From: a virus
DNA: 64,000 nt
UHGV virus genome: UHGV-1579991
Reading direction: 5' to 3' (one strand)
In this document: piece after piece, positions 1-64,000 of the stretch
Numbering within the stretch: position 1 is the stretch's first letter
How the letters are laid out: each line of letters opens with the position of its first letter
Notes under the pieces: generated by a model
The model's input: only the letters and a program-made list of their open reading frames with translations
Told to the model about the DNA's origin: nothing
Database searches by the model: none
Program-made: the position numbers and the translations under genes

Positions 1-2068
1 CCATCAATGCTGCAAGTGCACCAGTTACAACTGCAAGTGCTGCACCAGCTTTGCTCATGTCTTCCCAATCAAGCAATTTATATGGCAACATTGCAATGCC
101 AAGAATGCCGACTGCTGCAGCCATGACAACAACACCAGTAGCAATTGACATAACTTGTTTGCTATCTTTTGCAACTCTTGTCATTACTGCGAAAATCGTA
201 GCAAGTACGCCGATGCCAAGCGCAGCTTTACCCATGTCTTCCCACTCGACAATTCGCCAAGCAAATATGCTAAGTGCAAGTACGCCAACCGCTGCAGACA
301 TTGCAAGCACGCCTAAGCCAAGCTTTTGCATATCGCCATCTTTGCCAGCAAGATGATTTGCGCCAGCCATTGCCAATGCAAGTGTAGTGATTGTTATTGC
401 AGGCGCAAATGCATATGTGTAATCAGGGATGAGTTCGTGCCAAGCCCAAATTGACAATGCAAGCACCGCTATTGAACCTGCAATCATCATCATTTGAGCA
501 CCAATGCCACCCTTGAGATTTGAGCCCTCTGTCTGCATTTTGCTGAACGCTTCGGCATTACCTTTGCCAGCAAGCGTCATACCAAGACCTGCGCCTGCAG
601 ATGATATGCCATTTGCAAAGCCGATTGCAAGACCCAATGCAACAATGACACCAAAGATTAAGCCAACAGATTCCCAGCTTGCTTCCATCAATTCACCTGC
701 AGCAACCACTGCAAGCACAAACAGAGCAATTGAACCTGACAGCATCAACATTTCTTTGCCCACTGCATTCTGCTGTCCTTTCTTGCCGCCGCCTGAACCA
801 AACAGCGATTCACCAGACAACGCCTTGCCAAGTACCCAGATTGCTCCGCTAACTGCAAGCAAAGCAACTGAACCCATAACAACACCGCCCCACGACACAT
901 TACTAAACAGCATCATTGACAATGCTACCATGCTAAGTGCGCCTGCAATCATCATGACATTCTTTGCACCAGCTGATGCATCTTTGTCAGTAATTTTGCC
1001 AATTGCCCAATATGCTGCAATGAATGTCAATGTGCCAAGCGTGAACATTCCAAGAGCTTCAAATGTCACAAGTTGACCAAATGACCATATTGTAAGACCC
1101 ACAAGAGCAATTGCTGCAGCAGCTTTCATGACAACCTCTGTCGTTCTATCAAGAGATGCCACAAGTGATTCAACTTGGCTGACCATGTCAGCCACTGCAG
1201 TCATTGACTCTTTATGAGATTTCAGAGTTTCAGCAGCATTCAAATACGAATCGACAAGCTTATTCAAGGCAGCCTCAAATCTTGGAGCAGCCTTTTCAAG
1301 CCTGTCGACAATCAAATCGATAGCTTCAAGACCGCTTTCAAGCTGCAACCGTTTGACAGGCGACATATTTGTCAAAGAGTCAATGATTGTCGCAAAAGCA
1401 GTAGCTATCGTGCCCATTTTTGGGTCAATGTTGGGCGCATTGCTTGCATTGGCCTTGATGTTTGCGATTGAGTCTTTTTCTTGACGTTCTGCAATGACGT
1501 CTGCAAATGTTGTCAGGTCATCAAGTTTTGATGACATCAATGCAAAGATGTTGCGTTGATTTTCCTCGATAACTTCAAGATAGACTCTTACAAGATCGCA
1601 ATGTTGTGTAAATTCAGTATGTTGTGATTCAACATGCTCTGCAATCACATCAAGCAAAACAGAAGCATCTGATATGTTTGTTGCAGCAGCTTTGTTTTCA
1701 ATATGCTCTGCAATGATTTCGAGCAATGCGTTTGTGTCAGACAATAATGCAGATACTGATGTTGCTGAAGATGATTCGTCTGTTTGCAGTTCAGATATGA
1801 TTTGAGCAAGACCTGCAAACATATTTGTTTCTGCACTCGAATCTTTTTCTTTCCATGATTGATACAAAACTGCACCAACAGTTGAGCACAATGACGCAAC
1901 AATAGTGTCATTGCCAACAATTGACATGAAAGTGTTTTCAAGCTTTGTCAGCTCATCATCACTGACATCAGTCGAAGATGCTAACGATGTGTCAGCATCT
2001 TCGAACTCTTGCCAGTTTGTTGGCTTGTCGCCTGTAGAATCATAGACGTTTGTTTTGTCTTCAGCCAT
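1..2068 (-). CDS. Partial CDS (C-terminal part runs off the window start): long protein with acidic helical N-terminal region followed by many hydrophobic segments and internal repeats; putative virion/tail tape-measure-like or membrane-interacting structural protein
   Basis: Minus-strand frame translates without stops from ATG at 2068-2066 (MAEDKTNVYDSTGDK...) to position 1; repeated units such as ...LSIFAWRIVEWEDMGKAALGIGVLATIFAVM... and ...AMLPYKLLDWEDMSKAGAALAVVTGALAALM...; plus-strand ORFs here are antisense artefacts. Confidence 0.45.
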   Translation of the reverse strand, partial: MAEDKTNVYDSTGDKPTNWQEFEDADTSLASSTDVSDDELTKLENTFMSIVGNDTIVASLCSTVGAVLYQSWKEKDSSAETNMFAGLAQIISELQTDESSSATSVSALLSDTNALLEIIAEHIENKAAATNISDASVLLDVIAEHVESQHTEFTQHCDLVRVYLEVIEENQRNIFALMSSKLDDLTTFADVIAERQEKDSIANIKANASNAPNIDPKMGTIATAFATIIDSLTNMSPVKRLQLESGLEAIDLIVDRLEKAAPRFEAALNKLVDSYLNAAETLKSHKESMTAVADMVSQVESLVASLDRTTEVVMKAAAAIALVGLTIWSFGQLVTFEALGMFTLGTLTFIAAYWAIGKITDKDASAGAKNVMMIAGALSMVALSMMLFSNVSWGGVVMGSVALLAVSGAIWVLGKALSGESLFGSGGGKKGQQNAVGKEMLMLSGSIALFVLAVVAAGELMEASWESVGLIFGVIVALGLAIGFANGISSAGAGLGMTLAGKGNAEAFSKMQTEGSNLKGGIGAQMMMIAGSIAVLALSIWAWHELIPDYTYAFAPAITITTLALAMAGANHLAGKDGDMQKLGLGVLAMSAAVGVLALSIFAWRIVEWEDMGKAALGIGVLATIFAVMTRVAKDSKQVMSIATGVVVMAAAVGILGIAMLPYKLLDWEDMSKAGAALAVVTGALAALM

Positions 2069-2077
2069 AGTGTATCA

Positions 2078-2332
2078 TCAGAACTTTGGCAGTTCAAAAT
2101 TGTTGTTGAACTTTGGCATTGGCAGACTTGTTGGCATCATTGACTTTGCTTTGCGCATATATGCGTCTTGCTGAGCCTTGATACTTTTCTGAGTACTGCC
2201 TTGCGAATCGCCATCGCCTTTTCGAGCTTCTTCTTCAGTTTTGATAAGCTCAAGTACATCATCCAACAGCCATTGATATTCATAGTATGGCAATGCGTCC
2301 AATTCAGAAAACTGAAGAGGGCATTTTTGCAT
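2078..2332 (-). CDS. Small hypothetical protein (internal Met start chosen to avoid overlap with upstream gene)
   Basis: ORF 2078-2476; N-terminal portion overlaps 2349-3371 gene, so start placed at MQKCPLQF... Confidence 0.3.
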   Translation of the reverse strand: MQKCPLQFSELDALPYYEYQWLLDDVLELIKTEEEARKGDGDSQGSTQKSIKAQQDAYMRKAKSMMPTSLPMPKFNNNFELPKF

Positions 2333-2348
2333 GATGTATATGCGATTC

Positions 2349-3371
2349 TTACAAAAGTTCCGATTCGAGATTTTGAACTGGTTGAAAAATCTGCTTGATT
2401 CCCTCTGGAAATCGAAACGGGGCTTCACCCTCCATGTGACACTTCGGGCAAGTGAACTTGATATTGTTAGATGCAAGAATCATGCACTTAGACAAAATCT
2501 TCAGTTTAAGCGGCAATTCTTTGAATGCATCCATTGCTTGGAACGACTGACAAATTTGCTCAGCTTTCTTGACATTAAGACCTCGCCAATCAGGTGTAAG
2601 CCACTGAGCTGCAAGAATATATGTCTTTGCATTCATCAATGTGTCTTTGTCAAGTGTTCGCATGTACTCTGCAAAAACTTTGCCAACGCCGATTGTCGAT
2701 GGCTTGAGTACAAGTTCGCCATACGAACGAGTTTGAACTCGATAGCAGCCGGTTTCAGAATCAATGTACTTGTCCATTGACTCATCGGGCTCATCCCAAG
2801 TCATGTTATCAGCAGTCAAGTCAAGCTTAAAATTATGCTTGCAAGTGCCTGATGAAATTTCCAGCGTAATTGGATTTGTCAGCTCAGAGTTCTCAGGGAA
2901 TGTGAGGTCGTGAATCAACATTATTAAGCGCCACTTGTCATGTTCGTATATATCATCAACTGACCAATGATTCATACCAGACTTGCTGACACATCGAACA
3001 CATACCTTGACAATGTCGTTCAAATATGTTGCTGCTTCAGCTGGATTTGCATTGTCATCAAGATTTGACCAGTGACGAATTTCACCTGCTCGGCAAGCTC
3101 GATAGATAATTTGCAAATCACTTGGGTACAGTCGGCCTTGCTTAGCAAGCTTCGTCATGTCAACATTGAACCAGCCAGTATCTGTAACTTCTGATTGACG
3201 CGCTCTTTCTGCAATGCGCTCTTGAGCTACTTCAGTTGCAGCGTCAATTGCGCTGTCATTGATTTTTGTAGCTGCTTCAGCTTCTTCTACTGCAGATGCA
3301 AGTGGATTGTTTCGACCTGCATTCTCACCACCATCTGCTGGAATGCTAAGACGTTTTCTTTCTTGTGGCAT
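2349..3371 (-). CDS. Hypothetical protein, 340 aa, C-terminal Cys/His cluster (FTCPKCH)
   Basis: Long ORF with codon usage typical of the window; no recognisable catalytic motif. Confidence 0.5.
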   Translation of the reverse strand: MPQERKRLSIPADGGENAGRNNPLASAVEEAEAATKINDSAIDAATEVAQERIAERARQSEVTDTGWFNVDMTKLAKQGRLYPSDLQIIYRACRAGEIRHWSNLDDNANPAEAATYLNDIVKVCVRCVSKSGMNHWSVDDIYEHDKWRLIMLIHDLTFPENSELTNPITLEISSGTCKHNFKLDLTADNMTWDEPDESMDKYIDSETGCYRVQTRSYGELVLKPSTIGVGKVFAEYMRTLDKDTLMNAKTYILAAQWLTPDWRGLNVKKAEQICQSFQAMDAFKELPLKLKILSKCMILASNNIKFTCPKCHMEGEAPFRFPEGIKQIFQPVQNLESELL

Positions 3372-3444
3372 ATTGTAATGTATTTGAATGGTTTTGTTTT
3401 GTTTTTGCTATCGCATTTCAAAGACAAATGATATAATCATTTGT

Positions 3445-4719
3445 TTATATATTTGACAGCTGTTTGCGTTGCAAAATTGCATGACCGCAGTCATATACTG
3501 CAACATAACCTGCATCAATCATCTCTTGCTCATTTTGTCCGCAGTCTTCAATATGTTCTTTTGTCTTTAAATGACACCAGTGTTTGCGAATTGTTGACTT
3601 GTCATCTGACAGTTGCGGATTAAGTGCGAAGTTAGTTGAGTCTACTGGTTCACCTGCAAGATGCTTTCGAATGACATCAATGACTTCATTGTCATCCATC
3701 CATTCGAATATTGTAATGCAAGTGTAGCCAAGCTTAAGAGCAAGCTGAGTTTTGTCGAAGTGATAGAATTTGCTAACATGCTTATTGTGTGTAGTACGGC
3801 CAATTAAATATGCAAAACCATATGTTGAATTGTGTGACCAAGTTGGATTGATTTCAATCAATAATTTGCAATGTTCATTACTGTAATTGAGGTCATATGA
3901 CCATCGCTCAAGATTGACATCATCAAGCCCACAATCAATCCCAAGTTCTTGCAGCAATTTGTCATGCCACCAATGGTTTGCTCGTGATTTTACATGACCT
4001 TGAGCATCACGACATTTAGCAGTCATACAAAAATATGGGACACCATAGCGTTGCATGTTAGTTGACGCAATTTTTTGCAAATCGCCTGCAGCAGACCCAT
4101 ATTTTTGTCGTTTTGTTGCAACTGCTACTGCAATATTGCCAAATTTGTTGCCATATCGTTTCTGTTTAGTTTCAAGTGCTTTGTCAATATTTATGATGCC
4201 TCTTGTACCATGTTCTTTTTCACGTTTAGCTAAAATTGTTTGCATGTCGCCAAGTTTGTTGCCATATCGTTGCAATTTAGTTTCATGCATTTTTGCAATA
4301 TTTGTCCAACTATCACCATAATGTTGTCTATGTGTTGCAGCGCAACGTGCTTTGTCACCAAACATGTGTCCAAACTTTGCTAAACGACGCTCAACAAATT
4401 TTTGCATGTCACCCATGCCATTACCATATCGTTTCTGCTTAGTTGCAACAGCCTTTTGCATATTGACACCTCGATAGCCATAACGCATTTCTATTGTTGT
4501 AGTAATTTTATCACTGATGACTTTTGATTGCTGAGCATACTCAAAACCATATTTACGCAAGCAGCCAATTCGCTTATTATATTTCAAACGAATTTTACCA
4601 TGTGATGTCTTCTTTGGGCCATACCATTCATATGGCGTTTCTGCAATCAATTTATCACGTTCAGCTTCAAGTTCTTTTATTCGAGCTTCAAGAGCTTCAC
4701 CTATTAATTGTGTTGCCAT
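3445..4719 (-). CDS. Free-standing homing-endonuclease-like protein (family A): N-terminal coiled coil, tandem YG-repeats, C-terminal PD-(D/E)xK-like nuclease core
   Basis: N-term GEALEARIKELEAERD; repeats KQKRYGNGMGD / LQRYGNKLGD / KQKRYGNKFGN; C-term LLIEINPTWSHN...GYTCITIFEW; paralogs at 16935-18126 and 60966-62027. Confidence 0.5.
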   Translation of the reverse strand: MATQLIGEALEARIKELEAERDKLIAETPYEWYGPKKTSHGKIRLKYNKRIGCLRKYGFEYAQQSKVISDKITTTIEMRYGYRGVNMQKAVATKQKRYGNGMGDMQKFVERRLAKFGHMFGDKARCAATHRQHYGDSWTNIAKMHETKLQRYGNKLGDMQTILAKREKEHGTRGIINIDKALETKQKRYGNKFGNIAVAVATKRQKYGSAAGDLQKIASTNMQRYGVPYFCMTAKCRDAQGHVKSRANHWWHDKLLQELGIDCGLDDVNLERWSYDLNYSNEHCKLLIEINPTWSHNSTYGFAYLIGRTTHNKHVSKFYHFDKTQLALKLGYTCITIFEWMDDNEVIDVIRKHLAGEPVDSTNFALNPQLSDDKSTIRKHWCHLKTKEHIEDCGQNEQEMIDAGYVAVYDCGHAILQRKQLSNI

Positions 4720-4778
4720 TATAAAATATTGAGATATTCAATATATGTACATATAATACGAATATTCAAATTAAACAT

Positions 4779-6770
4779 ATGTCTGAAGTTAAGCATCAAG
4801 TATATGACCCTGTAGCACAATTCAAATCTGCAGAAGAAAAGGAAGCTGCAAGAGTCGTGTGGTGTTCAGAAAGTGTGCGTCGTGCATATGCAGCAGTTGA
4901 CCAAGGCCTGCCATTACGGTCGAATCCCTGGTTCTTTGGCAATATTGCATTGCGTAAGCCAGGACTATTGTATAGATACTCTGACGTAGAGCTACGTGAA
5001 TGGCTTAGATGTGCTTATGATATACTGTACTTTGCCAACACATACGCTACACTCATGACACCTGCAGGTGTGCGAATGCATATTACGTTGCGACCATATC
5101 AGAAAAAAATGCTTCGTGCGTATCAAAAGCAAAAGTACATTATAAGTTTGTGTGGACGACAAATAGGCAAAACTACGACTGCTGCAATTTTCCTCGCTTG
5201 GGCTGTCATTTTCAATCGTGAGCTCAACATAGCAGTACTTGGCGACCGCTTGGCTACATCAAGTGAAAACCTGAACAAAACAAAAGACATCATAAACAAT
5301 CTGCCATTCTTTATGAAGCCTGGTGTGTTTGTTTGGAATGGTGGAATGGTCGCATTTGACAATGGCTGCAAAATTATCACAGGTACTGCTCAAAAGTCAT
5401 CACTTGTCGGTAAAACAATTCACATCTTGTATCTTGATGAGCTCGCAATTCCGCCTGCTCAGCAATCAAAGACTCTTGTAGACTATGCATTGCCCACAAT
5501 TGCATCATTGCCAACTGGCAAAGTTATCGTAACATCTACGCCATCTGGTGATAATGTGTTCAAGACTTTGTGGCTTGGTGCAATTAACAAAACAAATGGA
5601 TTCTTTCCAATTCAAGTAAACTGGTGGGACATTCCAGGTCGTGATGAAAAGTGGAAAGCTGAACAAATTGCAATTCTTGGTGAAGATGCTTTCAATGAGC
5701 AATACAACTGCGTGTTCTTGTCAGGTGCAACGTCAATTTTCAATTCAAGAGCAATTGATGATATTGCAAGACGACAACAAAAGTATGAATTTGTTGCTGA
5801 TGAGCGTCTTGAATCGCTGCTCAGATTTTTCATTGCTGATTCAGATGTTGGCACTGAACCTGAGCCGCATTCATTTATGACTTGGCGTGCAGATATTGAC
5901 CCAGCGACACTCAAAAATGAAACATGTATCATCAACATCGACATCGCTGAAGGCTTATCTGGCGACTTTTCTGTCATACATGTGCATCGTATAGTTGACA
6001 TTGCAAAAGATGCTGAACTTGAACTTGATGCAAGCAATCTGTATGATATGTTTGACGATGACAAAAAATCATTGTTTGCAAAAGCAGTTGAAATGCAACG
6101 TCAAATGTCGGCAACACAAGCTCAAGATGATGACGATGATGACGATGACGACTGGTTTGGCGCAGACGATGATGTTGCTCAAGGAGTCGATGCATATCAA
6201 GATTATGCGAATGCTGCAGTAGAAGAGATTGGCTTGTGGCGCTCAAATGTGACGTCAATTAAAGTCATGGCTCTGTATTTGCAGTTCTTAATGACATATG
6301 TGTTTGACGCAAACAAAACAAAGATTATCTATGAACGCAACAAATATGGTGGAGAGTTTCGTTCATATTGTTTGTCTGAACGTGCACGCAATATTGCAAT
6401 TGATGAAGAGAGCTTCGTAAGCTTCCAACGAACTCTTGGTTCAGAACAACTTGCACCAGGCTGTTCAATTACGCCTGGCACCAAACCAGTGTACGTAAGA
6501 CAGCTCAAAGACCTTATTGAAACTGGCAAGATTCTTGAAAACAATGCAGATACGCAAAGAGAGCTTACATACTTTGGCGGTGTCAAAGGCAAGAATGGTC
6601 ATGTGTCATATCAGGCATCACCAGGCTTCCATGATGACATTGCAATGACTCTTGTATCTCTTGCAGCATTTATGGACACTCGATGCAACGATTGGCTTGA
6701 ACTGCTTGATGTGTTCTACAATGGCAGCAGTCAAACAAGTTCTGATGATGACGATGATGACTGGATTTGA
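4779..6770 (+). CDS. Terminase large subunit (T4 gp17-like)
   Basis: Walker A CGRQIGKTT, Walker B ILYLDELA, overall resemblance to gp17 ATPase region; ATG at 4779; unusual poly-Asp tracts (DDDDDDDDDW and C-terminal DDDDDDWI). Confidence 0.85.
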   Translation: MSEVKHQVYDPVAQFKSAEEKEAARVVWCSESVRRAYAAVDQGLPLRSNPWFFGNIALRKPGLLYRYSDVELREWLRCAYDILYFANTYATLMTPAGVRMHITLRPYQKKMLRAYQKQKYIISLCGRQIGKTTTAAIFLAWAVIFNRELNIAVLGDRLATSSENLNKTKDIINNLPFFMKPGVFVWNGGMVAFDNGCKIITGTAQKSSLVGKTIHILYLDELAIPPAQQSKTLVDYALPTIASLPTGKVIVTSTPSGDNVFKTLWLGAINKTNGFFPIQVNWWDIPGRDEKWKAEQIAILGEDAFNEQYNCVFLSGATSIFNSRAIDDIARRQQKYEFVADERLESLLRFFIADSDVGTEPEPHSFMTWRADIDPATLKNETCIINIDIAEGLSGDFSVIHVHRIVDIAKDAELELDASNLYDMFDDDKKSLFAKAVEMQRQMSATQAQDDDDDDDDDWFGADDDVAQGVDAYQDYANAAVEEIGLWRSNVTSIKVMALYLQFLMTYVFDANKTKIIYERNKYGGEFRSYCLSERARNIAIDEESFVSFQRTLGSEQLAPGCSITPGTKPVYVRQLKDLIETGKILENNADTQRELTYFGGVKGKNGHVSYQASPGFHDDIAMTLVSLAAFMDTRCNDWLELLDVFYNGSSQTSSDDDDDDWI

Positions 6771-6838
6771 TTTGTGGCACATCATCACAAAACAAGCCAG
6801 CAGAATTGTCTGCTGGCTTGTTTTGTGATGATGTGCTG

Positions 6839-7342
6839 TCATCGTTTTCGATGGAAGACTTTGAATTTGTATCGTAACGTTCTGTCATTATCTGTGCATG
6901 TGTATAGTGCAGACTCAGATTTTTTAGTCCACATTCGCCAATTGACTGCAGGAAATCGAACGTCGCCCTCAACATAATTGTCAATCATCGTCAAGTACAT
7001 TCTGTCTGCATAAATCATTGCTTCTTCAAACAACTTAGAACCGCCGATGATAAACATGTTAGACGCAAATGCAGACTTGCAATATGCTATTGCATTGGCT
7101 AGCGTGCTAAATACGAAATAGTCGCTTGTTGGCTGCAATGTAGAGCTTATAACAATGTTAATTCTGTCAGGCAAGGGTTTGCAATTCATCGACTCAAAAG
7201 TCTTACGACCCATGATGACAATGTGATTCTTTGTGAGTTTCTTGAAGTGCTGCAAGTCATATGGAATATGCCAGGGCAAATCACCATTGCGACCTATGAC
7301 ATTGTTATTTGATACTGCTGCTATGATATTGATGTATTGCAT
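6839..7342 (-). CDS. Dihydrofolate reductase
   Basis: MQYINIIAAVSNNNVIGRNGDLPWHIPYDLQHFKKLTKNHIVIMGRKTFESM matches the DHFR N-terminal signature (LPW...D...F...VIMGR.T.ES). Confidence 0.85.
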   Translation of the reverse strand: MQYINIIAAVSNNNVIGRNGDLPWHIPYDLQHFKKLTKNHIVIMGRKTFESMNCKPLPDRINIVISSTLQPTSDYFVFSTLANAIAYCKSAFASNMFIIGGSKLFEEAMIYADRMYLTMIDNYVEGDVRFPAVNWRMWTKKSESALYTCTDNDRTLRYKFKVFHRKR

Positions 7343-7357
7343 TGTTGATGAAGTTGT

Positions 7358-7669
7358 TTATAATGAGTCAGACACTACAGATGCATATTGCAAGACCTGT
7401 TTGCGAATATCACTGCCAATCAGTCGTTCATATTGCAGACGCAGTTCTGTAACTGTCATATTATCTGGCAGCTCTTTGACTTTGATAAAGATGCCTGCAG
7501 TGTCACCTTTAGCAATATAGCCTGTTTTCTCGCACATGTTACGCAAACAGTCAATATATGAATGTCGCTCAGATTTGACTGCACATAGCATTTGCTGCCT
7601 GCTAAATGACTCACCTACTGCAATGCTTGCAATGAATGACTTAAATGCATGCCAACGTGTCATTGTCAT
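7358..7669 (-). CDS. Hypothetical protein, 103 aa
   Basis: ORF in minus-strand gene array. Confidence 0.4.
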   Translation of the reverse strand: MTMTRWHAFKSFIASIAVGESFSRQQMLCAVKSERHSYIDCLRNMCEKTGYIAKGDTAGIFIKVKELPDNMTVTELRLQYERLIGSDIRKQVLQYASVVSDSL

Positions 7670-8124
7670 TACAGATTTGATTTGTATGTTTCACAGCGTT
7701 TCCAATCTGTTGCAGCTTTCAGACCCTTCAAGTATTCTACATACATTGGATGTTCCCATGCAGGGTCATCAGTTACAGCAACATAGCCTTTGCTATGCTT
7801 GTCTTTGTCAATAAGCATCTCTGCATATTTTGGCGCAAGCAGTCGTTTGTTTGCAGCCCAAGCAAAATGACATTTGATAAAGTGTCGCGTAATTCTTGTG
7901 TATGCCGCTTTGACAGACTTTAGCATATCAGGGTCTGCAATAACATCTGCCAAATTCTGTGGCGCTGCTGCAATGAAAACTGCTTCGCAGTCTTTATGCT
8001 TTGCAGCTATTTGCTGCAATAAGTCTTTATGTGAATTGAGATGCAGAATTGTCGAACAAATGACTACAATGTCTGTTGCAGGTTCAATTCGTTTTGCTTG
8101 TTCTTTAAGAGATGGTTGTTCCAT
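7669..8124 (-). CDS. Hypothetical protein, 151 aa
   Basis: ORF in minus-strand gene array. Confidence 0.45.
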   Translation of the reverse strand: MEQPSLKEQAKRIEPATDIVVICSTILHLNSHKDLLQQIAAKHKDCEAVFIAAAPQNLADVIADPDMLKSVKAAYTRITRHFIKCHFAWAANKRLLAPKYAEMLIDKDKHSKGYVAVTDDPAWEHPMYVEYLKGLKAATDWKRCETYKSNL

Positions 8125-8130
8125 GTTGTG

Positions 8131-8385
8131 TCAGATTTTGATATGTCGTAGCAAAATTTTATGCAAATTCAACAATGATTGCGCTGCATATGCTGGATTT
8201 GGTTGAAGCTCTTTGCAGTTGTCGCATTTCAATGACTGCTCAGTTATTTGAGCATCTGTGTCAATGTTAATTGCAGTTTGACAAACTATGCATTGCCATT
8301 TAAGCGTATGCGTATGTAAGTTGTCTACGAACAATGTAGAGCCAAACTTATCTTGCCAGTCTTCTGCGCATTTTGGATGAAACAT
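8131..8385 (-). CDS. Hypothetical small Cys-rich protein (possible zinc ribbon)
   Basis: CxxC pairs: WQCIVCQ ... CDNCKE. Confidence 0.4.
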   Translation of the reverse strand: MFHPKCAEDWQDKFGSTLFVDNLHTHTLKWQCIVCQTAINIDTDAQITEQSLKCDNCKELQPNPAYAAQSLLNLHKILLRHIKI

Positions 8386-8389
8386 ATTG

Positions 8390-9397
8390 TTATGCGTTGT
8401 GAGCCCAGTTCAGCCAAACGTCATCTATTGACTGTGTAGTGTATTCACAATCATACAAGAAATTTACAAGAGCATCATAATTGCGTCTGCCCCACAATTT
8501 GTGCTTCAAACTGCCGATTTCTTCGTCTTTCTTGTAATTGTTGTAGATTCGTTCAAGCATTGCTGAAGAGCCTGCTTTTGTGTCATATTCTGCCTCAAAC
8601 AAACAGCCACAACTTGCTTTCTTTACAATTATGCGGTCATACATTGACACTACTGCTCTCAAAATGCTTTTTGACTGCAATCGTAACACATCAAGTTTAT
8701 TGCATTGAGACTCCCATTTTTTGTACAATGTGTTGAATGATGGATTGTCAAGCAGCTTGTCTGCAATTGCGTATGCAAACGACATTGCATGCCAATCATC
8801 TGTTCTGAAGTCCTCTGTGTTATGCTTATTGTAATATGCGCCAGTCGGTGCACAACCAATAAATGCTTCAAGTTGTCCAGCGTCATTTCGCAATATACGC
8901 AATGAATGCTTATTAAAGAATGACACCCATATGCGATTATGCGCAACTATCACAGAATACTTGTTTTCACATTTTGCTGCAGCATCGCTTATTGAACGAC
9001 AATCAATCTGCTTGCAAATTGATGTTATGAATGCTGCAAACTCTTCATGCTTCTTGAGCTTGTTTTGCGTGACGTCATATAGATGCAACAAACCATTGAC
9101 AACAGAGTCAAGCTTAGCTTCATCAGACTCAAAACTACCAAATGTTTCAAAGACTCGCATCTCTTTGTCAACAAGCATTTCTACGATTGCGTCAATATCT
9201 TTGCTAAGCAGTGTTTTGGGTTCTAACGTTGCATGCATAAATGTCAATTGAAGCAGCGCATTCGCAGTTTGTTCAGACAGCACGTCATTTGCGCGCGCAA
9301 TGTCGATTGCAGCTTTAAGTTCTGTTCGTTTGACTTCAAAATATCGTTGCAGCTGTAGTTTAAGTTGCTGAGAATAGACATTATTTGGTCTGAGCAT
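8390..9397 (-). CDS. Hypothetical protein, 335 aa
   Basis: Long ORF, no recognisable motif. Confidence 0.5.
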   Translation of the reverse strand: MLRPNNVYSQQLKLQLQRYFEVKRTELKAAIDIARANDVLSEQTANALLQLTFMHATLEPKTLLSKDIDAIVEMLVDKEMRVFETFGSFESDEAKLDSVVNGLLHLYDVTQNKLKKHEEFAAFITSICKQIDCRSISDAAAKCENKYSVIVAHNRIWVSFFNKHSLRILRNDAGQLEAFIGCAPTGAYYNKHNTEDFRTDDWHAMSFAYAIADKLLDNPSFNTLYKKWESQCNKLDVLRLQSKSILRAVVSMYDRIIVKKASCGCLFEAEYDTKAGSSAMLERIYNNYKKDEEIGSLKHKLWGRRNYDALVNFLYDCEYTTQSIDDVWLNWAHNA

Positions 9398-9500
9398 ATT
9401 TGGGATGGACTCTTACGTTTATTTAAGAATAAAGTACCACAAGTTGTCAAGTTTTGCTAACTTTGACGACTTGTGGTACGTCTGTTTTATGCATGCACTG

Positions 9501-9869
9501 TTATTTGATTGCGCGTTCAAACATTCTGCAGCACCAGTCTTTATATGCTGGATTGCCCTTAACATCTGCTCGGAATGCACAGTTGATAAGAGTCTTCTCT
9601 TCATCAACAAAGCATGCATAACGACAGTTTGCACAGCAACGAGCATCTTCTTGCTTAGTACAGAATGCTGCACATGTCATGTCATCTTCTGTGTTGCGAA
9701 TTGTTTTTGTTGGCGTGTATTCATAAGTGCACTGACAAATGCCATTATGTTCACGATGAAAGAAGCAATTTTTGCAAACATGCGCAACTTCTTCAACTGG
9801 TGCTGATGCTGCATATGTTTGTTCTTGCTCTACTGCAGACTGTGCAGCAGCTTTAGTCTTTTTTGCCAT
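9501..9869 (-). CDS. Hypothetical Cys-rich protein (start at MAKKTKAAAQ; the longer ORF N-terminus is translation of a tandem repeat)
   Basis: ATG at 9869-9867; many Cys (CKNCFF, CQCTYEY, CCANCRYAC). Confidence 0.45.
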   Translation of the reverse strand: MAKKTKAAAQSAVEQEQTYAASAPVEEVAHVCKNCFFHREHNGICQCTYEYTPTKTIRNTEDDMTCAAFCTKQEDARCCANCRYACFVDEEKTLINCAFRADVKGNPAYKDWCCRMFERAIK

Positions 9870-9894
9870 TGTATCAAATGTTTGTATTTGTAAG

Positions 9895-9970
9895 TTGTTT
9901 TGATGCAAAATGCAAAACAATATAAAATTGTTTTGATGCAAAATGCAAAACAATATAAAATTGTTTTGAT
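9895..9970. repeat. Tandem direct repeat, 33-bp unit x 2.3 copies
   Basis: ttgttttgatgcaaaatgcaaaacaatataaaa at 9895-9927 and identically at 9928-9960, partial third copy 9961-9970; intergenic, immediately downstream of ligase stop. Confidence 0.9.
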
Positions 9971-9972
9971 AT

Positions 9973-11877
9973 CTACAAAGATTTGAACAATTCCTCGTAT
10001 GTTACAATTTTCTTGCCTTTTGCAAGTGCTGCTTTCATTTTGTTCGACAGCTTGTTGACATCATTTGTGACAACATAGTCACATGCATCAATGTTTGCAC
10101 CGACATCTTCAAGCTTACCATTTGCTGCATCAATAAATGCACCTTTTGTTGCCCAAGTAGGCTTAGGCGAGCCTGTCATGACAACCTTGATTGTGTTAGC
10201 ATGCGCAGATGCTTCTTTATGCATTTCATTGAACATCACGAAGCATTGTGGAAAGCGCTTGAGTAATCTTTGTATGACATTCAACTTTATGAGCCTGTCA
10301 ATTGGCTCCATGCTCAAGCCCTTAAAGTCATACTGGCAATTGCTAAAGTACGCAGACAACTGATATGCAGCTTTACCACCGAGACCAGGAATCTGCATGC
10401 ATTCAATGAAATGCGACAAGTGAATGCTACTGAAGCGTTCACGTAAGCCTGCAATGACTGTACGGTCATTTTTGCTGTTTGTGTCAAACTGCAGCAGCTC
10501 AAACAGTCGTTCATTGTCAACTTCTTGCACAATGCAGAACAAGTCTTCAATTGTGGGCGCATCAGAGAATGTCAACATGACATCAAGATTGTCTTGTGCA
10601 ATAAGCAATGCTTCACAAATTTTCGTAGCATAAACCCAGCCAAGCCCATCAATATTAAGCTTGCAAACGCCTTTGATAAACCTCGTGCATCTTGCAAATT
10701 CCTCAGGCATCATCAAGTGAATGCCATCGACATATGCATGTACAGGAATGTCAGCTTTGCTGCTATCACCAGGTTCAATACATTCTTGAATGTCTGGAAT
10801 AATGTCACCGCCCTTTTCAATACGAACAAGAGCGCCTGGCCAAATACCATTTGCATGCAAAAAGCCATAGTGAAATGCTGAAGCTGCTTTTACTGTAGTG
10901 CCATCAAGCTCAACAGGCTCAAGTTCAACTCTCGGAAAAAGCTCACCATTGATTCGCTGACGCCAATCAATTCGAGTCACTCGAGTTACAGCAGACATTG
11001 CGTCAAGCTTCAATGCAACCATGTTTGCATATTCTGCTGCATTTGCAAACTGCTGCTCAATCCACAAGTCATCTGCAAAAGGCTTGACTACAATGCCATC
11101 AATGCGATATTTGAATTCTGAACGCCCATTGGCAATTTTTGTGCAAGTTTCTGCAAACTCATTGTAATCAGTGACTTCAAAGACTTCTGCAATGAATTCT
11201 GCAGGCCAGCCAACTTTAGCAAGAGCATCTGCAGGATTGGTTTGCTCATATGTTTTGCCATCAAGTGTGTCAGTCAGCATGTATGCCATAGGGTCAATGT
11301 CTTCCATGCCACACATGTCTAATGACTTCACAAATGCTGCAGCAGTATTGCGCTCATTTTTGTATTTGACAGAGCCATCAGCATTGAAATGATATTTTTG
11401 TGCAAAAATGTCTTTTGCAATGACAGCCTCAAAGCGAATTTGATATGGCTGTTCTGCTGCAGCAAGCTGCATCGGCACTTTGCCTGCTACAACAAATTTG
11501 CGCGTGACATCATAGCCCGTATAGCCATCACCACGAGTAACAACTTTTAGCAATCTGCCATCAGTGTCGTAATGTGCTTCACAGCCCATGCCATCATACT
11601 TGTGCATAAGCAGCATTTCATGACCAACAATGTTGCACACAGTATCATGCAACGCAGTTGTAAACTGTGACTTTGTATGAATTGCAGCAAGACTCAATGC
11701 AGGTGTAAGATGCTTAACTTCTTGTTTATTTGACTCTTCAAAGCGAATCTTATGTTTAATGTCGCTATTTGCAAGAAGCTGCTGTTCAAGAGCATCAAAT
11801 GCCTCATCAGACATTATCGGATTGCCTGCATAATACGCAGCTATTGCGTCATGGTACATATTGAGTGTATCAGTCAT
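9973..11877 (-). CDS. ligA: NAD-dependent DNA ligase (LigA-like)
   Basis: Adenylation motif KYDGMG (KxDG), TRGDGYTGYDVT motif, C-terminal BRCT-like region; 634 aa. Confidence 0.8.
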   Translation of the reverse strand: MTDTLNMYHDAIAAYYAGNPIMSDEAFDALEQQLLANSDIKHKIRFEESNKQEVKHLTPALSLAAIHTKSQFTTALHDTVCNIVGHEMLLMHKYDGMGCEAHYDTDGRLLKVVTRGDGYTGYDVTRKFVVAGKVPMQLAAAEQPYQIRFEAVIAKDIFAQKYHFNADGSVKYKNERNTAAAFVKSLDMCGMEDIDPMAYMLTDTLDGKTYEQTNPADALAKVGWPAEFIAEVFEVTDYNEFAETCTKIANGRSEFKYRIDGIVVKPFADDLWIEQQFANAAEYANMVALKLDAMSAVTRVTRIDWRQRINGELFPRVELEPVELDGTTVKAASAFHYGFLHANGIWPGALVRIEKGGDIIPDIQECIEPGDSSKADIPVHAYVDGIHLMMPEEFARCTRFIKGVCKLNIDGLGWVYATKICEALLIAQDNLDVMLTFSDAPTIEDLFCIVQEVDNERLFELLQFDTNSKNDRTVIAGLRERFSSIHLSHFIECMQIPGLGGKAAYQLSAYFSNCQYDFKGLSMEPIDRLIKLNVIQRLLKRFPQCFVMFNEMHKEASAHANTIKVVMTGSPKPTWATKGAFIDAANGKLEDVGANIDACDYVVTNDVNKLSNKMKAALAKGKKIVTYEELFKSL

Positions 11878-12109
11878 CGTCTTCTTCTGTTAAATCATTT
11901 TCTTCTACCAATGTGTCAGTTGTGTCAATATCTGGAAATTCGTAGTTGTTAGGTCGTTTTACGCTAATGTCATGCAAATGCTTCATAAGTTCATCACGAG
12001 TCATAAAGAACGTGTTATTATTGTCATTTGCATACATTAAAGACTTTGCTGTAGATTCATATGTAGTTGCCGTGCACATATACAACGGCAAGCCATTCAG
12101 TGTTGGCAT
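11870..12109 (-). CDS. Hypothetical acidic protein, 79 aa
   Basis: ORF overlapping ligase start by 8 nt. Confidence 0.35.
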   Translation of the reverse strand: MPTLNGLPLYMCTATTYESTAKSLMYANDNNNTFFMTRDELMKHLHDISVKRPNNYEFPDIDTTDTLVEENDLTEEDDD

Positions 12110-12110
12110 T

Positions 12111-12554
12111 TCATTGCAATTGTTTTTGATACGCTATCAATTCATTAAGCAGTTCATCTGCATGACATTGAACAAGTAGTTGCCACGTTTTTGAATCAAT
12201 GTCTTCAGTTTGCATGTACAAGTCTACTACTCGTTTGTCAAACTTGTTTATTGCATCTATAGTAGCATTACTTACAGGCTTGTCAACTTTCTTACCGCTG
12301 ATAAAAGACCATTTTGGCTGTCTTGCATTACTAAGTTCTCTATGATAAGCATTCATAACTTGTGTCATGTCCATACCGAGTTTGTTGAATGCTTGAGCAA
12401 TCTGCGGAAAGGCTATGGCAACATTGCGATTTGTCATGAATGCATTGTCTGCTTTTTGTTTTGCAGTCAACTTATCATAATCGCTATCACGAACATACAG
12501 CAACTCCTTAAATTTGAAGAAGTCTACTTTTTGTGTGATGAATTGTTCTGCCAT
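12111..12554 (-). CDS. Hypothetical protein, 147 aa
   Basis: ORF preceded by promoter-like motif. Confidence 0.45.
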   Translation of the reverse strand: MAEQFITQKVDFFKFKELLYVRDSDYDKLTAKQKADNAFMTNRNVAIAFPQIAQAFNKLGMDMTQVMNAYHRELSNARQPKWSFISGKKVDKPVSNATIDAINKFDKRVVDLYMQTEDIDSKTWQLLVQCHADELLNELIAYQKQLQ

Positions 12555-12560
12555 TGAAGT

Positions 12561-12610
12561 TTATTGTTATATAGTGATATAATACAACAAAAATCTCAAA
12601 TTTGCACACT
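12561..12610 (-). promoter_or_regulatory. Promoter-like conserved motif (GTGCAAA box ... TTGTTGTATTATAT -10-like)
   Basis: Minus-strand reading GTGTGCAAATTTGAGATTTTTGTTGTATTATATCACTATATAAC upstream of 12111-12554. Confidence 0.5.
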
Positions 12611-13118
12611 ACGATGGCTTTTTGTCATCAAATTTGAAAATGACTGGCATTGCAGAATCAGGCTTTATGTCGCCTTTGTTAACTGCGTCATTTAAGCATT
12701 CTACAATCTTTTTGCCAAGGTCTTTTACTTCTGCAGGAATTTTCTCGTATGGCACATTTGATGACAGTTGAAGCTCATTTTGCTGATGCTCGTTTTGTTG
12801 AAGCTCTGCTGTTTCAGATAGCTGCTTGTCAATTCGAGTAAACATCAATTCATCACGTGCATCAATAAATTCTTGAATTGCTTGCAGCTGCTCAATGCTG
12901 CATATGACAACACATTGCAATAAGTTTGATGCATCATAGAATGACATGCCAATAATTCGTGTAGTGTCACAATCGAATGCGCAATTGATGTCTTTCAATG
13001 TGTCCATAAATGACATTGATAAGTCTTCAATGCCTGATACATCTGCAATGCTGAACACAAATTGTGTGCTGCCAACGCATTCATGCTCATCTGAAAATAT
13101 GAGCTTATCTACTGTCAT
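12609..13118 (-). CDS. Hypothetical protein, 169 aa
   Basis: ORF. Confidence 0.45.
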   Translation of the reverse strand: MTVDKLIFSDEHECVGSTQFVFSIADVSGIEDLSMSFMDTLKDINCAFDCDTTRIIGMSFYDASNLLQCVVICSIEQLQAIQEFIDARDELMFTRIDKQLSETAELQQNEHQQNELQLSSNVPYEKIPAEVKDLGKKIVECLNDAVNKGDIKPDSAMPVIFKFDDKKPS

Positions 13119-13330
13119 TTCGTAGTTGCTTTTGTGATGATGCCCTTTGCAAGCATCTTTTTGTATGTGTCATAGCCGATAATGTCAATTGTTGTGTCGT
13201 TTACTCGCCGAACAATCAACTCTGCTTTATCTGCAGCAGACATGATGTTATCTGCAGCTTCTTTGTTTGCAGTGATAGCAGACCATTTACCATTACCGAG
13301 CTTAGTTATGTTTGCTTTGATTGATGTCAT
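13115..13330 (-). CDS. Hypothetical protein, 71 aa
   Basis: ORF with 4-nt overlap to neighbours. Confidence 0.35.
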   Translation of the reverse strand: MTSIKANITKLGNGKWSAITANKEAADNIMSAADKAELIVRRVNDTTIDIIGYDTYKKMLAKGIITKATTK

Positions 13331-13335
13331 TGTTG

Positions 13336-14679
13336 TCAGAATTGAAACATGTTATTGATAAATGCGTCGCCAAACTGCGCATCTGCAGCTTTTGACGTTG
13401 TGTCATACGTTGCTGCATTGATGCCAAGTGCAGTTATTGTTGATTGCGCATCTACAAGTTCATACACTTTGCAGCTCGGCTTTGTAATGTCTGTAAACGA
13501 CATTGTGTACATGAAGTTTTCAAAGATATGTCTTGGTACTTCACGTGCATTCAAACATGCAAGTTGTCTATTTTCTGCAAATCGCGCCTTGAGCCATTCA
13601 AAGTCATCTGCAGGTACTGAGTCAACATTCATGAATGTCTTATATGCTGCAGTCAAAAACATTGCAATGACTTCGTCATCATACAAATCTTCACCAAGCA
13701 TATATCGCATGCCAGGTTCCAACTGTTTTGCATTGTTAGTTTCAATACCAAGAGACTTCAATGCATCGTAGATTTGGCCTACAGATAAATGCGACCAATT
13801 GTTGCCACGTTTCTTGAGCTTGCCAAACAATTCTGGGATGTTGTCACCAGCATCACCAAGCACAATCTTGTAAAACAAGAAACTTGGCACATGTTCATGA
13901 ATCTCAGCATCAACATACTCAAGCAATGCTGCATATGGGTTGTCAAGAATACGTGTTTTAACTTGAGCACCAGCAAAGCTGTCGAAGATGCTGCCGCCGA
14001 CATTCTGCGACTTTTCACCAGCAAGTTCTTTGATGTGTTCAAGCACAAACTTGTCGCCCATCAGTACTCGAGACTTCTGCCACCCATTTGCTTTGCAGCC
14101 ATTTTTGATGATTGCATATGCTGAACATGCGCCAGTGTTTGTGTTGACACATACACATTGAGTCAAGTCTTTATCAGTGCCTTGATACAGCACATTGCGG
14201 CCTTTTGATGTTGCATATCTACTAAGCATGAAGATGACATCATCAGCCTCTGCTTCAGAAAGCTTGATGTGACGAATGCCATGTACTTCTTGCATCAACT
14301 TAAGCCATTCAAAATATACACCATAAACTTTGAGCCAGTTGATTGTCTGGTCATACGTTCGAGTGCCTTTGTAACCAGCATCTTCACCTTGTTCAAAGCC
14401 TTCTCTTGTCAAATATTGATGCTTTGAGCGCCACAAATTCGACTTTTTGTCATCGACAGCAATAATGACATCATCAACGACATCTTCAAGTCTACGAAGC
14501 TCATTACAAAGGTCGAGCGTTAACTTGGATATCAAAGACAGTCTTGATGCATTCTCATTCTTTTCGAATGACAAGTCTGTACCTGATTTTGCTAATACTG
14601 GCACTCTGCTCTTAACCCACCAGCTCCCGTCAATTACGTAAATGAACTTGTGATTATGAGTATTGTCAAGCTTTGTCAT
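13336..14679 (-). CDS. 5'-3' exonuclease / flap endonuclease (T4 RNase H-like)
   Basis: FEN-family motifs GTDKDL and KIVLGDAGDNIP. Confidence 0.75.
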   Translation of the reverse strand: MTKLDNTHNHKFIYVIDGSWWVKSRVPVLAKSGTDLSFEKNENASRLSLISKLTLDLCNELRRLEDVVDDVIIAVDDKKSNLWRSKHQYLTREGFEQGEDAGYKGTRTYDQTINWLKVYGVYFEWLKLMQEVHGIRHIKLSEAEADDVIFMLSRYATSKGRNVLYQGTDKDLTQCVCVNTNTGACSAYAIIKNGCKANGWQKSRVLMGDKFVLEHIKELAGEKSQNVGGSIFDSFAGAQVKTRILDNPYAALLEYVDAEIHEHVPSFLFYKIVLGDAGDNIPELFGKLKKRGNNWSHLSVGQIYDALKSLGIETNNAKQLEPGMRYMLGEDLYDDEVIAMFLTAAYKTFMNVDSVPADDFEWLKARFAENRQLACLNAREVPRHIFENFMYTMSFTDITKPSCKVYELVDAQSTITALGINAATYDTTSKAADAQFGDAFINNMFQF

Positions 14680-14928
14680 TGTCTGAATGCTTTTGCAATT
14701 GCTGATGTTGAGAGCATTGGCACACTACCATTTTTGAAGCGAGGCTTTTTGTTTGACAACGACCACTTTTGCTTATGCCACTTTGAACAGCTTGTGCCAC
14801 GATTTGTTACATCTGCGCCGGACCTTGAGCACTTGAGTCGGAAATCTTGTGCAGATGTGCCATGCTTCTTTATTGAATGTTGACAATTATAACAGCATTT
14901 ATCGTGTCGTTCTACTGGATATCTCATG

Positions 14929-15396
14929 TCATTCAATGATAAGTGTATGACCAACTTCTTTCGCAAATGATACAATGCAGCCAAACAATTGCGGGTCGCA
15001 CCAAGGTTTGATGAACTGCTGCCACCAGTGAACATCAGATGACACCATCATTTCTTTGACAAGGTCTTCCTTTTCCCTGTCAAGATATGCAATATCACCC
15101 AACGCAAACATTGACTTCAAGATATTATCATCACTCATGTCAAACTTGCCAAGCCCTTGTTCGTCAACTTTTCGTGCAACTTTGATTGCATCGGGCAGCT
15201 TACATGCGCCATTTGCGCACAAACATGCTGCAAGAATTACAAATGCAGGCTTCTTATCCTGTGCAAGTCTGTATGCCCAATTGCGTGTAGCAGGAAAGTT
15301 TGGCACTCTGATGTCTACACCTTGAGGCAGATTGGATTCTTTAACTGCTTTAAGCTTGGCATCACTGCCAACCATGCCCATCTTTATTTGTGTCAT
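14929..15396 (-). CDS. Hypothetical protein, 155 aa
   Basis: ORF. Confidence 0.4.
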   Translation of the reverse strand: MTQIKMGMVGSDAKLKAVKESNLPQGVDIRVPNFPATRNWAYRLAQDKKPAFVILAACLCANGACKLPDAIKVARKVDEQGLGKFDMSDDNILKSMFALGDIAYLDREKEDLVKEMMVSSDVHWWQQFIKPWCDPQLFGCIVSFAKEVGHTLIIE

Positions 15397-15523
15397 ATAT
15401 CAATCTTGGTCAAGAAATTGTTCTTCGTCATTTGGTTGTTTCTTTGTCGACTCATCGACATTGTCTGCATCAAGCCACTTGTCATCTTGCTCGACTGTTC
15501 CAGTATCTGGTGTGTTCATATTG

Positions 15524-15919
15524 TTATCGGTTCTTTGAAAATGAAACTTGCGTTGATTGCTGTGGTCGAACATCAACAAACACTGAATCTACTGCGTCAA
15601 ACTTAAGCGTAGCAAGTGAATCAATTGTTTGCCTTGCTTTTTGCAAATTGCGTGCTTTGATGCCTGATACTGTTGCAGATTTTTCAAGCAGATATGCATC
15701 ACGAGGCGTCCAGTAGCGAGCCTGCCAACGCATATGCATAGAGTCGACAACCAAATTTTCTGCTGCAGCATCAATAATTGCTGCAGTTGATTGCTGAGTT
15801 GCATCAAGTCGTTGCTGCAATACTGCTAATTGCTTTGTGTGCTGCTGTTGATGTTTGAATACTATGCTGATTGCTCCAAATAAGAGAAACCATGCAATAA
15901 AACGCAAAAATGACTTCAT
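15524..15919 (-). CDS. Membrane-anchored protein (N-terminal TM helix, Gln-rich coiled region); spanin-like topology
   Basis: MKSFLRFIAWFLLFGAISIVF then QQQHTKQLAVLQQRLDATQQ. Confidence 0.4.
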   Translation of the reverse strand: MKSFLRFIAWFLLFGAISIVFKHQQQHTKQLAVLQQRLDATQQSTAAIIDAAAENLVVDSMHMRWQARYWTPRDAYLLEKSATVSGIKARNLQKARQTIDSLATLKFDAVDSVFVDVRPQQSTQVSFSKNR

Positions 15920-16890
15920 GATTGCTGCACGAATTTTGAGAGCTCGAATGACAATGCGAGCATTGTTATGAATTGGTCAATTGACTGTTTAGACTCTACA
16001 CTGTATTTGTGAGCTGCAATGACAATGTCTCCAAGTCGTGCAACAAAACCAGGCGTATTCTTTGAGAGCTTTGCATAGCACCAATTTGCAAAGTCAGTTG
16101 AGAGAGCATTGATGACTTCAGTTTCACGACCTTTGTATTGTGACAATGTTTTGTAAAATTCACGCGGGTCTTTGCATGCGACAATGAAGTCATACAGTTC
16201 TTCAAACTTTGCTGACATGCCCTTTGTGACATGCTCAAGCGTTATATGACGCTCACCTTGATTGAAGACAAAGTAGCAAATGTTCAGAATTTTGCGGAAG
16301 TCTGGATAGTTATCTTGAATTAGCTTGATGAGCGCTTCTTTTTCAATGGTGCATTCATTTTCCTTCAAGATATTGTAGACGCGAACCATGCACTTCTTCA
16401 TCAACTGTTCTGCAATATCATCAGAAAAGTCGAATGACAGCATTTTGAGACGAGATTGAGCAATTGATGCATCAATACGGTCTGGATAATTGCAAGTTGC
16501 AATGAAAAACGCAATGCCTGCAAACTCTTCAATGGTGCCTCGCAAAGCCATCTGGCTTTGTGTCGATAGATAATCCATTTCATCAAGCAGCACAACCTTT
16601 ACGCCACTTGACGACAATGACATATGCTGACAGAATTCTGAAATTGTGTTGCGAACTGTGTCAATGCCAGAATTCTTTGAGCAGTTGATTTGCAGAATTG
16701 AACGTCTATCAGTCCACTTCAATGCCAATGCTCTTGCTGCGGTTGTTTTTCCACTTCCTGGTGCTCCTGCGAACAAATAATTTTGCGGCTGACCATTAAA
16801 TGCCGCAGCATAATCATCAGGCACAATTAACTCTTCGACTTTTGTTGGCCTGTAGCGTTCTAACCAAGTTCTATCTTTAAGGGATGCCAT
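15916..16890 (-). CDS. Clamp loader ATPase subunit (T4 gp44 / RFC-like AAA+)
   Basis: Start at MASLKDRTWLERYRP (ATG 16890-16888); RFC box WLERYRP, Walker A GAPGSGKTT, Walker B LLDEMD, sensor QSRL. Confidence 0.8.
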   Translation of the reverse strand: MASLKDRTWLERYRPTKVEELIVPDDYAAAFNGQPQNYLFAGAPGSGKTTAARALALKWTDRRSILQINCSKNSGIDTVRNTISEFCQHMSLSSSGVKVVLLDEMDYLSTQSQMALRGTIEEFAGIAFFIATCNYPDRIDASIAQSRLKMLSFDFSDDIAEQLMKKCMVRVYNILKENECTIEKEALIKLIQDNYPDFRKILNICYFVFNQGERHITLEHVTKGMSAKFEELYDFIVACKDPREFYKTLSQYKGRETEVINALSTDFANWCYAKLSKNTPGFVARLGDIVIAAHKYSVESKQSIDQFITMLALSFELSKFVQQS

Positions 16891-16904
16891 TTGTTGTTTG
16901 TTGA

Positions 16905-16950
16905 TATATGTAAAAATATTGTACAACAATACTGTCATTTTTGCACAGCA
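16905..16950 (-). promoter_or_regulatory. Promoter-like conserved motif containing TTGTACAA
   Basis: Minus-strand GTGCAAAAATGACAGTATTGTTGTACAATATTTTTAC about 35 nt upstream of clamp-loader ATG. Confidence 0.5.
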
Positions 16951-18126
16951 TGGCCGCAATCGTACACAGGCACATAACCAGCGTCAAGCATTTGTTGTTC
17001 ATCTACTTCTGCAGTATGCGCAGCATACAGTCGCTTCTTGTAATTCCACCAATGTTTTCTAATAGTCAATTTGTCATTGCATATGACAGGATTTTTTGAC
17101 AAGTCTGTGCTATCTACACGTTCATTGCATAAATGCTGTCGTATGATTTCTACAACGTCATCAGGGTTATCCCAATCCCATATTGTAATGCATATGTAGC
17201 CTGCTGTAAGTGCTGCTTGAGTTTTTCTAAAATGTCTATCATTAGGAATTGGCAAATTGCGTTTAGATTTGCCAATTGCATATGCAAAGCCAAATGCAGC
17301 ATTATGTGAAAACGATGGGTTGATTTCTATTAGTAGATGCTTATAATGCAAATCATAAGAAAATCTGCCAATATTGACATCATCAAATGTGCAATCAATG
17401 TTAAGTCGTTGCAGCAAAAAATCATGCCACCAACGATTAACCGTTGTAATGGTGCGCCCATTAGCATGCCGACAACGCTCAGTCATAACAAACCAAGGTA
17501 CACCATAGCGTTCAAGATTTGTTTGCATGCGTTTTGCAGTGCCACCATATTCATCACCGTATCGTAATCTGCGTGTATGAACTGCTTTTAATGGGTTGCC
17601 AGCAGAATTGCCATATCGTAGCATCTTTGTTTGCTGCGCTTTAGCAGTAATTACACCATGGTCAGGATAGTGTTCGCGTATTGTTTGCTGCACTTTAGTA
17701 GCATTCCATGTGCGATAGCCGTACTTGTGTAATTTTGTTTGCTGGGCTTTTTGCATGTTGTTATAATATGGGTCGCCATAGCGTTCTTCTTTAATTTTGC
17801 ACATTAACTGTTGGTCGCCAAATGCATTGCCATATTTTGCAAGTTTTGTTGCCTTAAATTTAGTCATGTCGCCAAGCCCATTGCCATATCTTTCTCGTTT
17901 TGTTGCGACACCTTTGTTTGTAAATTCTTTTTAATTGCGCAGTGTTTTCAACACCATATTTACGCAAATTGCTTATACGACTGTTATATGTACGTTTGCA
18001 AATTGTGTATTGTGAGTAGCGTTTATGCTGAGGTCGTTCTTTAGACGCAGTTTGCAATATCACATCTCTTTCCTCTTCAAGTTCTTTTATGCGAGCTTCA
18101 AGAGCTTCTCCAGTTAATGGTTCCAT
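16935..18126 (-). pseudogene. Homing-endonuclease-like gene (family A paralog) split by a frameshift
   Basis: N-terminal ORF 17860-18126 (LTGEALEARIKELEEERD...ISNLRKYGVEN) and C-terminal ORF 16935-17867 (YG repeats, LLIEINPSFSHN, GYICITIWDWD) lie in different frames overlapping by 8 nt; T-run near 17925-17945. Confidence 0.5.
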
Positions 18127-18362
18127 ATGTCATTTGTGTAAATGTCAACAAAAATAGCGCAGCAGTGTAATCTCACGACTAACTGCTGCGCTTGAACATT
18201 GTGCTATGAAAGAATGACCATCCCAAACACCCAAACAAGCACAAATGTTCCGACACAAGAAAACGGAAGAACCCGAAAGAAGCGAGGAGCACGCTTTGTT
18301 TGTGACTGGATTATGTTATCAATGTATGTACTTATAGGGTGTTTGTTCGTGGGTTCTTGTCA

Positions 18363-21300
18363 TCAAAAGCCTCGATTCATCAGTTCATCAGCAAGTCGTT
18401 CAAGTTCAGTAGCAGCTTTTTGTCGCTTGGCTTCTCTTTCTGCTTCAACATCTGCTTTGCTTACTGGCGATTCCAAGTCTTTTGCAGGTGCATCTTCAAT
18501 AACAGTCAAATTGTTGTCATCAAACTTGTTGTCAATGTCAACTCGTTTGAATGATATGATGCCTGATGACACCTGAGCTTCTACTTGTTGTTTGTCAAAT
18601 ACAAGACTACTAATCGTTGATTGCAGTTTTGTAGATGCCAGCAATCGTTCTGTGTTATCTGCAAAAATGTCATCAGTAAACAATACATGCAGCATTTGAG
18701 CAATCGAATCACGACTTCTGCTGTAGCCACTGTCAAATGCAGGCAACTGCTTAATTGCATAGATGTCGCCATCATGTACAGTAATTGCATTGAACATGCG
18801 TCTTGCAATTGATGCCACCGAATCAAGTACATCTGGTGATTGCGGCGTGTAGCCTCGTGAATCAAAGTATATGAGTGCAGAGTTCTTAACAATTTGATCG
18901 ACTACTTCTGATGCAATTGAGACTGCATCTTTGCTGTTATTGAAGACATCATTTAGCATATATGACACAATCTTGATGTTCGACTCATGCATTGTGCCAC
19001 TTGAGCCAGCATCAAATATTGACACTGCGTCTTTGATTGATTTGAGTCTTGCAAGTCGATACATGTCTTTGTTATCAATGACATACATATCGATAGTCTT
19101 CATAATTGTGTCGAACAAGTAATGATGCGATAGTGTTCGCAATGCATGTCGCCAATCATCAAATACTCGTCTGTCTTCTACAAGATATGCAAGCTTGCCA
19201 TTTTTCTTGACAAGTTCAAATCTGTCTGATTCTTGAATTTGCTCTGCCGGCAAATTCATGATGACTTCGAATGTAGCCTGATTGACAAATGATGCAAACA
19301 TTTTGCCAATCTTGCTGTTCTTTTCTTGACGGTACTCTGCTCGAGCTTCTTTTGCAGCATTGAGAACTTGAGCAATCATCATGTCATCTGCAACAACATC
19401 TTGCACGACTTTGCATTCATAGCCATACGATGACAATGTGTTCTGAATGATGACAAGCTGAGTAGCCCATTGTCGCCATTTCTGCTCAAACATATTGAGC
19501 TTATACGCAGTCAAGTGAATCTTGATTTCACCTGTGTACGGGTCACGATAAAAGTACGGTGCATTGAATGCCCATTCAAAGAAATCAAAGAGACTTCTTG
19601 AGTCATTGCGCTTTGTCTGCATTTGCAAAATGTCCCAGAATGTCAACTTTTCAACATTTGTTAATGTCAAGTCAAGCTCATCATATGCAGTGATGTTTCG
19701 TGGGTCACCATTCGCTTTTGTCATACTGAAATACACATATGACTGAATGGATATTTTGCGAAGTCGTGAGTTGAACTGCTCAATTTCTTGACCAGTGAAT
19801 GCCTCGTCATAAATGACATCGAATTCGTAGCTGTCATTGATATCAATGCCAACTGACAAGTAATTTGTGCAGAATAGCAGTTCAATATCACCGATTGTGC
19901 CAGATTCATTGATTGATTGAACAAAGTCATGCATTGCATTGTCACGCTTGTAGTACTTGACTTTTGGATTTCTGCCAAGCATCATTCGAACTGCACCAAC
20001 AATTGCATGAGTAAATGCATCGCCTTTGTTTGTTGGGAACAGAATTCGTTTGCCTGCTTTAATTGCTGTTGAGATATGTGATGCAAGTTTTGTAATCTTG
20101 TCGCCGTCATGTTTGCAGCAGACAAATCTGACACCTTTGTTGTAATTAAGTGGCTTATCGCAGAATACGACAGTATCAAAATGACAGAACATGTGTTCAG
20201 CTACAGGTGTGCCTGTCATCAAAATGACTTTTGTCTGTAACTTTGTTAAGTTGTCAATCACATTTGCAGGTACAACATCACGATATGCAGACATTGTCAA
20301 CAAGTGCGACTCGTCGACGACGACGTAGTCATATAAAATTGACACTTCCTCTGGGTCAGCTAATGTAAATTTATCGAATGTCAAAGCTACATTGACATGC
20401 TTAGACAATTCAAGACCACGCTGACCAAATGAGCAATACATGCCAAGGTCTGACATCTCAATCTTTGATTGCAAGATTGATGTGTATGGTTCAATCAGCA
20501 TGACTCGTTTTCCATCACGAGTAAGCTGTTTGATGAATTCTGTCTTGCCTGAACCTGGTCGTGCAATCAAATAGTTGATGCCAGTTACAAATGCTTCTTC
20601 AAGTTCATGCTTGTATGTCGACAAATACTCATTTTCTGCAAGTTTGAAGACATGCGTATGTCGAAGTTCAAAGTCTTTTTGCTGTGCAACTTTCGACATA
20701 ATGTATTGACTGATTGCGTCTTCTGTATTGTGTTCAGCAATCAGTTCATTGACAGTTACAGACGACTTGTTAGCAAACTTGAATTTGAAGCCATGTTTTT
20801 CACGAAGTTCTTTGACAGATGACCATACACATGGACAAGTGCCTGCTGCATTACGTTCAACTGCAGACCTGAATGAGTTTGCCCAGCTGTTATGCTCTGC
20901 ATTGAACTTTGGATTGCCCGAACACATTTGCAAGAACATTTGCAACACATGTTGATATTGTGCAGAAGTCGTTGATTGCAAATCATATAAAAATGCTAAA
21001 GTATATGCAAGTCTGTATCTACCAGTGTTATCGTAGTTTTGTGGAGTGATTGTGAGCATTGTGCCCTCTTCAATCATTGTGATGTCGTCACGTTGAGTAA
21101 AGACTTGCTCGCCGTCAGTCATTGCAGTCATATGAGACTTCGGTGCATAATCAAAACGACCACGAAGTCTATCAAACATTGTCTTCAGTTTGTCGATGCA
21201 GAATTTTGCATCAACTGAAGCATAAATGCTAACATCAAACTCTGGTTGCTCAATGAATTGCGCGTTTTGATTGATGATGACATCTTTATCTCGTGCAACA

Positions 21301-21962
21301 AATAGTGGCTGACTAATTTTGCAAACAGACGCATCAACTACTCGAGATTCAGACATTTGACCTGACTTTTCAAGTCGTCTTGACAATGTATTGTTGACAG
21401 GATGCACTTCTCGAGCCATGTCATGATTGCCCTCTGATTCAAGCTGGTCACTCAGCAACACAAGGCATTTCCAAATGACATACAGTTTTGCCTCATATGC
21501 ATCAAGATATACTTTCTTTGCTGCAGAAGCATTTTCAGATGACACAAATACAGCATCTTCAGTTTGAATTGACAGAGGCTTTGAGATTGTATAGACGTGC
21601 AAGCCTGAACCAGAAGTCGACTTAAGCACAGCAACACACCACGGATATTTGCAAAGCATTGCAGCCAAACGTGGTTTAATGACTTCTACAAGTTCTTTTG
21701 AGTGAAAGTCCAAATCGACTGGCTGTAAGCCTGACCAAGTCAAGTAGTCATGAACTTGTTGTTTTGGTCGAGCAAACATTGTCGATTGCGACACAAAGGG
21801 ACGATGCGCTTTATCTACTGTGTCAAGTGACTCATCATTTGCAACTTTCATGATGAGGTCATACAATGAAATTTGTTGCTTATTGACAGTGTCTTCTGTT
21901 TTACGAACACTGTCGCCCATCATGAACTTTATGCCACTGAGCAAATCTTTGACGTTTGACAT
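18363..21962 (-). CDS. PrimPol-like (archaeo-eukaryotic primase) domain fused to DExH P-loop helicase; putative replicative primase-helicase
   Basis: Start at MSNVKDLL (ATG 21962-21960); AEP-like motifs VDLDFH and SGSGLHVY; Walker A LIARPGSGKTEF; Walker B VVVDESHLL; about 1199 aa. Confidence 0.5.
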   Translation of the reverse strand: MSNVKDLLSGIKFMMGDSVRKTEDTVNKQQISLYDLIMKVANDESLDTVDKAHRPFVSQSTMFARPKQQVHDYLTWSGLQPVDLDFHSKELVEVIKPRLAAMLCKYPWCVAVLKSTSGSGLHVYTISKPLSIQTEDAVFVSSENASAAKKVYLDAYEAKLYVIWKCLVLLSDQLESEGNHDMAREVHPVNNTLSRRLEKSGQMSESRVVDASVCKISQPLFVARDKDVIINQNAQFIEQPEFDVSIYASVDAKFCIDKLKTMFDRLRGRFDYAPKSHMTAMTDGEQVFTQRDDITMIEEGTMLTITPQNYDNTGRYRLAYTLAFLYDLQSTTSAQYQHVLQMFLQMCSGNPKFNAEHNSWANSFRSAVERNAAGTCPCVWSSVKELREKHGFKFKFANKSSVTVNELIAEHNTEDAISQYIMSKVAQQKDFELRHTHVFKLAENEYLSTYKHELEEAFVTGINYLIARPGSGKTEFIKQLTRDGKRVMLIEPYTSILQSKIEMSDLGMYCSFGQRGLELSKHVNVALTFDKFTLADPEEVSILYDYVVVDESHLLTMSAYRDVVPANVIDNLTKLQTKVILMTGTPVAEHMFCHFDTVVFCDKPLNYNKGVRFVCCKHDGDKITKLASHISTAIKAGKRILFPTNKGDAFTHAIVGAVRMMLGRNPKVKYYKRDNAMHDFVQSINESGTIGDIELLFCTNYLSVGIDINDSYEFDVIYDEAFTGQEIEQFNSRLRKISIQSYVYFSMTKANGDPRNITAYDELDLTLTNVEKLTFWDILQMQTKRNDSRSLFDFFEWAFNAPYFYRDPYTGEIKIHLTAYKLNMFEQKWRQWATQLVIIQNTLSSYGYECKVVQDVVADDMMIAQVLNAAKEARAEYRQEKNSKIGKMFASFVNQATFEVIMNLPAEQIQESDRFELVKKNGKLAYLVEDRRVFDDWRHALRTLSHHYLFDTIMKTIDMYVIDNKDMYRLARLKSIKDAVSIFDAGSSGTMHESNIKIVSYMLNDVFNNSKDAVSIASEVVDQIVKNSALIYFDSRGYTPQSPDVLDSVASIARRMFNAITVHDGDIYAIKQLPAFDSGYSRSRDSIAQMLHVLFTDDIFADNTERLLASTKLQSTISSLVFDKQQVEAQVSSGIISFKRVDIDNKFDDNNLTVIEDAPAKDLESPVSKADVEAEREAKRQKAATELERLADELMNRGF

Positions 21963-21974
21963 ATTTTGTTGATG

Positions 21975-22030
21975 CTTTTGTTTGGTCAAAATTATATTGA
22001 ATATGATACAACACTTGTGACATTTTTGCT
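21975..22030 (-). promoter_or_regulatory. Promoter-like motif variant upstream of primase-helicase
   Basis: Minus-strand GCAAAAATGTCACAAGTGTTGTATCATATTCAATATAAT. Confidence 0.4.
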
Positions 22031-22671
22031 TAGAATGCGACACCGACATGTGCGCCAATCATAGCAGCTTTTGAGTCAACTTGCTTCATGCAGCCAGCAT
22101 CAATACCGACACGCCATTGTAAACTACCTTTGCCAAATTGACGAGTGTATGACAGCCAATACATGTCAATTGATTGCTTGTCAAATGTGCCAAATGCATA
22201 ATGAAAGTCTACATTATTTCGTGGCGCATCATGGTCAATGACTTTAATTGTCGTAGTTTGCACTTCACGAATGACTGTGTCTGCTTTGAACATCAAAACG
22301 TCCCAATCACGTTGCTTAATTGCGTTTTGTGTGACATAGTCTTTTATTGCTATTTGCAGTTTGTCTGACTTCAATGTGTCTGCGTACTCATATTGTGCAA
22401 AGTAGTCATTAACATAATGCATAAGCTTTGTTGTGTCAATGTCAACTACAAGAGTCGTGTCACAATACACTGGCACTGGTATTGTCTTGCCAGGTATATG
22501 AACTGTGTCGTGTTTAATGAATGTGTCAACTTTGACAATTGGCTCTGCATTTATAGCATCTTGATATGTTTGCCAGTCTTTTGGGCTGACAAAATGCCAA
22601 TCTTTGAAAATCATGACAGCAGTCAATACAATGACTGCTGTCATGACTATGATTTTGAGTGTCTTCAACAT
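22030..22671 (-). CDS. Signal-peptide protein with C-terminal aromatic beta-strand; possible outer-membrane beta-barrel (Lom/OmpX/Ail-like)
   Basis: N-term MLKTLKIIVMTAVIVLTAVMIF; C-term ...WRVGIDAG...AMIGAHVGVAF ending in Phe. Confidence 0.4.
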   Translation of the reverse strand: MLKTLKIIVMTAVIVLTAVMIFKDWHFVSPKDWQTYQDAINAEPIVKVDTFIKHDTVHIPGKTIPVPVYCDTTLVVDIDTTKLMHYVNDYFAQYEYADTLKSDKLQIAIKDYVTQNAIKQRDWDVLMFKADTVIREVQTTTIKVIDHDAPRNNVDFHYAFGTFDKQSIDMYWLSYTRQFGKGSLQWRVGIDAGCMKQVDSKAAMIGAHVGVAF

Positions 22672-22677
22672 GGTTGC

Positions 22678-24273
22678 TTATGCTTTTGCAGTTACAGATG
22701 ATAAGACAATTCGCTGTAGGAAATTGCCCGTAGTGTCCATGATGTCCCAAGTAGTACTTGAGCCCTCATTGTTTGACAATGTAAATCTGATGTAATTCGA
22801 TGTTCTTGTCAATTCATCGCGAATGATATTGTTGCCTGAACGTGCAATGTAACTACCAAATTTCTGCAATGCAATTTGAGCATTGTCTGTGTCAAGCAAT
22901 GCAATTGATATGTCTACAGAAGAGCCTTTTGGACAGTTAATTGTCTTGACAACGAACAATGATTGAGCATCATCATTTATCACAAGCTTGCTGATAAGCG
23001 TAGGCACTGGTCTGTCAATCTGCAAGACTCTATCTACGCCTGCTTTAGCATTGCCAATGACAGTCTTTTGATTGATAACTTTATGCACAATGTCATATGA
23101 TTCAAATTTGACTTGAGGCTTACGATGCCAGCAAAGCATTGCAATGTCGTCTTCAGACAGAATCAATTGCATTGAACGACTTATACGCACTTGTCCAAGA
23201 GTCGACACGTAATCAAGTACAGCAGTAACATACACAAGAGCCATTTTTGGCTTGTTATCTGGATTGTCATTATCTACAATGATGGGTGACCATTCAACTG
23301 CTTGTGTCGCATTGTCAACATTTGCAAATTGCATATGTCGTATGCTTGAGTCTATGAGAGAGCCTTCTGCATTGTATGCTTGCAAGATGACGTCATATGT
23401 TACATTCGCATCATCAATCAACTCAAGTCTTGAAATCCAATCTGACAATTGCATTGTGCGATGCTTCATCTGCATTTCAATACATGCAGGCGCGTATTCG
23501 GATTCTTGTCTAAGTACTACATCTGCATACAAAGTCTCATCTTCATTGCCGGTCAACAGCAATGCTTGTTTGATTTCTCGAAGAGCAAACTGAGTAAACG
23601 TTCTGACTGCACCAGATACAAGTGACTGCTCAAATGAATAGACTTTGTCATCATATACAAGGCCAATTTCTACATTGATATTTGATTGCAGTGCTCGTCT
23701 TGTAGATGTACCAAACACGAACTCACGAACTTTAGACATTTCGTCACTGTTCATTGAACACAAAAAGTCAATATCAACAATTTTGAATTCAATTTCAGTA
23801 GTGAATTGCTCATTGTCAATGACAACAATTTTGTTCTTGACAGGTGCAAACAATGAACGTGCTTTGATGTCAAGCAATGACATCAAACTGTATTTGACAT
23901 CATCAATGTCAATTGACAGTCTAAGCCAAACGCCAATGACATTTGATGCATAACGAAATCCGCTGACTGCGTATAATCTGCATGTTAGATATTGCAGTTT
24001 GTCAAGCGATGTCGTTTTATATGCTGAATCTGCAAAATTTGCAACAATTGTGTCTGTGTATGAGTCTGGTGTCAGATATGTCGGCACCTGATATGTAGTG
24101 TTTTGTGCAACTGAACTATATTCACGAACATTGTGTGTTTCTGCACCATCGGCATTCAATAAATGCACAACACCACCACTTGCAATCTTATGCAAGGGCA
24201 CATCTGTCATATCATAGACACTTGAATCACCAATCTCAAGGGCAAAATCTTCAGTCAGTCTCAGTCGTTGCAT
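22678..24273 (-). CDS. Hypothetical protein, 531 aa
   Basis: Long ORF; no recognisable motif. Confidence 0.5.
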   Translation of the reverse strand: MQRLRLTEDFALEIGDSSVYDMTDVPLHKIASGGVVHLLNADGAETHNVREYSSVAQNTTYQVPTYLTPDSYTDTIVANFADSAYKTTSLDKLQYLTCRLYAVSGFRYASNVIGVWLRLSIDIDDVKYSLMSLLDIKARSLFAPVKNKIVVIDNEQFTTEIEFKIVDIDFLCSMNSDEMSKVREFVFGTSTRRALQSNINVEIGLVYDDKVYSFEQSLVSGAVRTFTQFALREIKQALLLTGNEDETLYADVVLRQESEYAPACIEMQMKHRTMQLSDWISRLELIDDANVTYDVILQAYNAEGSLIDSSIRHMQFANVDNATQAVEWSPIIVDNDNPDNKPKMALVYVTAVLDYVSTLGQVRISRSMQLILSEDDIAMLCWHRKPQVKFESYDIVHKVINQKTVIGNAKAGVDRVLQIDRPVPTLISKLVINDDAQSLFVVKTINCPKGSSVDISIALLDTDNAQIALQKFGSYIARSGNNIIRDELTRTSNYIRFTLSNNEGSSTTWDIMDTTGNFLQRIVLSSVTAKA

Positions 24274-24339
24274 ATTGTCGAAATCTTGTTTGTGTTATAT
24301 GTACACAAAACTGCACCAGCAAAATTGCTGGTGCAGTCG

Positions 24340-24597
24340 TTAATTGTTGAGATACTGCTGAAGCTCGGCTTCTGTTGCAAGTCTACATTGCTTAATATTG
24401 AACACTGTCATAATATGACAACTCTTGCATTTATGCCAAATTTCAGCAACAGCAGTTTGTGTGTTCTTTGGCAATGAGTGTCTGTACTTGACAATGTCTG
24501 TAGTACCGCAGCATTTACATGTGCCAAGCACTACATACAATTTTGAGTTAGTCGCGCTCAATTGTGACATGTCTAACTTCTGCTTCTTCATAGCCAT
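24340..24597 (-). CDS. Hypothetical small zinc-ribbon-like protein
   Basis: CKCCG ... CKSCH. Confidence 0.35.
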   Translation of the reverse strand: MAMKKQKLDMSQLSATNSKLYVVLGTCKCCGTTDIVKYRHSLPKNTQTAVAEIWHKCKSCHIMTVFNIKQCRLATEAELQQYLNN

Positions 24598-25969
24598 GCT
24601 CTCTTAGCTTTTCAATGAGCGCTTCAACATCTGCTCGATAAGTATCGCGATTGTCGGAACGTTCAACTATTTTGTACTCTTTCTTAAGTTCTACAATCTT
24701 TGCTTTAAGCTTTTTCTGTTCATCTTGAGTCAATCTGCTGACTGCAATTTCAAGAACTTTGTGATTGATTGAATGCTCATCAAGAATAGACTTGACTTGC
24801 TTAGTCGTCATTTTGTGCAGCACAATGACTTCGTCAAGCACAAGTTGAATGAACTTCATGATGTCTTCATACCACTGAATTGTAGTACGAATGTCTTCAA
24901 GTCGTTTTTGCTTGCGAATTTCATAGAATTGCAAACGCCACTCGACAAATCGCATAATGAGTGAACCGACTGTTTTGTATCGACGAATCTTGTCATCGAA
25001 GTCAATGACAGTCAAGTTGTCACGTTCAATTCTGCAGAACATTGCAAGAGTCCAGTATAATGAATCTTTTGCAAGCAACTCAGCAAGTTTTGCTTTCGTA
25101 AACTTTATCTCATACAGAATCTTGTCTTTGTGAGAGTAATTTGTCCATGCTTCAATAATGTCACGGTCAAGCAGCATATTGAGATGGTTTTCATAGCCAT
25201 CGAATGTGTTGTTGTATGGGATTGCAGTTACATTGACTGTAGTGTCATCAACAACTTCCATTCGACCATGATGCTCATATACACCATTGACAAGTCGCCA
25301 TTCTCCTTGCAAGCCTTTGACATATGGCGTAATTTTACGTTCAGAAATATCTTCGCCATCAAGAGCATCAATAACAGCATTGCAAACTTCAATTGGATTA
25401 CGATTGATAATTGTGCTTGAGTAGCCAACCGCAATGCCCATAATTGAATTTAGCAAAATTGTGGGCACAATTGGCAGATAAAATTGCGGCTCAACTTCAA
25501 TGCCCTCTTGCCAACGATTTGTAAGCAACTCATTGTCTTTCATAAGCAACTCAAATGCATCTGACAATCGAACAAAGATGTATCGAGGCGCACCTGCATA
25601 TGGGCTATAGAACGTACCAAACTGGCCTTCACCAATAAAATATGGAATGTTCTGCTTAAAGTCCTGAGACATGATTGTGATATTGCCCTCAAGACTTGTC
25701 TGGCCGTGTTCGTAACCACCCTCTGCTTTTACATAGCCTGCAAATGCACCTACAGTTTGCTTAACGCCACCTTTAAGACGCTTGAGTGCAACATACATGA
25801 TTTTTCGTGCAGTAGGCTTAAAGCCATCACGAACATCAGGTATCGCACGTTCAAATGCTGTGTGTAATGCGTACTCTTTATATCGAGTATTCAAAAATTC
25901 CGCAATGGAAATTTGAATATCTTGTTCTGTCAATGGTTCTGTGTAAACTTCTTGTTTTCGTCGTGCCAT
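24548..25969 (-). CDS. DNA topoisomerase II subunit (GyrA-like, T4 gp52-like)
   Basis: Start at MARRKQEV (ATG 25969-25967); AIPDVRDGFKPTARKIMYVAL resembles GyrA N-terminal box. Confidence 0.75.
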   Translation of the reverse strand: MARRKQEVYTEPLTEQDIQISIAEFLNTRYKEYALHTAFERAIPDVRDGFKPTARKIMYVALKRLKGGVKQTVGAFAGYVKAEGGYEHGQTSLEGNITIMSQDFKQNIPYFIGEGQFGTFYSPYAGAPRYIFVRLSDAFELLMKDNELLTNRWQEGIEVEPQFYLPIVPTILLNSIMGIAVGYSSTIINRNPIEVCNAVIDALDGEDISERKITPYVKGLQGEWRLVNGVYEHHGRMEVVDDTTVNVTAIPYNNTFDGYENHLNMLLDRDIIEAWTNYSHKDKILYEIKFTKAKLAELLAKDSLYWTLAMFCRIERDNLTVIDFDDKIRRYKTVGSLIMRFVEWRLQFYEIRKQKRLEDIRTTIQWYEDIMKFIQLVLDEVIVLHKMTTKQVKSILDEHSINHKVLEIAVSRLTQDEQKKLKAKIVELKKEYKIVERSDNRDTYRADVEALIEKLREHGYEEAEVRHVTIERD

Positions 25970-25989
25970 TGTAGCTAATTTGATTTTAT

Positions 25990-26035
25990 TTCCTATATTA
26001 TTGTACAACGATGTTGTTAGATTTGCATCATTTGA
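25990..26035 (-). promoter_or_regulatory. Promoter-like conserved motif containing TTGTACAA
   Basis: Minus-strand GATGCAAATCTAACAACATCGTTGTACAATAATATAGG, 30 nt before topoisomerase ATG. Confidence 0.5.
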
Positions 26036-26205
26036 ATATCTTCAAATCTGCAAAGCTGCGCAGTAGACTGAATACGGAATACTAAGAATACACCGCAATC
26101 AGTGACACGTTTAACAAGTGCATCTTCATTTGTAGGCGTATACAGTACAACATCCCAAGGTTCGAGTTGTTTTGCTTCTTCTGCTGTCATATTTGTAGTA
26201 ATGTT

Positions 26206-27174
26206 TTAGTCGAGCCAATGCAGCATATTCTCGTCATCAAAACGAGATTCAAGCTCTGCTGTCGTAATGAATGCAAGTTTGTTCAGCATATACTGCTGCA
26301 ATTCACGTTTGCGAATTGATTCAAATCTGACAAATGTTTCAGGCACTTCAAGCTCACCATCAGCATCATATGTTGCAACAGAAGTGTCAACATTGATGTT
26401 GTGAATCTTTTCGCATGACACTCTGTACTTTGTCAAGTCAAAGCCTGGTTTGCCATCATTACGAGGCAACAAACTCCACATAGCAAAGTTTTCTACAGCT
26501 TCAGCAACAAATGCAAGAGCTTCATGCATGTCAACACTGTAGTCTTCTATAAGATTTGCGTATAGTGTAGCTACAATGTTTTGATGTGTCGCAAGGTCAA
26601 GCTTATTGCTAATTGCATGCTCAAAAATGTCTTTGAAGTTCTCATACATAGTAAAGTTCTTCAAGACAAGTCGCTGTAATGCTGTGCGGTCTTCAAGAGC
26701 TGCATATGCAGTGTCATCATGCATTGCAGAAGCCGCTGCTTGCTGAGCATTCAGTACAACTGATACGTCATGAATGACAAATTTTGAGTCAATCAGCACT
26801 GACACTGCAATAAACGGTGCAACAGACTTTGAGTCTTTTTGAGCAAAGTCAATCTCAATGTGAAATGAATTGCCTTGTCGCGATTGCACCGAATGATAAA
26901 TTTCATAGTCATTGACGTACAGCTTAAAGTGCTGCTTAATTGCGTCATTGACTGCATTGATGCCCGCATCATAAATGTTGCCAATCACTTCAAGTGCACG
27001 AGTGTTAAGTGTATGTGCAAGAAATGCTACATTTTGATAGTTGACGAGTTTGTGAGACAAATCAGTCGTGTTGTTAAGTTGTCTCATCAAATCATGCAGT
27101 GCATCATATGACAGTTTGATGTCATCTAACGTGTTGCACTCATGTATTGCGTTAATTTGCTGTGTCAGAGTCAT
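26206..27174 (-). CDS. Hypothetical protein, 322 aa
   Basis: ORF. Confidence 0.5.
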   Translation of the reverse strand: MTLTQQINAIHECNTLDDIKLSYDALHDLMRQLNNTTDLSHKLVNYQNVAFLAHTLNTRALEVIGNIYDAGINAVNDAIKQHFKLYVNDYEIYHSVQSRQGNSFHIEIDFAQKDSKSVAPFIAVSVLIDSKFVIHDVSVVLNAQQAAASAMHDDTAYAALEDRTALQRLVLKNFTMYENFKDIFEHAISNKLDLATHQNIVATLYANLIEDYSVDMHEALAFVAEAVENFAMWSLLPRNDGKPGFDLTKYRVSCEKIHNINVDTSVATYDADGELEVPETFVRFESIRKRELQQYMLNKLAFITTAELESRFDDENMLHWLD

Positions 27175-27418
27175 TTTGTGTATGTTCTTGATTTGCTTGT
27201 TCTGCTAAGTTGTTTATGAATGCTTTGAGCAATTCAATGATTGTTGTTAGTAACTGAATTTGAAACAATACAATGCTAAACATGACAATTGCTACAATGC
27301 AAATTGAAATGAAGAGCATATTGATGTCAAATTTGTTTGCTATCAATGTTTGCAGCCAAGTTATGACTGCAAACATTGAAATCAGTATGAATACTTTGTG
27401 CTGTGATAACGATTTCAT
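27152..27418 (-). CDS. Small membrane protein (two predicted TM helices)
   Basis: FILISMFAVITWL and ISICIVAIVMFSIVLF. Confidence 0.4.
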   Translation of the reverse strand: MKSLSQHKVFILISMFAVITWLQTLIANKFDINMLFISICIVAIVMFSIVLFQIQLLTTIIELLKAFINNLAEQANQEHTQNDSDTAN

Positions 27419-28134
27419 TTGAAATGTGCGGATGTCGGATTAGTGTCGGTCATTCTAATGTGCCAGTCATAAATGAACCATCTTGCGAGGTCATCATTTT
27501 TGATGTTATGAGTTTTGACATACTGTTCAGGGCCTAATGCCTCGCCGGTTTCAGGATTGACTGCGAAGTGGGATTCATCTACATTAGTAGACTTGTTTTT
27601 GATGTTTGAGATTCGGAGCTTTGTATGCAGTTCAGTGCCATCAGATTGCAGTGTTTTGACATAGAATGCAGTTTTTGTCGTTGCTTCATTGTCAAGCCAT
27701 ACACCGAACTTAACTCCGTGCGATTTCCAGTATGCATTGTCAGCATCCCTGATTGCTTTGAAGTTCGGGTCATCAAGCCAAGGCTTGAAGACATATACAG
27801 CATGTTGTTCCTTTCGAGTGATTTCGCCTTTGCCTTCACAAACTGTATGATACAGCCGCATTGCAGTTTCTTCATCGAAATAATAAGTCAGATTGCCTGG
27901 CTTATCGAATGTGCCAAACTGCTGACCATCGATTACGAGAATGAATGTGTAACGTGAATCCTTGAAGAACTCTACTCGTACAGGCTGTTTGTGCTGTCTG
28001 CTGTTAAGCAGTCTGTCAATTGTAATGACTGCCCAGTTGGTGCCTGTCTTTGTTTTGTTGCCGTGAAACAGTTCAGGATATGAAACTGTGTAAGGCAATG
28101 CTTTGTACTTCCAATGTTCATTAAAACTTTTCAT
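27415..28134 (-). CDS. Hypothetical protein, 239 aa
   Basis: ORF preceded by promoter motif. Confidence 0.5.
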   Translation of the reverse strand: MKSFNEHWKYKALPYTVSYPELFHGNKTKTGTNWAVITIDRLLNSRQHKQPVRVEFFKDSRYTFILVIDGQQFGTFDKPGNLTYYFDEETAMRLYHTVCEGKGEITRKEQHAVYVFKPWLDDPNFKAIRDADNAYWKSHGVKFGVWLDNEATTKTAFYVKTLQSDGTELHTKLRISNIKNKSTNVDESHFAVNPETGEALGPEQYVKTHNIKNDDLARWFIYDWHIRMTDTNPTSAHFK

Positions 28135-28202
28135 ATGTAGAGATTTTTGTAGTTTGTATCAATTGCATTCTATATCAATTGCATCTTGTATCAAATACAT
28201 TA

Positions 28203-28250
28203 TATTGATATATGATAATTGTACTACAAAAATCCCAAATTTGCACACTT
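28203..28250 (-). promoter_or_regulatory. Promoter-like conserved motif
   Basis: Minus-strand GTGTGCAAATTTGGGATTTTTGTAGTACAATTATCATATATC. Confidence 0.55.
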
Positions 28251-28291
28251 TGATAATCAAAAGTGCAAACAAAATTCAAAGTTATATTGTA

Positions 28292-28323
28292 CATCATAAA
28301 GTGCAAATTTGCACTTTATGATG
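28292..28323. promoter_or_regulatory. Perfect 32-bp palindrome (putative operator)
   Basis: CATCATAAAGTGCAAATTTGCACTTTATGATG, no spacer, centred on the GTGCAAA/TTTGCAC box. Confidence 0.5.
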
Positions 28324-28349
28324 CTGCAAAATGTTTGCATAAAAAAATA

Positions 28350-28373
28350 AGCAGCTTAGATTGCTAAGCTGCT
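28350..28373 (-). terminator. Rho-independent terminator
   Basis: Stem agcagcttag/ctaagctgct, loop attg, followed on minus strand by T-run. Confidence 0.6.
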
Positions 28374-28397
28374 GTCATTGTATGTATGCAGTCACTG

Positions 28398-28883
28398 TCA
28401 TTTGTAGTGTTCAGTTATGTATGCAGAGCATAGCAAAACAACTGATACACAAATGACAATGTATGTTGGCGTAATCAGTGTCACATTGAATAACAATGCA
28501 GTCAATGCGCATACTGTTACTGATATGAGTGTTGAAATGAATGCAGCATATGCACTAAACTTGCTTTTTAACAAACGTTCGATGATATATGTTGTCGCAA
28601 CAGACAGTAAGACTACACATGCAAATAACAACAGCCAAGTTGAGTTTGACGTTGTCGGCTCTTCAATAAACTGCAATGTTGCTGATGGCACTTCAATATT
28701 GTTTGATGCTTGTAATGTGCCACTTGCAGCATCTGCGTACATCACAGTTAAGTAGTGTCGTTGAATTTCTGCTGCGTCTACTTTATAGATTCTATGCCAT
28801 GCAACATCTGATATGATGTATGTTGCAGCCATAAATGCAGCAATGCATAGCATATAAGAGCCAAACTTTGCAATCGGTTTCAT
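28398..28883 (-). CDS. Integral membrane protein (about 4 TM helices)
   Basis: Start at MKPIAKF (ATG 28883-28881); hydrophobic stretches throughout. Confidence 0.45.
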   Translation of the reverse strand: MKPIAKFGSYMLCIAAFMAATYIISDVAWHRIYKVDAAEIQRHYLTVMYADAASGTLQASNNIEVPSATLQFIEEPTTSNSTWLLLFACVVLLSVATTYIIERLLKSKFSAYAAFISTLISVTVCALTALLFNVTLITPTYIVICVSVVLLCSAYITEHYK

Positions 28884-29260
28884 GCAAATATATTTTTGTT
28901 TGTATATGTACATAAAAGAGCAAGTTCTCCACATTGAGAACTTGCTCAGCTGACCTGTTACCAGGTGAAAGCGTGGTGCAGCACCTTGTGCTGCAATGGC
29001 TATGCTGCCATCGCCATAACGGGCTGAGCATTGCCCAGCATCATTACACGACCAGCTGCATTAAGCGTACGCTTTGCTTTGTTGAAAAATTTGCCAGTTA
29101 TCTGGTATCTGCACATCTATTCAAGCGACCTACTATGCAATCAAATGCCTGTCGAGCCCAATGTTTGAGCAGTTGTTTGTCAGATGCTCAGCTGACTGCA
29201 GTCTTTCTGAGTGTATCAAGTTCAGCGATTCTGCATCTTTGCTAAATGGCAATGGTTCAG

Positions 29261-29341
29261 GTGGACTCGCCGAGAATCGAACTCGGGTCTTACATAGCGC
29301 ATCCTTGACTTGGTCCTGTAAACAGGGTTGTCAACATGCAT
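29261..29341 (-). other. tRNA-like element: clean T-arm and 3' acceptor strand, no matching 5' acceptor strand found
   Basis: Minus-strand ccgag-TTCGATT-ctcgg then cgagtcc-a; upstream sequence does not supply GGACTCG-type partner. Confidence 0.25.
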
Positions 29342-29412
29342 TGCAATACGACAGGACTCGAACCTGCGACCTCGGATTGGACGTCCGCGCTCTTACCGCT
29401 GAGCTACGTATT
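29342..29412 (-). tRNA. tRNA, isotype ambiguous (anticodon region reads CGTCCAAT: UCC/Gly with G33, or CCA/Trp with poor stem)
   Basis: Acceptor GAATACG/CGTATTG (1:72 mismatch), D-arm GCTC-AGCGGTAA-GAGC, T-arm GCAGG-TTCGAGT-CCTGT. Confidence 0.55.
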
Positions 29413-29506
29413 CTTATCAATTGACTGCACTGCAATGCAATCAATCGTGCCAATGATATTTGACACGCATAATTGCAGTTATGCGTAACAATTCAAATGT
29501 CATTTG

Positions 29507-29579
29507 AGCCAACTGCAGGAATCGAACCTGTAACCTGCTGAGTACAAATCAGCTGCTCTACCAATTGAGCTAAGTTGGC
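29507..29579 (-). tRNA. tRNA-Thr (anticodon TGT)
   Basis: Acceptor GCCAACT/AGTTGGC, D-arm GCTC-AATTGGTA-GAGC, anticodon stem GCTGA/TCAGC, loop TTTGTAC, T-loop TTCGATT. Confidence 0.75.
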
Positions 29580-29661
29580 ATAAAGTCGTTGGGCCATTGC
29601 AACCCAAACCTATCATCTTTGCCTAACCAAAGATGCAAGCGCTCTCTTACACCACGACTTG

Positions 29662-29733
29662 TAGCCGAACTTGGAGTCGAACCAAGCTTTCGAGAATGAA
29701 AATCTCGCGTCCTAACCGATAGACGAAACGGCC
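29662..29733 (-). tRNA. tRNA-Glu-like (anticodon TTC), acceptor stem irregular
   Basis: Anticodon stem CGAGA/TCTCG, loop TTTTCAT, T-arm CTTGG-TTCGACT-CCAAG; acceptor GGCCGTT vs TTCGGCT has mismatches at 6:67 and 7:66. Confidence 0.5.
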
Positions 29734-29916
29734 AAGAGCAGTTCAAGTCTGCAGCATTGAACTGCGGAAACAATGCCTGTACGGGCAACCAATTGTGCAG
29801 ATACAGCGACATTGCAAAATCACACCGAACCAAGTTTGTGGCTCTTCTGTCTCATAAAAACAAGTAATCATTACACTTGGCACCAATGATTTTGATGTAA
29901 AAATCGGTGTGTTACG

Positions 29917-30001
29917 CGGAGAGTAAGGGATTCGAACCCCTGGTACGTTGCCGTACAGTGGTTTTCAAGACCACCGCCATCGACCGCTCGGCCAACTCTC
30001 C
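29917..30001 (-). tRNA. tRNA-Ser (anticodon TGA), long variable arm
   Basis: Acceptor GGAGAGT/ACTCTCC, anticodon stem GTGGT/ACCAC, loop CTTGAAA, variable arm GTACG-GCAA-CGTAC, T-loop TTCGAAT. Confidence 0.75.
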
Positions 30002-30194
30002 ATAAAACATTGCATAAGCATTCTTATCTCTTGATGAGGCCAAGTAGCTAATTTGGCAAGTTTGTTATATCTATCGTGACTGTTGCAGTTTGTTGTCACT
30101 CAATACACAAAACTTTCGAACATTCATTGACAACACTGCAATATCGCTTTTTAAGCTCAGCCATCAATGTATTTATGCAATGTATAACAATTCG

Positions 30195-30276
30195 TAGCCA
30201 AACCGGGACTTGAACCCAGACTCCTAATGGAACAACATTTTGAGTGTTGCGTGTCTACCAATTCCACCATTTGGCC
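30195..30276 (-). tRNA. tRNA-Leu (anticodon CAA), long variable arm
   Basis: Acceptor GGCCAAA/TTTGGCT, anticodon stem CAACA/TGTTG, loop CTCAAAA, T-loop TTCAAGT. Confidence 0.7.
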
Positions 30277-30373
30277 ATTTGCAAATGCAAGCTGTTTCAC
30301 AACTGTTTGCATTTGCATTTGCATTGTTTAACACACTAAAATATGATTCATCTAATCAAAAACCAGAGAATTG

Positions 30374-30446
30374 TCGAGAATGTGCGATTTGAACGCCAAT
30401 TATACGTCCCAAACGTATCGTGTTACCGGATTACACTACATTCTCG
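30374..30446 (-). tRNA. tRNA-Pro (anticodon TGG)
   Basis: Acceptor CGAGAAT/ATTCTCG, anticodon stem ATACG/CGTAT, loop TTTGGGA, T-loop TTCAAAT (T-stem imperfect). Confidence 0.65.
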
Positions 30447-30453
30447 TTAATTG

Positions 30454-30524
30454 TTGAACTGTCTGGACTCGAACCAGAAATATATCATCCAAAGTGATAT
30501 GTGTTACCATTACACCACAGCTCA
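30454..30524 (-). tRNA. tRNA-Gln (anticodon TTG)
   Basis: Acceptor TGAGCTG/CAGTTCA, D-stem GTGT/ACAC, anticodon stem TATCA/TGATA, loop CTTTGGA, T-arm TCTGG-TTCGAGT-CCAGA. Confidence 0.75.
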
Positions 30525-30568
30525 GTATATAATGTATGCTTGTGTTATTATGTATATTTGTTAGTAAT

Positions 30569-30607
30569 TATATGAATAATATACTACATTTATTTATGAT
30601 TTGCACC
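30569..30607 (-). promoter_or_regulatory. Promoter-like conserved motif upstream of tRNA cluster
   Basis: Minus-strand GGTGCAAATCATAAATAAATGTAGTATATTATTCATATA. Confidence 0.5.
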
Positions 30608-30629
30608 ATATACTGCAACTTTGTATCAC

Positions 30630-30992
30630 TTAATTGCACAATGTGACTCTGTCTTTAAGTTTATGCATGTGTAGCACGTTTGCAATATCTACTGGCAACT
30701 TATATGACCCATCAGATATTGCAAATGCTGCAAGTTGCATAATCAAATCTGCATTGTCTGTAAGAACTTCTGCAAATTTACTGGCATCACAACATGCGTA
30801 ATACTTGCGAATTGTTGCTGCTTGCTTTTGTATGATGACACGCACATATACAGTTTGAGCAATGACTGCGCGTCGTAAATCAACTTTGACAATACACATA
30901 GTGTCATCGTCGTCTTTCACGACATGTCGCCATACGCCGTCATTGCAAATGCCATGCTGTGCTATAAGTGTTTTAGTGATATCAGACATCAT
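30630..30992 (-). CDS. Hypothetical protein, 120 aa
   Basis: ORF. Confidence 0.4.
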   Translation of the reverse strand: MMSDITKTLIAQHGICNDGVWRHVVKDDDDTMCIVKVDLRRAVIAQTVYVRVIIQKQAATIRKYYACCDASKFAEVLTDNADLIMQLAAFAISDGSYKLPVDIANVLHMHKLKDRVTLCN

Positions 30993-31037
30993 CTCTACTC
31001 AAATATAATTTTTTGATAATAAAATTCCATACAAATA

Positions 31038-31535
31038 TCATTCGATGTTACCAGATAATATCCGAATGGCATCCAATGCATTTTCTCGTATCAAGCCAAA
31101 CTTACCTATAACTTGAACAAAATGTTTGTCATTTTCAAATGTTGAGTCATCAAGAATGACATATTGTTTGATGTTATGTTTCTCAACAAGCGCAGGCACT
31201 GCAGCAAATCTGTCATGAAAGCCCTCAGCATAAATTGATGGCAACAAATAGCCTGGCATATTGCGCTTAAGCCACATTATCTTGCAGTCATCAAGAATAG
31301 CCCAACTGCTTATTAAGCATATTGCACCAACATCTGACATTTGACAAATGTATCTCAACCAGCCAACACAACGTTCATCGAACAATTGGCCAAACTCATC
31401 TTTTGACTGCACATCCATGTTTGCACGATGCTTTGACATGTGCAACATATTGAGATTATCTTGGCTATTCAGAACACCATCAATGTCCAAGAATATCACT
31501 TTGTCAGGCCAAATCACTTTGTTTGTTGTGTTCAT
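31038..31535 (-). CDS. HAD-superfamily hydrolase-like protein
   Basis: Motif I FLDIDGVL near N-terminus. Confidence 0.45.
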   Translation of the reverse strand: MNTTNKVIWPDKVIFLDIDGVLNSQDNLNMLHMSKHRANMDVQSKDEFGQLFDERCVGWLRYICQMSDVGAICLISSWAILDDCKIMWLKRNMPGYLLPSIYAEGFHDRFAAVPALVEKHNIKQYVILDDSTFENDKHFVQVIGKFGLIRENALDAIRILSGNIE

Positions 31536-32403
31536 GACGATGTTTTGTTATGTCTTCTACTGTTAGCTTGAGTTCAGGCCAAGTGTCAAACACTTTCTGC
31601 AGCTGCTCATCTGACTTGTTAAGAAGCTTCTTGTATATTGTGTGTATTGATTGATAATGAGCATCAAGAGCTTTGCCGATGTGCACAAACGGTATTTGCA
31701 AATGCACAATGCAATGCAGTATGAATGCTTGTTTACGAAGTCTTTGAACACCGCCATCCAAACGCCAAATTTGTAGTACACCTGCATTCAGTGCATCTTC
31801 ATACAATGACTGTACAACTTGTATGTTATGTTCTGCTGTAGCACGTTTGTTATCGCGCTTTGCTGCTGCAAGCGACCTACGTGAATCTGGCATTGCTCTT
31901 GTGTGCTTAGTAGTCTGTACTGTGACATCATTGATATGACTATGAATGTTCTCAACATCAATGAATTCAGTACGATGTTCTTTTGCTGCAGTTTTTCGTC
32001 TGCCAAGTATATGTTTATCATACACTTGTTCTTGCAGTCGTTCAGACAACTCTGCTTGCAAATCTGCAACTTGTTTGCGTAATACAACATTCTGCGCAGA
32101 TTGCTGTGCTGCAATATCTGCAACAGACATAATGTCAAAGACTGTGTTGAGCTGCAGCCATACATTATATGCGCATTCTACAATATGACGTTTGGCTGCA
32201 TCAATTGTGGCAAATTGCTCACGAGTCTTAAATGCATCAAGCATTGTGCTTATGACATACACATGCTCACGTTGAATTATGGTGACATTGATGCTGCCAA
32301 TGGTTGCAGTCCATTGCATTGGTGCAGATAACTGCACATTGACAGATGCATCGATAGACTTGCGCAATGAATCAAACATGGTTGCTTGGGGGTGGGTGGT
32401 CAT
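31504..32403 (-). CDS. Hypothetical protein, 299 aa
   Basis: ORF. Confidence 0.45.
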   Translation of the reverse strand: MTTHPQATMFDSLRKSIDASVNVQLSAPMQWTATIGSINVTIIQREHVYVISTMLDAFKTREQFATIDAAKRHIVECAYNVWLQLNTVFDIMSVADIAAQQSAQNVVLRKQVADLQAELSERLQEQVYDKHILGRRKTAAKEHRTEFIDVENIHSHINDVTVQTTKHTRAMPDSRRSLAAAKRDNKRATAEHNIQVVQSLYEDALNAGVLQIWRLDGGVQRLRKQAFILHCIVHLQIPFVHIGKALDAHYQSIHTIYKKLLNKSDEQLQKVFDTWPELKLTVEDITKHRHEHNKQSDLA

Positions 32404-32912
32404 TATAACATTACGAGTTGTTGACGTGCCTGCATCTGTTCAATGCAATCATCGCCTATTATGCACAAATACTGAGGCAGCTTATCAAGTGAAATGAGCG
32501 TGCAAATGTATGGGTCAAAGAACTTATTTGTTGATGCAAGCAAATCGTAAAATAGACATGCTTGTTCTGCGTCAAGTCGAGTAACAACAAGTCTATTGTA
32601 TCCAGGCGCATCAAACCCGCATTTGAGCAAATGTCTACCGACATGTATGTCATTGCCCATTGTCAATGTGGCTGCAAGCATGCTGTCGCATTCTACTGCA
32701 GGTTCTGAGTAATGCCAGTTAATTGATGCATATGCAGTTAGCACATACATGCCAGCAGTCACATCCCATTCAGACTCTGCAATAATTGCCCATGTGCGCT
32801 TGCCATTATGTTCAATTTCGACAAAGTCACCTCTTGTGAATGAATCTACAAGCTTTGCAGTTATCAGATATTGCAGTTGTTCTGTGCTATTGTATTTGAT
32901 GCAAGTTTTCAT
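32403..32912 (-). CDS. Hypothetical protein, 169 aa
   Basis: ORF. Confidence 0.45.
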   Translation of the reverse strand: MKTCIKYNSTEQLQYLITAKLVDSFTRGDFVEIEHNGKRTWAIIAESEWDVTAGMYVLTAYASINWHYSEPAVECDSMLAATLTMGNDIHVGRHLLKCGFDAPGYNRLVVTRLDAEQACLFYDLLASTNKFFDPYICTLISLDKLPQYLCIIGDDCIEQMQARQQLVML

Positions 32913-33207
32913 AATCTGTCAATATAAAACATCTAACAAGTTTTGAAACAAGTCGTCTATGACCCGTCTCAACTCGTATCATATGCTTGGTGAATAGTGG
33001 ACCTGCTGCTGTAACACAATGTCTGTCAAGGGCATTTAGTACTTTGTTCATTGCAATCAATGGGTGCAAATGACTATTCGGCCAGCATTCTTCTGCAATG
33101 TCTGTCAGAATGTCATCACCATATGACACAACTGAACATTTGTCTGCAATAAGATGCTTCTTAGCAATCTCTGCAACTTTTTGTGTAGAACAACGCATAA
33201 CAATCAA
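32887..33207 (-). CDS. Hypothetical protein, 106 aa
   Basis: ORF. Confidence 0.35.
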   Translation of the reverse strand: MIVMRCSTQKVAEIAKKHLIADKCSVVSYGDDILTDIAEECWPNSHLHPLIAMNKVLNALDRHCVTAAGPLFTKHMIRVETGHRRLVSKLVRCFILTDYENLHQIQ

Positions 33208-35198
33208 TCATCTGCAGCGTCACCATCGAAGCCCATGAGCACTTTGCGTACATGCGCATTGCCGCCGAGCCATGCATTGATTGCATCCCATGAGTCTTCT
33301 TTAGCGACTACTTGTTCGAGTACAGGTGCAGACATAATGTCTTCAAACTCTGTAGAAGTCAATGATGCAAGACCCTTCTTATGATTAACTTCCCAATCTT
33401 TGCTGCCATTGAATTTGTCTGCGACTTTATTGTAGTCATCATAGAAGTAGAACTTTCGTTCTTCACCAGTTTTGCGATTGTTGCAGATGATGATTGGCGT
33501 GACTACATTATACACAAGACCCATGTCAAACAACTCAGGCCAGAACTTGTAGAAGAACAGCTGCAGCAATGATGAAATGCTGTAGCCATCAACATCTGCA
33601 TCAGTCAAAATGCAAATCTTGCCATAGCGTAATTTGCGTGGGTCTGCTTTTTCATTGAATCGCAAACCAAGTGACTGCATCAAACCTGCAATTTCAGGCT
33701 TTTCTATGAGTTTCTTTGGATTGTCATAGTAGCAATTGCCAATTGACTTACCACGAATACAGTAGAAGCCTTGGGTCAATGCATTTCGATTGACTCGAAT
33801 ACCTTGTGATGCAGAATCACCTTCTACAATGAACAACATGCATTCATTACGATTTGTCTTTTGTGCAGCATCTACAAGCTTATTGACATGAAACTGCTTT
33901 GTCTTGACTTCAAGTTTCTTATTGAGCTCCTTGGCTTCTTTGGCTTTCTCTTTCTCTTCTTCAATCTGTTTCTTGATTTTGCAGTCCATCAAGATGCGGT
34001 CAAGAATTTCAGTTTTTGTCAAGTACTTCTTGAGCTTATCTGAAATGAGAATTGGGAAGCCGAACTTTTGCGTCTTTGTAGCCAATTTGTCTTTGACCTG
34101 CGCATCGAATTCAGGATTAGGAATTTTCCACATTGACAAGATTGACATGTGCTTGAACACGTCTTTCTTTGCGGGTTCAAATCCATATTTGTTTTTGATG
34201 TGGTCAATCAAAAAGTCTGCGCATACATTCGCGATGAAGTCCATATGCGTGCCATAGTCACATCGAATTGAATTGACTATTGCAAAGCTTTCAAAGAAGC
34301 CTGCTCTACTTGGGCCAATCTCGAAACTATAGTTCTCGTTTTCATCACCACGAAATTCTTTGGTGTGTTCCCACAAGTCTTTGTACTCCCAAAAGTGCTT
34401 GAACTTGAATTCATAGTTTTCGCCAGTAGCTTCATTGTGCCATTCAACTACAAGTGGATTGTTTACATCGCAGCCCATAACTGCGACTTCGATTGCTCGT
34501 GACAGCCACTTGTCTACAGTGTCATCTGGAATGTGGTCAAGCGGAGCTGCGTTAATCCACTCCCATCTGCCAAGGTCAAGATGAGCTTCGATGTATGTAA
34601 AATGTTCAGACTTACGGCATTTGCTGACTTTTGCCTCATCATGTCGCCCCATGTTGTCATACCAGCAAATTTCAAGTTTTTTGCCATCTTTTGCTGTAAT
34701 GACTTTGAATGACTTAGACATCACATTGACAAGTGACGCGCCAAGACCATTTGTGCCAGACAATGCGCCGCGGTCAGCAACAAAATTTGAACCAGACCTC
34801 AATGAGCCAAATACCATCTGCGGTATGTACTCATTGTACTCTGGATGCATCACTACAGGAATGCCACCGTTGTCCCATACTGCAAGCTTGCCTGTTTTTG
34901 GGTTGACTGTGACTGATATGCGATTGACGATGCTACTGTCATGTCGTTGTATGCTACGTTCATGTTCATCAAATGAGTTTGAAATTAACTCATTAAACAT
35001 AGTATTCAATGCAAGTGATTGATATGTTGTATAAACACGTCGAATTGGTCTTTCAGCGTCCTCATATGGACGATACAGCTCACATTCTTGTTCTGCAAGA
35101 AATTCAAGCGACCCTATGTACATACCAGGCTTCAGTAGACAATGTTCGCGCGTTGAAAGTTTTTTGAACTTTTCTGTCAGATTGTTTATGTCAGACAT
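33204..35198 (-). CDS. DNA topoisomerase II large subunit (GHKL ATPase + TOPRIM; GyrB-like, T4 gp39-like)
   Basis: Start at MSDINNLTEKF (ATG 35198-35196); LLKPGMYIGS, TOPRIM EGDSA in IVEGDSASQG, and a ParE/GyrB-like Gly-rich segment. Confidence 0.85.
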   Translation of the reverse strand: MSDINNLTEKFKKLSTREHCLLKPGMYIGSLEFLAEQECELYRPYEDAERPIRRVYTTYQSLALNTMFNELISNSFDEHERSIQRHDSSIVNRISVTVNPKTGKLAVWDNGGIPVVMHPEYNEYIPQMVFGSLRSGSNFVADRGALSGTNGLGASLVNVMSKSFKVITAKDGKKLEICWYDNMGRHDEAKVSKCRKSEHFTYIEAHLDLGRWEWINAAPLDHIPDDTVDKWLSRAIEVAVMGCDVNNPLVVEWHNEATGENYEFKFKHFWEYKDLWEHTKEFRGDENENYSFEIGPSRAGFFESFAIVNSIRCDYGTHMDFIANVCADFLIDHIKNKYGFEPAKKDVFKHMSILSMWKIPNPEFDAQVKDKLATKTQKFGFPILISDKLKKYLTKTEILDRILMDCKIKKQIEEEKEKAKEAKELNKKLEVKTKQFHVNKLVDAAQKTNRNECMLFIVEGDSASQGIRVNRNALTQGFYCIRGKSIGNCYYDNPKKLIEKPEIAGLMQSLGLRFNEKADPRKLRYGKICILTDADVDGYSISSLLQLFFYKFWPELFDMGLVYNVVTPIIICNNRKTGEERKFYFYDDYNKVADKFNGSKDWEVNHKKGLASLTSTEFEDIMSAPVLEQVVAKEDSWDAINAWLGGNAHVRKVLMGFDGDAADD

Positions 35199-35225
35199 GT
35201 CTGTAAATTGAGATGTTTGTATATG

Positions 35226-35259
35226 TATATTGTACAACAAGAATGCAAAACTTGCACTG
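35226..35259 (-). promoter_or_regulatory. Promoter-like conserved motif containing TTGTACAA
   Basis: Minus-strand CAGTGCAAGTTTTGCATTCTTGTTGTACAATATAC. Confidence 0.5.
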
Positions 35260-35385
35260 AAAATATACACATTTTCACATAGCTGCAAGCATAATGCCAA
35301 GCACTACTGCAAGACATATCAAACCTATGCCAAGAACAATAAAGTCCAGCATAGAATAAGTGTCATTAGACTGTTTCATAAGTAA

Positions 35386-36312
35386 TTATCGCAATTGATT
35401 CTTTGCAATGAATGCATTGATGTGCTCTGGCTTGCATACAGCACGATAGTAGAGTTCAAATACTCGTTTAGCAGATGGCAATTTGCATGCAGTCAAATCT
35501 TTATCTTGCATTACAACACCAGTAATGTACTTAATGTCATGCAGCTCAATGTCTGAACAATGATGCTTTGCTGCAAACTCAAATGCTTGCTTAACAATTT
35601 TTGAGCATTCTGCTGTAGTACATTGCTGAAATGCTGCACAAAACTCTGCATAAGTGCTGCAGTCATTTTGCAGATGTAATGCAACAGATGATTTCAACAT
35701 TGCTTCTGTTAAGTACTTTGGCAGCTTGCACAAAATTTTGACGTACTTGCACTTGTCATCTGTCACATGCACGTAGCCAGACACTGCAAGCATTCTAACA
35801 TATCGAACAAGTTCTCTATGCTGTAGTGCTGTGCGCAGTATGACATTGTTTTGCAGCAAAATCTCATTGTCAACTGTGCAGTTAAGTGGCAATGTGTTGT
35901 ATGCTACTTTAAGATACGATAGCTTCGTTAATTGTTGTAAGCCATCATAGCCAACAAAATCTGCTGGCACAATCAGTGGCAGACTGCAAACGACTTGTCG
36001 ATTATTTCTGTCAACAATTGTGATTGCTGGGTTTTGCAAGTCAAGCACAGATTTTGAACAAAACACTTGCATTGTGTCTTGAACTGTAACAAATCCGAAG
36101 TTCTTGCACAATTGCATATTGCATGTACGAGCTTCTGCTGCGCTAATTGTTGCAATGGGCAACTGTTTGTCGCTACACACATGCATCGGAGTTGGCCATA
36201 TTGGGTCAGCTCTCAATACAAGCACATGTTTGTTGCAGTCATATATTGCAGCAAAATCTGCAAGATTGCTGATGTATCTTAAAGTAGTGTTACAAATCCC
36301 ATTCATATGCAT
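35386..36312 (-). CDS. Hypothetical protein (start approximate)
   Basis: ORF 35386-36504; internal Met chosen to limit overlap with upstream gene. Confidence 0.4.
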   Translation of the reverse strand: MHMNGICNTTLRYISNLADFAAIYDCNKHVLVLRADPIWPTPMHVCSDKQLPIATISAAEARTCNMQLCKNFGFVTVQDTMQVFCSKSVLDLQNPAITIVDRNNRQVVCSLPLIVPADFVGYDGLQQLTKLSYLKVAYNTLPLNCTVDNEILLQNNVILRTALQHRELVRYVRMLAVSGYVHVTDDKCKYVKILCKLPKYLTEAMLKSSVALHLQNDCSTYAEFCAAFQQCTTAECSKIVKQAFEFAAKHHCSDIELHDIKYITGVVMQDKDLTACKLPSAKRVFELYYRAVCKPEHINAFIAKNQLR

Positions 36313-37123
36313 TGTCTTGTACAGGTCCGCTAATTTGAACATCGAGGCCAAAGCGCTCAAGATAGCCATCGCAGAAATCAAGCCCATATTTGTTGCACTG
36401 TCTGAATGCATACTGGAACTTATCCAAGATTGCCCATAGATAAGGCTTCGAGCCCTCGGTGGGATATCCACCCTTTCTGTAATGCCACCAGCGCATGATA
36501 TCATGAAACTCCCAATCTTCTGCTTCGCATTCTACTGTAAAGCAGTCATGATATTTTGTCATCTGAGGCCAGAGCTCAGTGTTGATGCGCTGACGAGTTG
36601 CTGCACAGTCATCAAGCAACTCAAGAAACTCTTCAGGCGCATCAATCATGGGCAGATTTGCTTCATTGACATCGATTTCTGCATCATTCGACAGCAGCTT
36701 TGTGATACGACCATTGTGCTCTGCAATGTCTTCATAGACTTTTTTGCGCGTAGCATCCATAGTCGCAGTCCACTTCGTGCCCTCTTCAATTTTCGGAAGT
36801 TGCTTGTCTTTGTTTTCATTCCATTCAGGTGACTGGTCGAATATTGCCTTGCGACGAATATCGACAAGCTCCAAAAAGAAGGGCTTCGTCAACATAACAG
36901 TATCACCCAGAATTTCTTTTGCTTGTTCAAAGCCCTCAATTTTGATTGAGTCTGCTGCAGCACAAATCTGCTCCTGAATTTTGTCTGCAGCTTCAAGAAT
37001 GATGCGAGCTTTTGTTTTGATGTCGTAAGATGCAGAATGTAAGCCAAGCTGCTCTGCAATTTCTACGGAATTTTGAAGACGAGCCTGCATGGCTTCTTCA
37101 TTGTTCTTCTTTCCTCGTGCCAT
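36290..37123 (-). CDS. Hypothetical protein, 277 aa
   Basis: ORF. Confidence 0.5.
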   Translation of the reverse strand: MARGKKNNEEAMQARLQNSVEIAEQLGLHSASYDIKTKARIILEAADKIQEQICAAADSIKIEGFEQAKEILGDTVMLTKPFFLELVDIRRKAIFDQSPEWNENKDKQLPKIEEGTKWTATMDATRKKVYEDIAEHNGRITKLLSNDAEIDVNEANLPMIDAPEEFLELLDDCAATRQRINTELWPQMTKYHDCFTVECEAEDWEFHDIMRWWHYRKGGYPTEGSKPYLWAILDKFQYAFRQCNKYGLDFCDGYLERFGLDVQISGPVQDNAYEWDL

Positions 37124-37138
37124 AATGTTATTGTTTTG

Positions 37139-37387
37139 CTATATGAGACTTGTTATGACTTCAAGCACATGTTCTTTTGAATAGCACTTATCAAACTTAT
37201 GCTTGAAGTCAATTAGTGACTCAAGCTTTGTTAAGTACCATTGATTGTCATACTTGAACCAGACTCGAGCATTTGCCGAACATATTGCATGCATTGCAGC
37301 ATTCTGGTCTTCTTCAGGATTACGCCACATAGACCCAAAGTGATATTGCAATGTAATGCCGCATTTATGAATTTCGTGCAATTTCAT
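37139..37387 (-). CDS. Hypothetical protein, 82 aa
   Basis: ORF. Confidence 0.35.
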   Translation of the reverse strand: MKLHEIHKCGITLQYHFGSMWRNPEEDQNAAMHAICSANARVWFKYDNQWYLTKLESLIDFKHKFDKCYSKEHVLEVITSLI

Positions 37388-37396
37388 GTGTACTTG

Positions 37397-37651
37397 CTAA
37401 AATGTTAACTGTAATGACTTGATATTGACGCATTCAATTTTTAACATGACAAGCTTATCATGTGCAGCCATTGCGTCATATTTGATGTTTGCAATTTCGA
37501 GCTTTTGTGCAATTTTGTATGCAGTGGCGCCATCAGTAGATATGCAGATGCAATTGCCAATGACAATATTTGCTGCATCTGTTATATTAACTTTGCATGC
37601 ATTATCATTGTTATCAATGACTTCTATGCATTTGATTGAGTTAAAGTCCAT
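37397..37651 (-). CDS. Hypothetical protein, 84 aa
   Basis: ORF preceded by promoter motif. Confidence 0.4.
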   Translation of the reverse strand: MDFNSIKCIEVIDNNDNACKVNITDAANIVIGNCICISTDGATAYKIAQKLEIANIKYDAMAAHDKLVMLKIECVNIKSLQLTF

Positions 37652-37680
37652 ATTGCAGAGGTTTAGTATATTTGACAGTA

Positions 37681-37725
37681 TATTATTTATAGATATATAA
37701 TACTACATACTTGCAGATTTTGCAC
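37681..37725 (-). promoter_or_regulatory. Promoter-like conserved motif
   Basis: Minus-strand AAGTGCAAAATCTGCAAGTATGTAGTATTATATATCTATAAATAATA. Confidence 0.55.
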
Positions 37726-37858
37726 TTAGTTGATAAATAATTTATAAACATTTTCACAAACTTTTAACAGCTCTTTCGCTTATGAAAACTACTCAACTCT
37801 GGTTTGAACGCCAGCAGTCAATCGCGGGGGGGCTCTTCGTGCTCCTGATTACATAGAT

Positions 37859-38551
37859 GTGCGGTTTACACTCGTAGATGATATGAGCATACCTTGTGCA
37901 TATATGCCAAACATATATGTGTTTGCTGATGGCAATGAGTATGCAATATCTCCAATAGGTTCACAATCACTTGATTATGACGGCTCATGTATTGTACGTA
38001 TTACCAAGTCAGACTGGATTGAAATGTTTGGCGCTGGTGTTACACAAGGCAGACTTAAATTTGGCTATGGCACAAATGAGCTTGAATTTTGTGAATTGAT
38101 AAGCGCTGCAACTGCTGAAGTCAAATTCGTTATTGGTTATGAACAAAGCCAGTCTGTCACTGCAACATTTAGTGATTTGCTGCATAATCCACTTGTCGCA
38201 ACAAACAACAATTCTGCACAAGCAACAATTACATATACATTTAGTCATGCGACATTTAGAACAGCAGCATTTAAGATTATCGGTAATGTGACATTATTAC
38301 CAGGCGGTGATGTAAGTAACACAGCTACAATTCTTGCGCCTAATTATAGTACAACAATTAAGTACACTACGTCATCAACGCCAAAACTATTTGAGCATTC
38401 AATGACATTTGAGCGTAACAATGAAATGCTTGAGTATGTTGGCACTGAAGTAGACAGACATGCGTATTGTCAAATGAGACGTAGAACTACGGGCTTAACT
38501 GTATATTGTCATGTGTATATTGATGATAGCATGCTTAATATGATGAATTGA
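37859..38551 (+). CDS. Hypothetical beta-rich protein on the plus strand; GTG start at 37859 or ATG at 37883
   Basis: Only plus-strand gene in a long minus-strand array; preceded by a G7 tract (37826-37832) and followed by a strong hairpin terminator. Confidence 0.45.
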   Translation: MRFTLVDDMSIPCAYMPNIYVFADGNEYAISPIGSQSLDYDGSCIVRITKSDWIEMFGAGVTQGRLKFGYGTNELEFCELISAATAEVKFVIGYEQSQSVTATFSDLLHNPLVATNNNSAQATITYTFSHATFRTAAFKIIGNVTLLPGGDVSNTATILAPNYSTTIKYTTSSTPKLFEHSMTFERNNEMLEYVGTEVDRHAYCQMRRRTTGLTVYCHVYIDDSMLNMMN

Positions 38552-38576
38552 TAGTTGTGTAACATTGCGCAAAAAG

Positions 38577-38604
38577 AAAGCCGAACTGAAATTCAGTTCG
38601 GCTT
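38577..38604. terminator. Bidirectional rho-independent terminator between convergent genes
   Basis: Stem aagccgaactga/tcagttcggctt with AAATT loop, flanked by A-run upstream and T-run downstream. Confidence 0.7.
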
Positions 38605-38629
38605 TCTTTTTGCATACGCTTATGCTATG

Positions 38630-41600
38630 TTAGAACAGAGCAATGATGTTGTCGACAAACATAAAGCATGCATGCAGCAATTCAGCTGTCGGCGTCATCT
38701 CATATGCTTTGCCATCATACATGAATCGCACAGTGACAATTGGTGATACTTCGTCTTTGAATGCAAGCACTGGAATGTCTACGCCTGCAGTCAATTGCAC
38801 TTCAACGTCCTTGTCAGCTGCTGCATCTTTAGCAATCACTGCGATATCTCGACAACGACCAGCAGCTACTGCATACCGAACATTTGTCAATGCTGCAGAC
38901 ATATCAACAAGAGCTTGCATAATTTGCTGTTGAGTAAATTGCTCGACTGACTTCTTTGCAGCCTTGACTGCTTCGATATCTTGCGTATTTGCAAGAATCA
39001 ATGCTACCACTGCAGGGTCAGAAGTAGTCCACCAACGGCCATCAATTGCAAGCCACAGTCGATTGCCATTGACGTCAATTGCATATGCATATTGAGTGTT
39101 TGGTGCCAATGTGACTTTTCGAGTGTTCTTTAAGAACTCTGCTGCATCAGGAGCTGCAACAATGTTCTTGACAAATGACGGCAGCATTTCAGCTTCAAAT
39201 GTTTGTGTAGCTTCAAAGACACCGCCACGTGCATCGTCATCAATTCTGCCTGCAAAGCGTTTGCAGATTTGAATGATTGTAGCCATGCCTACTGTTGGAA
39301 CGACTTGACGTTTCATTGCAGGCATTTGCAGAGGCATTGTATCTTGTGCAATGTACAATGATGCAACATCAACTGTGTCAAGTACTCGTACAATGTCAGC
39401 AGCGTCAACAATTACAAACCAGTCACCATCATGACAAACAATCAGTTGCTTGCTATCATTTGCGAATGTTAACAGCACTGCAACGTCATTTTTGATTGAT
39501 ATTGCAGGAATCCATGCTTGTTGCAGAGGTAAGTCAAGATTTGGTGTGCCGCATGGATAAAGCGCAGATGGCTGCATAATTGAGCGGCAATCAAAACCTA
39601 TTGAACTTACAAGCTGCAGAACTTCGCCACGAATGCAAGCATTACTTTGATTCTGTGTCATATCATATGCAAGCCAACTGCAAATTGCTTTGATTGATGA
39701 CACTGGAAATGCTATGCCAATTGTGCTGTATGCAATCTTGCCGTCTGCTGACAATGACTCATCAACTGCAATGCCAGCATCATTGAACAATGACATATCA
39801 ATTGAACAATGGAATTCGCCACCAGGCATTGGACCTGCAGCAATACCATAGCCAGGACCAAGTGACAGCCATTCTTTCATTGCATCTGAATTGTATGACG
39901 AGAACTTGTACAACACATATGACTTATGCGGGTCACTAACTGACTTGCGAATCTCCATCTTGGCGCCTGCTTTCTTTGCAATTGCTTTGATGTTGTCAGC
40001 ATGCTTCTTTGCCTCAGACTTGTCAAATTTGCCTTCATCAAGTTGAGCAATCTTGCCAAGCGCATAAGCAGTCCATGCAATTGACAATTGATTCAGTGCA
40101 CCAACTTCTGACCACGACTTTTCTGCAAACCATGAGCCAAGACCAGATTTGTCAAGAGTTGCTTTGCGTTCAGCTTTTGTTGCAGCATCCCACCACTTGC
40201 CTGTTGCAGGCAACACAATGTCTTTGATTTGCTCCTTGCGAAGCTCATTGACGCCAATTTTGCCCTCATGAATATGCGCATTTGCATGATATGCTCTAAG
40301 AGCAGCCAATGCAGCATCATATGAGTCATAGTCTTGCGGCCAGAATTCCCCATTCTTGCCAATGATGCCCCATACGCCCTTTGACTTTTCTTGGATGACA
40401 GAGTCTTTGTCACCAGCAGCTTCATTGACAAATGCAGTGTTAAGATATGCAATGACATGCTGAAGCTCTTTGTCGTCTGCAGACTCATTGACGTTCTTAG
40501 CGTAATCACCAAGAATTGATTCAACTTTGCCACGTAAATTGCTTGGCATATCATCAAGGTCAAGATTGCCATACTTCGTGACTTCTGGTTGAGACAATCC
40601 AAGCAATTTCAACACCTTATCACGGTACTTGTTTGCGAGCTTCTTCCAAATCCAGCGGAATGTTACAGCGCCAATCAAGAATTTGATGAGGCCCTCATCA
40701 AGTACATGTTGTTCACGCAAATATGCTGTAATGCATGAACGTTGACCATCAGTTAAGTCAACCCACATTTTATCAAGCAGTATTGAATCTGGGTTGCTTG
40801 CAATGCCAGCGCCACTGCGGTTGTACACATTCATTCTGTCAATTGCTGGTGTTGCGTCATTGTCCCACCAAGCTTGCGCATATGAACATCCAGCAGGATT
40901 TGAGATTGCCTCATCAATGTACATGACATTGAAAATTTCGCAAAGACGCTTGCGACATTCAGGTGACATAACTTGCCATTGTGTTGCAATTTTGTCTTCT
41001 GACCACTGCAACAGCATGTCTGCAAATTCTTTACCTGCACATTGCTCAACTGCGCCATGTTTCGAACGCCAATAATTGTCAGGCTCAATCTGCGCAATTG
41101 CATGAACAAATGAAGTCAGATTGTATGACGCAGATTCGCAAATGCAATGCTGTTCAATGTAGCTACGAACAGCAAGTGCAGTGTCTTCCGGCAAGTTGCT
41201 ATATGGTGACTCATAGATGTTTGCTTGCTGATTGAGCATATGTGGAGCGACTTCTGCAATGATTTGTTTGCGAACATTCAATGGCCATGCATTCCACGAA
41301 GATTCCACAGATTCATCAAGATGCATACCAATTGCATCCATAACTGCATCAGCATCTTTGCCCGACAGTTCGTCAAACAATTTGTCTACTACTGCAGCGT
41401 CATATCGCAAATTTGGCTGAGCTTTTGCAAGAGCATCCATCATTGCTTTGCGTTCTTGTTTTGACGCATTGTTCCATGTGCCAGCATACAATTCTGCTGT
41501 CGCGCTTTCACAAACAATATCTGCAGTAGCATATGCTTGCTTCATAATGTCCATGAAGATTGACTTCATTTTTGGATGCATCACATGATACTTTTCATTG

Positions 41601-41836
41601 TAAATGTCAAGTGTGCCATAGACATCTTTCAATGGTCTAATGCTTTCTGATGAGCCGAATGATGGCTTCAAAATTGAATTGCATACACGTTCAACGGTGC
41701 CACGCATAAACTTGACATCACTTCGCTTGTCACTGATAGACATAAATGCATCAATGACAGACTTGATGGTGTCATCTGCGGCTTCATTAACAAAGCCTAC
41801 TGGTCGACCGCCAAACTTGTTTGTTTGTGTTGTCAT
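38630..41836 (-). CDS. Large hypothetical protein, 1068 aa
   Basis: Uninterrupted ORF; no polymerase, helicase or nuclease motif recognised. Confidence 0.55.
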   Translation of the reverse strand: MTTQTNKFGGRPVGFVNEAADDTIKSVIDAFMSISDKRSDVKFMRGTVERVCNSILKPSFGSSESIRPLKDVYGTLDIYNEKYHVMHPKMKSIFMDIMKQAYATADIVCESATAELYAGTWNNASKQERKAMMDALAKAQPNLRYDAAVVDKLFDELSGKDADAVMDAIGMHLDESVESSWNAWPLNVRKQIIAEVAPHMLNQQANIYESPYSNLPEDTALAVRSYIEQHCICESASYNLTSFVHAIAQIEPDNYWRSKHGAVEQCAGKEFADMLLQWSEDKIATQWQVMSPECRKRLCEIFNVMYIDEAISNPAGCSYAQAWWDNDATPAIDRMNVYNRSGAGIASNPDSILLDKMWVDLTDGQRSCITAYLREQHVLDEGLIKFLIGAVTFRWIWKKLANKYRDKVLKLLGLSQPEVTKYGNLDLDDMPSNLRGKVESILGDYAKNVNESADDKELQHVIAYLNTAFVNEAAGDKDSVIQEKSKGVWGIIGKNGEFWPQDYDSYDAALAALRAYHANAHIHEGKIGVNELRKEQIKDIVLPATGKWWDAATKAERKATLDKSGLGSWFAEKSWSEVGALNQLSIAWTAYALGKIAQLDEGKFDKSEAKKHADNIKAIAKKAGAKMEIRKSVSDPHKSYVLYKFSSYNSDAMKEWLSLGPGYGIAAGPMPGGEFHCSIDMSLFNDAGIAVDESLSADGKIAYSTIGIAFPVSSIKAICSWLAYDMTQNQSNACIRGEVLQLVSSIGFDCRSIMQPSALYPCGTPNLDLPLQQAWIPAISIKNDVAVLLTFANDSKQLIVCHDGDWFVIVDAADIVRVLDTVDVASLYIAQDTMPLQMPAMKRQVVPTVGMATIIQICKRFAGRIDDDARGGVFEATQTFEAEMLPSFVKNIVAAPDAAEFLKNTRKVTLAPNTQYAYAIDVNGNRLWLAIDGRWWTTSDPAVVALILANTQDIEAVKAAKKSVEQFTQQQIMQALVDMSAALTNVRYAVAAGRCRDIAVIAKDAAADKDVEVQLTAGVDIPVLAFKDEVSPIVTVRFMYDGKAYEMTPTAELLHACFMFVDNIIALF

Positions 41837-41900
41837 ATATCAACTATTTTGATTGTCAATCAATTGATTTGTTTGTTATATGTATGCAACAATGCAAAAT

Positions 41901-41926
41901 GAACCTGCAAATTTCTTCGCAGGTTC
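41901..41926 (-). terminator. Hairpin terminator downstream of RNR gene
   Basis: Stem gaacctgc/gcaggttc with T-run on plus side. Confidence 0.45.
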
Positions 41927-41949
41927 ATTTTTGTATGCATCATGCAGCA

Positions 41950-44900
41950 TCAATTACATGCTGAATGTCCGCAGTTGGTGCATCGAACACAGCCGTCAAA
42001 CTTGACCATGTCACCACCGCATTCAGGACACTTTGCATACATCTTTGAGCCATCTTGAATGTGTAGTTTCAATGCGCGACCAATTGCTTTGCAGAATGTG
42101 CCAACAGATGCAAAGCTTTTTGCAGTTTGGTCGACAATTTCACCAAGGTCGATGCCATTGCGAAGCATCGTTGAGTACAGTCGAGTAATTGTTTGCTGCT
42201 CATCTGAACCAAGACGTTCTGAGATATTGTCATAGTGTTGCAAGAATGACAAATTATCACCAAGCTTGTAGTGCTTCTTATCAGTCTTTGTGATTGTCGT
42301 TTGTTCAATGCCTTGCAACTTGTCAAATTCGTCTTTGTCAAGTTCAAATGCAAAGATTTCATAGGGTCGACCATCATCACAACCTACAAGAATACACCAC
42401 TTACGCTTATACACTGATACACAATACACTGCAGCAGGCAATACAGGTTTTCGTTTTGAGCGATGACCAGACTGCAAGACATGCGACTTATCCTTAGACT
42501 GCTTATCATCTTTTACGAGAACACCTGCACGTGAGCCATCTCGATAAATTGTGCAACCCTTGCAGCCAGATTTCCATGCAGTCAGATAAATTTCACGAAC
42601 AAGCTCTTTTGTTGCAGAGTTTGGAATATTGACTGTTACAGAAATTGATGAGTCAATGTACTTTTGCAACGCGCCTTGCAGTTTAACCTTGCCAATCCAG
42701 TCAACATCTTCAGTAGTTGCCTTATAGTATGGTGATTGAACAAGCAATTCATCAATGACTGCTTGCGAAGCATTTGACAACCAAGCTTTGATACGAGACA
42801 TTTCTGCTTCTGACCATTCAATGCCAGTATCTTTGACAAGGGTGAATTTGTCATCACCAAGCTGCACTCGTTTGCAAATCCACTGCATCAATGGGTAGTG
42901 AACTACAGCGTATTCAATGAACTTGTCACCAGTAGTCTCATCAATGAAGTTGATGTCTGCTTCATTATCAACTGCAGTAGGCTTTCGACGACGTTTGTGC
43001 AGTGGCATAAAAACAGGTTCAATGCCAGAAGTTGTCTGAGTCATCAAAGCTGTGGTGCCAGTTGGCGCAATTGTTGTTGTGTTGATGTTTCGACGACCAA
43101 ATTGTTGATAAGTTGTGATGTGCTCATCATCAATCAGTTCAGATAACATACGCTGAATGAACTTTGACTGCACATCTGTGTCATAGTCGAATATTGCAAA
43201 TGAGCCACGAATCTCTGCCAAGTCAATTGACGCTTCATAAGTCGCCTTTACAAGCCATTGTTGCATAGTGACTGCGAAGTCAATTGACTCTTGTGAACCA
43301 TAGCGCAAGCCAAGCATTGCCATTGCATCGCCAAGTGCAAGAAAGCCCATGCCATATCGACGAGTATTTGTCAATTTGTCATAGACTTTATGCCACAAGT
43401 CAAGCTCAGTTTTCTTAATGTCAAATGATTCTTTGTCTGATTCAACCTTTGCAATGATTCGTTGAACTGCTTCAATTTCAAGCTGCACAAGGTCATCCAT
43501 GATGACTGCACAGTCATATGTATCTTTGTAGAATGCTTCAAAGTCAAATGATGCATCAGCAGTCCAAGGATTAAGCACATATGCAGTCAAATTGCGATGT
43601 GATAAAATGCAGCTTGCATATGCTGCAAGAGGCTGTTCACCGCACTGCCTGTTGTTTACAAATACTTGCATATGTCTGTCATTTGTATCATTGACAGCGT
43701 CAAATGACCCTACAAAAAAGTTGTGATAATCATCTACAGTGCCATTATACACATCTTCTACACCATCAAGTTCAACAGTGTGTACCCTATGATTGTAGTA
43801 ATCTGCAAACTGCTTAAACTTTCTGTATGACGCATGAATAGCAGCGTCAACATTGTTAGATTTGCATTCATTTGCAAATTCTTCATAATTTGGTCGTTTG
43901 CCAAGTTTTTGCTTTGCTGCAGTATATACAAGCACTTGTTCTTTAGACCATTTTGCTTGCTGAGCTGCGTGGCCGCATTCGGCAGAACAATATGCAACTT
44001 CTCTATAAAACCAGTGCGCCCAAAATTCAGAGCCGCAATGTTCGCAAATACGTTTAACATACACTTGTTTGTCAACAAATTTAGTGTCATAGCCCATATT
44101 GCGAACTTTAATTGCTGTTGCTATGCATCTGCTATCAATGCCAACTAAATCAGGATATTTAACATTAGCGCGCGTTGCACAATGACTTAAAAATGCATCA
44201 ATAGAGCCAAATGTTTCTACTAATTTATTGTACCTGTAGCCAGACCATGCAACAGTATTATTGCCTGGCGCATAGCGCATATAGTATTCTAATTCTTTGC
44301 GACTAAGGCCTCTTCCAACTTTTGCAGTGCATTGCGTAACATAGTCTACAATTGATTGCACAGTTGTATCAATATCATATCTGCCATTACGTTCACCAGA
44401 AGTAGATGCACTCATTTTAGCAGAATACTGTGCAAAACGTTCTGCATTTGCTTTAATTTTGTATATTGGATTGTTAGTGCCTCTACGTTCAAGTGCATGT
44501 AATGCATCATGCTCTTTTTTGCTTAGTACTTGTAAGTTATTTGGGTCATTGTTTAATGAATTGCCATCGATATGATGCACTACTGTGTGTGTAGCATCAA
44601 ACTGTTCAGCATGACAGTATTCTGCTATTAAACGATGCTCAAACTTATATACACCATTATTCAACACTGCATAATATGGTGCAGATTTGCTATTTGTTTG
44701 ATAGCTAAGCACTTCATCAAATGAACATTGTTGTCTTGCAATAATTGCTAAGCTATCACCATGCTGTAATTGTCGTGCTTCTTTGTATGTGCCATCTGTT
44801 AACTTAAACTTGTGATTACCTGTGCAACGAATAACATCACCAGAATCAAGTGTAACTTTGTATATTTGCACATTTGAGCCTGTTTTGCGTGGATGCCGCA

Positions 44901-45936
44901 TTTTGCGTACAACTACATTATTGTTGTCATCATAGCAATACACATTAACATCATCGCCAATATCTGCAAGTTCACGTATTGTCATTGTTTGTCTGCCATC
45001 AGCAAGCATAACTTTAGTGCTGCCAACAATGCATGGATTTGTTGAGCGCTCTTCATACATTTTACCGTATGCTTTCGAGTTCGACTCTTCCATAATGCGG
45101 TCCCAAAAGAACACGCCGGGTTCTGCAGATGCCCATACATTGTCAACAATTTTGTCAAATAATGCTTTTGCATCTGATGTCTTATGCAGCTCTTGGCCAT
45201 CAGAGCCACGCCAAATATGTTCAAACTGCTGTTCTGCAAGCACTGCACGCATAAATGCATCAGTAAGCTTGATGGAAATGTTTGCACCTGTGATTTTTGT
45301 CAAGTCTTTTTTTGCGTCAATGAACTTATCTGCATCAGGATGCTCAATTGACAATGACAACATCAATGCGCCACGCCTGCCATTTTGTGCAACTTCTTTT
45401 GTCGATGTTGAAAAGCGTTCCATAAATGACACGACACCAGACGTCGTAATAGCACTGTTATGTACTTCTACGCCTTCTGGGCGAATATGCGACAAATCAT
45501 GGCCAACACCACCACGACGTTTCATCAACTGAACTTGCTCTTCATCTGTTTTGAAGATGCCGCCATATGAATCTGCATCATTGCCTATTACATAGCAATT
45601 TGACATTGATGTGTAACCGCCAAGACCGATACCAGCCATTGGAGAACCACCAAGTACAAATCGCTTAAATGGCTCAAGCAAATATGCAAGTCGCTCTTTT
45701 GACAATACACGTTTGCCTGTCTGTTCTTCAAATTGTGATTCTATACGGTCAAATTCATTGACCCAGCGCTCATGCATATCAGACAATGAGTGTTCATACA
45801 AATTGTCTTTGTCATGATGCAAGTATTTTGACATGCATATGTCAGCAGCCATTGAGTCGCCCGTAAATTCATGCGTCAGTGTAGTGTGCACTTCAGCATA
45901 TTCAGGCGACCCAATTTGAATGGGACGTTTTGTCAT
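41950..45936 (-). CDS. nrdJ: Ribonucleotide reductase, class II (adenosylcobalamin-dependent, NrdJ-like), interrupted in-frame by an intein
   Basis: Start at MTKRP (ATG 45936-45934); extein motifs STNP...CGEQPL (reconstitutes NPCGE), TIYRDGSR, C-terminal CPECGG...CTNCG zinc ribbon; total ORF 1328 aa is far longer than a typical RNR. Confidence 0.75.
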   Translation of the reverse strand: MTKRPIQIGSPEYAEVHTTLTHEFTGDSMAADICMSKYLHHDKDNLYEHSLSDMHERWVNEFDRIESQFEEQTGKRVLSKERLAYLLEPFKRFVLGGSPMAGIGLGGYTSMSNCYVIGNDADSYGGIFKTDEEQVQLMKRRGGVGHDLSHIRPEGVEVHNSAITTSGVVSFMERFSTSTKEVAQNGRRGALMLSLSIEHPDADKFIDAKKDLTKITGANISIKLTDAFMRAVLAEQQFEHIWRGSDGQELHKTSDAKALFDKIVDNVWASAEPGVFFWDRIMEESNSKAYGKMYEERSTNPCIVGSTKVMLADGRQTMTIRELADIGDDVNVYCYDDNNNVVVRKMRHPRKTGSNVQIYKVTLDSGDVIRCTGNHKFKLTDGTYKEARQLQHGDSLAIIARQQCSFDEVLSYQTNSKSAPYYAVLNNGVYKFEHRLIAEYCHAEQFDATHTVVHHIDGNSLNNDPNNLQVLSKKEHDALHALERRGTNNPIYKIKANAERFAQYSAKMSASTSGERNGRYDIDTTVQSIVDYVTQCTAKVGRGLSRKELEYYMRYAPGNNTVAWSGYRYNKLVETFGSIDAFLSHCATRANVKYPDLVGIDSRCIATAIKVRNMGYDTKFVDKQVYVKRICEHCGSEFWAHWFYREVAYCSAECGHAAQQAKWSKEQVLVYTAAKQKLGKRPNYEEFANECKSNNVDAAIHASYRKFKQFADYYNHRVHTVELDGVEDVYNGTVDDYHNFFVGSFDAVNDTNDRHMQVFVNNRQCGEQPLAAYASCILSHRNLTAYVLNPWTADASFDFEAFYKDTYDCAVIMDDLVQLEIEAVQRIIAKVESDKESFDIKKTELDLWHKVYDKLTNTRRYGMGFLALGDAMAMLGLRYGSQESIDFAVTMQQWLVKATYEASIDLAEIRGSFAIFDYDTDVQSKFIQRMLSELIDDEHITTYQQFGRRNINTTTIAPTGTTALMTQTTSGIEPVFMPLHKRRRKPTAVDNEADINFIDETTGDKFIEYAVVHYPLMQWICKRVQLGDDKFTLVKDTGIEWSEAEMSRIKAWLSNASQAVIDELLVQSPYYKATTEDVDWIGKVKLQGALQKYIDSSISVTVNIPNSATKELVREIYLTAWKSGCKGCTIYRDGSRAGVLVKDDKQSKDKSHVLQSGHRSKRKPVLPAAVYCVSVYKRKWCILVGCDDGRPYEIFAFELDKDEFDKLQGIEQTTITKTDKKHYKLGDNLSFLQHYDNISERLGSDEQQTITRLYSTMLRNGIDLGEIVDQTAKSFASVGTFCKAIGRALKLHIQDGSKMYAKCPECGGDMVKFDGCVRCTNCGHSACN
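43645..45033 (-). mobile_element. Intein (about 463 aa) with Hint blocks and an HNH endonuclease domain, apparently ending in Gln
   Basis: Begins at Cys after STNP (CIVGSTKVMLADGRQTMTIRELADIGDD, block A); block B GNHKFKLTDG; HNH motif VVHHIDGNSLNNDPNNLQVLSKKEHDALH; zinc-finger-like CEHCGSEF...CSAECGH; block F VYNGTVDDYHNFFVG; ends ...VFVNNRQ immediately before CGEQ. Confidence 0.65.
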
Positions 45937-45973
45937 TGTAACAGTGCATTTAAGTGTTTTAACAGTTTTATGT

Positions 45974-46007
45974 ATAAATTGTACAACAATGGGCAAAATT
46001 TTGCATC
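45974..46007 (-). promoter_or_regulatory. Promoter-like conserved motif containing TTGTACAA upstream of RNR
   Basis: Minus-strand GATGCAAAATTTTGCCCATTGTTGTACAATTTATAC. Confidence 0.5.
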
Positions 46008-46061
46008 AACTCAAAACAGCCAAGCAATTCATTGCTTGGCTGTTTTGAGTTGATGCTGCGC

Positions 46062-46367
46062 TTAGTATTGCTTGTATTGTATCTGCATTGCATCATACAA
46101 AAGCAGTCGAACATCTTTGTTCATTGTAAGCTTTGACATTGTAGTTTCATGTTTGTCTTTGCCAATGTTAAAATTTACAATGGTGCTACCTACTGCAGAC
46201 ATCAATTGCAGAAAATTCAACTTTGTCATTGCTTTGCCATTATAACGTATCTGCTGTTGTTTGATAAGTTCGTCCATGTAGTCAAACAGCTGCCAATTTT
46301 CTACATTGTTAGCTTTGACCGCTAATTCAAGTGTTTGACGATACTTGCTAAGCTTGTTTGTTGCCAT
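46062..46367 (-). CDS. Hypothetical protein, 101 aa
   Basis: ORF. Confidence 0.4.
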   Translation of the reverse strand: MATNKLSKYRQTLELAVKANNVENWQLFDYMDELIKQQQIRYNGKAMTKLNFLQLMSAVGSTIVNFNIGKDKHETTMSKLTMNKDVRLLLYDAMQIQYKQY

Positions 46368-46383
46368 AGTGCATAGTATTTAG

Positions 46384-46845
46384 TTATTGTGCTTTTGCTT
46401 GTGCAGTGTAATAAGTGATTGCATCAATGTAAGGTAGTTCTTTAGACATTAGCCAATCAATGCCAAATACTGTATCTTGGCGAAATCTTCGTTGTGCAAT
46501 CATTTGAACTTCGATTGGCATATCTACGTCCTTGCCAAATCTGATTGTATTTGCAAGTTCTGTGATTGCATATCTGAGAATTTTATCGGTACTCATTGTT
46601 AAGGTGCTTTCCGGCAATTGCCAATAACGTTCTTGGAATGCTCGATTTGCTGAGTAAGTCCAAAGTTCAAGTCTTGCATTTCTGCAATCATATGAAACAA
46701 TCAGACTTAATCCTTTTGTCCAGCAATGTGCTATCTTAATGATTGGCTTGTCATCATTGATAGATGACATTGCTTGCAGTTTTTCGAAATCTTTAACATA
46801 TCTGTTATCATTCGAAAGCTGTTCCATTATTTCACCGTAAGTCAT
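46384..46845 (-). CDS. Hypothetical protein (start at MTYGEIMEQ)
   Basis: ATG 46845-46843 downstream of promoter motif 46866-46910. Confidence 0.45.
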   Translation of the reverse strand: MTYGEIMEQLSNDNRYVKDFEKLQAMSSINDDKPIIKIAHCWTKGLSLIVSYDCRNARLELWTYSANRAFQERYWQLPESTLTMSTDKILRYAITELANTIRFGKDVDMPIEVQMIAQRRFRQDTVFGIDWLMSKELPYIDAITYYTAQAKAQ

Positions 46846-46865
46846 TGTAGTAGAGGTTAAAATAT

Positions 46866-46910
46866 ATTGATATATAATAATTATACTACAAAGTTGCCAG
46901 ATTTGCACCA
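46866..46910 (-). promoter_or_regulatory. Promoter-like conserved motif
   Basis: Minus-strand GGTGCAAATCTGGCAACTTTGTAGTATAATTATTATATATC. Confidence 0.55.
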
Positions 46911-46964
46911 GAATGTATAACAAGTTTGCATAAAAAAGTTTTTACATAAAATGGCAAACAAAAA

Positions 46965-46996
46965 ACAAGCAGACTGCAATTGCAGCCTGCTTGCGC
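46965..46996 (-). terminator. Rho-independent terminator
   Basis: Stem caagcagactgcaa/ttgcagcctgcttg followed on minus strand by TTTTTGTTTG. Confidence 0.6.
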
Positions 46997-47037
46997 CAAA
47001 ACAGAAAAAGATGATAACTTAACCCAAAAACCTAACT

Positions 47038-48579
47038 TTATCTACTTGCAGAATCTCGCATTGAAATCATAACTTGCTCTTGAATTGATATAGGTATGAT
47101 GTTGAAGTCTGACACTTCAGCAACGTCATCAACATCAAGAGCTCTCAATGTATCTGTGTCACAGCAAGTCACAATGATTGACTTGCGAACATACTCATCA
47201 GCAACATTCCACAGCAGCTGACAAATTGCCCTATTATCAAGACAAATTTCATTGACTGTGCGAACAAGACTATACCATGCAGTCACATTATTGCGCTTCA
47301 GAGTTTCAAGCATATATCGTGCAAGCCCAAAACCTGCTACATATGACCCAGTCTGCTTATTGAATGACTCAATTGCGTATGCATCAAACAATGCTTCTGT
47401 CATCAAAGGCATTGCTGCAGTCATTCTGTAGTATCGATAGTCAACACATACAATCAACCAGTTAACATATGAATTGACTGCATATGCATGTGCCTTGAAG
47501 CCAAGGTCATTCAAGATTGTGCAGATGGCATTGTAAGTCGATTCATCAGCATTGCCAAAGTTTGCAAGCAGCTTAACTTTAAGAATGTCTTCGCCAATTG
47601 CATTTCTTGTAGCAGTGAATGATGGCATGCATGCAAAGCTTCTTTTGCAGATGTCTGTGATAAGTTGCTGTGCGTCATTTACAAGCTGTCTTGCAGCTTC
47701 AGCACGTTTTTCAGACTGTGCTTGATATTTTGGCCGCAACTGTGATGAGCCAGTTGCAGCGCCATATCGCATAGCAGCTTGCCAGTCCTTGAGATTATTT
47801 TGCAATTCACGAACATAGTCTGCAGCAACAATTGCAGATGGAGTTCTTTGTTGCTCGATTAGTTTGTTGATGTTTGCAAGCACATCTGATGCAAACATAT
47901 CTTTTGGCTTGACTCTTGCAATTTCAGCAAGCACTGCCGGTACACGAGCAATACCGCGAGGTTCATTTGAAACTACTACTGCATAGTCTACAAGCGCCTC
48001 ACATACAAGCTGCTCATCAACAAAGTACTCAGGATTCTGCACAGCATCTTCAACAACTGCAATCAATGTTGCTCTACGATTGCTGTCAGGTTTGTTGCCA
48101 AACAGCTCAATGTACAGCATGTCTGCTTGCTGATCTGTCATTGAACCTGCGATGTCAATTGTCTTTGCAAGTTTGTTAAGCAGTTCAGCTTGCTTACTTG
48201 ACAATCTGACTTTGTATGACGACTCTACGGCTTCTTTGACTGCTTTGAGTTTTCTGTCAATGTCAAGGCTGCTTTCATTGACATTCATGCCGACAATGCC
48301 TGCAGCATCAGTATTAAATTGCTCAACAGTTTCTGCTGCAGTTATTGGCAATGACACAATAGATTGTTTTGCATTTGCTGCAAGCTGATTGAGTCGAGTG
48401 ACTGCTTCAGAATCTTGCGCAACTGCAAGATATCTTACGCACAGCTCATCAATCTGTGAAAGATAACTTTGGGTCATGTTTATTGAAAAATTGTTGTTTC
48501 TTGACGAATAGCTGTTGGATGCAATTTGCGGAAACACTTCGACATTTCTAAGTTCCGATGATGACAACAATGTTTCCAT
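47038..48579 (-). CDS. Hypothetical protein, 513 aa
   Basis: Long ORF. Confidence 0.5.
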   Translation of the reverse strand: METLLSSSELRNVEVFPQIASNSYSSRNNNFSINMTQSYLSQIDELCVRYLAVAQDSEAVTRLNQLAANAKQSIVSLPITAAETVEQFNTDAAGIVGMNVNESSLDIDRKLKAVKEAVESSYKVRLSSKQAELLNKLAKTIDIAGSMTDQQADMLYIELFGNKPDSNRRATLIAVVEDAVQNPEYFVDEQLVCEALVDYAVVVSNEPRGIARVPAVLAEIARVKPKDMFASDVLANINKLIEQQRTPSAIVAADYVRELQNNLKDWQAAMRYGAATGSSQLRPKYQAQSEKRAEAARQLVNDAQQLITDICKRSFACMPSFTATRNAIGEDILKVKLLANFGNADESTYNAICTILNDLGFKAHAYAVNSYVNWLIVCVDYRYYRMTAAMPLMTEALFDAYAIESFNKQTGSYVAGFGLARYMLETLKRNNVTAWYSLVRTVNEICLDNRAICQLLWNVADEYVRKSIIVTCCDTDTLRALDVDDVAEVSDFNIIPISIQEQVMISMRDSASR

Positions 48580-48591
48580 GTGATATGTATT

Positions 48592-49137
48592 TTAGCCTGC
48601 AAACTCATTGATTTTTAGGTCATTTGTCGTAACTGCAAAGCAATCAATGTGCAGCCATGTGACGTCTTTTTCTATACGACAACGATGCGGCAATTCATCT
48701 GCATGTTCTTTAATGAGCTTTCGCATTTCTGCAGCAGTCATATCTGCAGACTGACAATCAATTGCTGCACCATTACAATGAGCACTCAAATAAAGCTTGT
48801 TTGCAAGTGTCTTGTCTTTTGGGATTTGACAGATATTGCATCGTAAGCCCCGTTGACTCATTGTGCCACCTTTAGCCCAATTATTGACACACAACGGAAC
48901 TTTCAGCACAAACTTGCGTAATGCAAGCAGCAAGTCAAGCAGTTCTCTGTCAAGAAACTGCCAAGAATTATCGCCAAACTTGTCATAGCAATGTTTGCAT
49001 ACAAGTTCTTTTATGCTGAAGTACTGCTTAAGCTCTGCAATAACAGAGTCTCTTGAAGCACTTGCAATATCTGCAATGTTAGTTATGCTGTTGTTGCTGT
49101 TCATGTTGTCTGTCAAGTTCTTTGCATTTGCACTCAT
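48592..49137 (-). CDS. Putative endolysin, peptidase M15 / LAS-type zinc peptidase-like
   Basis: Motifs LSAHCNGAAIDC and WLHIDC; ATG at 49137-49135 (ORF-track start at 49197 is TTG). Confidence 0.5.
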   Translation of the reverse strand: MSANAKNLTDNMNSNNSITNIADIASASRDSVIAELKQYFSIKELVCKHCYDKFGDNSWQFLDRELLDLLLALRKFVLKVPLCVNNWAKGGTMSQRGLRCNICQIPKDKTLANKLYLSAHCNGAAIDCQSADMTAAEMRKLIKEHADELPHRCRIEKDVTWLHIDCFAVTTNDLKINEFAG

Positions 49138-49387
49138 TTCGTTCACCCATGACTTTTGTAATGCCTGCAGTTGCAAACATGCCTGCGACTGCACCAATTA
49201 TGCCTGCAACTGCGCCAAGCTGTTCAGTTGTTTTACCAGTTGCTACGACTTCCCATATGATAGCAAAACAAACAACGAGCAATATAAAGATGCCTATAAA
49301 AGTCACAGCTACAACAAAAAATGATTTGACTGACACACCTGTGTCATTCGTCACTAAGTTGCGCATTGTAAATTTGTTGTTATTCAT
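49079..49387 (-). CDS. Holin-like small membrane protein
   Basis: Two hydrophobic helices (FFVVAVTFIGIFILLVVCFAIIW; AVAGIIGAVAGMFATAGI), charged C-terminus, immediately upstream of the peptidase gene. Confidence 0.45.
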   Translation of the reverse strand: MNNNKFTMRNLVTNDTGVSVKSFFVVAVTFIGIFILLVVCFAIIWEVVATGKTTEQLGAVAGIIGAVAGMFATAGITKVMGERNECKCKELDRQHEQQQQHN

Positions 49388-49400
49388 AGGGATGGCGAAC

Positions 49401-49427
49401 TGTACACATTGTACACATTGTACACAC
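49401..49427. repeat. Tandem 9-bp repeat x3
   Basis: tgtacacat tgtacacat tgtacacac directly upstream of holin-like gene start. Confidence 0.85.
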
Positions 49428-49547
49428 TTATATTGTATGTGTTTGTATATGTATTTTAACAGGCATTAGCAAACAATACAAAAATGCAAAATGAAAGTGG
49501 CTCAGATGTATATCTGGGCCACTTTCATTTGTCATATACGTTGTCTA

Positions 49548-51203
49548 TTATGCAAGCAATGTTTGCAGCATGTAGCAGCCTTTTGCATATGCGACAATTG
49601 CTTTTGCAGGGTTGTTCTTGATGTATGCAGGCAACTTGAGCCAAATCAATGCCACAAGCACTTTCTGTCGCAGCGTCAAATCAAGTTCATCAATGTTGTA
49701 GCCAATGACTTTTGCTCTGACGTCGCCATCAACATAATCGAATTGCTGATATGCTGACTGATTGAATACATCATAGCCAGACAAACCATATGCAAACTTT
49801 GCAATGTCATAATCGATGTCACCTGTCATCTTAACGTCACCAAAGTAGCCTCTGGGGTCAATGAACATGCATTTTGATGAATCTGCACTGAACATTGTAT
49901 TTGACGTATTCGGGTCACCATGAATGAATGACCAATTTTCGCATGCATAGTCAATTGAATCTTCTTGTGACAAGAAGAATCTTAACTTGCTCATCAGTTC
50001 ATCGAATGGCATCAATGCAATACCATTGAATGATTCGATGCCTGCTACAAGTGACTTGACTTCAGCATATCTTGCAATAGTAGTCTCAATGTACTCTTTG
50101 CGCATTGCGTCAATCATTTGCTGTCTGCTAACTGGCCAAATCTCGTCATTGTCAAGATTGCTTGCATGCAATTCATTGATTGACTGCTTGAATGTCGTCA
50201 TGCAGCCACGTGCAATTGTAGCATATCTACGCTCAATATCAACTTTGTTGAGGAACTGATGTACAGTCACTCCGTTAATTTTCGACATTTTGATGAAGTC
50301 TTCACCAGTTTCAAATATCGATGGAATGACTGTCGATTCTGCATTCATAGCATGACGATACCATTCTTGTTCTTTCTGAATGAGTGCCAAACCACGAGCA
50401 TTTGTAGCAGATTTCGTAACAATATCGCCATCAATGCTAATGCTATTGAAATACCGTACTTCATTATCACGTGCAGCCTTGACTGCTTCACTGACAAATG
50501 CTCCGCGTTCGCCATATGAATGACAGCCAGCAATTTCATATCTGTCTACAAATGTAACGTTGGTCATTAAATCAGCAAAATCAGCATTGTTATCATTATG
50601 CTGCATATCAATGACATTGTTATGAAACGCTGCAGGTACATAATATGCGCCAACAATGCCACTATGATATGTAGACTCATACAAATGGTCGAGCACATAT
50701 GCTTCTGCATCTGCATAAGACCCTACTTTGTAGAATGCATCAGTAGGAATGAGATGCAGTCTGCAATCAATGTCATTTGACGTGCAGCAAGTTATGCAGC
50801 CAGTTTTGAATTTGTCAAGTGGCAATTTAATGTCACCAAGCCATACGTCAGACCAGTGATAGAATACATTGCAGCCACCAATGTTGTTAGCAACATACAG
50901 TGCTACATCTGCGCATGCTTTTGCTGAGCCATCAGCTTTGTCATGCACAATAGTTGACAATTTGATATCTGGTGCAAATGCTGCAGCATGTTCATGAATC
51001 ATTGCTGCATGAGTGTCATTTGCACATGCAACAATGACTTCATCAAACTGTCGAGCATAGGATGTCAAAATTTTTGCGAGCACGGTTTGTTTGCCCGCAT
51101 TTACAAGAGTTTTAGGGATGTAATTGTTGCCAGTCATTGTTGACATGCGAGTGCCCAAACCACATGCAATGATTGCTAACACATTTGGATATTGATGAGA
51201 CAT
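49548..51203 (-). CDS. Bifunctional sugar-phosphate nucleotidyltransferase (N-terminal) and APH/choline-kinase-family kinase (C-terminal)
   Basis: Start at MSHQYPNV (ATG 51203-51201); NTP-transferase signature LAIIACGLGTRM...IPKTL; kinase motifs FIHGDPNTSNTMF and FIDPRGYFGD. Confidence 0.6.
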   Translation of the reverse strand: MSHQYPNVLAIIACGLGTRMSTMTGNNYIPKTLVNAGKQTVLAKILTSYARQFDEVIVACANDTHAAMIHEHAAAFAPDIKLSTIVHDKADGSAKACADVALYVANNIGGCNVFYHWSDVWLGDIKLPLDKFKTGCITCCTSNDIDCRLHLIPTDAFYKVGSYADAEAYVLDHLYESTYHSGIVGAYYVPAAFHNNVIDMQHNDNNADFADLMTNVTFVDRYEIAGCHSYGERGAFVSEAVKAARDNEVRYFNSISIDGDIVTKSATNARGLALIQKEQEWYRHAMNAESTVIPSIFETGEDFIKMSKINGVTVHQFLNKVDIERRYATIARGCMTTFKQSINELHASNLDNDEIWPVSRQQMIDAMRKEYIETTIARYAEVKSLVAGIESFNGIALMPFDELMSKLRFFLSQEDSIDYACENWSFIHGDPNTSNTMFSADSSKCMFIDPRGYFGDVKMTGDIDYDIAKFAYGLSGYDVFNQSAYQQFDYVDGDVRAKVIGYNIDELDLTLRQKVLVALIWLKLPAYIKNNPAKAIVAYAKGCYMLQTLLA

Positions 51204-51224
51204 TGTGTAGTGTTGTTTATATGA

Positions 51225-51258
51225 GAATATTGTACAATATGCATTGCTATTTTGCAAG
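51225..51258 (-). promoter_or_regulatory. Promoter-like conserved motif containing TTGTACAA
   Basis: Minus-strand CTTGCAAAATAGCAATGCATATTGTACAATATTC. Confidence 0.5.
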
Positions 51259-51504
51259 ATGACAATGCTTACGCCATACTGCAATTTCAACATCTGTAGC
51301 AAAATCAAAGTGCAAGCCATGCAATTGTTTCATGCCATATTGACGTCTTGCAATATACTTATTGCCAACTCGCTCAACAACGGAACCAATTTCTACTACA
51401 TTTTTAGAATGTCGTGGCTCATGTAATGGCACTCTGAATATGTATCTGCCATCTAATGTTGACATTATGTCACCATTATCAATTATGCCTGTTTGCCTGC
51501 TCAT
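51247..51504 (-). CDS. Hypothetical protein, 85 aa
   Basis: ORF. Confidence 0.35.
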   Translation of the reverse strand: MSRQTGIIDNGDIMSTLDGRYIFRVPLHEPRHSKNVVEIGSVVERVGNKYIARRQYGMKQLHGLHFDFATDVEIAVWRKHCHLAK

Positions 51505-51519
51505 TGTTAAAGCATCAAG

Positions 51520-52194
51520 TCATTTTTGAATGCCTACAAGTTCTGCAACAATTCTATTGTATGCTAATAAGTGCTTAGTTGCGTCATCAAGCAGCTTGTT
51601 AAATTCAAGATACTGCTGCAGCACTTTGTCATTATGCAATGACTGCTCAAGCGCAGCATAATCACCTGCAAACGGGCGATTCATTGACAGGCCAAAGTTC
51701 TTCGCACATTTAGCATAAAATGCATTGTACTCTGCAGCATCAATTGGTGTCGCGTCATGCGCATTAAGCGCACTTTTACTGAGCAATGGAATGCTGAGTT
51801 TTCTGCAACGAGTAAACTCATCTTTGTCGACATACAGCACAGAACAACGAACCACATGGTCTTCTGCATTCATGCCACCTGTCAACAAATCCATTTCCCA
51901 ATCGAAGCAAATGTTGTAGATGTACAGCATCACAGTTCGATGCTTGTTATCAACAAACTTCCAATATCGAGACTTTTTGCAGATAGCTTTGATATGCTGC
52001 AAGTCATGCATAAACTTATCATGCGATATCGCATCAAAGCGAGGCAATGATTTGTTGTCAATGAATGCGTTTGCTGCATCTGCACAACGTTTGAATTCTG
52101 CTTGATGCATATTCAGCTCTTCTATGCGCTTTGCTACAAGCGCTTCATATTCTGCTTTTGCAAGAGCAAGTCTTGCTTCATACAAACTTTGCAT
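51520..52194 (-). CDS. Hypothetical protein, 224 aa
   Basis: ORF. Confidence 0.45.
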   Translation of the reverse strand: MQSLYEARLALAKAEYEALVAKRIEELNMHQAEFKRCADAANAFIDNKSLPRFDAISHDKFMHDLQHIKAICKKSRYWKFVDNKHRTVMLYIYNICFDWEMDLLTGGMNAEDHVVRCSVLYVDKDEFTRCRKLSIPLLSKSALNAHDATPIDAAEYNAFYAKCAKNFGLSMNRPFAGDYAALEQSLHNDKVLQQYLEFNKLLDDATKHLLAYNRIVAELVGIQK

Positions 52195-52219
52195 ATTTGT
52201 GTATGTTTATGAGTTTCTG

Positions 52220-52675
52220 TTAAAATTTGCCATCTGCTACTTGAAAGCATCGATAGCCAAGCTCTCGCCATTTAGCGACCATGGAATCGCGGTCTTCAAG
52301 CACAAATGCAATTTGTTGCAGTTCGTCTTCAGACAATGCTTCTACAAGCAATTCAGGTTTGACAAGCGTATCATGACGTTTATCACCATCTTTTCGCATA
52401 AGAATTTGCGGATTAACGATTCTGTAATCTGTATGCTGTGCAAGCCAAACTTCTGTCATTTGTCTGCAGCTTTCACGACGGCCTGTGCAGAATATGATTC
52501 TATAGCCAACTTGCTGCAAATCGCAAAGCAAGTCAAGCACAGTCATAATAGGCTTGTCTTCATAACAGTGTGCATAAAATGCATCCCAATCTTTGTTTTG
52601 CTGTTGAAGATATTTTAGACGGTCGCCAACTTTTGAAATTGTTCCGTCAATGTCGCATATGATGATATTTGCCAT
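52220..52675 (-). CDS. HAD-superfamily phosphatase
   Basis: Motif I IICDIDGT, motif II FCTGRR, acidic motif DGDKRHD / EDRD. Confidence 0.6.
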   Translation of the reverse strand: MANIIICDIDGTISKVGDRLKYLQQQNKDWDAFYAHCYEDKPIMTVLDLLCDLQQVGYRIIFCTGRRESCRQMTEVWLAQHTDYRIVNPQILMRKDGDKRHDTLVKPELLVEALSEDELQQIAFVLEDRDSMVAKWRELGYRCFQVADGKF

Positions 52676-52693
52676 GATGTGTATGCTTATGAA

Positions 52694-52719
52694 AGGAAGA
52701 GCTCAATTGAGCTCTTCCT
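52694..52719 (-). terminator. Perfect hairpin downstream of 52750-53622
   Basis: aggaagagctc-AATT-gagctcttcct; core AGCTCAATTGAGCT shared with hairpin at 57019-57046. Confidence 0.45.
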
Positions 52720-52749
52720 GATAGTCAACTTGATAAACCTCTACGAAAA

Positions 52750-53622
52750 TCAAGCTTGACTACTTTTGTTGATTACGAGATACTTGTATCGTTCTTTGAT
52801 TGTGATGTTCTTTGATTTTGCCGCCTCGATTTCTTTGCGTTCCTTGGAGGAATAGTTGAACTTAATGTAGTCGGAGAACAATTCGGGCTTATCTGCTACT
52901 TCATTGTTCTTGACTTCTTTTACAAGAGTTTGCTGAAACTCATTGATTGTAGTGAAACCAAGGAATGACTGGAACTTGTTAAGCGGAAACAGCTTATCTG
53001 TGTTGTCCTCGAATGTCGGGAATTCGTCGGAATACGTAATTTCGATTTGGTCTACGAAATATCTAAGTTTTTCCCAAGGTTCCTTGCCAATGAGGAGAAT
53101 GTTCTGATGGTCAAGTTTTTCCTCGAACATTTCCAGGAGACATTCGTATGATTTTACGAGACGAACTCCAGGATATGTAATTGATGCAATTGAACGAGGT
53201 TTGTGAGTCGTCTTGACTTCTTTATTGTATGTTTCCTCGTCGATGCAATAGATGTATCGCTTGACCTTGTCGTATTCTTTCGGAAGATAGTTGTTGTCAA
53301 GGAATTGCTTGTCAACTACAATGAAACTGAAAGGATAGAGTTCATTGAATCGTTGACGAAGCTGTTCTGTTGCAAGGAAGAAATGCGAGCCATCTTTTGC
53401 TGCAAATTCCATATTTGAATTGCATCCTGCATATGCAATGTATCTGTTTCGCTTCCATTTGAGGAATCGACTTACCAGGTTCTTTTCGAAGATGTCCTTG
53501 TATTTGAAGTAGGTGTCCCAGTACTCCTTAACAATTCCATCTTGCATTTTTCTTGACAATTTTGAATTGTCTACCGGCCTATCAGTAAAAACTGATGGTT
53601 TGTTTGCGTTGTATAATCCCAT
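52750..53622 (-). CDS. Hypothetical Lys/Glu-rich protein with codon usage unlike neighbouring genes; candidate transferase of the sugar module (function unassigned)
   Basis: 290-aa ORF; visibly different codon choice (frequent GAG, AAG, TTC, AGG-containing context) compared with the GCA/CAA-rich flanking genes. Confidence 0.5.
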   Translation of the reverse strand: MGLYNANKPSVFTDRPVDNSKLSRKMQDGIVKEYWDTYFKYKDIFEKNLVSRFLKWKRNRYIAYAGCNSNMEFAAKDGSHFFLATEQLRQRFNELYPFSFIVVDKQFLDNNYLPKEYDKVKRYIYCIDEETYNKEVKTTHKPRSIASITYPGVRLVKSYECLLEMFEEKLDHQNILLIGKEPWEKLRYFVDQIEITYSDEFPTFEDNTDKLFPLNKFQSFLGFTTINEFQQTLVKEVKNNEVADKPELFSDYIKFNYSSKERKEIEAAKSKNITIKERYKYLVINKSSQA

Positions 53623-53643
53623 TGTAGTAGAGGTTTGTTAATT

Positions 53644-53691
53644 TATTATTTATAGATATATAATACTACGACAATGCAAATTTTGCACTGT
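53644..53691 (-). promoter_or_regulatory. Promoter-like conserved motif
   Basis: Minus-strand CAGTGCAAAATTTGCATTGTCGTAGTATTATATATCTATAAATAAT. Confidence 0.55.
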
Positions 53692-53717
53692 CGTAGCATA
53701 AAAGTTTACACATTTTT

Positions 53718-54056
53718 TTACAAATGCGAGAACAACTTATTCGTAACTCGTTCAATTGCAAATTCAACACCATATTGCAACAACTGTTCAGTGCTAAATG
53801 CTTTTGCTGCATGCGCAGGCGCAATATGCTTTGTCTGTGCATACAAAGTCCAAGTATCAGTTGGCCTGTCATAAGTAACTGTCAGTCTGTATGTTTGCAA
53901 CACAAACTCTTGACTAAAGTATTCTCTTCGCCAAAACTCTGGTTCTGCAATATGCAAATCAAGCCAAGCAAACTCAAACAGAATTTGTTTAAGTTGACGT
54001 TGATGCTTACGTTCAGCACGATATGTGCCACTAAACAGATACTTGATGATGTTCAT
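53718..54056 (-). CDS. Hypothetical protein, 112 aa
   Basis: ORF. Confidence 0.4.
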   Translation of the reverse strand: MNIIKYLFSGTYRAERKHQRQLKQILFEFAWLDLHIAEPEFWRREYFSQEFVLQTYRLTVTYDRPTDTWTLYAQTKHIAPAHAAKAFSTEQLLQYGVEFAIERVTNKLFSHL

Positions 54057-54075
54057 TTATTTAAGTTTTGTGTTA

Positions 54076-55062
54076 TTATACTACAGCAGACAATTGTTGC
54101 AATGTTGACTGCATAACGTCATCAGTTACAAATAATTCGTTTTCAGTGAACACATAAAATTTTAAGCCATGTTGTTTTGCATATTGCACTGCTGCAGTAG
54201 ATTTTTTACGTACTGCATCACAAAATGCATATGCACATGGCTTAATTTCTATTAGCAATCCATATGTAGGCAAATAGAAATCTACAATGTATTTATGATG
54301 CCCATTGTATGGCACTGCAACAGTTTCATATTCATATTGAATGCCAAGACGTTCTAATGTCAATACAAAATGAGTTTCATAACTACTGCGTGTATGCAAT
54401 TGCGTTGGCATTGCAATAGAATGACATTTTACACACTGCTGAACAAGTACTAATGCGCGTTTGCCCTTACCACAGTTTTGCATTTTGCCATTTTGCATTG
54501 CTCGTGCAACACCTGCAGCAACGTGCATAGCAAATGATGGGTCTTCTTTATATTTTCGTCGTAACCCTGCAGATACACGAGACTTAAAGTCTGGGTCTTC
54601 TGCATAGCGTCTGTTCAAACCAGCAGTTACTCGTTGGCTAAATGTCGGGTCATTCACTACAGCAACCATTGCTTTTCGCGTGCCAATTGACACATTTTTA
54701 CATCGAGTTTCATCTCGCCATACTTTAGACATAGATGCTGTCCAGCGTTTAACATATTCAGGGTCATCAAACGCATGTTTTGCGCGACAGCATTTACAAA
54801 CATTATTAAAGTAGCCATATCTAATGCCTATGTATGCTATAGCAGCCCCACAATATTTGCAATGTTTTGCTGCGTCATCATACAATAGATATTTGTCATA
54901 GTAGTCTTGTTCATGCATATTAACAGATTGTAATGCTCTGCGTATTGTGCATGATGTACACCATTTGTTAAGCTCTGGTACATAATACTCATAACGTTGC
55001 TGCCCCTTTGGTGTTATTCGTGCAAGTCTTTTATATTCCGGATGATATGTAGGATTTTTCAT
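54076..55062 (-). CDS. Free-standing homing-endonuclease-like protein (family B): Cys-rich N-terminus, NUMOD3-like repeats, C-terminal PD-(D/E)xK core
   Basis: Repeats PTFSQRVTAGLNRRY / PDFKSRVSAGLRRKY / PSFAMHVAAGVARAM; nuclease core YIVDFYLPTYGLLIEIKP. Confidence 0.5.
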   Translation of the reverse strand: MKNPTYHPEYKRLARITPKGQQRYEYYVPELNKWCTSCTIRRALQSVNMHEQDYYDKYLLYDDAAKHCKYCGAAIAYIGIRYGYFNNVCKCCRAKHAFDDPEYVKRWTASMSKVWRDETRCKNVSIGTRKAMVAVVNDPTFSQRVTAGLNRRYAEDPDFKSRVSAGLRRKYKEDPSFAMHVAAGVARAMQNGKMQNCGKGKRALVLVQQCVKCHSIAMPTQLHTRSSYETHFVLTLERLGIQYEYETVAVPYNGHHKYIVDFYLPTYGLLIEIKPCAYAFCDAVRKKSTAAVQYAKQHGLKFYVFTENELFVTDDVMQSTLQQLSAVV

Positions 55063-55156
55063 AGAATATGTATATGCACGTTATGCACCAGGATGCACAA
55101 ACAAAAACTCACAGTAACTATGTATAGTTACTGTGAGTTATCACAACATGCTTTAA

Positions 55157-55879
55157 TTAGTTATCATGCACAGCAGCTATATAACGGCCTTGCGAATCCA
55201 AATGAATCGCAGTTTGCATTGTAATTTCTGGCTGCGCTTTGTTGTGTTGTTGCTCTGCATCATATTCACGTCGCAACCCACCATTCGGATGACATAGGTA
55301 AAACCTATCAAAATCTGTACCCAACTGTTCAGCGACAGACAGCATAATATTGTCGCCTACAAGCTGAGATGCTAGCAGAGAATTTGTTGGGATTCGTGGA
55401 TTGCGTGAGTCCTCGTCAATTGCTGGCAATGATACAAGCAAGTCTGCCCAAGCATTCATATCAGTGACCTTGCCACCGGCAAAGTTGATGCCAATGATTT
55501 GACAATTCGGTGCAAGCAATTCACGATGTTCACGAAGATATGTCATTGCAGTTGCAAGTTCAGATGTGTTGCCAGTTTTGCTGAATGCTACAATAACATC
55601 GTTGTTTCGAATCATGCCAAAGTCACCATGCATTGCATGCACTGCATCAAAGAATGATGCGTTCAATGACAAGCAATAACATGTTGCAGCAAGTTTTTCA
55701 CAGCAATGCACATTTTTGCCGATGCCAGTGAACAACACTTTGCCATCAGACTTCAATGCATTTGCAATGATATCTGCTGCAATGCCAAGAACATCATATT
55801 GCGCATCTGAAATGTTGTTGTGCCATGCTACAAGCGATTCAACTGATGCAGCAATGCCTTTGTGTACAAGTGTTTTCAT
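55157..55879 (-). CDS. SIS-domain sugar-phosphate isomerase, arabinose-5-phosphate isomerase (KdsD/KpsF)-like
   Basis: VLFTGIGKN, FFDAVHAMHGDFGMIRNNDVIVAFSKTGNTSEL, PTNSLLASQLVGDNI, FYLCHPNGGL follow the KdsD-type SIS pattern. Confidence 0.6.
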   Translation of the reverse strand: MKTLVHKGIAASVESLVAWHNNISDAQYDVLGIAADIIANALKSDGKVLFTGIGKNVHCCEKLAATCYCLSLNASFFDAVHAMHGDFGMIRNNDVIVAFSKTGNTSELATAMTYLREHRELLAPNCQIIGINFAGGKVTDMNAWADLLVSLPAIDEDSRNPRIPTNSLLASQLVGDNIMLSVAEQLGTDFDRFYLCHPNGGLRREYDAEQQHNKAQPEITMQTAIHLDSQGRYIAAVHDN

Positions 55880-55897
55880 TTTGTGATGTTTGAAGGT

Positions 55898-56578
55898 TCA
55901 AAAAAACTTAAGTTTTGATAGCATTTCAGTGTCTTGTTCTGTGTTGATGCCAAGCTCTTGCATGACATCAAGCAATGCAGACCATAATTGCTCATATGAT
56001 TTGCCGCTGTTCATAACAACAGCGTCAACAAACAACTCGTCGATATATTGTTCACTTGAATGATTGATGCTTTGCTTGACATCGTCATTGATAATTTTAA
56101 TGAGTTTGAAGCCTCTTGAACGCAATGCGGTCGCTTCATTTGGATATCGACAATCGCCAACACAAATAAGAGCTTCATTATGACAATTGTCAAGTCGATA
56201 CAGCAAACTGTTTACAAAGAAGTCTTCACCATACAGTTTCTTGAGCGCATCTGAAACATCAAGATGCACATTGCGAATCGATGAACCTGCAAACTCTACA
56301 AAGTGTTTCTGTTTGAATGCATTGTTATGCAAGTCTTGCAAATTGTAGCCCAGTGTACTTGCAATAAATGCTTTCAGTGGCTTTGCAAAGCACTCATATG
56401 CAAGATTGCAGCCACATGACCAGTATGGATTCGCTTCAATTTGCTGTAAAGTTGATGTGTAAATGCCATCAACTACAGTGAACTTGCATTTAGTCATGAC
56501 TCGAATCATCGCCCAAGCCAAATCTTTGCCTACGCCTGCATGACCAACAAGCGCAATTTTTGTTATGTCATCATTCAT
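55898..56578 (-). CDS. P-loop kinase, dNMP kinase-like (T4 gp1-like)
   Basis: Walker A KIALVGHAGVGKD and overall arrangement resembling T4 deoxynucleotide monophosphate kinase. Confidence 0.5.
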   Translation of the reverse strand: MNDDITKIALVGHAGVGKDLAWAMIRVMTKCKFTVVDGIYTSTLQQIEANPYWSCGCNLAYECFAKPLKAFIASTLGYNLQDLHNNAFKQKHFVEFAGSSIRNVHLDVSDALKKLYGEDFFVNSLLYRLDNCHNEALICVGDCRYPNEATALRSRGFKLIKIINDDVKQSINHSSEQYIDELFVDAVVMNSGKSYEQLWSALLDVMQELGINTEQDTEMLSKLKFF

Positions 56579-56960
56579 TGCACCACTGTTTAAGAGTCAC
56601 AAAATTGTTGAAGTCTGCATAAAAGTCATCGCCACCGTTAAGCATTGCGACATTCTCAAGTTCATTGAGAATGATTTGCTTATCAATGACTATTGCAAGA
56701 GCGTCAAAGTCTTCTTTTGATTGCAAGTCAAGTAGCACAGGATGACCTTTGAGTCTTGTAGTTAATGTTGCTGGCAGTCTATGCACAGACTTCTTTTTCT
56801 TTGACTGCGTAGGATGTTTTGAGCGCTTTCTTGTAGCAGTCAGCTGAATATCATAATCAATTTCAAGCAAACCTGCATCTTGCATTACAAAATTGAGATT
56901 AACATGCACAGGATGCTTTTGCTGAATGTCTATGAATTCTTGTAATTTGTCGTTTATCAT
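56571..56960 (-). CDS. Hypothetical protein (start at MINDKLQEF)
   Basis: ATG 56960-56958 just downstream of promoter motif. Confidence 0.4.
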   Translation of the reverse strand: MINDKLQEFIDIQQKHPVHVNLNFVMQDAGLLEIDYDIQLTATRKRSKHPTQSKKKKSVHRLPATLTTRLKGHPVLLDLQSKEDFDALAIVIDKQIILNELENVAMLNGGDDFYADFNNFVTLKQWCNE

Positions 56961-56973
56961 TTGAAATGCATTT

Positions 56974-57014
56974 GTATATGATAATTGTACCACGCATGCA
57001 TCAACTTTGCACAC
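56974..57014 (-). promoter_or_regulatory. Promoter-like conserved motif
   Basis: Minus-strand GTGTGCAAAGTTGATGCATGCGTGGTACAATTATCATAT. Confidence 0.55.
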
Positions 57015-57018
57015 AAAA

Positions 57019-57046
57019 CAAGACCAGCTCAATTGAGCTGGTCTTG
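57019..57046 (-). terminator. Rho-independent terminator
   Basis: caagaccagctc-AATT-gagctggtcttg followed on minus strand by TTTTGTGTG. Confidence 0.6.
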
Positions 57047-57064
57047 CGGTCATATGTAGACTTC

Positions 57065-57637
57065 TTAAAATTTGGATAGACTCGTAGTATCAAGCGATGC
57101 AATTGAATCAATGCGCAAAGAATCTGCTATAGGTGCGCAATCATCAATTGGGTGACTTGCAGGCTTAACTTTGAGCATATACATTCTGCAATTGCCAATA
57201 TCTATAAGGGAACCAGAACGTGTCATATAATCACAGCCCAAAATGCCAACGACTTCATGACCAAGTGCTTTGCTAAGCTGAACTAAAATAGGTGAAATAT
57301 CATCAATAAACATATCCAACTGTACAGAGCCATTTGCGATAGTAATATCTGCGTCTATTGCATGAGATACTTGAAGAGCCCCTGTAACATATGATAATCG
57401 CTTAACTGAACGCTCTTTGCCAACCATGTCATGAGTAGCAACAAATGTGCTATCAATCAATGACAATGACGCGCCAGTATCAAGCAAAAGCCATGCATCG
57501 ACACCATTGACATTTGCATGCACAAATGGCAGGCTCTTCAAAACAATTGGTGACTGTGATTGCTGCAATGCTTCATTGCACATTGTCAGCGTCATAATCG
57601 CAAGTAGCGATATGAGAAACAATTTGAATGCTTTCAT
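57065..57637 (-). CDS. Retropepsin-like aspartic protease with N-terminal signal peptide
   Basis: MKAFKLFLISLLAIMTLTMC hydrophobic leader; active-site LLLDTGAS; downstream VVGILGCDYM. Confidence 0.55.
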   Translation of the reverse strand: MKAFKLFLISLLAIMTLTMCNEALQQSQSPIVLKSLPFVHANVNGVDAWLLLDTGASLSLIDSTFVATHDMVGKERSVKRLSYVTGALQVSHAIDADITIANGSVQLDMFIDDISPILVQLSKALGHEVVGILGCDYMTRSGSLIDIGNCRMYMLKVKPASHPIDDCAPIADSLRIDSIASLDTTSLSKF

Positions 57638-57651
57638 AAGGCTACTCTGCT

Positions 57652-59601
57652 TTAGTCATTTGCTTTAGTTGCTTGCATCAGTTCAGCAAAGCTTACAGTG
57701 TAAGCGTCTTCGCCAACGGTCACGTATGCAGCATTGACATTTGAGTCATTGCCTGTGTATGTAACCAAGGTGCCTGCAGGAATTTCCACACCGTCAATGG
57801 TTCGCATCGAATTGACAAGCTTGTATGTCTTGTTATCTTCGAAGTTCTCATTGACATATGCAGCAGCAATCATTGTTGAACGCTTACGAGATTCATTGAT
57901 GAAACTTGCGCCAACAAGTTCTGACAACTTCTTCTTTGTTACAGCAGAGCATTTGTCATATGCAATGTCAATTGCGAGGTCTACATCACCAAGTTCCTTT
58001 GCAATGAGTTCATCAATCTGAGACAGCTTCTTGTCATCTTTGACAGCGACAAAATTCATTGCAAACTTGCGAGCGTTGTCTGACAATGATTCATCAATGT
58101 TCCACTGTTTCATCAATGTCTGCTTCAGTACCTTGTCAAGTTCCGACCAGTCCTTATCTGCAAGAGTAGTTGCATCAAAGTCTTCATTGCTGAACTGCTT
58201 CAGCACTTTGACTTTGTCATCATGTGACAATGCAGCCCACTTGTTTGCAGCCTCTTCAGCAGATTCAAGCAAAGGCTTGATTGCATCTTTGAGTTCTTGC
58301 GGCCAAGTTTCAGGCGCTTTGAGCAGCATCTCAGATGAGTTGTACTCAAGCATGTCAGTCATGATTGCAAGCTTAACATTGTTAGCTTTCTCCTCGGGTG
58401 ACAGAGCTTTGAACTTTTCAGCCCAGTCTTCAGATTCAGTTACAATTGACACTGGTTTTGCAAAACCAGCAACAAAGACAAGCTTATACATGATATTCGT
58501 CATGAATGAGCAAACTGCATCAATGTCTGACTGTGTTGCTGCAGATTGAGCATCACGAATGTTGAGCAATGCCTGACGAAGAGACATAATGCCTACAACA
58601 GGGTCAGACCATGTCAACACAACAGAGCTGTCAATTGTGATACCCTTGTCGAATCGCATATTTTCTGCAATACGGTCAGCAAGTTCAGGCAGTTCAGTGT
58701 AGTACTGCTCAAGTGCTGCATGTGTAGCAGGAATCGAAACTTTTGCAGCATCAAATGGGTTGTTGATGTGCATAACATGTGCAGTTTGAATTGACTGCAT
58801 CAGCATCGACACTACTGCAGATTCTATTGCAACATCATCTGCAGCAGCTTCATCAAGATTTGCAAGTTTTAGCAATGTCTTTTTGTCTGCATCTGACAAT
58901 CGCAGCCAAATGTATTCCCATTGACTGTTTGCATCATAGCCACGGTCAGTAGCAAACTTGGTGAGTTCTGCAGATTTCTTTGCTGCGTCATCGTCATCAA
59001 GCCAATCCAAGAATGCTTTCAGTTTGTCGTCAAATGCTTCATTAACAAATGACGCCATTGCATTTTGCAGCAAATATTGATGGTCTCGTACTGGCGACTC
59101 AACAATTTCAAAGCCTTCAAGAGACTTTGGCGAGTCAGTTGCTGAACCAGCTTCAAGACACTTCTTTGATGCATTGTCAATGACAAACCACATCTTTTGT
59201 GCTTTGAGTGCAATGTAAGTCTTGTCTTTTGATTGCTGAACAGTCATGTTGTCAAGAGCCAATGCACTGATTGGCAAATTCTTGACTGCTGACTTGTCAA
59301 GTGCTTCATTGACTGCTACATTGTCATCACTCATTAACTGAGTATTTGCAGCAAATGTTGCAGAATCAATGTTAAGCTCTTTGCCATCAGGCATAGAGAA
59401 CTTAACTGCATCTGCAACATCAAGCACTTGTACCATGGTACCTGCTTCGACTTTGTCATCACCAACAGCGAACTCAGTTACAACCTGATATGCCTTGTTA
59501 GCTTCAACAGTTTCAACAGACTCCATAATGAACTTTGCTGTACTGCAAGAGATTTTGTGCTTTTTCATGTTCATGTATGAATTTGAGTGTTTGTTGTTCA
59601 T
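57652..59601 (-). CDS. Hypothetical acidic helical protein, about 649 aa (start uncertain); possible scaffold or virion protein
   Basis: Long ORF located between capsid-gene region and the protease gene. Confidence 0.45.
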   Translation of the reverse strand: MNNKHSNSYMNMKKHKISCSTAKFIMESVETVEANKAYQVVTEFAVGDDKVEAGTMVQVLDVADAVKFSMPDGKELNIDSATFAANTQLMSDDNVAVNEALDKSAVKNLPISALALDNMTVQQSKDKTYIALKAQKMWFVIDNASKKCLEAGSATDSPKSLEGFEIVESPVRDHQYLLQNAMASFVNEAFDDKLKAFLDWLDDDDAAKKSAELTKFATDRGYDANSQWEYIWLRLSDADKKTLLKLANLDEAAADDVAIESAVVSMLMQSIQTAHVMHINNPFDAAKVSIPATHAALEQYYTELPELADRIAENMRFDKGITIDSSVVLTWSDPVVGIMSLRQALLNIRDAQSAATQSDIDAVCSFMTNIMYKLVFVAGFAKPVSIVTESEDWAEKFKALSPEEKANNVKLAIMTDMLEYNSSEMLLKAPETWPQELKDAIKPLLESAEEAANKWAALSHDDKVKVLKQFSNEDFDATTLADKDWSELDKVLKQTLMKQWNIDESLSDNARKFAMNFVAVKDDKKLSQIDELIAKELGDVDLAIDIAYDKCSAVTKKKLSELVGASFINESRKRSTMIAAAYVNENFEDNKTYKLVNSMRTIDGVEIPAGTLVTYTGNDSNVNAAYVTVGEDAYTVSFAELMQATKAND

Positions 59602-59650
59602 ATGATATGATATATATCAAGTGCAGCAATTGAACAGATTGCAAAAACAA

Positions 59651-59674
59651 TGCTCAGACTTTACAGTCTGAGCA
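59651..59674 (-). terminator. Rho-independent terminator
   Basis: tgctcagact-TTAC-agtctgagca followed on minus strand by TTGTTTTTG. Confidence 0.6.
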
Positions 59675-59851
59675 TTGAACGACTAAATTGTACATCTTCC
59701 ACAATGATATAGAATCATTGTTAATATTGTATTGATATTGTACAACATGCATTGCATATTTGCAATGATACAACATGCAAAATGCACTTGCACTTTGATG
59801 CAAAGTACTGCGTACACAACATGCATTGCATATTTGCATTTTGACGCAATG

Positions 59852-60874
59852 TCATTGTTGTTTATGCCAGCCATATGATGCCTGACCAGCATCATACACT
59901 TCTACAAAACCATGGTCGTACATAAAATCTTCATTACGAGTGCCCTTGCCACCATTAGTGCCAAGAATACGGTCTGCACCATGCATAAGTAGCATGTTAT
60001 TTGTGACATGTTGCTTTGTCAGCATATTGAACCAGTGTTTGCTATATGACAAACCAAGACCATCAAAGCCCAGCTTTGTGTACACACCACCGTCAAACTT
60101 GCTTAAATCACAATATGATAACACAGATTCAGGGTCATATGTCTTGATAAAGTGCTTAAAGATTCGTTCAGCACCACCAACAACTTTGGTTGCTGCACAA
60201 AGACGTAGCAATTCATATTGATAGCGCTTATTGTATCGTGGACGACCAAATGTCATAAGTTGATGAATGACATAACCACCAAGCAACTCAAGTGGATGAC
60301 CTTCAATCAACGCAAGATTGATAAAATTGCCTGAGCACTTGCCTTGCAAATGATGTTCAATCAAAAATTGATTTGCAGTATACTTGTCAATTTCAACAAC
60401 TTTAAGCTTGCGAGCATATACAATCTTTGATTTGTCTACGATTTGATGCTTGATGTGATTGATAACTTTCTTGGCGTCATCCCAATCCCACACATGAATA
60501 CAATGAAAGCCTGCAGCTTTTGCAATGTCTGTTTTCTTTGCATGAACATCACAAGGCAAATGTGCATCTTTTGCATCATGCATAAACAAGTGCTCAAATG
60601 AATGCGTACTGTTATGCGAAAATGCAGGATTGATGTTAATGACAATATTGTCATGTCGAAAATCGAAGACTTCATCACCAATGACAAAGTTGCGCTCAAA
60701 ATCTATACCGACATGTTTGAGCAACACTTGATGCCACACGTCTTTATAGGCTGATTCAAGCTTGCTTAGCTCATCACAGTTTGCAATGTTTTTGTAACGT
60801 TGAATAGCAGCATCAAAGTCAAGATTGACTTCAGCGTAGTCTGCATTTTTATCATAGTGAAATTTTGAGCTCAT
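59852..60874 (-). CDS. Homing-endonuclease-like protein with N-terminal PD-(D/E)xK-like domain related to the C-terminal domain of family A
   Basis: Start at MSSKFHYDK (ATG 60874-60872); IVININPAFSHNSTH...GFHCIHVWDWDD. Confidence 0.45.
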   Translation of the reverse strand: MSSKFHYDKNADYAEVNLDFDAAIQRYKNIANCDELSKLESAYKDVWHQVLLKHVGIDFERNFVIGDEVFDFRHDNIVININPAFSHNSTHSFEHLFMHDAKDAHLPCDVHAKKTDIAKAAGFHCIHVWDWDDAKKVINHIKHQIVDKSKIVYARKLKVVEIDKYTANQFLIEHHLQGKCSGNFINLALIEGHPLELLGGYVIHQLMTFGRPRYNKRYQYELLRLCAATKVVGGAERIFKHFIKTYDPESVLSYCDLSKFDGGVYTKLGFDGLGLSYSKHWFNMLTKQHVTNNMLLMHGADRILGTNGGKGTRNEDFMYDHGFVEVYDAGQASYGWHKQQ

Positions 60875-60890
60875 GCGTATAATTTTGTGT

Positions 60891-60935
60891 ATATAATTAT
60901 TGTACAACATGCAAATGCACATTGCATTTGATACA
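60891..60935 (-). promoter_or_regulatory. Promoter/operator element shared by homing-endonuclease genes
   Basis: Minus-strand GCAATGTGCATTTGCATGTTGTACAATAATTATATAC; near-identical element at 62041-62085. Confidence 0.5.
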
Positions 60936-60965
60936 ACATACAGTATAAGTTTGCTTTTGACAGAC

Positions 60966-62027
60966 TTATTTTGTATTGCTACGCGTCATTGTTAAATGAC
61001 CGCAATCATACACATCAACTTCTGTTTTGCCAAGCATACATGTATGACAATTTATTTTGAAATCTGCTGCAGTGTAATCAGGATAGTTTAGCGGAGATTC
61101 TTTTGACAAATCAATTTCAATTGTGTCAGTAGTTTTAAGTTGTTCAGTGCCTGCAATGATATCTGCAATAAGATTGATAACTTCTTCTTGTGAATCCCAA
61201 TCAAACACAGTTATGCAACGATAGCCTGCATCAAGTGCAAGTTTTGTTTTGTTGTAATGGTATTGAGCACCAATAACATTGTTGTCTTTTGCTCGACCAG
61301 TTAAATATGCAAAACTAACAGTGCAGTTGTGCGTAACTGTTGGACAAATTTCTATAAGTAACTTTGCAGGCTCATACTGCAAATCATATGTTTGATTATT
61401 GATGTTAAACTCGTACTGTGTATCAATTGCCAACTGTCGTAATAACGCATCATGCCACATCATATTACATTTAGAAATTGTTTTGGATGACAATCTGCAT
61501 TGCGGCAATTGACATGGCCAATCTACGCCGTACATTTGTTGTGTTGTTTGACGCATTTTGTTAACATCACCAAAATGATTGCCATATCGATGCTCTTTGG
61601 TTTTAAGCGACTGCTCAATATTGACATTGCCTACACAACCATAACGTTCAAGTTTTGTTGCAGCAGTTTTGCTAACATCACCATGCCCATTGCCAAATTT
61701 GGCGACTTTAGTTGCAAGTATTTTATGACTTGGGCCAAATGCATTGCCATACAATTCTTGTTTAGTCGCAAGCATTTTGTCGATATTACAACCAGCGCCA
61801 TAAGTGTTATGCATAGTTTGCATACGTTGTCGAATAAATTTTGGCACAGATAAAGGACTTTCTACACCATATTTGCGTAAGCAACTGATTTTGCATGCGT
61901 ACTTTTGCTTGATGACAGAATGTGCATTTCGACGTCCTATGTAAGTGTTTTCTGATGTAGCAGCAAGCTCTGCATCTCTAAGAACTTCAAGTGCAGCAAT
62001 TCGTGCTTCAATTTCTTCAGATGTCAT
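60966..62027 (-). CDS. Free-standing homing-endonuclease-like protein (family A paralog)
   Basis: N-term EEIEARIAALEVLRD, YG repeats (ELYGNAFG, ERYGCVGN, HRYGNHFGD), C-term LLIEICPTVTHN...GYRCITVFDWD. Confidence 0.5.
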   Translation of the reverse strand: MTSEEIEARIAALEVLRDAELAATSENTYIGRRNAHSVIKQKYACKISCLRKYGVESPLSVPKFIRQRMQTMHNTYGAGCNIDKMLATKQELYGNAFGPSHKILATKVAKFGNGHGDVSKTAATKLERYGCVGNVNIEQSLKTKEHRYGNHFGDVNKMRQTTQQMYGVDWPCQLPQCRLSSKTISKCNMMWHDALLRQLAIDTQYEFNINNQTYDLQYEPAKLLIEICPTVTHNCTVSFAYLTGRAKDNNVIGAQYHYNKTKLALDAGYRCITVFDWDSQEEVINLIADIIAGTEQLKTTDTIEIDLSKESPLNYPDYTAADFKINCHTCMLGKTEVDVYDCGHLTMTRSNTK

Positions 62028-62040
62028 TTTTTATCATATT

Positions 62041-62085
62041 GATAATTGTACAACATGCAAATGGCGTTTGCATTTGATGCAACAA
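62041..62085 (-). promoter_or_regulatory. Promoter/operator element shared by homing-endonuclease genes
   Basis: Minus-strand GCAAACGCCATTTGCATGTTGTACAATTATCAATATG. Confidence 0.5.
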
Positions 62086-62113
62086 TGACTTAGCTTGTAC
62101 AGTTTGCAAAAAA

Positions 62114-62144
62114 GAACCGCTTGCAATCTAATTGCAAGCGGTTC
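62114..62144 (-). terminator. Rho-independent terminator downstream of capsid gene
   Basis: 14-bp stem gaaccgcttgcaat/attgcaagcggttc followed on minus strand by TTTTTT. Confidence 0.7.
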
Positions 62145-62373
62145 AATGAATACGTTTGTCAGAAACTGTCAATGGTGCAATCGCTTGAAGAGTTAGCTGA
62201 ACAACTTGTTGATGCGATTGCTGCATTGGTGACTACCAAGCAGCCCATTGAACATTGGATTCGACATCAACGTCTTTGTGGTTGTTGTTAAACTCCCCAA
62301 GCCAGCAAGTATCATTTAGCAAGTTTCCAAACTTAACGTACTTGTCGTTCCCCGGCTTGGGTGGCGCAGGTTG

Positions 62374-63957
62374 TCAAATCCAGCCGTAGTCGCTGTGGAT
62401 AGCGAAGGTGAGGTAAGCCAACTCGGGATACATACCCGTCTCCGCGAGAGCGTAATCCGACTCAATCAGCAACTTAGGCGCTGCTGTACCTTCGGCTGTT
62501 AATTCCACACTTGATGCAAGGTCATATGGCATGAATACGCATCCCTGGTTGACATTCTCTACGTCAACGCCGTCAGCAGTTTTGTTCGTACGAAGAACGA
62601 GAACAGTGTTATCGTTCAGCGGCTGCTTAGGATTGCAATAGATTTTAATGCCAGCAAGGTCACCTGCATAATACAGGTTCTTGTTGTCCTGTACCAGCGT
62701 ATTGTCAAGAGCTGCAACAAAGTTCTTCTGAGCCTTAATTGCAACCAAGGCAATCGTATTGACCACGGCAGCATCACCGGCACCGAAACGCGACAGGTTG
62801 CCAATGATTGCCGAAGCAGCCAGGATACGAGTTGCGATACGAGCCTGACGGGTAATCTGGTTCTCAGCCGAGCTGTTCGATTCAGCGTTCGGAACCATAC
62901 CGAATTCAGCCGTACGGTCTACACCCATCTTGTCGACAAATGCAGGAGCCTGGAATTCTGAGAATGCCTTGGCGGTTGAACCAGCGTAGCCAATGTACAA
63001 GTTCAGGTTGTAGCCCTGAGCAGCCAACAGCTGAGCATGTGTCGTAACACCAAGTGCACGCATGCGCTTCAGACCATTGTCGTTAATTGACTGCGTGATT
63101 TCATTCTGCATTGCATTCTTGATGATTGCAACTGCATCCAAACCGCGAGCACGGAGGTCCTTAACCTGTCGACGAGTCAGAGCACCCCAAGTCTGGTACG
63201 TCTTAACTTCGATAGCCTTTGAGAAGGTGCGGAGCTCCAGCATGTTCGGGTTGCCAGCCTCAGCCTCAGAACGAGACATTGGGTTGCCGTCAATGTCATC
63301 CATTGCAGCGAAGCCGTGGATGTGTTCGTCACCAGCCGAAACCAGGTCGAACATAACCTCAGTCATGCCAGTCAGCATGTCAGTTACAGCACCTGCAGCG
63401 TCAACCGAGTAGATTTTCGATGCAGCCATTGCAACATCAGCCAACGACTTGTCAGGAGCAACTGTCATTGCGCCACCTGCGCCTACAGTGTACACGCCCT
63501 CATTGCGAACTACGAGGTAGCCTGCAACACGCGATACCTGTACAAACGTTACCTTGGCAGCAAGCTCACCGGCAGCTGAACCGCCGATGTACAGAACTTG
63601 ACCCTTCTTGAGGCCATGAACCATTGTCTGCGAAGCAACATTGTACAACTCCTTCCACTTGATGAGGAAGTAACGAGGACCCTTGGCTGCATTCAACTTG
63701 CCACCGCCATATACGTAGTCTACATAGTCCAGCTGAACCAGCGGGCTGTAAACAGGAATGGTCGGGAGCAGGTCGAACAGAATCGTGTTGGCTGCGATGT
63801 TCATGTTCAGAGCCAGAACATTGGCAGCTACATCTATTGAACCACGCTTACGCGACGGGTCATGGAACTGTGCTTGCGTACCTGGGTCAGCAGGGAAAGC
63901 GACCGGACCTACGCCATTGAGATTCTGCGAATACGTCGACTCAAACGACTCGTTCAT
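62374..63957 (-). CDS. Major capsid protein (T4 gp23-like)
   Basis: 527 aa; central region NMLELRTFSKAIEVKTYQTWGALTRRQVKDLRARGLDAVAIIKNAMQNEITQSINDNGLKRM parallels the gp23 segment around IDKQVIEAKSRQLKAAYSIELAQDLRAVHGMDADAELSGILATEIMLEINREVVDWI; markedly G/C-ending codon usage unlike the rest of the window. Confidence 0.65.
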   Translation of the reverse strand: MNESFESTYSQNLNGVGPVAFPADPGTQAQFHDPSRKRGSIDVAANVLALNMNIAANTILFDLLPTIPVYSPLVQLDYVDYVYGGGKLNAAKGPRYFLIKWKELYNVASQTMVHGLKKGQVLYIGGSAAGELAAKVTFVQVSRVAGYLVVRNEGVYTVGAGGAMTVAPDKSLADVAMAASKIYSVDAAGAVTDMLTGMTEVMFDLVSAGDEHIHGFAAMDDIDGNPMSRSEAEAGNPNMLELRTFSKAIEVKTYQTWGALTRRQVKDLRARGLDAVAIIKNAMQNEITQSINDNGLKRMRALGVTTHAQLLAAQGYNLNLYIGYAGSTAKAFSEFQAPAFVDKMGVDRTAEFGMVPNAESNSSAENQITRQARIATRILAASAIIGNLSRFGAGDAAVVNTIALVAIKAQKNFVAALDNTLVQDNKNLYYAGDLAGIKIYCNPKQPLNDNTVLVLRTNKTADGVDVENVNQGCVFMPYDLASSVELTAEGTAAPKLLIESDYALAETGMYPELAYLTFAIHSDYGWI

Positions 63958-64000
63958 ATACTGAACGTTCTGAGCGATTGATGCGAGCAGATACTTCTTA

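What the first reader, a model, noticed from the sequence alone, without database searches (positions are those of the whole stretch)
52750..53622. Compositionally atypical Lys-rich gene flanked by related palindromic hairpins
This gene has visibly different codon choice from the GCA/CAA-rich genes around it, suggesting recent horizontal acquisition. It is followed by a perfect hairpin (52694-52719, aggaagagctc-AATT-gagctcttcct) whose core AGCTCAATTGAGCT recurs in the terminator at 57019-57046. It lies inside the putative sugar-nucleotide module and is my best candidate for the missing transferase.
Basis: seen in the sequence. Interest (0 to 1): 0.5.

Follow-up and report, generated by a model that had tools for sequence, protein, structure and literature searches.

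The report
Highly expressed DHFR-fold protein beside sugar-nucleotide genes
The odd-looking gene is an old, strongly conserved and probably highly expressed phage gene, not a recent import; its protein has the dihydrofolate-reductase shape but lacks that enzyme's key residues, and it always sits next to the enzyme that activates arabinose for decorating phage DNA, so it is an uncharacterised candidate part of that DNA-modification pathway.

Summary
ORF 52750-53622 (- strand, 290 aa) is Lys-rich (11.7% vs 6.9%). Its synonymous codon usage is the second most atypical of 51 genes (z -4.7), and so is its tetranucleotide content; only the major capsid gene deviates more. Both hairpins exist and share AGCTCAATTGAGCT.

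The interpretation mostly fails. The bias runs the same way as the capsid gene's (C-ending NNY codons). It recurs in orthologues from four other lineages, which sit in the same syntenic position. The protein is better conserved than its neighbours: 20 of 20 differences from a sister strain are synonymous. This indicates expression-linked selection on an ancestral gene, not recent transfer.

The family is tiny: 16 representatives among 1.84 billion proteins. In all ten contigs examined it lies within four genes of an AfhE-type arabinose kinase/uridylyltransferase.

Best reading: a neofunctionalised DHFR-fold component of a cytosine-sugar DNA hypermodification module, biochemical role unproven. 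A transferase role is not excluded.

The parts
52750..53622 (-). Target CDS: 290-aa DHFR-fold protein. Residues about 40-237 and 273-286 form the core; residues 1-39 are disordered; a Lys/Glu-rich insert at 238-272 carries the family's most conserved motif, FSDYIKF.
53660..53671 (-). Promoter-like -10 element TCGTAGTATTAT, an instance of the recurrent motif TTGTWGTAYWAT, upstream of the target ATG.
   Evidence: 16 sites against 5.3 expected, 15 of them on the coding (-) strand and mostly just upstream of ORF starts. Related upstream motifs in orthologous loci and at genes 12111-12554 and 27415-28134.
53663..53699 (-). 17-bp stem-loop between the upstream 112-aa ORF and the target. This is the true upstream flanking hairpin, and it overlaps the promoter-like motif.
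   Evidence: dG -23.9 kcal/mol, z -8.5. No Rfam family reaches threshold.
52694..52719 (-). Perfect 11-bp hairpin (AATT loop) 30 nt downstream of the target stop and 18 nt before the HAD gene ATG. It has no U-tract.
   Evidence: dG -19.2, z -4.1. Not listed among terminator-like sites. 100% and 98.6% conserved intergenic region in L016 and L017.
57019..57046 (-). Intrinsic-terminator-like hairpin (12-13 bp stem, AATT loop, U-tail) after the Asp-protease-like gene. It shares the 14-nt core AGCTCAATTGAGCT with the hairpin at 52694-52719.
   Evidence: dG -27.1, z -6.6. The listed start of ORF 56571-57053 overlaps it, so that ORF more likely starts at Met32.
49548..51320 (-). AfhE-like bifunctional sugar-1-P nucleotidyltransferase (N-terminal) and sugar kinase (C-terminal). 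It is the constant neighbour of the target family.
   Evidence: Pfam NTP_transferase and phrog_4098. Full-length homologues in 372 phage records, including Dhaka- and Mosigviruses. RB69 gp52 E 1.5e-29 and gp53 E 1e-7. L002 orthologue carries NTP_transf_3 + APH. Adjacency across lineages.
52220..52675 (-). HAD-family phosphatase, a candidate AfhF analogue (pentose bisphosphate 5-phosphatase).
   Evidence: PF25109 HAD_PNKP E 9.5e-31. PHROG polynucleotide-kinase/phosphatase families. Role by analogy with PMC13326640.
55157..55879 (-). Arabinose-5-phosphate isomerase (SIS/KpsF-GutQ type).
   Evidence: phrog_5670; TIGR00393 E 2.5e-19. RB69 gp55 E 6e-14. MA9V-1 KpsF/GutQ 38% identity.
55898..56578 (-). 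dNMP kinase (T4 gp1-like), needed to phosphorylate a modified dCMP.
   Evidence: phrog_139 E 5.5e-27.
54076..55062 (-). Endonuclease-like gene inserted within the module. It is absent from the two sister strains, so it is a mobile insertion and not part of the pathway.
   Evidence: Pfam/PHROG endonuclease hits. No tblastn hit in L016 or L017, and 952 of 987 positions are gaps in the alignment.
6839..7342 (-). Canonical DHFR of the phage. It shows that the target is a second, divergent DHFR-fold protein.
   Evidence: PF00186 E 1.2e-50. All hallmark residues conserved in the alignment with E. coli and human DHFR.
62374..63957 (-). Major capsid protein (Gp23-like), the only gene with a stronger codon and k-mer deviation. 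Used as the reference for expression-linked bias.

Best explanation
ORF 52750-53622 (-) is a genuine, vertically inherited, strongly constrained and probably highly expressed gene. It has its own promoter-like element and is bracketed by stem-loops. Its product has the dihydrofolate reductase fold, but by a low-confidence profile alignment it lacks the DHFR catalytic acid and the glycine motifs that bind the NADPH pyrophosphate. The phage carries a normal DHFR elsewhere.

The protein belongs to a very small family found in T4-like large phages (isolates on Chryseobacterium, plus gut and other metagenomes). In these phages it is always a close neighbour of the AfhE-type arabinose kinase/UDP-arabinose pyrophosphorylase.

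Inference: it is a neofunctionalised, ligand-binding component of the cytosine-sugar DNA hypermodification pathway, and it acts after sugar activation. The most likely mechanism is that it binds the nucleotide-sugar in the relic NADPH groove (via the near-invariant Asp104, possibly through a metal) and a modified cytosine nucleotide or base in the relic pterin pocket (Arg91/Glu94 on helix B). It would either perform or assist pentose transfer. It is not acting as a folate reductase.

Its unusual codons reflect translational selection like that on the capsid gene, not foreign origin.

Shown: gene reality, fold, inheritance, direction of the codon bias, linkage to AfhE. Supported only by a low-confidence alignment: loss of the DHFR motifs. 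Inferred: pathway membership, roughly 0.55. Speculative: ligand assignment and a transfer role, roughly 0.2. The overall confidence of 0.45 refers to the statement as a whole, including pathway membership; the shown parts alone I hold at about 0.9.
For: Fold:
- Almost all named hits among the 50 BFVD matches shown are DHFRs or DHFR-domain proteins.

Not a working DHFR:
- No Pfam, NCBIfam or PHROG hit, and no PDB sequence hit even at E = 10.
- The hhalign alignment is colinear and maps E. coli D27 to L88, G43-R44-x-T46 to D104-K105-x-F107, and G95-G96 to G179-K180. G179 is not conserved across the family.
- A canonical DHFR is present in the window and in MA9V-1 and MA9V-2.

Vertical inheritance and constraint:
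- Syntenic orthologues in L002, L005, L009, L018, L020, L022 and MA9V-1/2.
- Identity 47-52% against 31-38% for neighbours.
- The target is one of only 15 of 59 window genes with a homologue in MA9V-1.
- 20 of 20 differences from L016 are synonymous.

Expression-type bias:
- The C fraction of two-fold NNY codons is 0.64, against 0.66 for the capsid gene and a median of 0.36. The target's codon deviation correlates with the capsid gene's at r = 0.52.
- Orthologues rank first to third in their own genomes, second only to the capsid gene in L002 and MA9V-1.

Autonomous unit: promoter-like motif and flanking hairpins.

Pathway link:
- AfhE homologue within 0-4 genes in every lineage.
- API, HAD phosphatase and dNMP kinase lie in the same block.
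- A weakly MazG-like gene (Pfam E 0.0015, below the curated cut-off), possibly a dCTPase, follows AfhE in L002.
- MA9V-1 has a dCMP-type ThyA homologue carrying N177D.
- The pathway logic comes from PMC13326640.
- RB69-type arabinosyltransferases have no detectable homologue in the window or in the complete MA9V-1 genome.
Against: - No biochemical or structural evidence shows that this protein binds any ligand. The residue mapping rests on a weak profile alignment (hhalign probability 3.5%, E 0.012) and on models of pLDDT 70-77.
- The window phage and MA9V-1 are broadly colinear, so conserved proximity to AfhE could be inherited gene order rather than functional coupling.
- 370 AfhE-carrying phages lack this family altogether, so AfhE does not need it.
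- Capsid-like codon bias suggests abundance beyond what an enzyme usually needs.
- No glycosyltransferase with a DHFR fold is known.
- Only 64 kb of a roughly 175-kb genome was visible, and a GT-B transferase could lie elsewhere.
- The Pfam screen for glycosyltransferases was uninformative, because RB69's own transferases also give no Pfam hit.
Confidence: 0.45

Rival explanations
1. Abundant non-catalytic protein. It would be a DHFR-derived pseudoenzyme serving as a structural or virion component, or as a scaffold in a nucleotide-synthesis complex. Its proximity to AfhE would then be conserved gene order only.
For: - Codon bias and conservation are second only to the capsid protein, in the window and in four other lineages.
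- The gene always lies a few kb downstream of the capsid gene on the same strand.
- A distant member (P0022) follows T4 gp13-like and other apparently structural genes.
- The catalytic and NADPH motifs appear to be lost.
- The genomes are broadly colinear.
Against: - Near-invariant polar residues (N59, R91, E94, D104, Y123, E167, Y188, S250) line what would be the DHFR cleft, which looks more like a ligand site than a lattice contact.
- The genes between the target and AfhE turn over freely, yet the pair stays together.
- No proteomic data exist for MA9V-1 or MA9V-2.
Confidence: 0.25
2. A genuine but very divergent NAD(P)H-dependent reductase of the DHFR/RibD superfamily. It might reduce a pentose phosphate or nucleotide-sugar, a pyrimidine, or a flavin that serves a ThyA-like hydroxylase.
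For: - Every structural neighbour is an NADPH-dependent reductase.
- RibD-type enzymes reduce a ribosyl group attached to a pyrimidine.
- RB69-type 5-hydroxy-dCMP synthases are flavin- and O2-dependent and need reducing equivalents.
- The authors of PMC13326640 also list an unexplained 'sugar or heterocycle reductase' in the RB69 cluster.
Against: - The glycine motifs at the N-termini of helices C and F that bind the NADPH pyrophosphate are replaced (G43 by Asp104; GG by G/S/D/T followed by K/E/D) and are not conserved within the family. No conserved acid aligns with D27.
- The known Ara pathway (API, AfhE, AfhF) needs no redox step.
- The MA9V-1 ThyA homologue keeps D169, which indicates the folate type, not the flavin-hydroxylase signature D169N.
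Confidence: 0.15
3. One reading: a recently acquired foreign gene encoding a conventional glycosyltransferase that completes the sugar module.
For: - Atypical codon and k-mer composition.
- Own promoter-like element and flanking hairpins, resembling a moron.
- Location within the sugar module, with no recognisable glycosyltransferase nearby.
Against: - Syntenic orthologues in every related lineage, and higher conservation than neighbours.
- The bias is shared with the capsid gene and conserved in orthologues.
- Purely synonymous divergence between strains.
- No similarity to RB69 gp3 or gp46:47.
Confidence: 0.03
4. A counter-defence protein, for example an inhibitor or decoy for type IV restriction enzymes that attack sugar-modified DNA. 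It would be made in large amounts and co-inherited with the modification genes.
For: - High inferred expression.
- Linkage to a DNA-modification module.
- Phages with glycosylated cytosines are known to need inhibitors such as T4 IPI* (discussion of PMC13326640).
Against: Anti-defence proteins usually evolve fast and are patchily distributed. This protein is among the slowest-evolving genes of the region and is retained between phages that share only 15 of 59 genes.
Confidence: 0.07

Closest known systems
Dihydrofolate reductase / RibD C-terminal reductase superfamily (DHFR fold; e.g. PDB 3ix9, 2w3v, T4 Frd 1juv, RibD 7lrh)
   Different: - No sequence-level membership: no Pfam DHFR_1 or RibD_C hit and no PDB hit at E = 10.
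- The catalytic acid and both NADPH pyrophosphate motifs are not conserved.
- Extra features: a roughly 40-residue disordered N-terminus, a roughly 35-residue insert between the last two strands carrying the invariant FSDYIKF motif, and in half the family a roughly 110-residue C-terminal domain with no structural match.
- It coexists with a canonical DHFR in the same genome.
Arabinosyl-5-hydroxy(methyl)cytosine DNA hypermodification clusters of RB69, DLP3, HY126 and related Straboviridae (PMC13326640; Mahler et al. 2025 as cited there)
   Same: The window carries homologues of the sugar-activation enzymes: arabinose-5-P isomerase, the AfhE-type kinase/nucleotidyltransferase, a HAD phosphatase and a dNMP kinase, all clustered on one strand. 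The related phage MA9V-1 also has a dCMP-type ThyA homologue beside a nucleotide kinase.
   Different: - The published clusters contain GT-B arabinosyltransferases and no DHFR-fold protein.
- Here no homologue of those transferases is detectable, and the DHFR-fold gene is the constant partner of AfhE.
- The MA9V-1 ThyA homologue lacks the D169N signature of 5-hydroxy-dCMP synthases.
- The modified base and sugar of these phages have not been determined.
T4 alpha- and beta-glucosyltransferases and other phage DNA glycosyltransferases (GT-B fold)
   Different: The fold is not GT-B or GT-A. There is no sequence similarity to RB69 gp3 or gp46:47. No activity data exist.
Phage 'morons' / recently transferred accessory genes
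   Same: Compositional deviation, plus its own promoter-like element and hairpins on both sides.
   Different: The gene is present and syntenic in all relatives, is more conserved than its neighbours, and its bias matches the phage's own capsid gene.

Membership tests
Dihydrofolate reductase (EC 1.5.1.3, Pfam PF00186) | DHFR alpha/beta fold (eight-stranded sheet with four helices) | tested here: met
Dihydrofolate reductase (EC 1.5.1.3, Pfam PF00186) | Sequence-profile membership (Pfam gathering score, or detectable similarity to solved DHFRs) | tested here: not met
   No Pfam, NCBIfam or PHROG hit. The family profile finds no PDB sequence at E up to 10. hhalign against a DHFR alignment gives probability 3.5%.
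Dihydrofolate reductase (EC 1.5.1.3, Pfam PF00186) | Catalytic carboxylate on helix B (E. coli Asp27) | tested here: not met
   It aligns to Leu88, a conserved hydrophobic position. The neighbouring positions 86-87 carry no conserved acid across 21 members. The alignment is of low confidence.
Dihydrofolate reductase (EC 1.5.1.3, Pfam PF00186) | NADPH pyrophosphate-binding motifs (G43-R-x-T46 and G95-G96) | tested here: not met
   They are replaced by D104-K/R-x-F107 and by G/S/D/T179 followed by K/E/D180. The second glycine is never present. The window's true DHFR at 6839-7342 keeps both motifs.
Dihydrofolate reductase (EC 1.5.1.3, Pfam PF00186) | NADPH-dependent reduction of dihydrofolate | not testable with these tools
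   Needs an enzyme assay.
Phage DNA glycosyltransferase (GT-B/GT-A; RB69 gp3, gp46:47 type arabinosyltransferases) | GT-A or GT-B fold | tested here: not met
Phage DNA glycosyltransferase (GT-B/GT-A; RB69 gp3, gp46:47 type arabinosyltransferases) | Sequence similarity to characterised phage arabinosyl- or glucosyltransferases | tested here: not met
   tblastn with RB69 gp3, gp46 and gp47 against the window, MA9V-1 and related loci gives nothing below E 0.8.
Phage DNA glycosyltransferase (GT-B/GT-A; RB69 gp3, gp46:47 type arabinosyltransferases) | Genomic linkage to nucleotide-sugar synthesis genes | tested here: met
   Within 0-4 genes of the AfhE homologue in all ten contigs examined and in MA9V-2.
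Phage DNA glycosyltransferase (GT-B/GT-A; RB69 gp3, gp46:47 type arabinosyltransferases) | Transfer of a sugar from an NDP-sugar to hydroxylated cytosine in DNA | not testable with these tools
   Needs in vitro reconstitution or genetics.
Arabinosyl-hydroxy-cytosine hypermodification module (Afh type, PMC13326640) | Arabinose-5-P isomerase plus bifunctional AfhE (kinase and uridylyltransferase) | tested here: met
   API at 55157-55879. AfhE-like gene at 49548-51320, with full-length homology to the gene in 372 phages and to RB69 gp52/gp53.
Arabinosyl-hydroxy-cytosine hypermodification module (Afh type, PMC13326640) | AfhF-type HAD phosphatase | tested here: inconclusive
   A HAD gene is present at 52220-52675, but its best match is the PNKP-phosphatase subfamily. 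RB69 gp51 gives no tblastn hit.
Arabinosyl-hydroxy-cytosine hypermodification module (Afh type, PMC13326640) | ThyA-homologue 5-hydroxy-dCMP synthase with N177D and D169N | tested here: inconclusive
   None lies in the 64-kb window (Pfam scans). MA9V-1's MA9V1_088 has N177D but keeps D169. The rest of the roughly 175-kb genome could not be read.
Arabinosyl-hydroxy-cytosine hypermodification module (Afh type, PMC13326640) | Arabinosylated cytosine in virion DNA | not testable with these tools
   Needs LC-MS of virion DNA.
Recently transferred gene (moron-like) | Patchy presence among close relatives and divergence out of step with neighbours | tested here: not met
   Present and syntenic in all relatives, and more conserved than its neighbours.
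Recently transferred gene (moron-like) | Composition unlike any native gene class | tested here: not met
   The deviation parallels that of the native capsid gene (r = 0.52; C fraction 0.64 against 0.66) and recurs in orthologues.
Intrinsic (factor-independent) terminator | GC-containing stem-loop immediately followed by a U-tract | tested here: met
   This applies to 57019-57046 only: 13 pairs, tail UUUGUGUGCA. The hairpin at 52694-52719 has the stem but no U-tract (UUCAUAAG), so for that hairpin the feature is not met.

The most novel reading that the evidence does not exclude
The DHFR-fold family is the DNA pentosyl (arabinosyl) transferase of these phages. That would be a glycosyltransferase built on a dihydrofolate-reductase scaffold. 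UDP-arabinose would occupy the former NADPH groove, bound through Asp104 and a metal in place of the glycine loop. The hydroxylated cytosine would occupy the former pterin pocket. With AfhE it would form a minimal two-gene 'activate and transfer' module. This would be a new glycosyltransferase fold class and a new route to hypermodified phage DNA.
Probability: 0.15. Interest if true: 0.85.

Novelty: new variant of a known kind. Interest (0 to 1): 0.55.

Why it matters
Sugar-hypermodified cytosines protect phage DNA from restriction enzymes and CRISPR nucleases. The arabinosyl pathway was only worked out in 2025-2026, for enterobacterial and Acinetobacter phages.

The window shows the sugar-activation half of that pathway in a very different group of large T4-like phages, found in the human gut and other metagenomes and isolated on Chryseobacterium. 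No recognisable transferase accompanies it. Instead, an unannotated, extremely rare, slowly evolving and apparently highly expressed DHFR-fold protein always accompanies the activating enzyme.

If that protein takes part in the modification, it is a clear case of an ancient reductase scaffold recruited to a new job, and possibly a new type of DNA glycosyltransferase. If it does not, it is still an unexplained abundant core protein of these phages.

There is also a methodological point. Codon atypicality here marks expression level, not foreign origin. In phage genomes the capsid gene is a useful internal control before horizontal transfer is invoked.

Tried and rejected
- Nucleotide search of 8 kb around the gene against 50,697 phage genomes found no match.
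- Pfam, PHROGs and NCBIfam on the target gave nothing. The family profile against all PDB sequences gave nothing at E up to 10.
- T4-type late promoter: a perfect TATAAATA lies upstream of the gene, but the motif occurs only twice in 64 kb, which is the chance level. Rejected.
- GTGCAAATTTG as a promoter element is not enriched: 11 sites against 7.9 expected. The -10-like TTGTWGTAYWAT is enriched.
- Search for the 'real' transferase:
  - Pfam scans of nearly all window ORFs of at least 100 aa found no glycosyltransferase.
  - A Pfam scan of 77 unannotated MA9V-1 proteins found none.
  - The positive control failed, because RB69's own arabinosyltransferases give no Pfam hit either. These negatives therefore carry no weight.
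  - ORF 47038-48579, a conserved neighbour, has only three homologues and no domain or PDB match.
  - ORF 51520-52194 has no match anywhere.
- Virion proteomics for MA9V-1 and MA9V-2: none published in the papers held.
- Rfam found no family at the hairpins.
Full report
**1. What is at the coordinates**

The region 52750-53622 holds one ORF on the - strand: ATG at 53622, TGA at 52750, 290 aa. The window is a T4-like large phage (GC 40.4%). Almost all genes are on the - strand. They include:
- a Gp23-type major capsid protein at 62374-63957 and a T4-type large terminase at 4779-6770;
- a gp44-like clamp loader, topoisomerase II subunits and an NAD-dependent ligase;
- an intein-containing ribonucleotide reductase, and seven tRNAs.

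IMG/VR holds two close relatives of about 175 kb.

**2. Checking the observation**

Lys content is 11.7% against 6.9% for the rest, the highest of any ORF of at least 100 aa. Glu and Asp balance it, however: net charge is +4 and family pI ranges from 5 to 8.9.

For codon choice I scored each of 51 genes by the log-likelihood of its synonymous codons under the pooled usage of all other genes. The null was 2000 resamplings of the same amino-acid sequence.
- The target scores z = -4.68, second only to the capsid gene at z = -11.0. The next gene is at -2.8.
- The deviation is concentrated in Phe (TTC 82% vs 35%), Asn, Ile, Leu (CTC 32% vs 7%; TTG 9% vs 31%), Ser (TCC), Gly (GGA) and Pro.
- A tetranucleotide test gives z = +3.56, rank 11 of 632 windows. 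Ten capsid-region windows starting at 62201-63101 rank above it.

The hairpin at 52694-52719 is a perfect 11-bp stem with an AATT loop (dG -19.2 kcal/mol). The 14-mer AGCTCAATTGAGCT occurs exactly twice, and the second copy lies in the hairpin at 57019-57046. Three caveats apply:
- The second hairpin is five genes away. The real upstream flank is a different 17-bp hairpin at 53663-53699.
- Only 57019-57046 has a U-tail.
- The window has about a dozen perfect intergenic hairpins, several with AATT/ATTG loops. Given two AATT-loop hairpins, sharing five further stem bases is still unlikely; my estimate is roughly 0.006 over the six possible pairs. Common descent or a shared motif is plausible, but nothing marks the pair as special to this gene.

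**3. Foreign gene or highly expressed native gene?**

Four independent results point to a native, highly expressed gene.

(a) Direction of the bias. The target's codon deviation correlates with that of the capsid gene (r = 0.52; background mean 0.06, sd 0.25). Both prefer C over T in two-fold NNY codons (0.64 and 0.66; median 0.36). This is a pattern commonly attributed to translational selection.

(b) The bias is a property of the family. In L002, L005, L009 and MA9V-1 the orthologue ranks first to third of its neighbourhood for this index. It is second only to the capsid gene in L002 and MA9V-1.

(c) Synteny and conservation.
- Orthologues sit in the same position (capsid gene, then Asp-protease-like gene, then target, then AfhE) in the longer related contigs.
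- They are 47-52% identical to the target. Neighbours are 31-38% identical and the capsid protein 70-75%.
- Against the very distant Chryseobacterium phage MA9V-1, only 15 of 59 window genes have any tblastn homologue, and the target is one of them.

(d) Between strains.
- Against L016 the gene has 20 nucleotide differences and no amino-acid change. Against L017 it has 18 differences and two changes.
- API, by contrast, has 64 differences and about 25 amino-acid changes.

The gene is therefore real, ancestral and under very strong purifying selection. Recent horizontal acquisition is refuted.

The gene has its own promoter-like -10 element at 53660-53671. This is an instance of TTGTWGTAYWAT: 16 sites against 5.3 expected, 15 of them on the coding strand. 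Similar elements lie upstream of the orthologues. With stem-loops on both sides, this fits an autonomous, strongly expressed unit.

**4. What the protein is**

Sequence methods find nothing. The family is tiny:
- nine clusters among 5.8 billion;
- 16 representatives among 1.84 billion in an exhaustive profile search;
- among 50,697 phage genomes, only MA9V-1 and MA9V-2.

The protein is not the phage's DHFR.
- A canonical DHFR (PF00186, E 1e-50), with every hallmark residue, lies at 6839-7342. MA9V-1 and MA9V-2 likewise encode both proteins, two genes apart.
- A profile-profile alignment is weak (E 0.012) but colinear with the predicted secondary structure. It places Leu88 at the catalytic Asp27, Asp104-Lys-x-Phe107 at the NADPH motif G43-R-x-T46, and Gly179-Lys180 at G95-G96. 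Gly179 is not conserved in the wider family.
- The residues that are nearly invariant are N59, R91, E94, D104, F107, Y123, Y159, E167, Y188 and the FSDYIKF motif (F249, S250, I253).

My reading is a DHFR-derived scaffold that keeps a cleft but no longer binds NADPH or folate in the canonical way. This is inference from a low-confidence alignment.

**5. Genomic context**

The target lies in a block that reproduces the sugar-activation half of the arabinosyl-hydroxy-cytosine pathway described for RB69, DLP3 and HY126 (PMC13326640):
- arabinose-5-P isomerase at 55157-55879;
- an AfhE-type enzyme at 49548-51320, with full-length homologues in 372 phage records and matches to RB69 gp52 (E 1.5e-29) and gp53 (E 1e-7);
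- a HAD phosphatase at 52220-52675 and a T4 gp1-like dNMP kinase at 55898-56578.

The endonuclease gene at 54076-55062 is a mobile insertion that is absent from the sister strains.

In all ten contigs examined (L002, L005, L009, L016, L017, L018, L020, L022, MA9V-1, MA9V-2) an AfhE homologue lies within 0-4 genes downstream of the target orthologue, while the genes in between turn over. In L002 the next gene after AfhE is weakly MazG-like (Pfam E 0.0015, below the curated cut-off), possibly a dCTPase.

MA9V-1 encodes a canonical ThyA plus a second, 447-aa ThyA homologue beside a nucleotide kinase. That homologue has the dCMP-specifying N177D but retains D169. This indicates a hydroxymethylase-type enzyme rather than the D169N hydroxylase type.

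RB69's arabinosyltransferases have no detectable homologue in the window or in the complete MA9V-1 genome.

**6. How it most likely works**

Shown: the gene is real, the fold is DHFR-like, the gene is inherited vertically, the codon bias is of the expression-linked type, and it is linked to AfhE. The loss of the DHFR motifs rests on the low-confidence alignment above.

Inferred, at about 0.55: it is a component of the cytosine-sugar hypermodification pathway.

Speculative, at about 0.15-0.2: it is the transferase itself. In DHFR the nicotinamide of NADPH and C6 of the pterin are held face to face for hydride transfer. A descendant that binds a nucleotide-diphospho-sugar in the old dinucleotide groove, and a pyrimidine in the old pterin pocket, would have the right geometry for group transfer. 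An Asp replacing the glycine at the helix-C N-terminus would suit metal-bridged diphosphate binding. A phage that makes an NDP-pentose for its DNA must also encode the transferase, and the only gene that always accompanies AfhE in this clade is this one.

Against this:
- No glycosyltransferase with this fold is known.
- Capsid-like expression signals suggest stoichiometric rather than catalytic amounts. My rough estimate, though, is about 70,000 cytosines per genome and hundreds of genomes per burst, which calls for thousands of enzyme molecules.
- The two phage groups are broadly colinear, so linkage may be inherited order.
- 370 AfhE-bearing phages do without this family.
- About 110 kb of the genome was not visible.

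**7. Comparison with what is known, and novelty**

By fold the protein belongs to the DHFR/RibD superfamily. By every sequence criterion of DHFR tested it is not a member.

By context it belongs to an Afh-type hypermodification module. That module as published contains no such protein, and the defining ThyA-type enzyme and the DNA chemistry could not be tested here.

I rate it a new variant of a known kind: a neofunctionalised DHFR-fold family with a conserved, unexplained association with phage DNA glycosylation genes.

**8. Verdict**

Interest is 0.55. The gene is not ordinary, since it is rare, slowly evolving, apparently highly expressed and of unknown role in a pathway of current interest. 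Its function, however, remains inferred.

Noticed in passing
window 54076-55062 (-): A 328-aa endonuclease-like gene (Endo I/TnsA-like, phrog_22215) sits between the isomerase gene and the target. It is absent from the two sister strains L016 and L017, so it is a presence/absence polymorphism typical of a homing endonuclease.
   Followed up: partly
window 41950-45996 (-): The ribonucleotide reductase large subunit (1348 aa) is interrupted by an intein with an HNH endonuclease (Pfam Intein_splicing, HNH_3). The sister strains have 782 gapped positions in the part of this gene that was compared, which suggests the insertion is variable.
   Followed up: partly
window 59852-60922 and 60966-62027 (-): Two genes lie between the capsid gene and the DUF5856 gene. 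The first matches homing-endonuclease PHROGs (phrog_3339, phrog_559); the second has only a Pfam DUF7487 hit and no PHROG match. The second is only 57% identical in L017, against 99% in L016. Two other window ORFs (3445-4719 and, below threshold, 16935-17867) share the DUF7487 hit.
   Followed up: partly
window 28909-30524 (-): A cluster of seven tRNA genes: Gly-TCC, Thr-TGT, Glu-TTC, Ser-TGA, Leu-CAA, Pro-TGG and Gln-TTG. These mostly decode the A-ending codons (and TTG) that the phage prefers. ARAGORN also calls a permuted tmRNA at 28909-29351, which I did not verify.
   Followed up: no
window 6777-6836, 46003-46056, 38569-38613: Very long perfect hairpins (28-, 25- and 21-bp stems) lie in intergenic regions. 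The first sits between the convergent terminase and DHFR genes and is probably a bidirectional terminator.
   Followed up: no
window, 16 sites, e.g. 12579-12590, 28218-28229, 45978-45989, 62045-62056 (-): The motif TTGTWGTAYWAT is enriched (16 sites against 5.3 expected), and 15 of the 16 sites are on the coding strand, mostly just upstream of ORF starts. It is probably the -10 region of a phage promoter class. Several listed TTG or ATG ORF starts (35300, 45996, 46923, 26008) lie upstream of such a site and may be mis-called.
   Followed up: partly
window 27415-28134 (-): A 239-aa ORF with no family match shares two features with the target: the fuller upstream motif TGCAAA(A)TTTG-N-GTAGTA, which has only two sites in the window, and the same direction of codon deviation (r = 0.61; C fraction 0.51, third highest). 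It may belong to the same expression class.
   Followed up: partly
window 9913-9935 and 9946-9968: Two identical copies of the 23-nt hairpin CAAAACAATATAAAATTGTTTTG lie 33 nt apart, at the start of ORF 9501-9953.
   Followed up: no
window 1-1100 (+): The ORFs at 51-356 and 504-1076 are on the + strand and have GC of 0.46-0.47, and this stretch is among the most k-mer-deviant outside the capsid gene.
   Followed up: no
L013 26818-28161 (MA9V-1 MA9V1_088) and L012 40762-41706 (MA9V1_040): Chryseobacterium phage MA9V-1 has two ThyA homologues. One is canonical (55% identical to E. coli ThyA). The other is 447 aa, carries N177D (dCMP-type), keeps D169, and has a roughly 170-residue C-terminal extension; it lies next to a nucleotide kinase. 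This suggests hydroxymethyl-cytosine chemistry in that phage.
   Followed up: partly
window 56571-57053 (-): The first 12 codons of this listed ORF overlap the terminator hairpin at 57019-57046. The gene more likely starts at Met32 (about 56960).
   Followed up: partly
L015 2520-3620 and 24597-25497 (RB69 gp3, gp46:47): The arabinosyltransferases assigned in RB69 give no Pfam-A hit at E up to 0.01. Pfam screens therefore cannot be used to rule out DNA glycosyltransferases in phage genomes.
   Followed up: yes

What the first reader, a model, noticed from the sequence alone, without database searches (positions are those of the whole stretch)
59602..59851. Repeat-rich 250-bp non-coding stretch resembling a decayed homing-endonuclease cassette
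Between the terminator at 59651-59674 and the HE gene end at 59852, a 23-bp sequence acaacatgcattgcatatttgca occurs twice (about 59742-59764 and 59812-59834) together with TTGTACAA and TGCAAA/TTTGCA dyads matching the HE-gene promoter element at 60891-60935 and 62041-62085. The only ORFs here are short and low-complexity.
Basis: seen in the sequence. Interest (0 to 1): 0.35.

Follow-up and report, generated by a model that had tools for sequence, protein, structure and literature searches.

The report
Gene-less promoter repeats beside homing endonucleases
The repeat-rich 250 bp is a tandem array of three copies of this uncultured large phage's own promoter motif, followed by a hairpin and a terminator but no gene; it is most likely the leftover front end of a lost homing-endonuclease cassette, an ordinary by-product of mobile-gene turnover.

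Summary

Read on the gene (minus) strand, the repeats are three tandem copies (C3, C2, C1) of a bipartite motif, nTGCAA-17 nt-TACAAT. This motif occurs 12 times in the window against 0.28 expected, 11 of them on the gene strand. It also precedes clamp-loader, topoisomerase II and NrdA genes, so it is not HE-specific.

C1 is consensus, C2 has TATCAT as its -10, and C3 has lost its -10. Downstream lie a conserved 8-bp hairpin, a variable 23-nt spacer and a strong terminator (T2). Only after T2 comes a second motif (TACATAT-like) that precedes the capsid and DUF5856 genes in every related lineage.

An HE-free relative has capsid gene, one terminator, that motif, then the DUF5856 gene. The 2.5 kb between T1 and T2, including this stretch, is therefore variable cassette material.

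C3-C2 is 86% identical over 78 nt to the HE2 promoter region in a sister phage, and C2/C1 copy number varies among relatives.

'Decayed HE cassette' is partly supported: this is a promoter module without a gene, with only a weak coding relic. Low interest.

The parts
59811..59851 (-). C3: a degenerate promoter copy. Its -35 is ATGCAA (59834-59839) and its 17-nt spacer is identical to that of C1, but the -10 position reads TGTACG (59811-59816). It starts directly after the HE2 stop codon (59852-59854).
   Evidence: This segment carries most of the substitutions that separate the three full-length close relatives. It is homologous to the B' segment upstream of HE2 in UViG_149023.
59765..59810 (-). 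C2: a promoter copy with -35 GTGCAA (59788-59793), a 17-nt spacer of the A/B type, and -10 TATCAT (59765-59770). It is preceded by TTTGCATCAAA, as in the A and B elements.
   Evidence: This copy is missing, or fused with C1, in relatives L010 and L091.
59737..59765 (-). C1: a consensus promoter copy with -35 TTGCAA (59760-59765), a 17-nt spacer and -10 TACAAT (59737-59742). The inferred transcription start is near 59729.
   Evidence: Its nearest relative in the window is the promoter at 51229-51256, at 76% identity.
59701..59721 (-). Hairpin 1: ACAATGAT-TCTAT-ATCATTGT, an 8-bp stem about 10 nt after the inferred start site.
   Evidence: It is conserved in all 8 related sequences; the one change (A>G in L011) keeps a G-U pair. 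The best non-self match in the window is the hairpin just after the stop codon of the HE gene at 3445-4719, but the margin is weak (score 29 versus 25).
59683..59718 (-). An 11-codon ORF, MILYHCGRCTI*. Its ATG lies 18 nt after the C1 -10, compared with 17 nt for the HE1 ATG after its own -10. It may be a relic of the HE C-terminal VYDCG motif.
   Evidence: Searches give p of about 0.01-0.06. The 3' half of this ORF lies in the variable spacer, and the ORF is not preserved in L011.
59678..59700 (-). Variable spacer between hairpin 1 and terminator T2.
   Evidence: Eleven of 23 columns vary and there is a 5-nt indel among 6 lineages, against 1 of 36 variable columns in the preceding segment.
59643..59677 (-). 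T2: an intrinsic-terminator-like hairpin (13-bp stem, 4-nt loop, 59648-59677) followed by TTTTT (59643-59647).
   Evidence: (I16). The stem is invariant in relatives. The loop is inverted only in the window.
59630..59647 (-). An 18-nt flank after T2 (TTTTTGCAATCTGTTCAA on the gene strand). It repeats, 16 of 18, after T1 at 62095-62112.
   Evidence: family D20.
59569..59629 (-). Leader of the DUF5856 (649-aa) gene. It contains a class-2 motif variant, GATATATA, 42 nt upstream of the probable true start codon (ATG at 59566-59568, Met12 of the long ORF).
   Evidence: TACATAT(A/T) or a near variant sits 38-45 nt upstream of the ATG of the MCP and DUF5856 genes where counted in the output, and within about 50-65 nt in the others.
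60890..60962 (-). B'-B: the promoter region of HE2 (-35 at 60922-60927, -10 at 60899-60904). In the window it carries a 16-nt deletion relative to UViG_149023.
62033..62094 (-). A: the promoter region of HE1 (-35 at 62068-62073, -10 at 62045-62050).
62108..62144 (-). T1: the terminator of the major capsid protein gene (14-bp stem followed by TTTTTT).
   Evidence: (I13). It aligns positionally with the single terminator of the HE-free relative L009.

Best explanation
The stretch is the gene-less last module of a tandem array of HE cassettes. That array is wedged between the capsid-gene terminator (T1) and a second terminator (T2), and T2 precedes the DUF5856 gene's own late-type promoter motif.

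The module consists of three head-to-tail copies of the phage's class-1 promoter, nTGCAA-17 nt-TACAAT. C3 has lost its -10, C2 has TATCAT, and C1 is consensus. The copies were produced and are reshuffled by unequal recombination or gene conversion among promoter copies.

Inferred mechanism: RNA polymerase starts about 7 nt after the C1 -10 (and possibly at C2). It transcribes a roughly 90-nt RNA with a 5' hairpin, and most of it stops at T2. T2 also ends the HE1-HE2 transcripts and shields the DUF5856 operon, which is driven from the TACATAT-like motif downstream of T2.

Inferred history: the module is what remains of, or a recombinational spare copy of, an HE cassette whose reading frame was deleted down to an 11-codon stub.

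Shown here: the repeat structure, the motif family and its enrichment, homology to the HE2 promoter region, copy-number polymorphism, and the HE-free ancestral-type arrangement. Inferred only: promoter activity, termination at T2, and the former presence of an HE gene.
For: The motif TGCAA-N17-TACAAT occurs 12 times against 0.28 expected, with 11 of 12 on the gene strand. It sits upstream of clamp-loader, topoisomerase II (two genes), NrdA, HE1 and HE2.

C3-C2 matches the B'-B region upstream of HE2 in UViG_149023 at 86% over 78 nt.

The 28-29-nt C2/C1 unit is present twice in 5 full-length sequences and once in L010 and L091, in different registers. The same junction arises at the promoter homologous to 51229-51256 in UViG_152288.

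The HE-free relative L009 has MCP, then one terminator, then TGCATATA, then the DUF5856 gene, with no class-1 promoter.

The class-2 motif lies about 40-65 nt upstream of the ATG of MCP and DUF5856 genes in all lineages, and in the window it lies downstream of T2.

T2 is as strong as T1 by stem and U-tract.

The ATG of the stub ORF is 18 nt from the -10, as for HE1 (17 nt). The stub reads ILYHCG, against the family's VYDCG.

A relative shows an HE inactivated by a 356-bp deletion that starts right after its start codon.
Against: No relative has an intact gene between C1 and T2, so loss of a gene is inferred, not seen.

The coding relic is weak (rank 15 of 85,799). It overlaps hairpin 1, which may explain the sequence instead.

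Tandem promoter duplication also happens at HE-free loci (and the pair at 28218/28286), so an array needs no HE history.

C1, hairpin 1 and the T2 stem are nearly invariant while the spacer between them varies. This suggests the present-day elements are maintained by selection rather than decaying.

The host, and therefore the polymerase that reads this motif, is unknown. There are no Shine-Dalgarno sequences, and the relatives infect Bacteroidota and Sphingomonas.
Confidence: 0.55

Rival explanations
1. The stretch is the native promoter and attenuator leader of the DUF5856 operon. On this view the C array is that operon's own class-1 promoter, amplified by duplication. The HE genes inserted just upstream of it and copied it. 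T2 is a regulated attenuator: read-through or antitermination sets how much of the operon (649-aa gene, protease-like gene, dNMP kinase, SIS isomerase) is made.
For: HE genes in this phage group end at or over a class-1 -35 element that serves the next gene. Examples are the HE at 16935-17867 with the clamp-loader promoter, and L093 and L008. [quoted passage not shown] The operon contains dNMP kinase and an SIS isomerase, gene types that elsewhere in the window follow class-1 promoters. C1, hairpin 1 and T2 are conserved.
Against: A strong terminator lies between the array and the gene. The HE-free relative L009 and the HE-free L092 have no class-1 promoter feeding the gene directly. In every lineage the gene has its own class-2 motif, the same motif that precedes the capsid gene.
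Confidence: 0.25
2. The stretch is a small non-coding RNA gene. C1 (with or without C2) and T2 delimit a roughly 90-nt RNA with a 5' hairpin, which acts in trans or in cis, for example on HE or late-gene expression.
For: The promoter-to-terminator unit folds well (-30.5 kcal/mol, z = -5.4). Hairpin 1 and T2 are conserved, with one G-U-compatible change. Similar units (class-1 promoter, short structured non-coding stretch, terminator) occur at the same hot spot in L092 and L093.
Against: There is no Rfam match. The single-stranded linker, where a seed would be expected, is the least conserved part. There is no significant sequence similarity to the L093 unit. The sequence diversity is too low for a covariation test.
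Confidence: 0.1
3. The stretch is an array of protein-binding sites. The TGCAAA...TTTGCA dyads that overlap the -35 elements would be operators for a phage regulator, or for the HEs themselves (autorepression through mimics of the homing site, as for I-TevI). The array would then act as a sink or a regulatory switch.
For: Most class-1 promoters carry an inverted repeat that starts in the -35 element. Intron-encoded I-TevI represses its own late promoter through an operator that resembles its homing site (PMC2988022).
Against: The spacing of the dyad arms varies from 0 to 7 nt between copies. TGCA is 5-fold enriched genome-wide, so such dyads arise easily. No binding protein was identified.
Confidence: 0.05

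Closest known systems
Free-standing homing endonuclease genes of T4-like phages (seg and mob genes), especially segD between the major capsid gene 23 and gene 24
   Same: The HE genes sit in an intergenic slot directly after the gp23-type capsid gene, and that slot is bounded by intrinsic terminators up- and downstream (PMC2988022). They show presence/absence and cassette swapping among close relatives. Promoters for the next gene lie at or after the HE 3' end.
   Different: The HEs here belong to an uncharacterised family: PHROG 3339/559 and DUF7487, with no Pfam nuclease domain, no PDB match and no NCBIfam match. Each has its own copy of one shared promoter module, whereas about half of the T4 free-standing HEs are described as promoter-less. 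Homing itself was not shown.
Homing-endonuclease life cycle of invasion, degeneration and loss (the yeast intron-HE model cited in PMC2988022)
   Same: One relative carries an HE disabled by a 356-bp deletion (L005 versus L006). The stretch here has a cassette-type promoter, a start codon and a terminator, but no gene.
   Different: The former gene is inferred from weak traces only. The remaining promoter, hairpin and terminator look conserved rather than decaying.
Sigma-70-type phage early/middle promoters and tandem promoters
   Same: The motif has two hexamers 17 nt apart (TTGCAA / TACAAT, against TTGACA / TATAAT). It is strongly enriched, strand-specific, and sits upstream of replication genes. 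This parallels the sigma70-like motif reported at 13 sites in phage CB7 (PMC7344957).
   Different: The host and polymerase are unknown, and no transcription start has been mapped. The three copies fire into a terminator rather than into a gene.
Lambda PR'-tR' unit (a constitutive promoter making a short terminated 6S RNA unless Q antiterminates); this comparison is from general knowledge
   Same: A promoter is followed within about 100 nt by a strong terminator, ahead of a block of genes.
   Different: No antiterminator or Q-binding element was identified. The downstream gene has its own promoter-like motif after the terminator.

Membership tests
Sigma-70-like bipartite promoter (the phage's class-1 motif) | Two conserved hexamers separated by 17 +/- 1 nt | tested here: met
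   C1 reads TTGCAA-17-TACAAT and C2 reads GTGCAA-17-TATCAT. C3 reads ATGCAA-17-TGTACG, so its -10 is lost.
Sigma-70-like bipartite promoter (the phage's class-1 motif) | Over-representation, strand bias and position upstream of genes | tested here: met
   There are 12 matches against 0.28 expected (0 of 100 shuffles reach 12). Eleven of 12 are on the gene strand, and most are within about 20-60 nt upstream of start codons.
Sigma-70-like bipartite promoter (the phage's class-1 motif) | A mapped transcription start, or activity in an assay | not testable with these tools
   No expression data are available.
Decayed free-standing HE cassette | A recognisable remnant of an HE reading frame | tested here: inconclusive
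   Y[DH]CG occurs only 4 times in all six frames of the window: three at HE C-termini, plus 59709. The unbiased BLOSUM rank is 15 of 85,799, giving p of about 0.01-0.06. The sequence overlaps hairpin 1.
Decayed free-standing HE cassette | Flanking regulatory parts homologous to those of intact cassettes | tested here: met
   C3-C2 matches B'-B of UViG_149023 at 86% over 78 nt. C2 versus A is 65% (ungapped 37-nt core) and 63% (41-nt window). The ATG spacing is 18 nt against 17 nt.
Decayed free-standing HE cassette | An intact gene at the same position in some related genome, or an empty site in others | tested here: inconclusive
   An empty site exists for the whole block (L009). No relative has a gene between C1 and T2, across 8 close sequences and 5 further lineages.
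Intrinsic (rho-independent) terminator (T2) | A G+C-containing stem-loop followed by a U-tract on the transcribed strand | tested here: met
   It has a 13-bp stem with 6 G-C pairs, a 4-nt loop and TTTTT. The structure is stable in the fold.
Known RNA family or small RNA | A match to a curated covariance model, or covariation support for a structure | tested here: not met
   There is no Rfam hit at E<=1 over 59300-62500. Only one compensatory-compatible change is seen among the relatives.
Tandem repeat array (VNTR-like) | Head-to-tail copies whose number varies between genomes | tested here: met
   Start-to-start spacings are 46 and 28-29 nt. L010 and L091 have one copy fewer. TRF itself does not score the array.

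The most novel reading that the evidence does not exclude
The unit 'class-1 promoter, short structured RNA, terminator' may be a maintained functional module rather than a scar. Similar gene-less units sit in the same capsid-DUF5856 hot spot in three divergent lineages: the window, L093 and L092. They could encode small RNAs or attenuator leaders that time late-gene or HE expression. Alternatively they could serve as recombination landing pads that let HE cassettes be exchanged.
Probability: 0.12. Interest if true: 0.5.

Novelty: new member of a known kind. Interest (0 to 1): 0.25.

Why it matters
This analysis gives a first working map of transcription signals for an uncultured group of large T4-like-capsid phages from human-gut metagenomes. 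The map has three parts: a class-1 motif (nTGCAA-17-TACAAT) on replication and HE genes, a class-2 motif (TACATAT) on capsid-region genes, and terminator-bounded slots where HE cassettes are swapped, duplicated and lost.

The stretch itself illustrates how promoter modules are copied along with mobile endonuclease genes and can outlive them. That helps annotation, because it is not a gene, an origin or a CRISPR-like array. It does not open a new question.

Tried and rejected
- **Close phage matches:** a megablast of 57000-64000 against GenBank phages found nothing. A tblastn of the 649-aa protein against the same collection also found nothing.
- **Rfam:** no hit over 59300-62500 at E<=1.
- **Tandem Repeats Finder:** it does not score the array, because the copies differ by indels.
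- **Short-word BLAST of the leader:** the only non-trivial hit was a 15-nt exact match inside HE1 (E = 0.02), left unexplained.
- **Cross-clade alignment of the leaders:** alignment of the window, L008, L006 and L009 is uninformative. The global alignment of the L093 post-HE region to the stretch is not above shuffled controls (36, against 19 +/- 6 with a maximum of 54).
- **Junction 17-mer scan of IMG/VR:** it returned 76 stretches, and only the two known relatives were meaningful.
- **PDB and NCBIfam searches of the HE proteins:** nothing useful.
- **Leader-peptide attenuator (considered and rejected):** the 11-codon ORF is not preserved in L011 and its 3' half is the most variable segment.
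- **Bacteroidetes TTTG/TAnnTTTG promoter (considered and rejected):** the motif is not present in the elements by inspection.
- **Replication origin or packaging site (considered and rejected):** nothing beyond the promoter copies supports either.

Full report
**Setting.** The window comes from an uncultured large phage with a T4-type (Gp23) major capsid protein (MCP). That protein is 35-39% identical to those of Chryseobacterium phage MA9V-1/2, Sphingomonas phage PAU and Tenacibaculum phages pT24/PTm1. There is no nucleotide match in GenBank phages. Nearly all genes lie on the minus strand.

On that strand the local order is as follows:
- the MCP gene (62374-63957);
- terminator T1 (62114-62144);
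- element A, then HE1 (60966-62027, DUF7487);
- element B, then HE2 (59852-60874, PHROG 3339/559 'homing endonuclease');
- the 250-bp stretch;
- a 649-aa DUF5856 gene (57652-59601), followed by tightly packed genes for a protease-like protein, a 160-aa protein, a dNMP kinase and an SIS isomerase.

**The observation.** A third, diverged copy lies at 59770-59806. All three align with the elements upstream of HE2 (60896-60938) and HE1 (62042-62084). The terminator-like hairpin (59648-59677, with its T-run on the minus strand) and the short repeat-derived ORFs are as described. TGCA is 5-fold over-represented in the whole window, so the small TGCA-based dyads carry little weight by themselves. The long repeats do carry weight.

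**What the repeats are.** Read on the gene strand, each copy is nTGCAA, 17 nt (ending GTTG), then TACAAT. The exact pattern TGCAA-N17-TACAAT occurs 12 times in the window against 0.28 expected (0 of 100 shuffles reach 12), and 11 of the 12 are on the gene strand.

Besides A, B and C1, copies sit just upstream of the clamp-loader gene, two topoisomerase II genes, the NrdA gene, a PHROG 4098 gene and others. The 'HE promoter element' is therefore the phage's general class-1 promoter-like motif, associated with replication-type genes.

Within the stretch:
- C1 is consensus (TTGCAA/TACAAT);
- C2 has GTGCAA/TATCAT;
- C3 has ATGCAA, and its spacer is identical to that of C1 (this is the 23-mer), but the -10 position reads TGTACG.

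By pairwise identity, A and B are near-duplicates (85%). C1 is closest to the promoter at 51229-51256, which is an HE-free locus (76%). The C2 spacer is of the A/B type.

**How the array arises.** Eight closely related sequences were recovered: UViG_149023 and two ENA copies, UViG_152288, and Logan contigs L010, L011 and L091.
- Five full-length sequences have both C2 and C1. L010 and L091 have a single copy, in two different registers.
- In UViG_152288 the promoter homologous to 51229-51256 is itself duplicated, with the same junction (..GTTGTATCA|TTGCAA..).
- In UViG_149023 the region upstream of HE2 reads ..GTTGTGTACGCAGTACTTTGCATCAAATGCAA.., which is a C3-C2-type pair 86% identical to the stretch over 78 nt. 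The window's B element is the same sequence with a 16-nt deletion.

The locus is thus an array with a period of about 1.1 kb: promoter module plus HE1, promoter module plus HE2, and promoter module plus nothing. The modules are being duplicated, deleted and converted.

**What lies after the array.** C1 is followed by these parts:
- a hairpin (59701-59721), conserved in all relatives, with one G-U-compatible change;
- a 23-nt spacer that is the most variable part (11 of 23 columns vary, plus a 5-nt indel, against 1 of 36 variable columns just upstream);
- T2, whose stem is invariant.

Downstream of T2 lies GATATATA (TGTATATA in L010), 42 nt before the probable true start codon. That start is Met12 of the long ORF, assigned by homology. 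TACATAT(A/T) or a near variant occupies a comparable position, about 40-65 nt before the ATG, for the MCP gene and the DUF5856 gene in every lineage examined. The motif is enriched on the gene strand (13 against 4.8 expected). I read this as a class-2, probably late, promoter. On that reading the DUF5856 gene has its own signal after T2.

**Comparison with more distant relatives.**
- L009 (MCP C-terminus 96% identical, DUF5856 protein 56% identical) has no HE. Its order is MCP, a conserved 3' flank, one terminator, TGCATATA, then the gene.
- Other lineages carry different cargo in the same slot:
  - L006/L007 have one intact HE, and L005 has the same HE disabled by a 356-bp deletion that begins right after its start codon.
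  - L008 and L093 have one large fused HE.
  - L095/L096 have a 447-aa HE1 variant with HE2 only 19 nt behind it.
  - L092 has no HE, but has a class-1 promoter followed by a structured non-coding stretch and a terminator, and then a 115-aa gene.
- L093 also has a class-1 promoter directly after its HE, followed by a terminator about 45 nt later.

T1 aligns positionally with the single terminator of L009. T2 occupies the position of the terminator that precedes the class-2 motif. T1 and T2 share an 18-nt downstream flank, 16 of 18. The 2.5 kb between them, including the stretch under study, is therefore variable cassette material.

**Is there a dead HE gene here?**

Evidence in favour:
- The ATG of an 11-codon ORF lies 18 nt after the C1 -10, against 17 nt for HE1.
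- That ORF reads MILYHCGRCTI*, which resembles the family's C-terminal VYDCG(H/Q).
- Y[DH]CG occurs only four times in all six frames of the window, and the other three are HE C-termini.

Evidence against:
- An unbiased score ranks the peptide 15th of 85,799 positions (p of about 0.01 for the 60-nt spacer, and about 0.06 for the whole stretch on both strands).
- The motif is encoded by the 3' arm of hairpin 1. That hairpin's best match in the window is the hairpin just after the stop codon of another HE (3445-4719), again by a small margin.
- The ORF is not preserved in L011.
- No relative has a gene at this position.

The coding relic is therefore suggestive only.

**Verdict.** The stretch is a tandem array of three copies of the phage's class-1 promoter motif, one of them degenerate. 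It is homologous to the promoter modules of the neighbouring HE genes, and it is followed by a conserved hairpin and a terminator but no gene.

Most likely it is the front end, and perhaps the extreme 3' end, of an HE cassette that lost its reading frame, or a spare module made by recombination. Its promoters would then fire into T2 and yield a roughly 90-nt RNA. The DUF5856 operon would be expressed from its own motif behind T2 (confidence 0.55).

The main rival is a native promoter with an attenuator leader for that operon (0.25). [quoted passage not shown] T4 also has an HE, segD, in a terminator-flanked slot between the capsid gene and the next gene (PMC2988022). A small-RNA gene (0.1) and an operator array (0.05) cannot be excluded.

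The finding is an ordinary consequence of mobile-endonuclease turnover in a new phage lineage, so interest is low.

Noticed in passing
whole window: GATC occurs at only 3 sites and CTAG at 2 sites in 64 kb (odds about 0.01). TGCA is 5-fold over zero-order expectation. This suggests strong avoidance of restriction or methylation sites.
   Followed up: no
59661-59664 (T2 loop): The terminator loop, with its closing bases, is inverted in the window: TGTAAA on the gene strand, against TTTACA in all seven related sequences. The stem is identical. This is a small hairpin-mediated inversion.
   Followed up: partly
window and loci L003, L005, L006, L008, L009, L092, L093, L095: TACATAT(A/T) or a near variant lies about 40-65 nt upstream of the start codon of the capsid gene and the DUF5856 gene in every lineage. 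It is enriched on the gene strand (13 against 4.8 expected). It is a candidate late-promoter motif.
   Followed up: partly
3445-4719, 16935-17867, 54076-55062; L003 about 7500-7779: There are more genes of the same endonuclease family, ending in VYDCGH. The one at 16935-17867 overlaps the -35 of the clamp-loader promoter. Another sits just upstream of the capsid gene in relatives. 54076-55062 is a different endonuclease-like gene.
   Followed up: partly
41950-45996: The NrdA-like ORF (1348 aa) carries an HNH-endonuclease segment at about residues 440-530, which looks like an intein or an inserted HE domain.
   Followed up: no
9895-9970: A perfect 33-bp tandem repeat (2.3 copies) lies in the intergenic region upstream of the gene at 9501-9869.
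   Followed up: no
L005 9700-9800 versus L006 8700-9100: In L005 the HE between the capsid and DUF5856 genes has a 356-bp deletion that starts right after its ATGATG start, causing a frameshift. The gene is intact in L006/L007. This is a directly observed decaying HE.
   Followed up: yes
L092 6835-7015; L093 8606-8720: Class-1 promoters followed by short structured non-coding stretches and terminators, with no gene, occur in the same capsid-DUF5856 slot in the clade with 77% MCP identity.
   Followed up: partly
L095 6980-8460, L096; L001 5633-6317: Phages with a 99% identical capsid protein carry a different HE1 (447 aa), with HE2 starting 19 nt after it and no B promoter. UViG_149023 has yet another N-terminal half of HE1. 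This indicates rapid cassette swapping.
   Followed up: partly
59621-59635 and 61987-62001: A 15-nt exact match (AATTGCTGCACTTGA) links the DUF5856 leader and codons 9-14 of HE1 (BLAST E = 0.02). It may be chance in this TGCA-rich genome, or a trace of recombination.
   Followed up: no
62146-62373: About 150 nt after the capsid stop codon is conserved with the distant relative L009. The JGI gene caller places a 39-aa antisense ORF there in UViG_149023 (L088 1312-1431).
   Followed up: no
28218-28313: Two class-1 promoter matches lie 68 nt apart upstream of the gene at 27415-28134. This is another tandem promoter pair at an HE-free locus.
   Followed up: no

What the first reader, a model, noticed from the sequence alone, without database searches (positions are those of the whole stretch)
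62374..64000. Sharp codon-usage shift at the major capsid gene
From about 62.2 kb to the window end the coding sequence is rich in G/C-ending codons (GGC, GCC, ACC, CTG), in contrast to the A/T-ending preference elsewhere. This continues into a partial upstream gene (63958-64000). It is consistent with translational selection on very highly expressed late genes and may report the host's preferred codons, or alternatively a mosaic structural module of different origin.
Basis: seen in the sequence. Interest (0 to 1): 0.4.

Follow-up and report, generated by a model that had tools for sequence, protein, structure and literature searches.

The report
Capsid gene tuned to host codons
The major capsid gene of this uncultured T4-like phage uses a codon set very different from every other gene nearby, one that matches highly expressed genes of Bacteroidales bacteria; this is the well-known effect of selection for efficient translation of a phage's most abundant protein, not imported DNA.

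Summary
The shift is real and confined to one gene. GC3 is 0.55, against 0.35 ± 0.04 for 54 other ORFs. Conditioned on the gene's own amino-acid sequence, z = 10.7. Synonymous heterogeneity gives χ² = 408 (41 df).

- **What changes.** The signature is loss of A-ending codons (A3 0.30 to 0.13). They are replaced by C- and G-ending codons and by T-ending GCT, GGT, GTT and CGT. GGC is not enriched.
- **The "partial upstream gene".** Bases 63958–64000 belong to the capsid gene itself. Its true start lies 89 nt beyond the window.
- **Extent.** In near-identical contigs the real upstream gene has GC3 0.28 and the 5' leader has GC 0.25. The shift therefore stops at the ORF boundaries.

Translational selection toward host-preferred codons is supported:
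- The change is codon-specific and phase-specific.
- Other head and tail genes lie on the same axis. Homing-endonuclease genes sit at the opposite end.
- Relatives with saturated synonymous divergence keep a capsid-only bias.
- Against Bacteroidales EF-Tu genes the capsid gene scores a mean r of 0.74. Every other gene scores 0.42 or less.

Mosaic import and biased gene conversion are rejected. The phenomenon is known, so interest is low.

The parts
62374..64000 (-). Major capsid protein gene (T4 gp23 family), cut by the window end. Codons 31-571 of 571 plus the stop are present. The true ATG lies 89 nt beyond base 64000. This is the only gene with the strong codon shift.
   Evidence: Pfam PF07068 at 43.8 bits. 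Relatives annotated as major capsid at 35-39% identity. Full-length 571-aa form in L003, L004 and P0001. GC3 0.547, z = 10.7.
62145..62373 (-). Non-coding 3' segment of the capsid transcript, about 230 nt, specific to this lineage. GC is about 0.46 and it is predicted to be structured.
   Evidence: Conserved in five strains and absent in L005 and L011, where the terminator follows the stop codon. Folds at -92.5 kcal/mol including the terminator, z = -4.7.
62104..62144 (-). Intrinsic terminator closing the capsid transcription unit: a 14-bp stem, 3-nt loop and T6 run.
   Evidence: Terminator scan and the sequence itself.
60966..62027 (-). Homing-endonuclease-like gene (DUF7487) directly downstream of the capsid gene. 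GC3 is 0.263, at the opposite extreme of the codon axis, which sharpens the contrast.
   Evidence: Pfam DUF7487 at 29.9 bits against a 27 cut-off. GC3. PC1 and z = -3.7. Replaced by different genes in strains L009 and L010.
59852..60922 (-). Second homing endonuclease gene (HNH/Hef-like), GC3 0.347.
   Evidence: phrog_3339 at 1.3e-41 and phrog_559 HNH at 1.2e-35.
29343..30524 (-). Phage tRNA cluster: Gly-UCC, Thr-UGU, Glu-UUC, Ser-UGA, Leu-CAA, Pro-UGG and Gln-UUG. These read the codons that the bulk of the genome favours and the capsid gene avoids.
   Evidence: ARAGORN and Rfam tRNA hits at 44-68 bits. Cognate-codon fraction is 0.169 in the capsid gene against 0.453 +/- 0.062 elsewhere, z = -4.6.

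Best explanation
The capsid gene encodes the most abundant protein the phage has to make. Its synonymous sites have been shaped by selection for fast and accurate translation on the host's most abundant tRNAs. The other roughly 50 genes seen here drift with the phage's A/T-ending mutational and compositional bias, and a phage-encoded set of NNA-reading tRNAs partly supports them.

In this lineage the favoured set is GCT, GGT, GTT, CGT, CTG/CTC, CAG, AAG, GAG, TCG, ACG, CCG and the C-ending two-fold codons. Because many of these end in G or C, the selection shows up as a jump in GC3. In relatives on low-GC hosts the same selection favours T- and C-ending codons and leaves GC3 unchanged. The neighbouring homing-endonuclease genes have the lowest GC3 in the genome, which makes the edge look especially sharp.

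Shown: the statistics, the ORF-limited boundaries, codon and phase specificity, the gradient across gene classes, recurrence in relatives, and similarity to Bacteroidales EF-Tu codon usage.

Inferred: that the gene is highly expressed, that host tRNA abundance is the selective agent, and that the host is a Bacteroidales species (Prevotella-like is the best guess).
For: 1. Magnitude. GC3 is 0.547 against a null of 0.348 +/- 0.019 given the gene's own amino acids. chi2 = 408 with 41 df, and split-half z = 6.7-8.0.
2. It is not a GC shift. A3 falls from 0.30 to 0.13 and T3 is unchanged. GCT rises from 0.24 to 0.52, GTT from 0.33 to 0.53 and CGT from 0.30 to 0.74. G/C-ending codons fall in Val, Gly and Arg.
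3. It is limited to the ORF. The 5' gap has GC 0.24-0.25. Flanking genes have GC3 0.26-0.36 in five strains.
4. It is phase-specific. In-frame ACA is 3.1 per kb against 8.9, while out-of-frame ACA is 14.2 against 14.2.
5. There is a gradient. PC1 explains 24% of the variance. The capsid gene is at one end, followed by a head-module gene (phrog_32623), the 290-aa gene at 52750-53622, the prohead protease/core gene and the tail sheath. The DUF7487 and TnsA-like endonuclease genes are at the other end.
6. Relatives. L005 (capsid 74% identical, other proteins 30-53%, downstream gene order kept) has capsid GC3 0.48 against 0.30-0.40 for its neighbours, and its shift vector correlates with this one at r = 0.56, p = 4e-6. 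L011 has 0.36 against 0.16-0.33. Lak-A2 has 0.24 against 0.08-0.28, where two short unannotated ORFs (0.276 at 11871-13229 and 0.336 at 30280-30636) lie above the capsid gene. MA9V-2, PAU and PTm1 show strong codon-specific shifts with no change in GC3.
7. Synonymous sites between lineages are saturated: 48-58% of codons for conserved amino acids differ. The bias must therefore be actively maintained. The changes are directional: GAA>GAG 9:0, AAA>AAG 8:0, TCT>TCG 7:0.
8. External reference. The mean r to 11 Bacteroidales EF-Tu genes is 0.74 for the capsid gene. The next gene scores 0.42 and the lowest scores -0.06.
9. Host phylum. Shine-Dalgarno motifs are absent (1 of 53 genes), and the cultured relatives infect Bacteroidota.
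10. Prior art. Head genes exceed tail genes, which exceed non-structural genes, in host-preferred codon use across 74 phages (PMC2266997).
Against: - No expression, proteome or tRNA-abundance data are available.
- The host is unknown. The genus-level host call is not robust: the correlation ranking puts Prevotella first, but a log-likelihood ranking puts other Bacteroidota first.
- The positive control is imperfect. The PTm1 capsid gene matches Flavobacteriaceae EF-Tu, but Tenacibaculum itself ranks only 30th of 80.
- Other virion genes, such as the tail sheath, show only a mild shift, so the effect is unusually concentrated in one gene.
- TCG and ACG are not the preferred Ser and Thr codons in the two Prevotella EF-Tu genes. 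They are preferred in Alistipes, Parabacteroides and Muribaculaceae.
- Only 64 kb plus 10 kb of a roughly 175-kb genome was examined.
Confidence: 0.8

Rival explanations
1. Mosaic origin. The capsid gene, or the head module, was imported by recombination from a phage with higher GC content and still keeps the donor's composition.
For: The compositional edge is sharp and the gene is flanked by homing-endonuclease genes that could promote exchange. The capsid protein is much more conserved than its neighbours between lineages: 74% against 30-53%.
Against: - The shift stops at the ORF: the 5' leader has GC 0.25.
- G/C-ending codons fall in Val, Gly and Arg, while T-ending codons rise.
- Downstream gene order is kept in L005.
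- A capsid-only bias is present in several diverged lineages although synonymous sites are saturated, so a donor signal would have been erased.
- No homologue lies between 99% and 76% identity, so there is no candidate donor.
- High conservation of the capsid protein is normal for T4-like phages (my own knowledge).
Confidence: 0.04
2. GC-biased gene conversion. Repeated double-strand-break repair driven by the flanking homing endonucleases raised the GC content at silent sites of the capsid gene.
For: Endonuclease-like genes sit on both sides of the capsid gene, and they vary between strains that share an identical capsid protein. This shows ongoing recombination at this spot.
Against: - Biased conversion should raise all G/C-ending codons, yet GTC+GTG, GGC+GGG and CGC+CGG fall and GCT, GGT, GTT and CGT rise.
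- L005 and L011 show the capsid-only shift although no homing-endonuclease family was reported for the genes beside their capsid genes. L011's called neighbours carry no endonuclease Pfam hit, and L005's neighbours were not scanned.
- The untranslated 5' gap between the endonuclease gene and the capsid gene is AT-rich, with GC 0.25.
Confidence: 0.03
3. Selection acts on the mRNA rather than on decoding. Avoiding A-rich sequence protects the very abundant capsid transcript from A/U-specific ribonucleases or toxin endoribonucleases, or tunes its folding.
For: The dominant signal is loss of A at third positions, both in families served by phage tRNAs (z = -4.6) and in families without one (z = -3.3). 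AAA and AAAT are rarer in all three phases. The transcript carries a strongly structured 3' end.
Against: - ACA depletion is confined to the codon phase. Overall ACA is above the synonymous-shuffle expectation (z = +2.9), and AAAT and AAAA match it.
- The specific T-ending preferences (GCT, GGT, GTT, CGT) and the C-over-T preference in two-fold families are classic decoding preferences. They match EF-Tu genes of Bacteroidales.
Confidence: 0.08
4. The capsid gene is adapted to phage-encoded tRNAs that lie outside the sequence examined, for example C34 tRNAs reading NNG codons, rather than to host tRNAs.
For: Only about 74 kb of a roughly 175-kb genome was seen. The phage does carry one C34 tRNA, Leu-CAA. 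In some phages late genes are best matched to the phage's own tRNA pool (Sf14, PMC12482277). The NNG preference is specific to this lineage.
Against: - The seven tRNAs found read the codons that the capsid gene avoids: 0.169 against 0.453.
- The preferred T- and C-ending codons, and the agreement with Bacteroidales EF-Tu usage, need no phage tRNA.
- No tRNAs occur in the 10 kb upstream.
Confidence: 0.05

Closest known systems
Translational selection for host-preferred codons in phage structural genes (Lucks, Nelson, Kudla and Plotkin 2008, PMC2266997). The classic strong bias of T4 gene 23 is cited from my own knowledge.
   Same: [quoted passage not shown] The order head, then tail, then non-structural is seen here too.
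   Different: Here the effect is concentrated almost entirely in one gene. The host is unknown, so no true CAI could be computed. The phage belongs to an uncultured Bacteroidota-associated T4-like clade. The preferred set includes the unusual NCG codons TCG, ACG and CCG.
Phage tRNA sets that complement codons common in the phage and rare in the host. In Shigella phage Sf14, late structural genes are best matched to the phage tRNA pool (PMC12482277).
   Same: The phage carries a tRNA cluster whose anticodons match the codons favoured by the bulk of its genes.
   Different: The capsid gene, which should be the most expressed late gene, uses the tRNA-cognate codons least of all genes (0.169 against 0.453, z = -4.6). 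This is the opposite of the Sf14 pattern. The avoidance also extends to A-ending codons that have no phage tRNA, so it is not specifically about the tRNAs.
PAU / MA9V / PTm1 / pT24 group of about 220-kb T4-like jumbo phages, and the Lak megaphages
   Same: The Gp23-family capsid protein is 28-39% identical. It has an N-terminal extension. A homing-endonuclease gene follows the capsid gene in MA9V-2 and PTm1. All show capsid-specific codon bias.
   Different: The genome here is about 175 kb with GC 0.40. The capsid bias raises GC3 by 0.20, whereas in the cultured relatives GC3 is unchanged (z from -0.7 to +0.7).

Membership tests
T4-type major capsid protein (Pfam PF07068 Gp23) | Profile match above the curated threshold over most of the protein | tested here: met
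   43.8 bits against a 24.4 cut-off, residues 54-510. The precomputed PF07068 hit is present on all 81 homologues.
T4-type major capsid protein (Pfam PF07068 Gp23) | Homology to proteins identified as the major capsid protein in cultured phages | tested here: met
   35-39% identity over 98-100% of the length to the annotated major capsid proteins of MA9V-2, PAU gp156 and PTm1.
T4-type major capsid protein (Pfam PF07068 Gp23) | N-terminal propeptide removed by the prohead protease | not testable with these tools
   A conserved 44-residue N-terminal extension exists, and a prohead protease/core gene lies upstream. Cleavage itself cannot be shown in silico.
T4-type major capsid protein (Pfam PF07068 Gp23) | HK97-like fold | not tested
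   No structure was predicted. A sequence search of the PDB found no hit.
Translationally selected, host-adapted phage structural gene | Synonymous codon usage differs from the genome after controlling for amino-acid sequence | tested here: met
   z = 10.7. chi2 = 408 with 41 df, and split-half z = 6.7-8.0.
Translationally selected, host-adapted phage structural gene | The difference is not explained by GC3 alone | tested here: met
   T-ending GCT, GGT, GTT and CGT rise. G/C-ending Val, Gly and Arg codons fall. T3 is unchanged.
Translationally selected, host-adapted phage structural gene | The shift is toward codons of the host's highly expressed genes | tested here: inconclusive
   The host is unknown. 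Against 11 Bacteroidales EF-Tu genes the capsid gene has r = 0.69-0.80, against -0.04 to 0.34 for the pooled rest. In the bootstrap, Prevotella-like EF-Tu genes are the best match in 82% of replicates. Genus-level ranking depends on the method, and the PTm1 control resolves only to family.
Translationally selected, host-adapted phage structural gene | Bias scales with expected expression (head, then tail, then non-structural) | tested here: met
   The ranking runs capsid, head-module gene, sheath and protease/core, bulk genes, then homing endonucleases. Expression is inferred from function, not measured.
Horizontally acquired compositional island (mosaic module) | Composition shift extends over non-coding flanks and all codon families | tested here: not met
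   The 5' gap has GC 0.24-0.25. The change is specific to codon family.
Horizontally acquired compositional island (mosaic module) | Break in gene order or patchy presence relative to related genomes | tested here: not met
   The capsid gene sits in a conserved downstream context in L005 and L011. Capsid-only bias is present in all lineages at 73-76% identity that were examined.
Homing endonuclease genes (flanking ORFs) | Match to endonuclease families, and presence or absence that varies between close strains | tested here: met
   59852-60922 matches phrog_3339 at 1e-41 and HNH at 1e-35. 60966-62027 and the L003 upstream gene match DUF7487. Different genes flank an identical capsid gene in L009 and L010. 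Nuclease activity and homing were not tested.

The most novel reading that the evidence does not exclude
The capsid gene and the rest of the genome may use separate decoding resources. The capsid mRNA would be tuned to the host's own abundant tRNAs and would be the gene least dependent on the phage's NNA-reading tRNAs. That is the reverse of the view that phage tRNAs serve late genes.

Its codon set was also retuned in this lineage (GAA>GAG, AAA>AAG, TCT>TCG, ACA>ACG) while the background codon usage stayed the same (r = 0.94). This could mark a host switch within Bacteroidales. If so, capsid-gene codon profiles could serve as a fine-scale host predictor for uncultured phages.
Probability: 0.25. 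Interest if true: 0.4.

Novelty: new member of a known kind. Interest (0 to 1): 0.2.

Why it matters
Mostly this closes a question. The compositional jump is not a recombination scar, a foreign module or an assembly artefact. It is ordinary selection on the codons of the phage's most abundant protein.

It has two modest uses:
- **Host hint.** The capsid gene's codon set, together with the absence of Shine-Dalgarno sites, points to a Bacteroidales host, possibly Prevotella-like, for an uncultured roughly 175-kb T4-like phage. Capsid-gene codon profiles may help predict hosts where genome-wide codon usage does not. The rest of this genome correlates only -0.04 to 0.34 with the same reference genes.
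- **Counter-example.** It goes against the idea that phage tRNAs mainly serve late structural genes. Here the capsid gene uses the phage-tRNA codons least.

Tried and rejected
- **DNA-level search of the phage collection.** No match.
- **Capsid-family scan of 185,579 species genomes for a binned or integrated copy that would name a host.** 74 pattern hits, none confirmed.
- **Sequence search of the PDB.** No hit.
- **A gp24-like vertex paralogue as a low-copy internal control.** No full paralogue exists. ORF 37859-38551(+) shows only 31% identity over 97 aa to capsid residues 402-489, and it is unrelated to the short capsid-like paralogue of MA9V-2. It was too weak to use.
- **Nuclease-motif avoidance (ACA, AAAT, A-runs).** Rejected, because depletion is codon-phase-specific and the counts match synonymous shuffles.
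- **Pure GC3 or donor-composition model, and GC-biased gene conversion.** Rejected on family-wise third-base patterns.
- **Genus-level host call from EF-Tu codon usage.** The correlation and the bootstrap favour Prevotella. A log-likelihood ranking and the PTm1 and PAU controls show that the method resolves only to about order or family level.
- **ARAGORN's tmRNA call at 28909-29351.** Not supported by Rfam.
- **The other GC-rich kilobases of the window.** 1-1000 lies in a tape-measure-like gene with GC3 0.356, so the excess sits at the first two codon positions. 29001-30000 is the tRNA cluster. Neither is a codon shift.
Full report
**What the window is**

The window has GC 0.404 and nearly all its genes are on the minus strand. 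It is part of an uncultured T4-like phage.
- It is 94-97% identical in DNA to two IMG/VR contigs of about 175 kb, IMGVR_UViG_3300045988_152288 and _149023.
- It has no DNA-level match among deposited phages.
- ORF 62374-63957(-) matches Pfam Gp23, the T4 major capsid family, at 43.8 bits against a 24.4 cut-off.
- That ORF is 35-39% identical to the annotated major capsid proteins of Chryseobacterium phage MA9V-2, "Sphingomonas" phage PAU and Tenacibaculum phages PTm1 and pT24. It is 28% identical to those of the Lak megaphages.

Yes.
- GC3 of the capsid ORF is 0.545. The 54 other ORFs have mean 0.353, sd 0.044 and maximum 0.457.
- I drew codons for the capsid protein's own amino-acid sequence from genome-wide codon usage. 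This gave GC3 0.348 +/- 0.019, with no draw of 5000 above 0.418. The observed value is 0.547 (z = 10.7). Other genes range from z = -4.1 to +4.2.
- Summed synonymous heterogeneity is chi2 = 408 with 41 df (p = 5e-62).
- A codon index trained on one half of the gene scores the other half at z = 6.7-8.0 above all other genes, so the result is not circular.
- The shift is uniform from the N- to the C-terminus.
- The two other GC-rich kilobases of the window are not codon shifts. 1-1000 lies in a tape-measure-like gene with GC3 0.356. 29001-30000 is the tRNA cluster.

1. It is not simply a gain of G/C-ending codons. Third-position A falls from 0.302 to 0.131. C and G each rise by about 0.10, and T is unchanged (0.342 against 0.322).
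   - T-ending codons rise: GCT 0.24 to 0.52, GGT 0.35 to 0.53, GTT 0.33 to 0.53, CGT 0.30 to 0.74.
   - The cited GGC falls from 0.56 to 0.44.
   - G/C-ending codons fall for Val (0.42 to 0.16), Gly (0.60 to 0.44) and Arg CGN (0.24 to 0.21).
2. The "partial upstream gene" at 63958-64000 is the capsid gene itself.
   - The frame stays open to the window edge.
   - In L003 and L004 the ORF begins 132 nt upstream of the window's ATG, which is 89 nt past base 64000. This gives 571 residues.
   - The 74-75% relative L005 has the same conserved N-terminus (MNAK...) and has Ile (ATC) where the window has that ATG.
   - Public gene calls give 571 aa (P0001).
3. The shift does not continue upstream. 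In L003 the next gene is a 463-aa DUF7487/homing-endonuclease-like ORF with GC3 0.28, and the 88-nt leader has GC 0.25.
4. Bases 62145-62373 are non-coding. They form a 3' segment of about 230 nt that ends at a 14-bp terminator hairpin at 62114-62144 followed by a T-run.

**Why the edge looks so sharp**

The capsid gene is bracketed by homing-endonuclease-like genes, which have the lowest GC3 in the genome.
- Downstream lie 60966-62027 (DUF7487, GC3 0.263) and 59852-60922 (phrog_3339 at 1e-41 and HNH, GC3 0.347). Upstream in L003 lies the 463-aa gene with GC3 0.28.
- Strains encoding the capsid protein P0001 (99% identical to L003's; L009 and L010) carry different genes at both flanks: 612 or 468 aa upstream and 447 or 387 aa downstream, all with GC3 0.27-0.36.

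**Mechanism**

The evidence favours translational selection.
- **Codon-specific and phase-specific.** In-frame ACA is depleted (3.1 against 8.9 per kb), while out-of-frame ACA is identical (14.2 against 14.2 per kb). Counts of ACA, AAAT and A-runs match or exceed those of synonymous shuffles.
- **Main codon-usage axis.** PC1 explains 24% of the variance. The capsid gene is at one extreme. It is followed by a head-module gene (phrog_32623), the 290-aa gene at 52750-53622, the prohead protease/core gene and the tail sheath. The DUF7487 and TnsA-like endonuclease genes are at the other extreme.
- **Recurrence in relatives.**
  - L005: capsid 74% identical, other orthologues 30-53%, downstream gene order kept. 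Capsid GC3 is 0.48 against 0.30-0.40 for its neighbours. Its shift vector correlates with this one at r = 0.56 (p = 4e-6), on a nearly identical background (r = 0.94).
  - L011: 0.36 against 0.16-0.33.
  - Lak-A2: 0.24 against 0.08-0.28, where two short unannotated ORFs (0.276 and 0.336) lie above the capsid gene.
  - MA9V-2, PAU and PTm1: strong capsid-specific preferences (ATC, AAC, TAC, TTC, ACT, TCT, GCT, GGT, CGT) with no change in GC3 (z from -0.7 to +0.7).
- **Active maintenance.** Between lineages, 48-58% of codons for conserved amino acids differ, in the capsid gene as in other genes. Synonymous sites are therefore saturated, and a composition inherited from a donor could not persist. 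Within the capsid gene the changes are directional: GAA>GAG 9:0, AAA>AAG 8:0, TCT>TCG 7:0, ACA>ACG 5:0.

**External test of "host-preferred codons"**

- Shine-Dalgarno motifs are absent (1 of 53 genes against 2.7 expected at random) and the leaders are A-rich and G-poor. This pattern is typical of Bacteroidota (my own knowledge) and fits the hosts of the relatives.
- I fetched 80 EF-Tu genes, mostly from Bacteroidota, and compared synonymous codon fractions.
- The capsid gene correlates best with the two Prevotella entries (0.80 and 0.79) and with L043 (0.79). L043 comes from a bin labelled Oscillospiraceae, but its EF-Tu is Bacteroidales-like. Alistipes (0.76) and Muribaculaceae (0.75) follow.
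- Against 11 Bacteroidales EF-Tu genes the capsid gene's mean r is 0.74. The next phage genes score 0.42 (57652-59601) and 0.38 (52750-53622). The lowest, a TnsA-like endonuclease gene, scores -0.06. The pooled remainder scores -0.04 to 0.34.
- In the bootstrap, the best match is one of the three Prevotella-like genes in 82% of replicates.
- Limits of the test:
  - A log-likelihood ranking orders the Bacteroidota differently.
  - TCG and ACG are preferred in the EF-Tu of Alistipes, Parabacteroides and Muribaculaceae but not of Prevotella.
  - The PTm1 control recovers Flavobacteriaceae, yet Tenacibaculum itself ranks only 30th of 80.
- The test therefore supports adaptation toward highly expressed Bacteroidales genes. 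It does not support a firm genus.

**Relation to the phage tRNAs**

- The cluster at 29343-30524 encodes Gly-UCC, Thr-UGU, Glu-UUC, Ser-UGA, Leu-CAA, Pro-UGG and Gln-UUG.
- Their Watson-Crick cognate codons make up 0.453 +/- 0.062 of the relevant families in other genes. In the capsid gene they make up 0.169 (z = -4.6).
- A-ending codons without a phage tRNA are also avoided (0.183 against 0.391, z = -3.3).
- The capsid gene is thus the gene least dependent on the phage tRNAs. This contrasts with reports such as Sf14, where late genes fit the phage tRNA pool best (PMC12482277). However, the avoidance is general to A-ending codons, and only part of the genome was seen.

**Rivals**

- **Mosaic import.** Disfavoured by the ORF-limited boundaries, the family-specific pattern, the conserved gene order, the recurrence across saturated divergence, and the lack of any homologue between 99% and 76% identity.
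- **GC-biased conversion driven by the endonucleases.** Disfavoured by the falls in G/C-ending Val, Gly and Arg codons. L005 and L011 also show the shift, and no endonuclease family was reported for the genes beside their capsid genes (L005's neighbours were not scanned).
- **mRNA-level avoidance of A-rich sites.** Disfavoured by phase specificity.
- **Adaptation to unseen phage tRNAs.** Cannot be excluded without the full genome.

**Comparison with what is known**

This is the phenomenon described by Lucks et al. 2008. Across 74 phages, head genes are biased toward host-preferred codons more than tail genes, and tail genes more than non-structural genes, after controlling for amino acids and GC3 (PMC2266997). 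The present case is a clear and unusually concentrated instance in an uncultured Bacteroidota-type phage. I rate it a new member of a known kind and of low interest.

Noticed in passing
whole window; GATC at 1594, 18896 and 48132 only: GATC is almost absent: 3 sites against about 207 expected from dinucleotide shuffles, or 170 from a Markov model. There are none in the capsid gene, against 6.2 expected from synonymous shuffles. CTAG is also strongly avoided (2 against 61). This suggests GATC-specific restriction in the host.
   Followed up: partly
window 59852-62027; L003 8389-9780; L009 5783-7621 and 9788-11131; L010 3-1407 and 3574-4734: The capsid gene is a hotspot for homing-endonuclease-like cassettes. 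Strains with an identical or 99% identical capsid protein carry different genes on both flanks. MA9V-2 and PTm1 also have an endonuclease gene right after the capsid gene. Further DUF7487 or endonuclease-like genes in the window (3445-4719, 16935-17867, 54076-55062) have the lowest GC3 values (0.25-0.31).
   Followed up: partly
window 62030-62080 (minus strand), and upstream of 59852-60922 at about 59880-59900: A conserved promoter-like motif, AAATGCAA...CATTTGCATGTTGTACAAT(T/A)ATC, precedes each of the different endonuclease genes downstream of the capsid terminator in all five strains. Similar TGCATGTTGTA(C/T)AAT strings recur in other intergenic regions.
   Followed up: no
window 62145-62373 (minus strand): A segment of about 230 nt lies between the capsid stop codon and the terminator. 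It is specific to this lineage and absent in L005 and L011. GC is about 0.46, and it folds well below shuffled controls (z = -4.7 including the terminator). It also contains a 56-aa antisense ORF (62121-62291, plus strand; 66 aa in L003) of doubtful reality.
   Followed up: partly
window 28909-29351 (minus strand): ARAGORN reports a permuted tmRNA next to the tRNA cluster. Rfam finds no tmRNA at the gathering threshold, so this is probably a false positive.
   Followed up: yes
all 53 gene starts in the window: Shine-Dalgarno motifs are essentially absent (1 of 53 genes, below the random expectation of 2.7). Leaders are A-rich and G-poor, as in Bacteroidota-type translation initiation.
   Followed up: yes
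L007 19812-21569 (phage PAU capsid gene) against L076 (Sphingomonas EF-Tu): Codon usage of the PAU capsid gene is uncorrelated with Sphingomonas EF-Tu (r = -0.07, rank 72 of 80). It matches Flavobacteriaceae EF-Tu at r = 0.91. That is odd for a phage recorded on Sphingomonas paucimobilis, and all its relatives infect Bacteroidota.
   Followed up: no
window 37859-38551 (plus strand): One of the few plus-strand ORFs (230 aa, GC3 0.27) has weak similarity to capsid residues 402-489: 31% over 97 aa, pairwise E = 2e-4. It may be a diverged capsid-fold fragment. It is not related to the short capsid-like paralogue of MA9V-2.
   Followed up: partly
L043 (contig CAVFVD010000036.1): A contig binned as "uncultured Oscillospiraceae" carries an EF-Tu gene 84% identical to the Bacteroides-type query, with Prevotella-like codon usage. 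It is probably a mis-binned Bacteroidales contig.
   Followed up: no
window 57652-59601 and 52750-53622 (minus strand): After the capsid gene, these two genes of unknown function have the most host-like codon usage in the window. One is 649 aa with a DUF5856 match and is conserved downstream of the capsid gene in L005 and L011. The other is 290 aa and 50% identical to its L005 orthologue. They are candidates for abundant virion proteins.
   Followed up: partly
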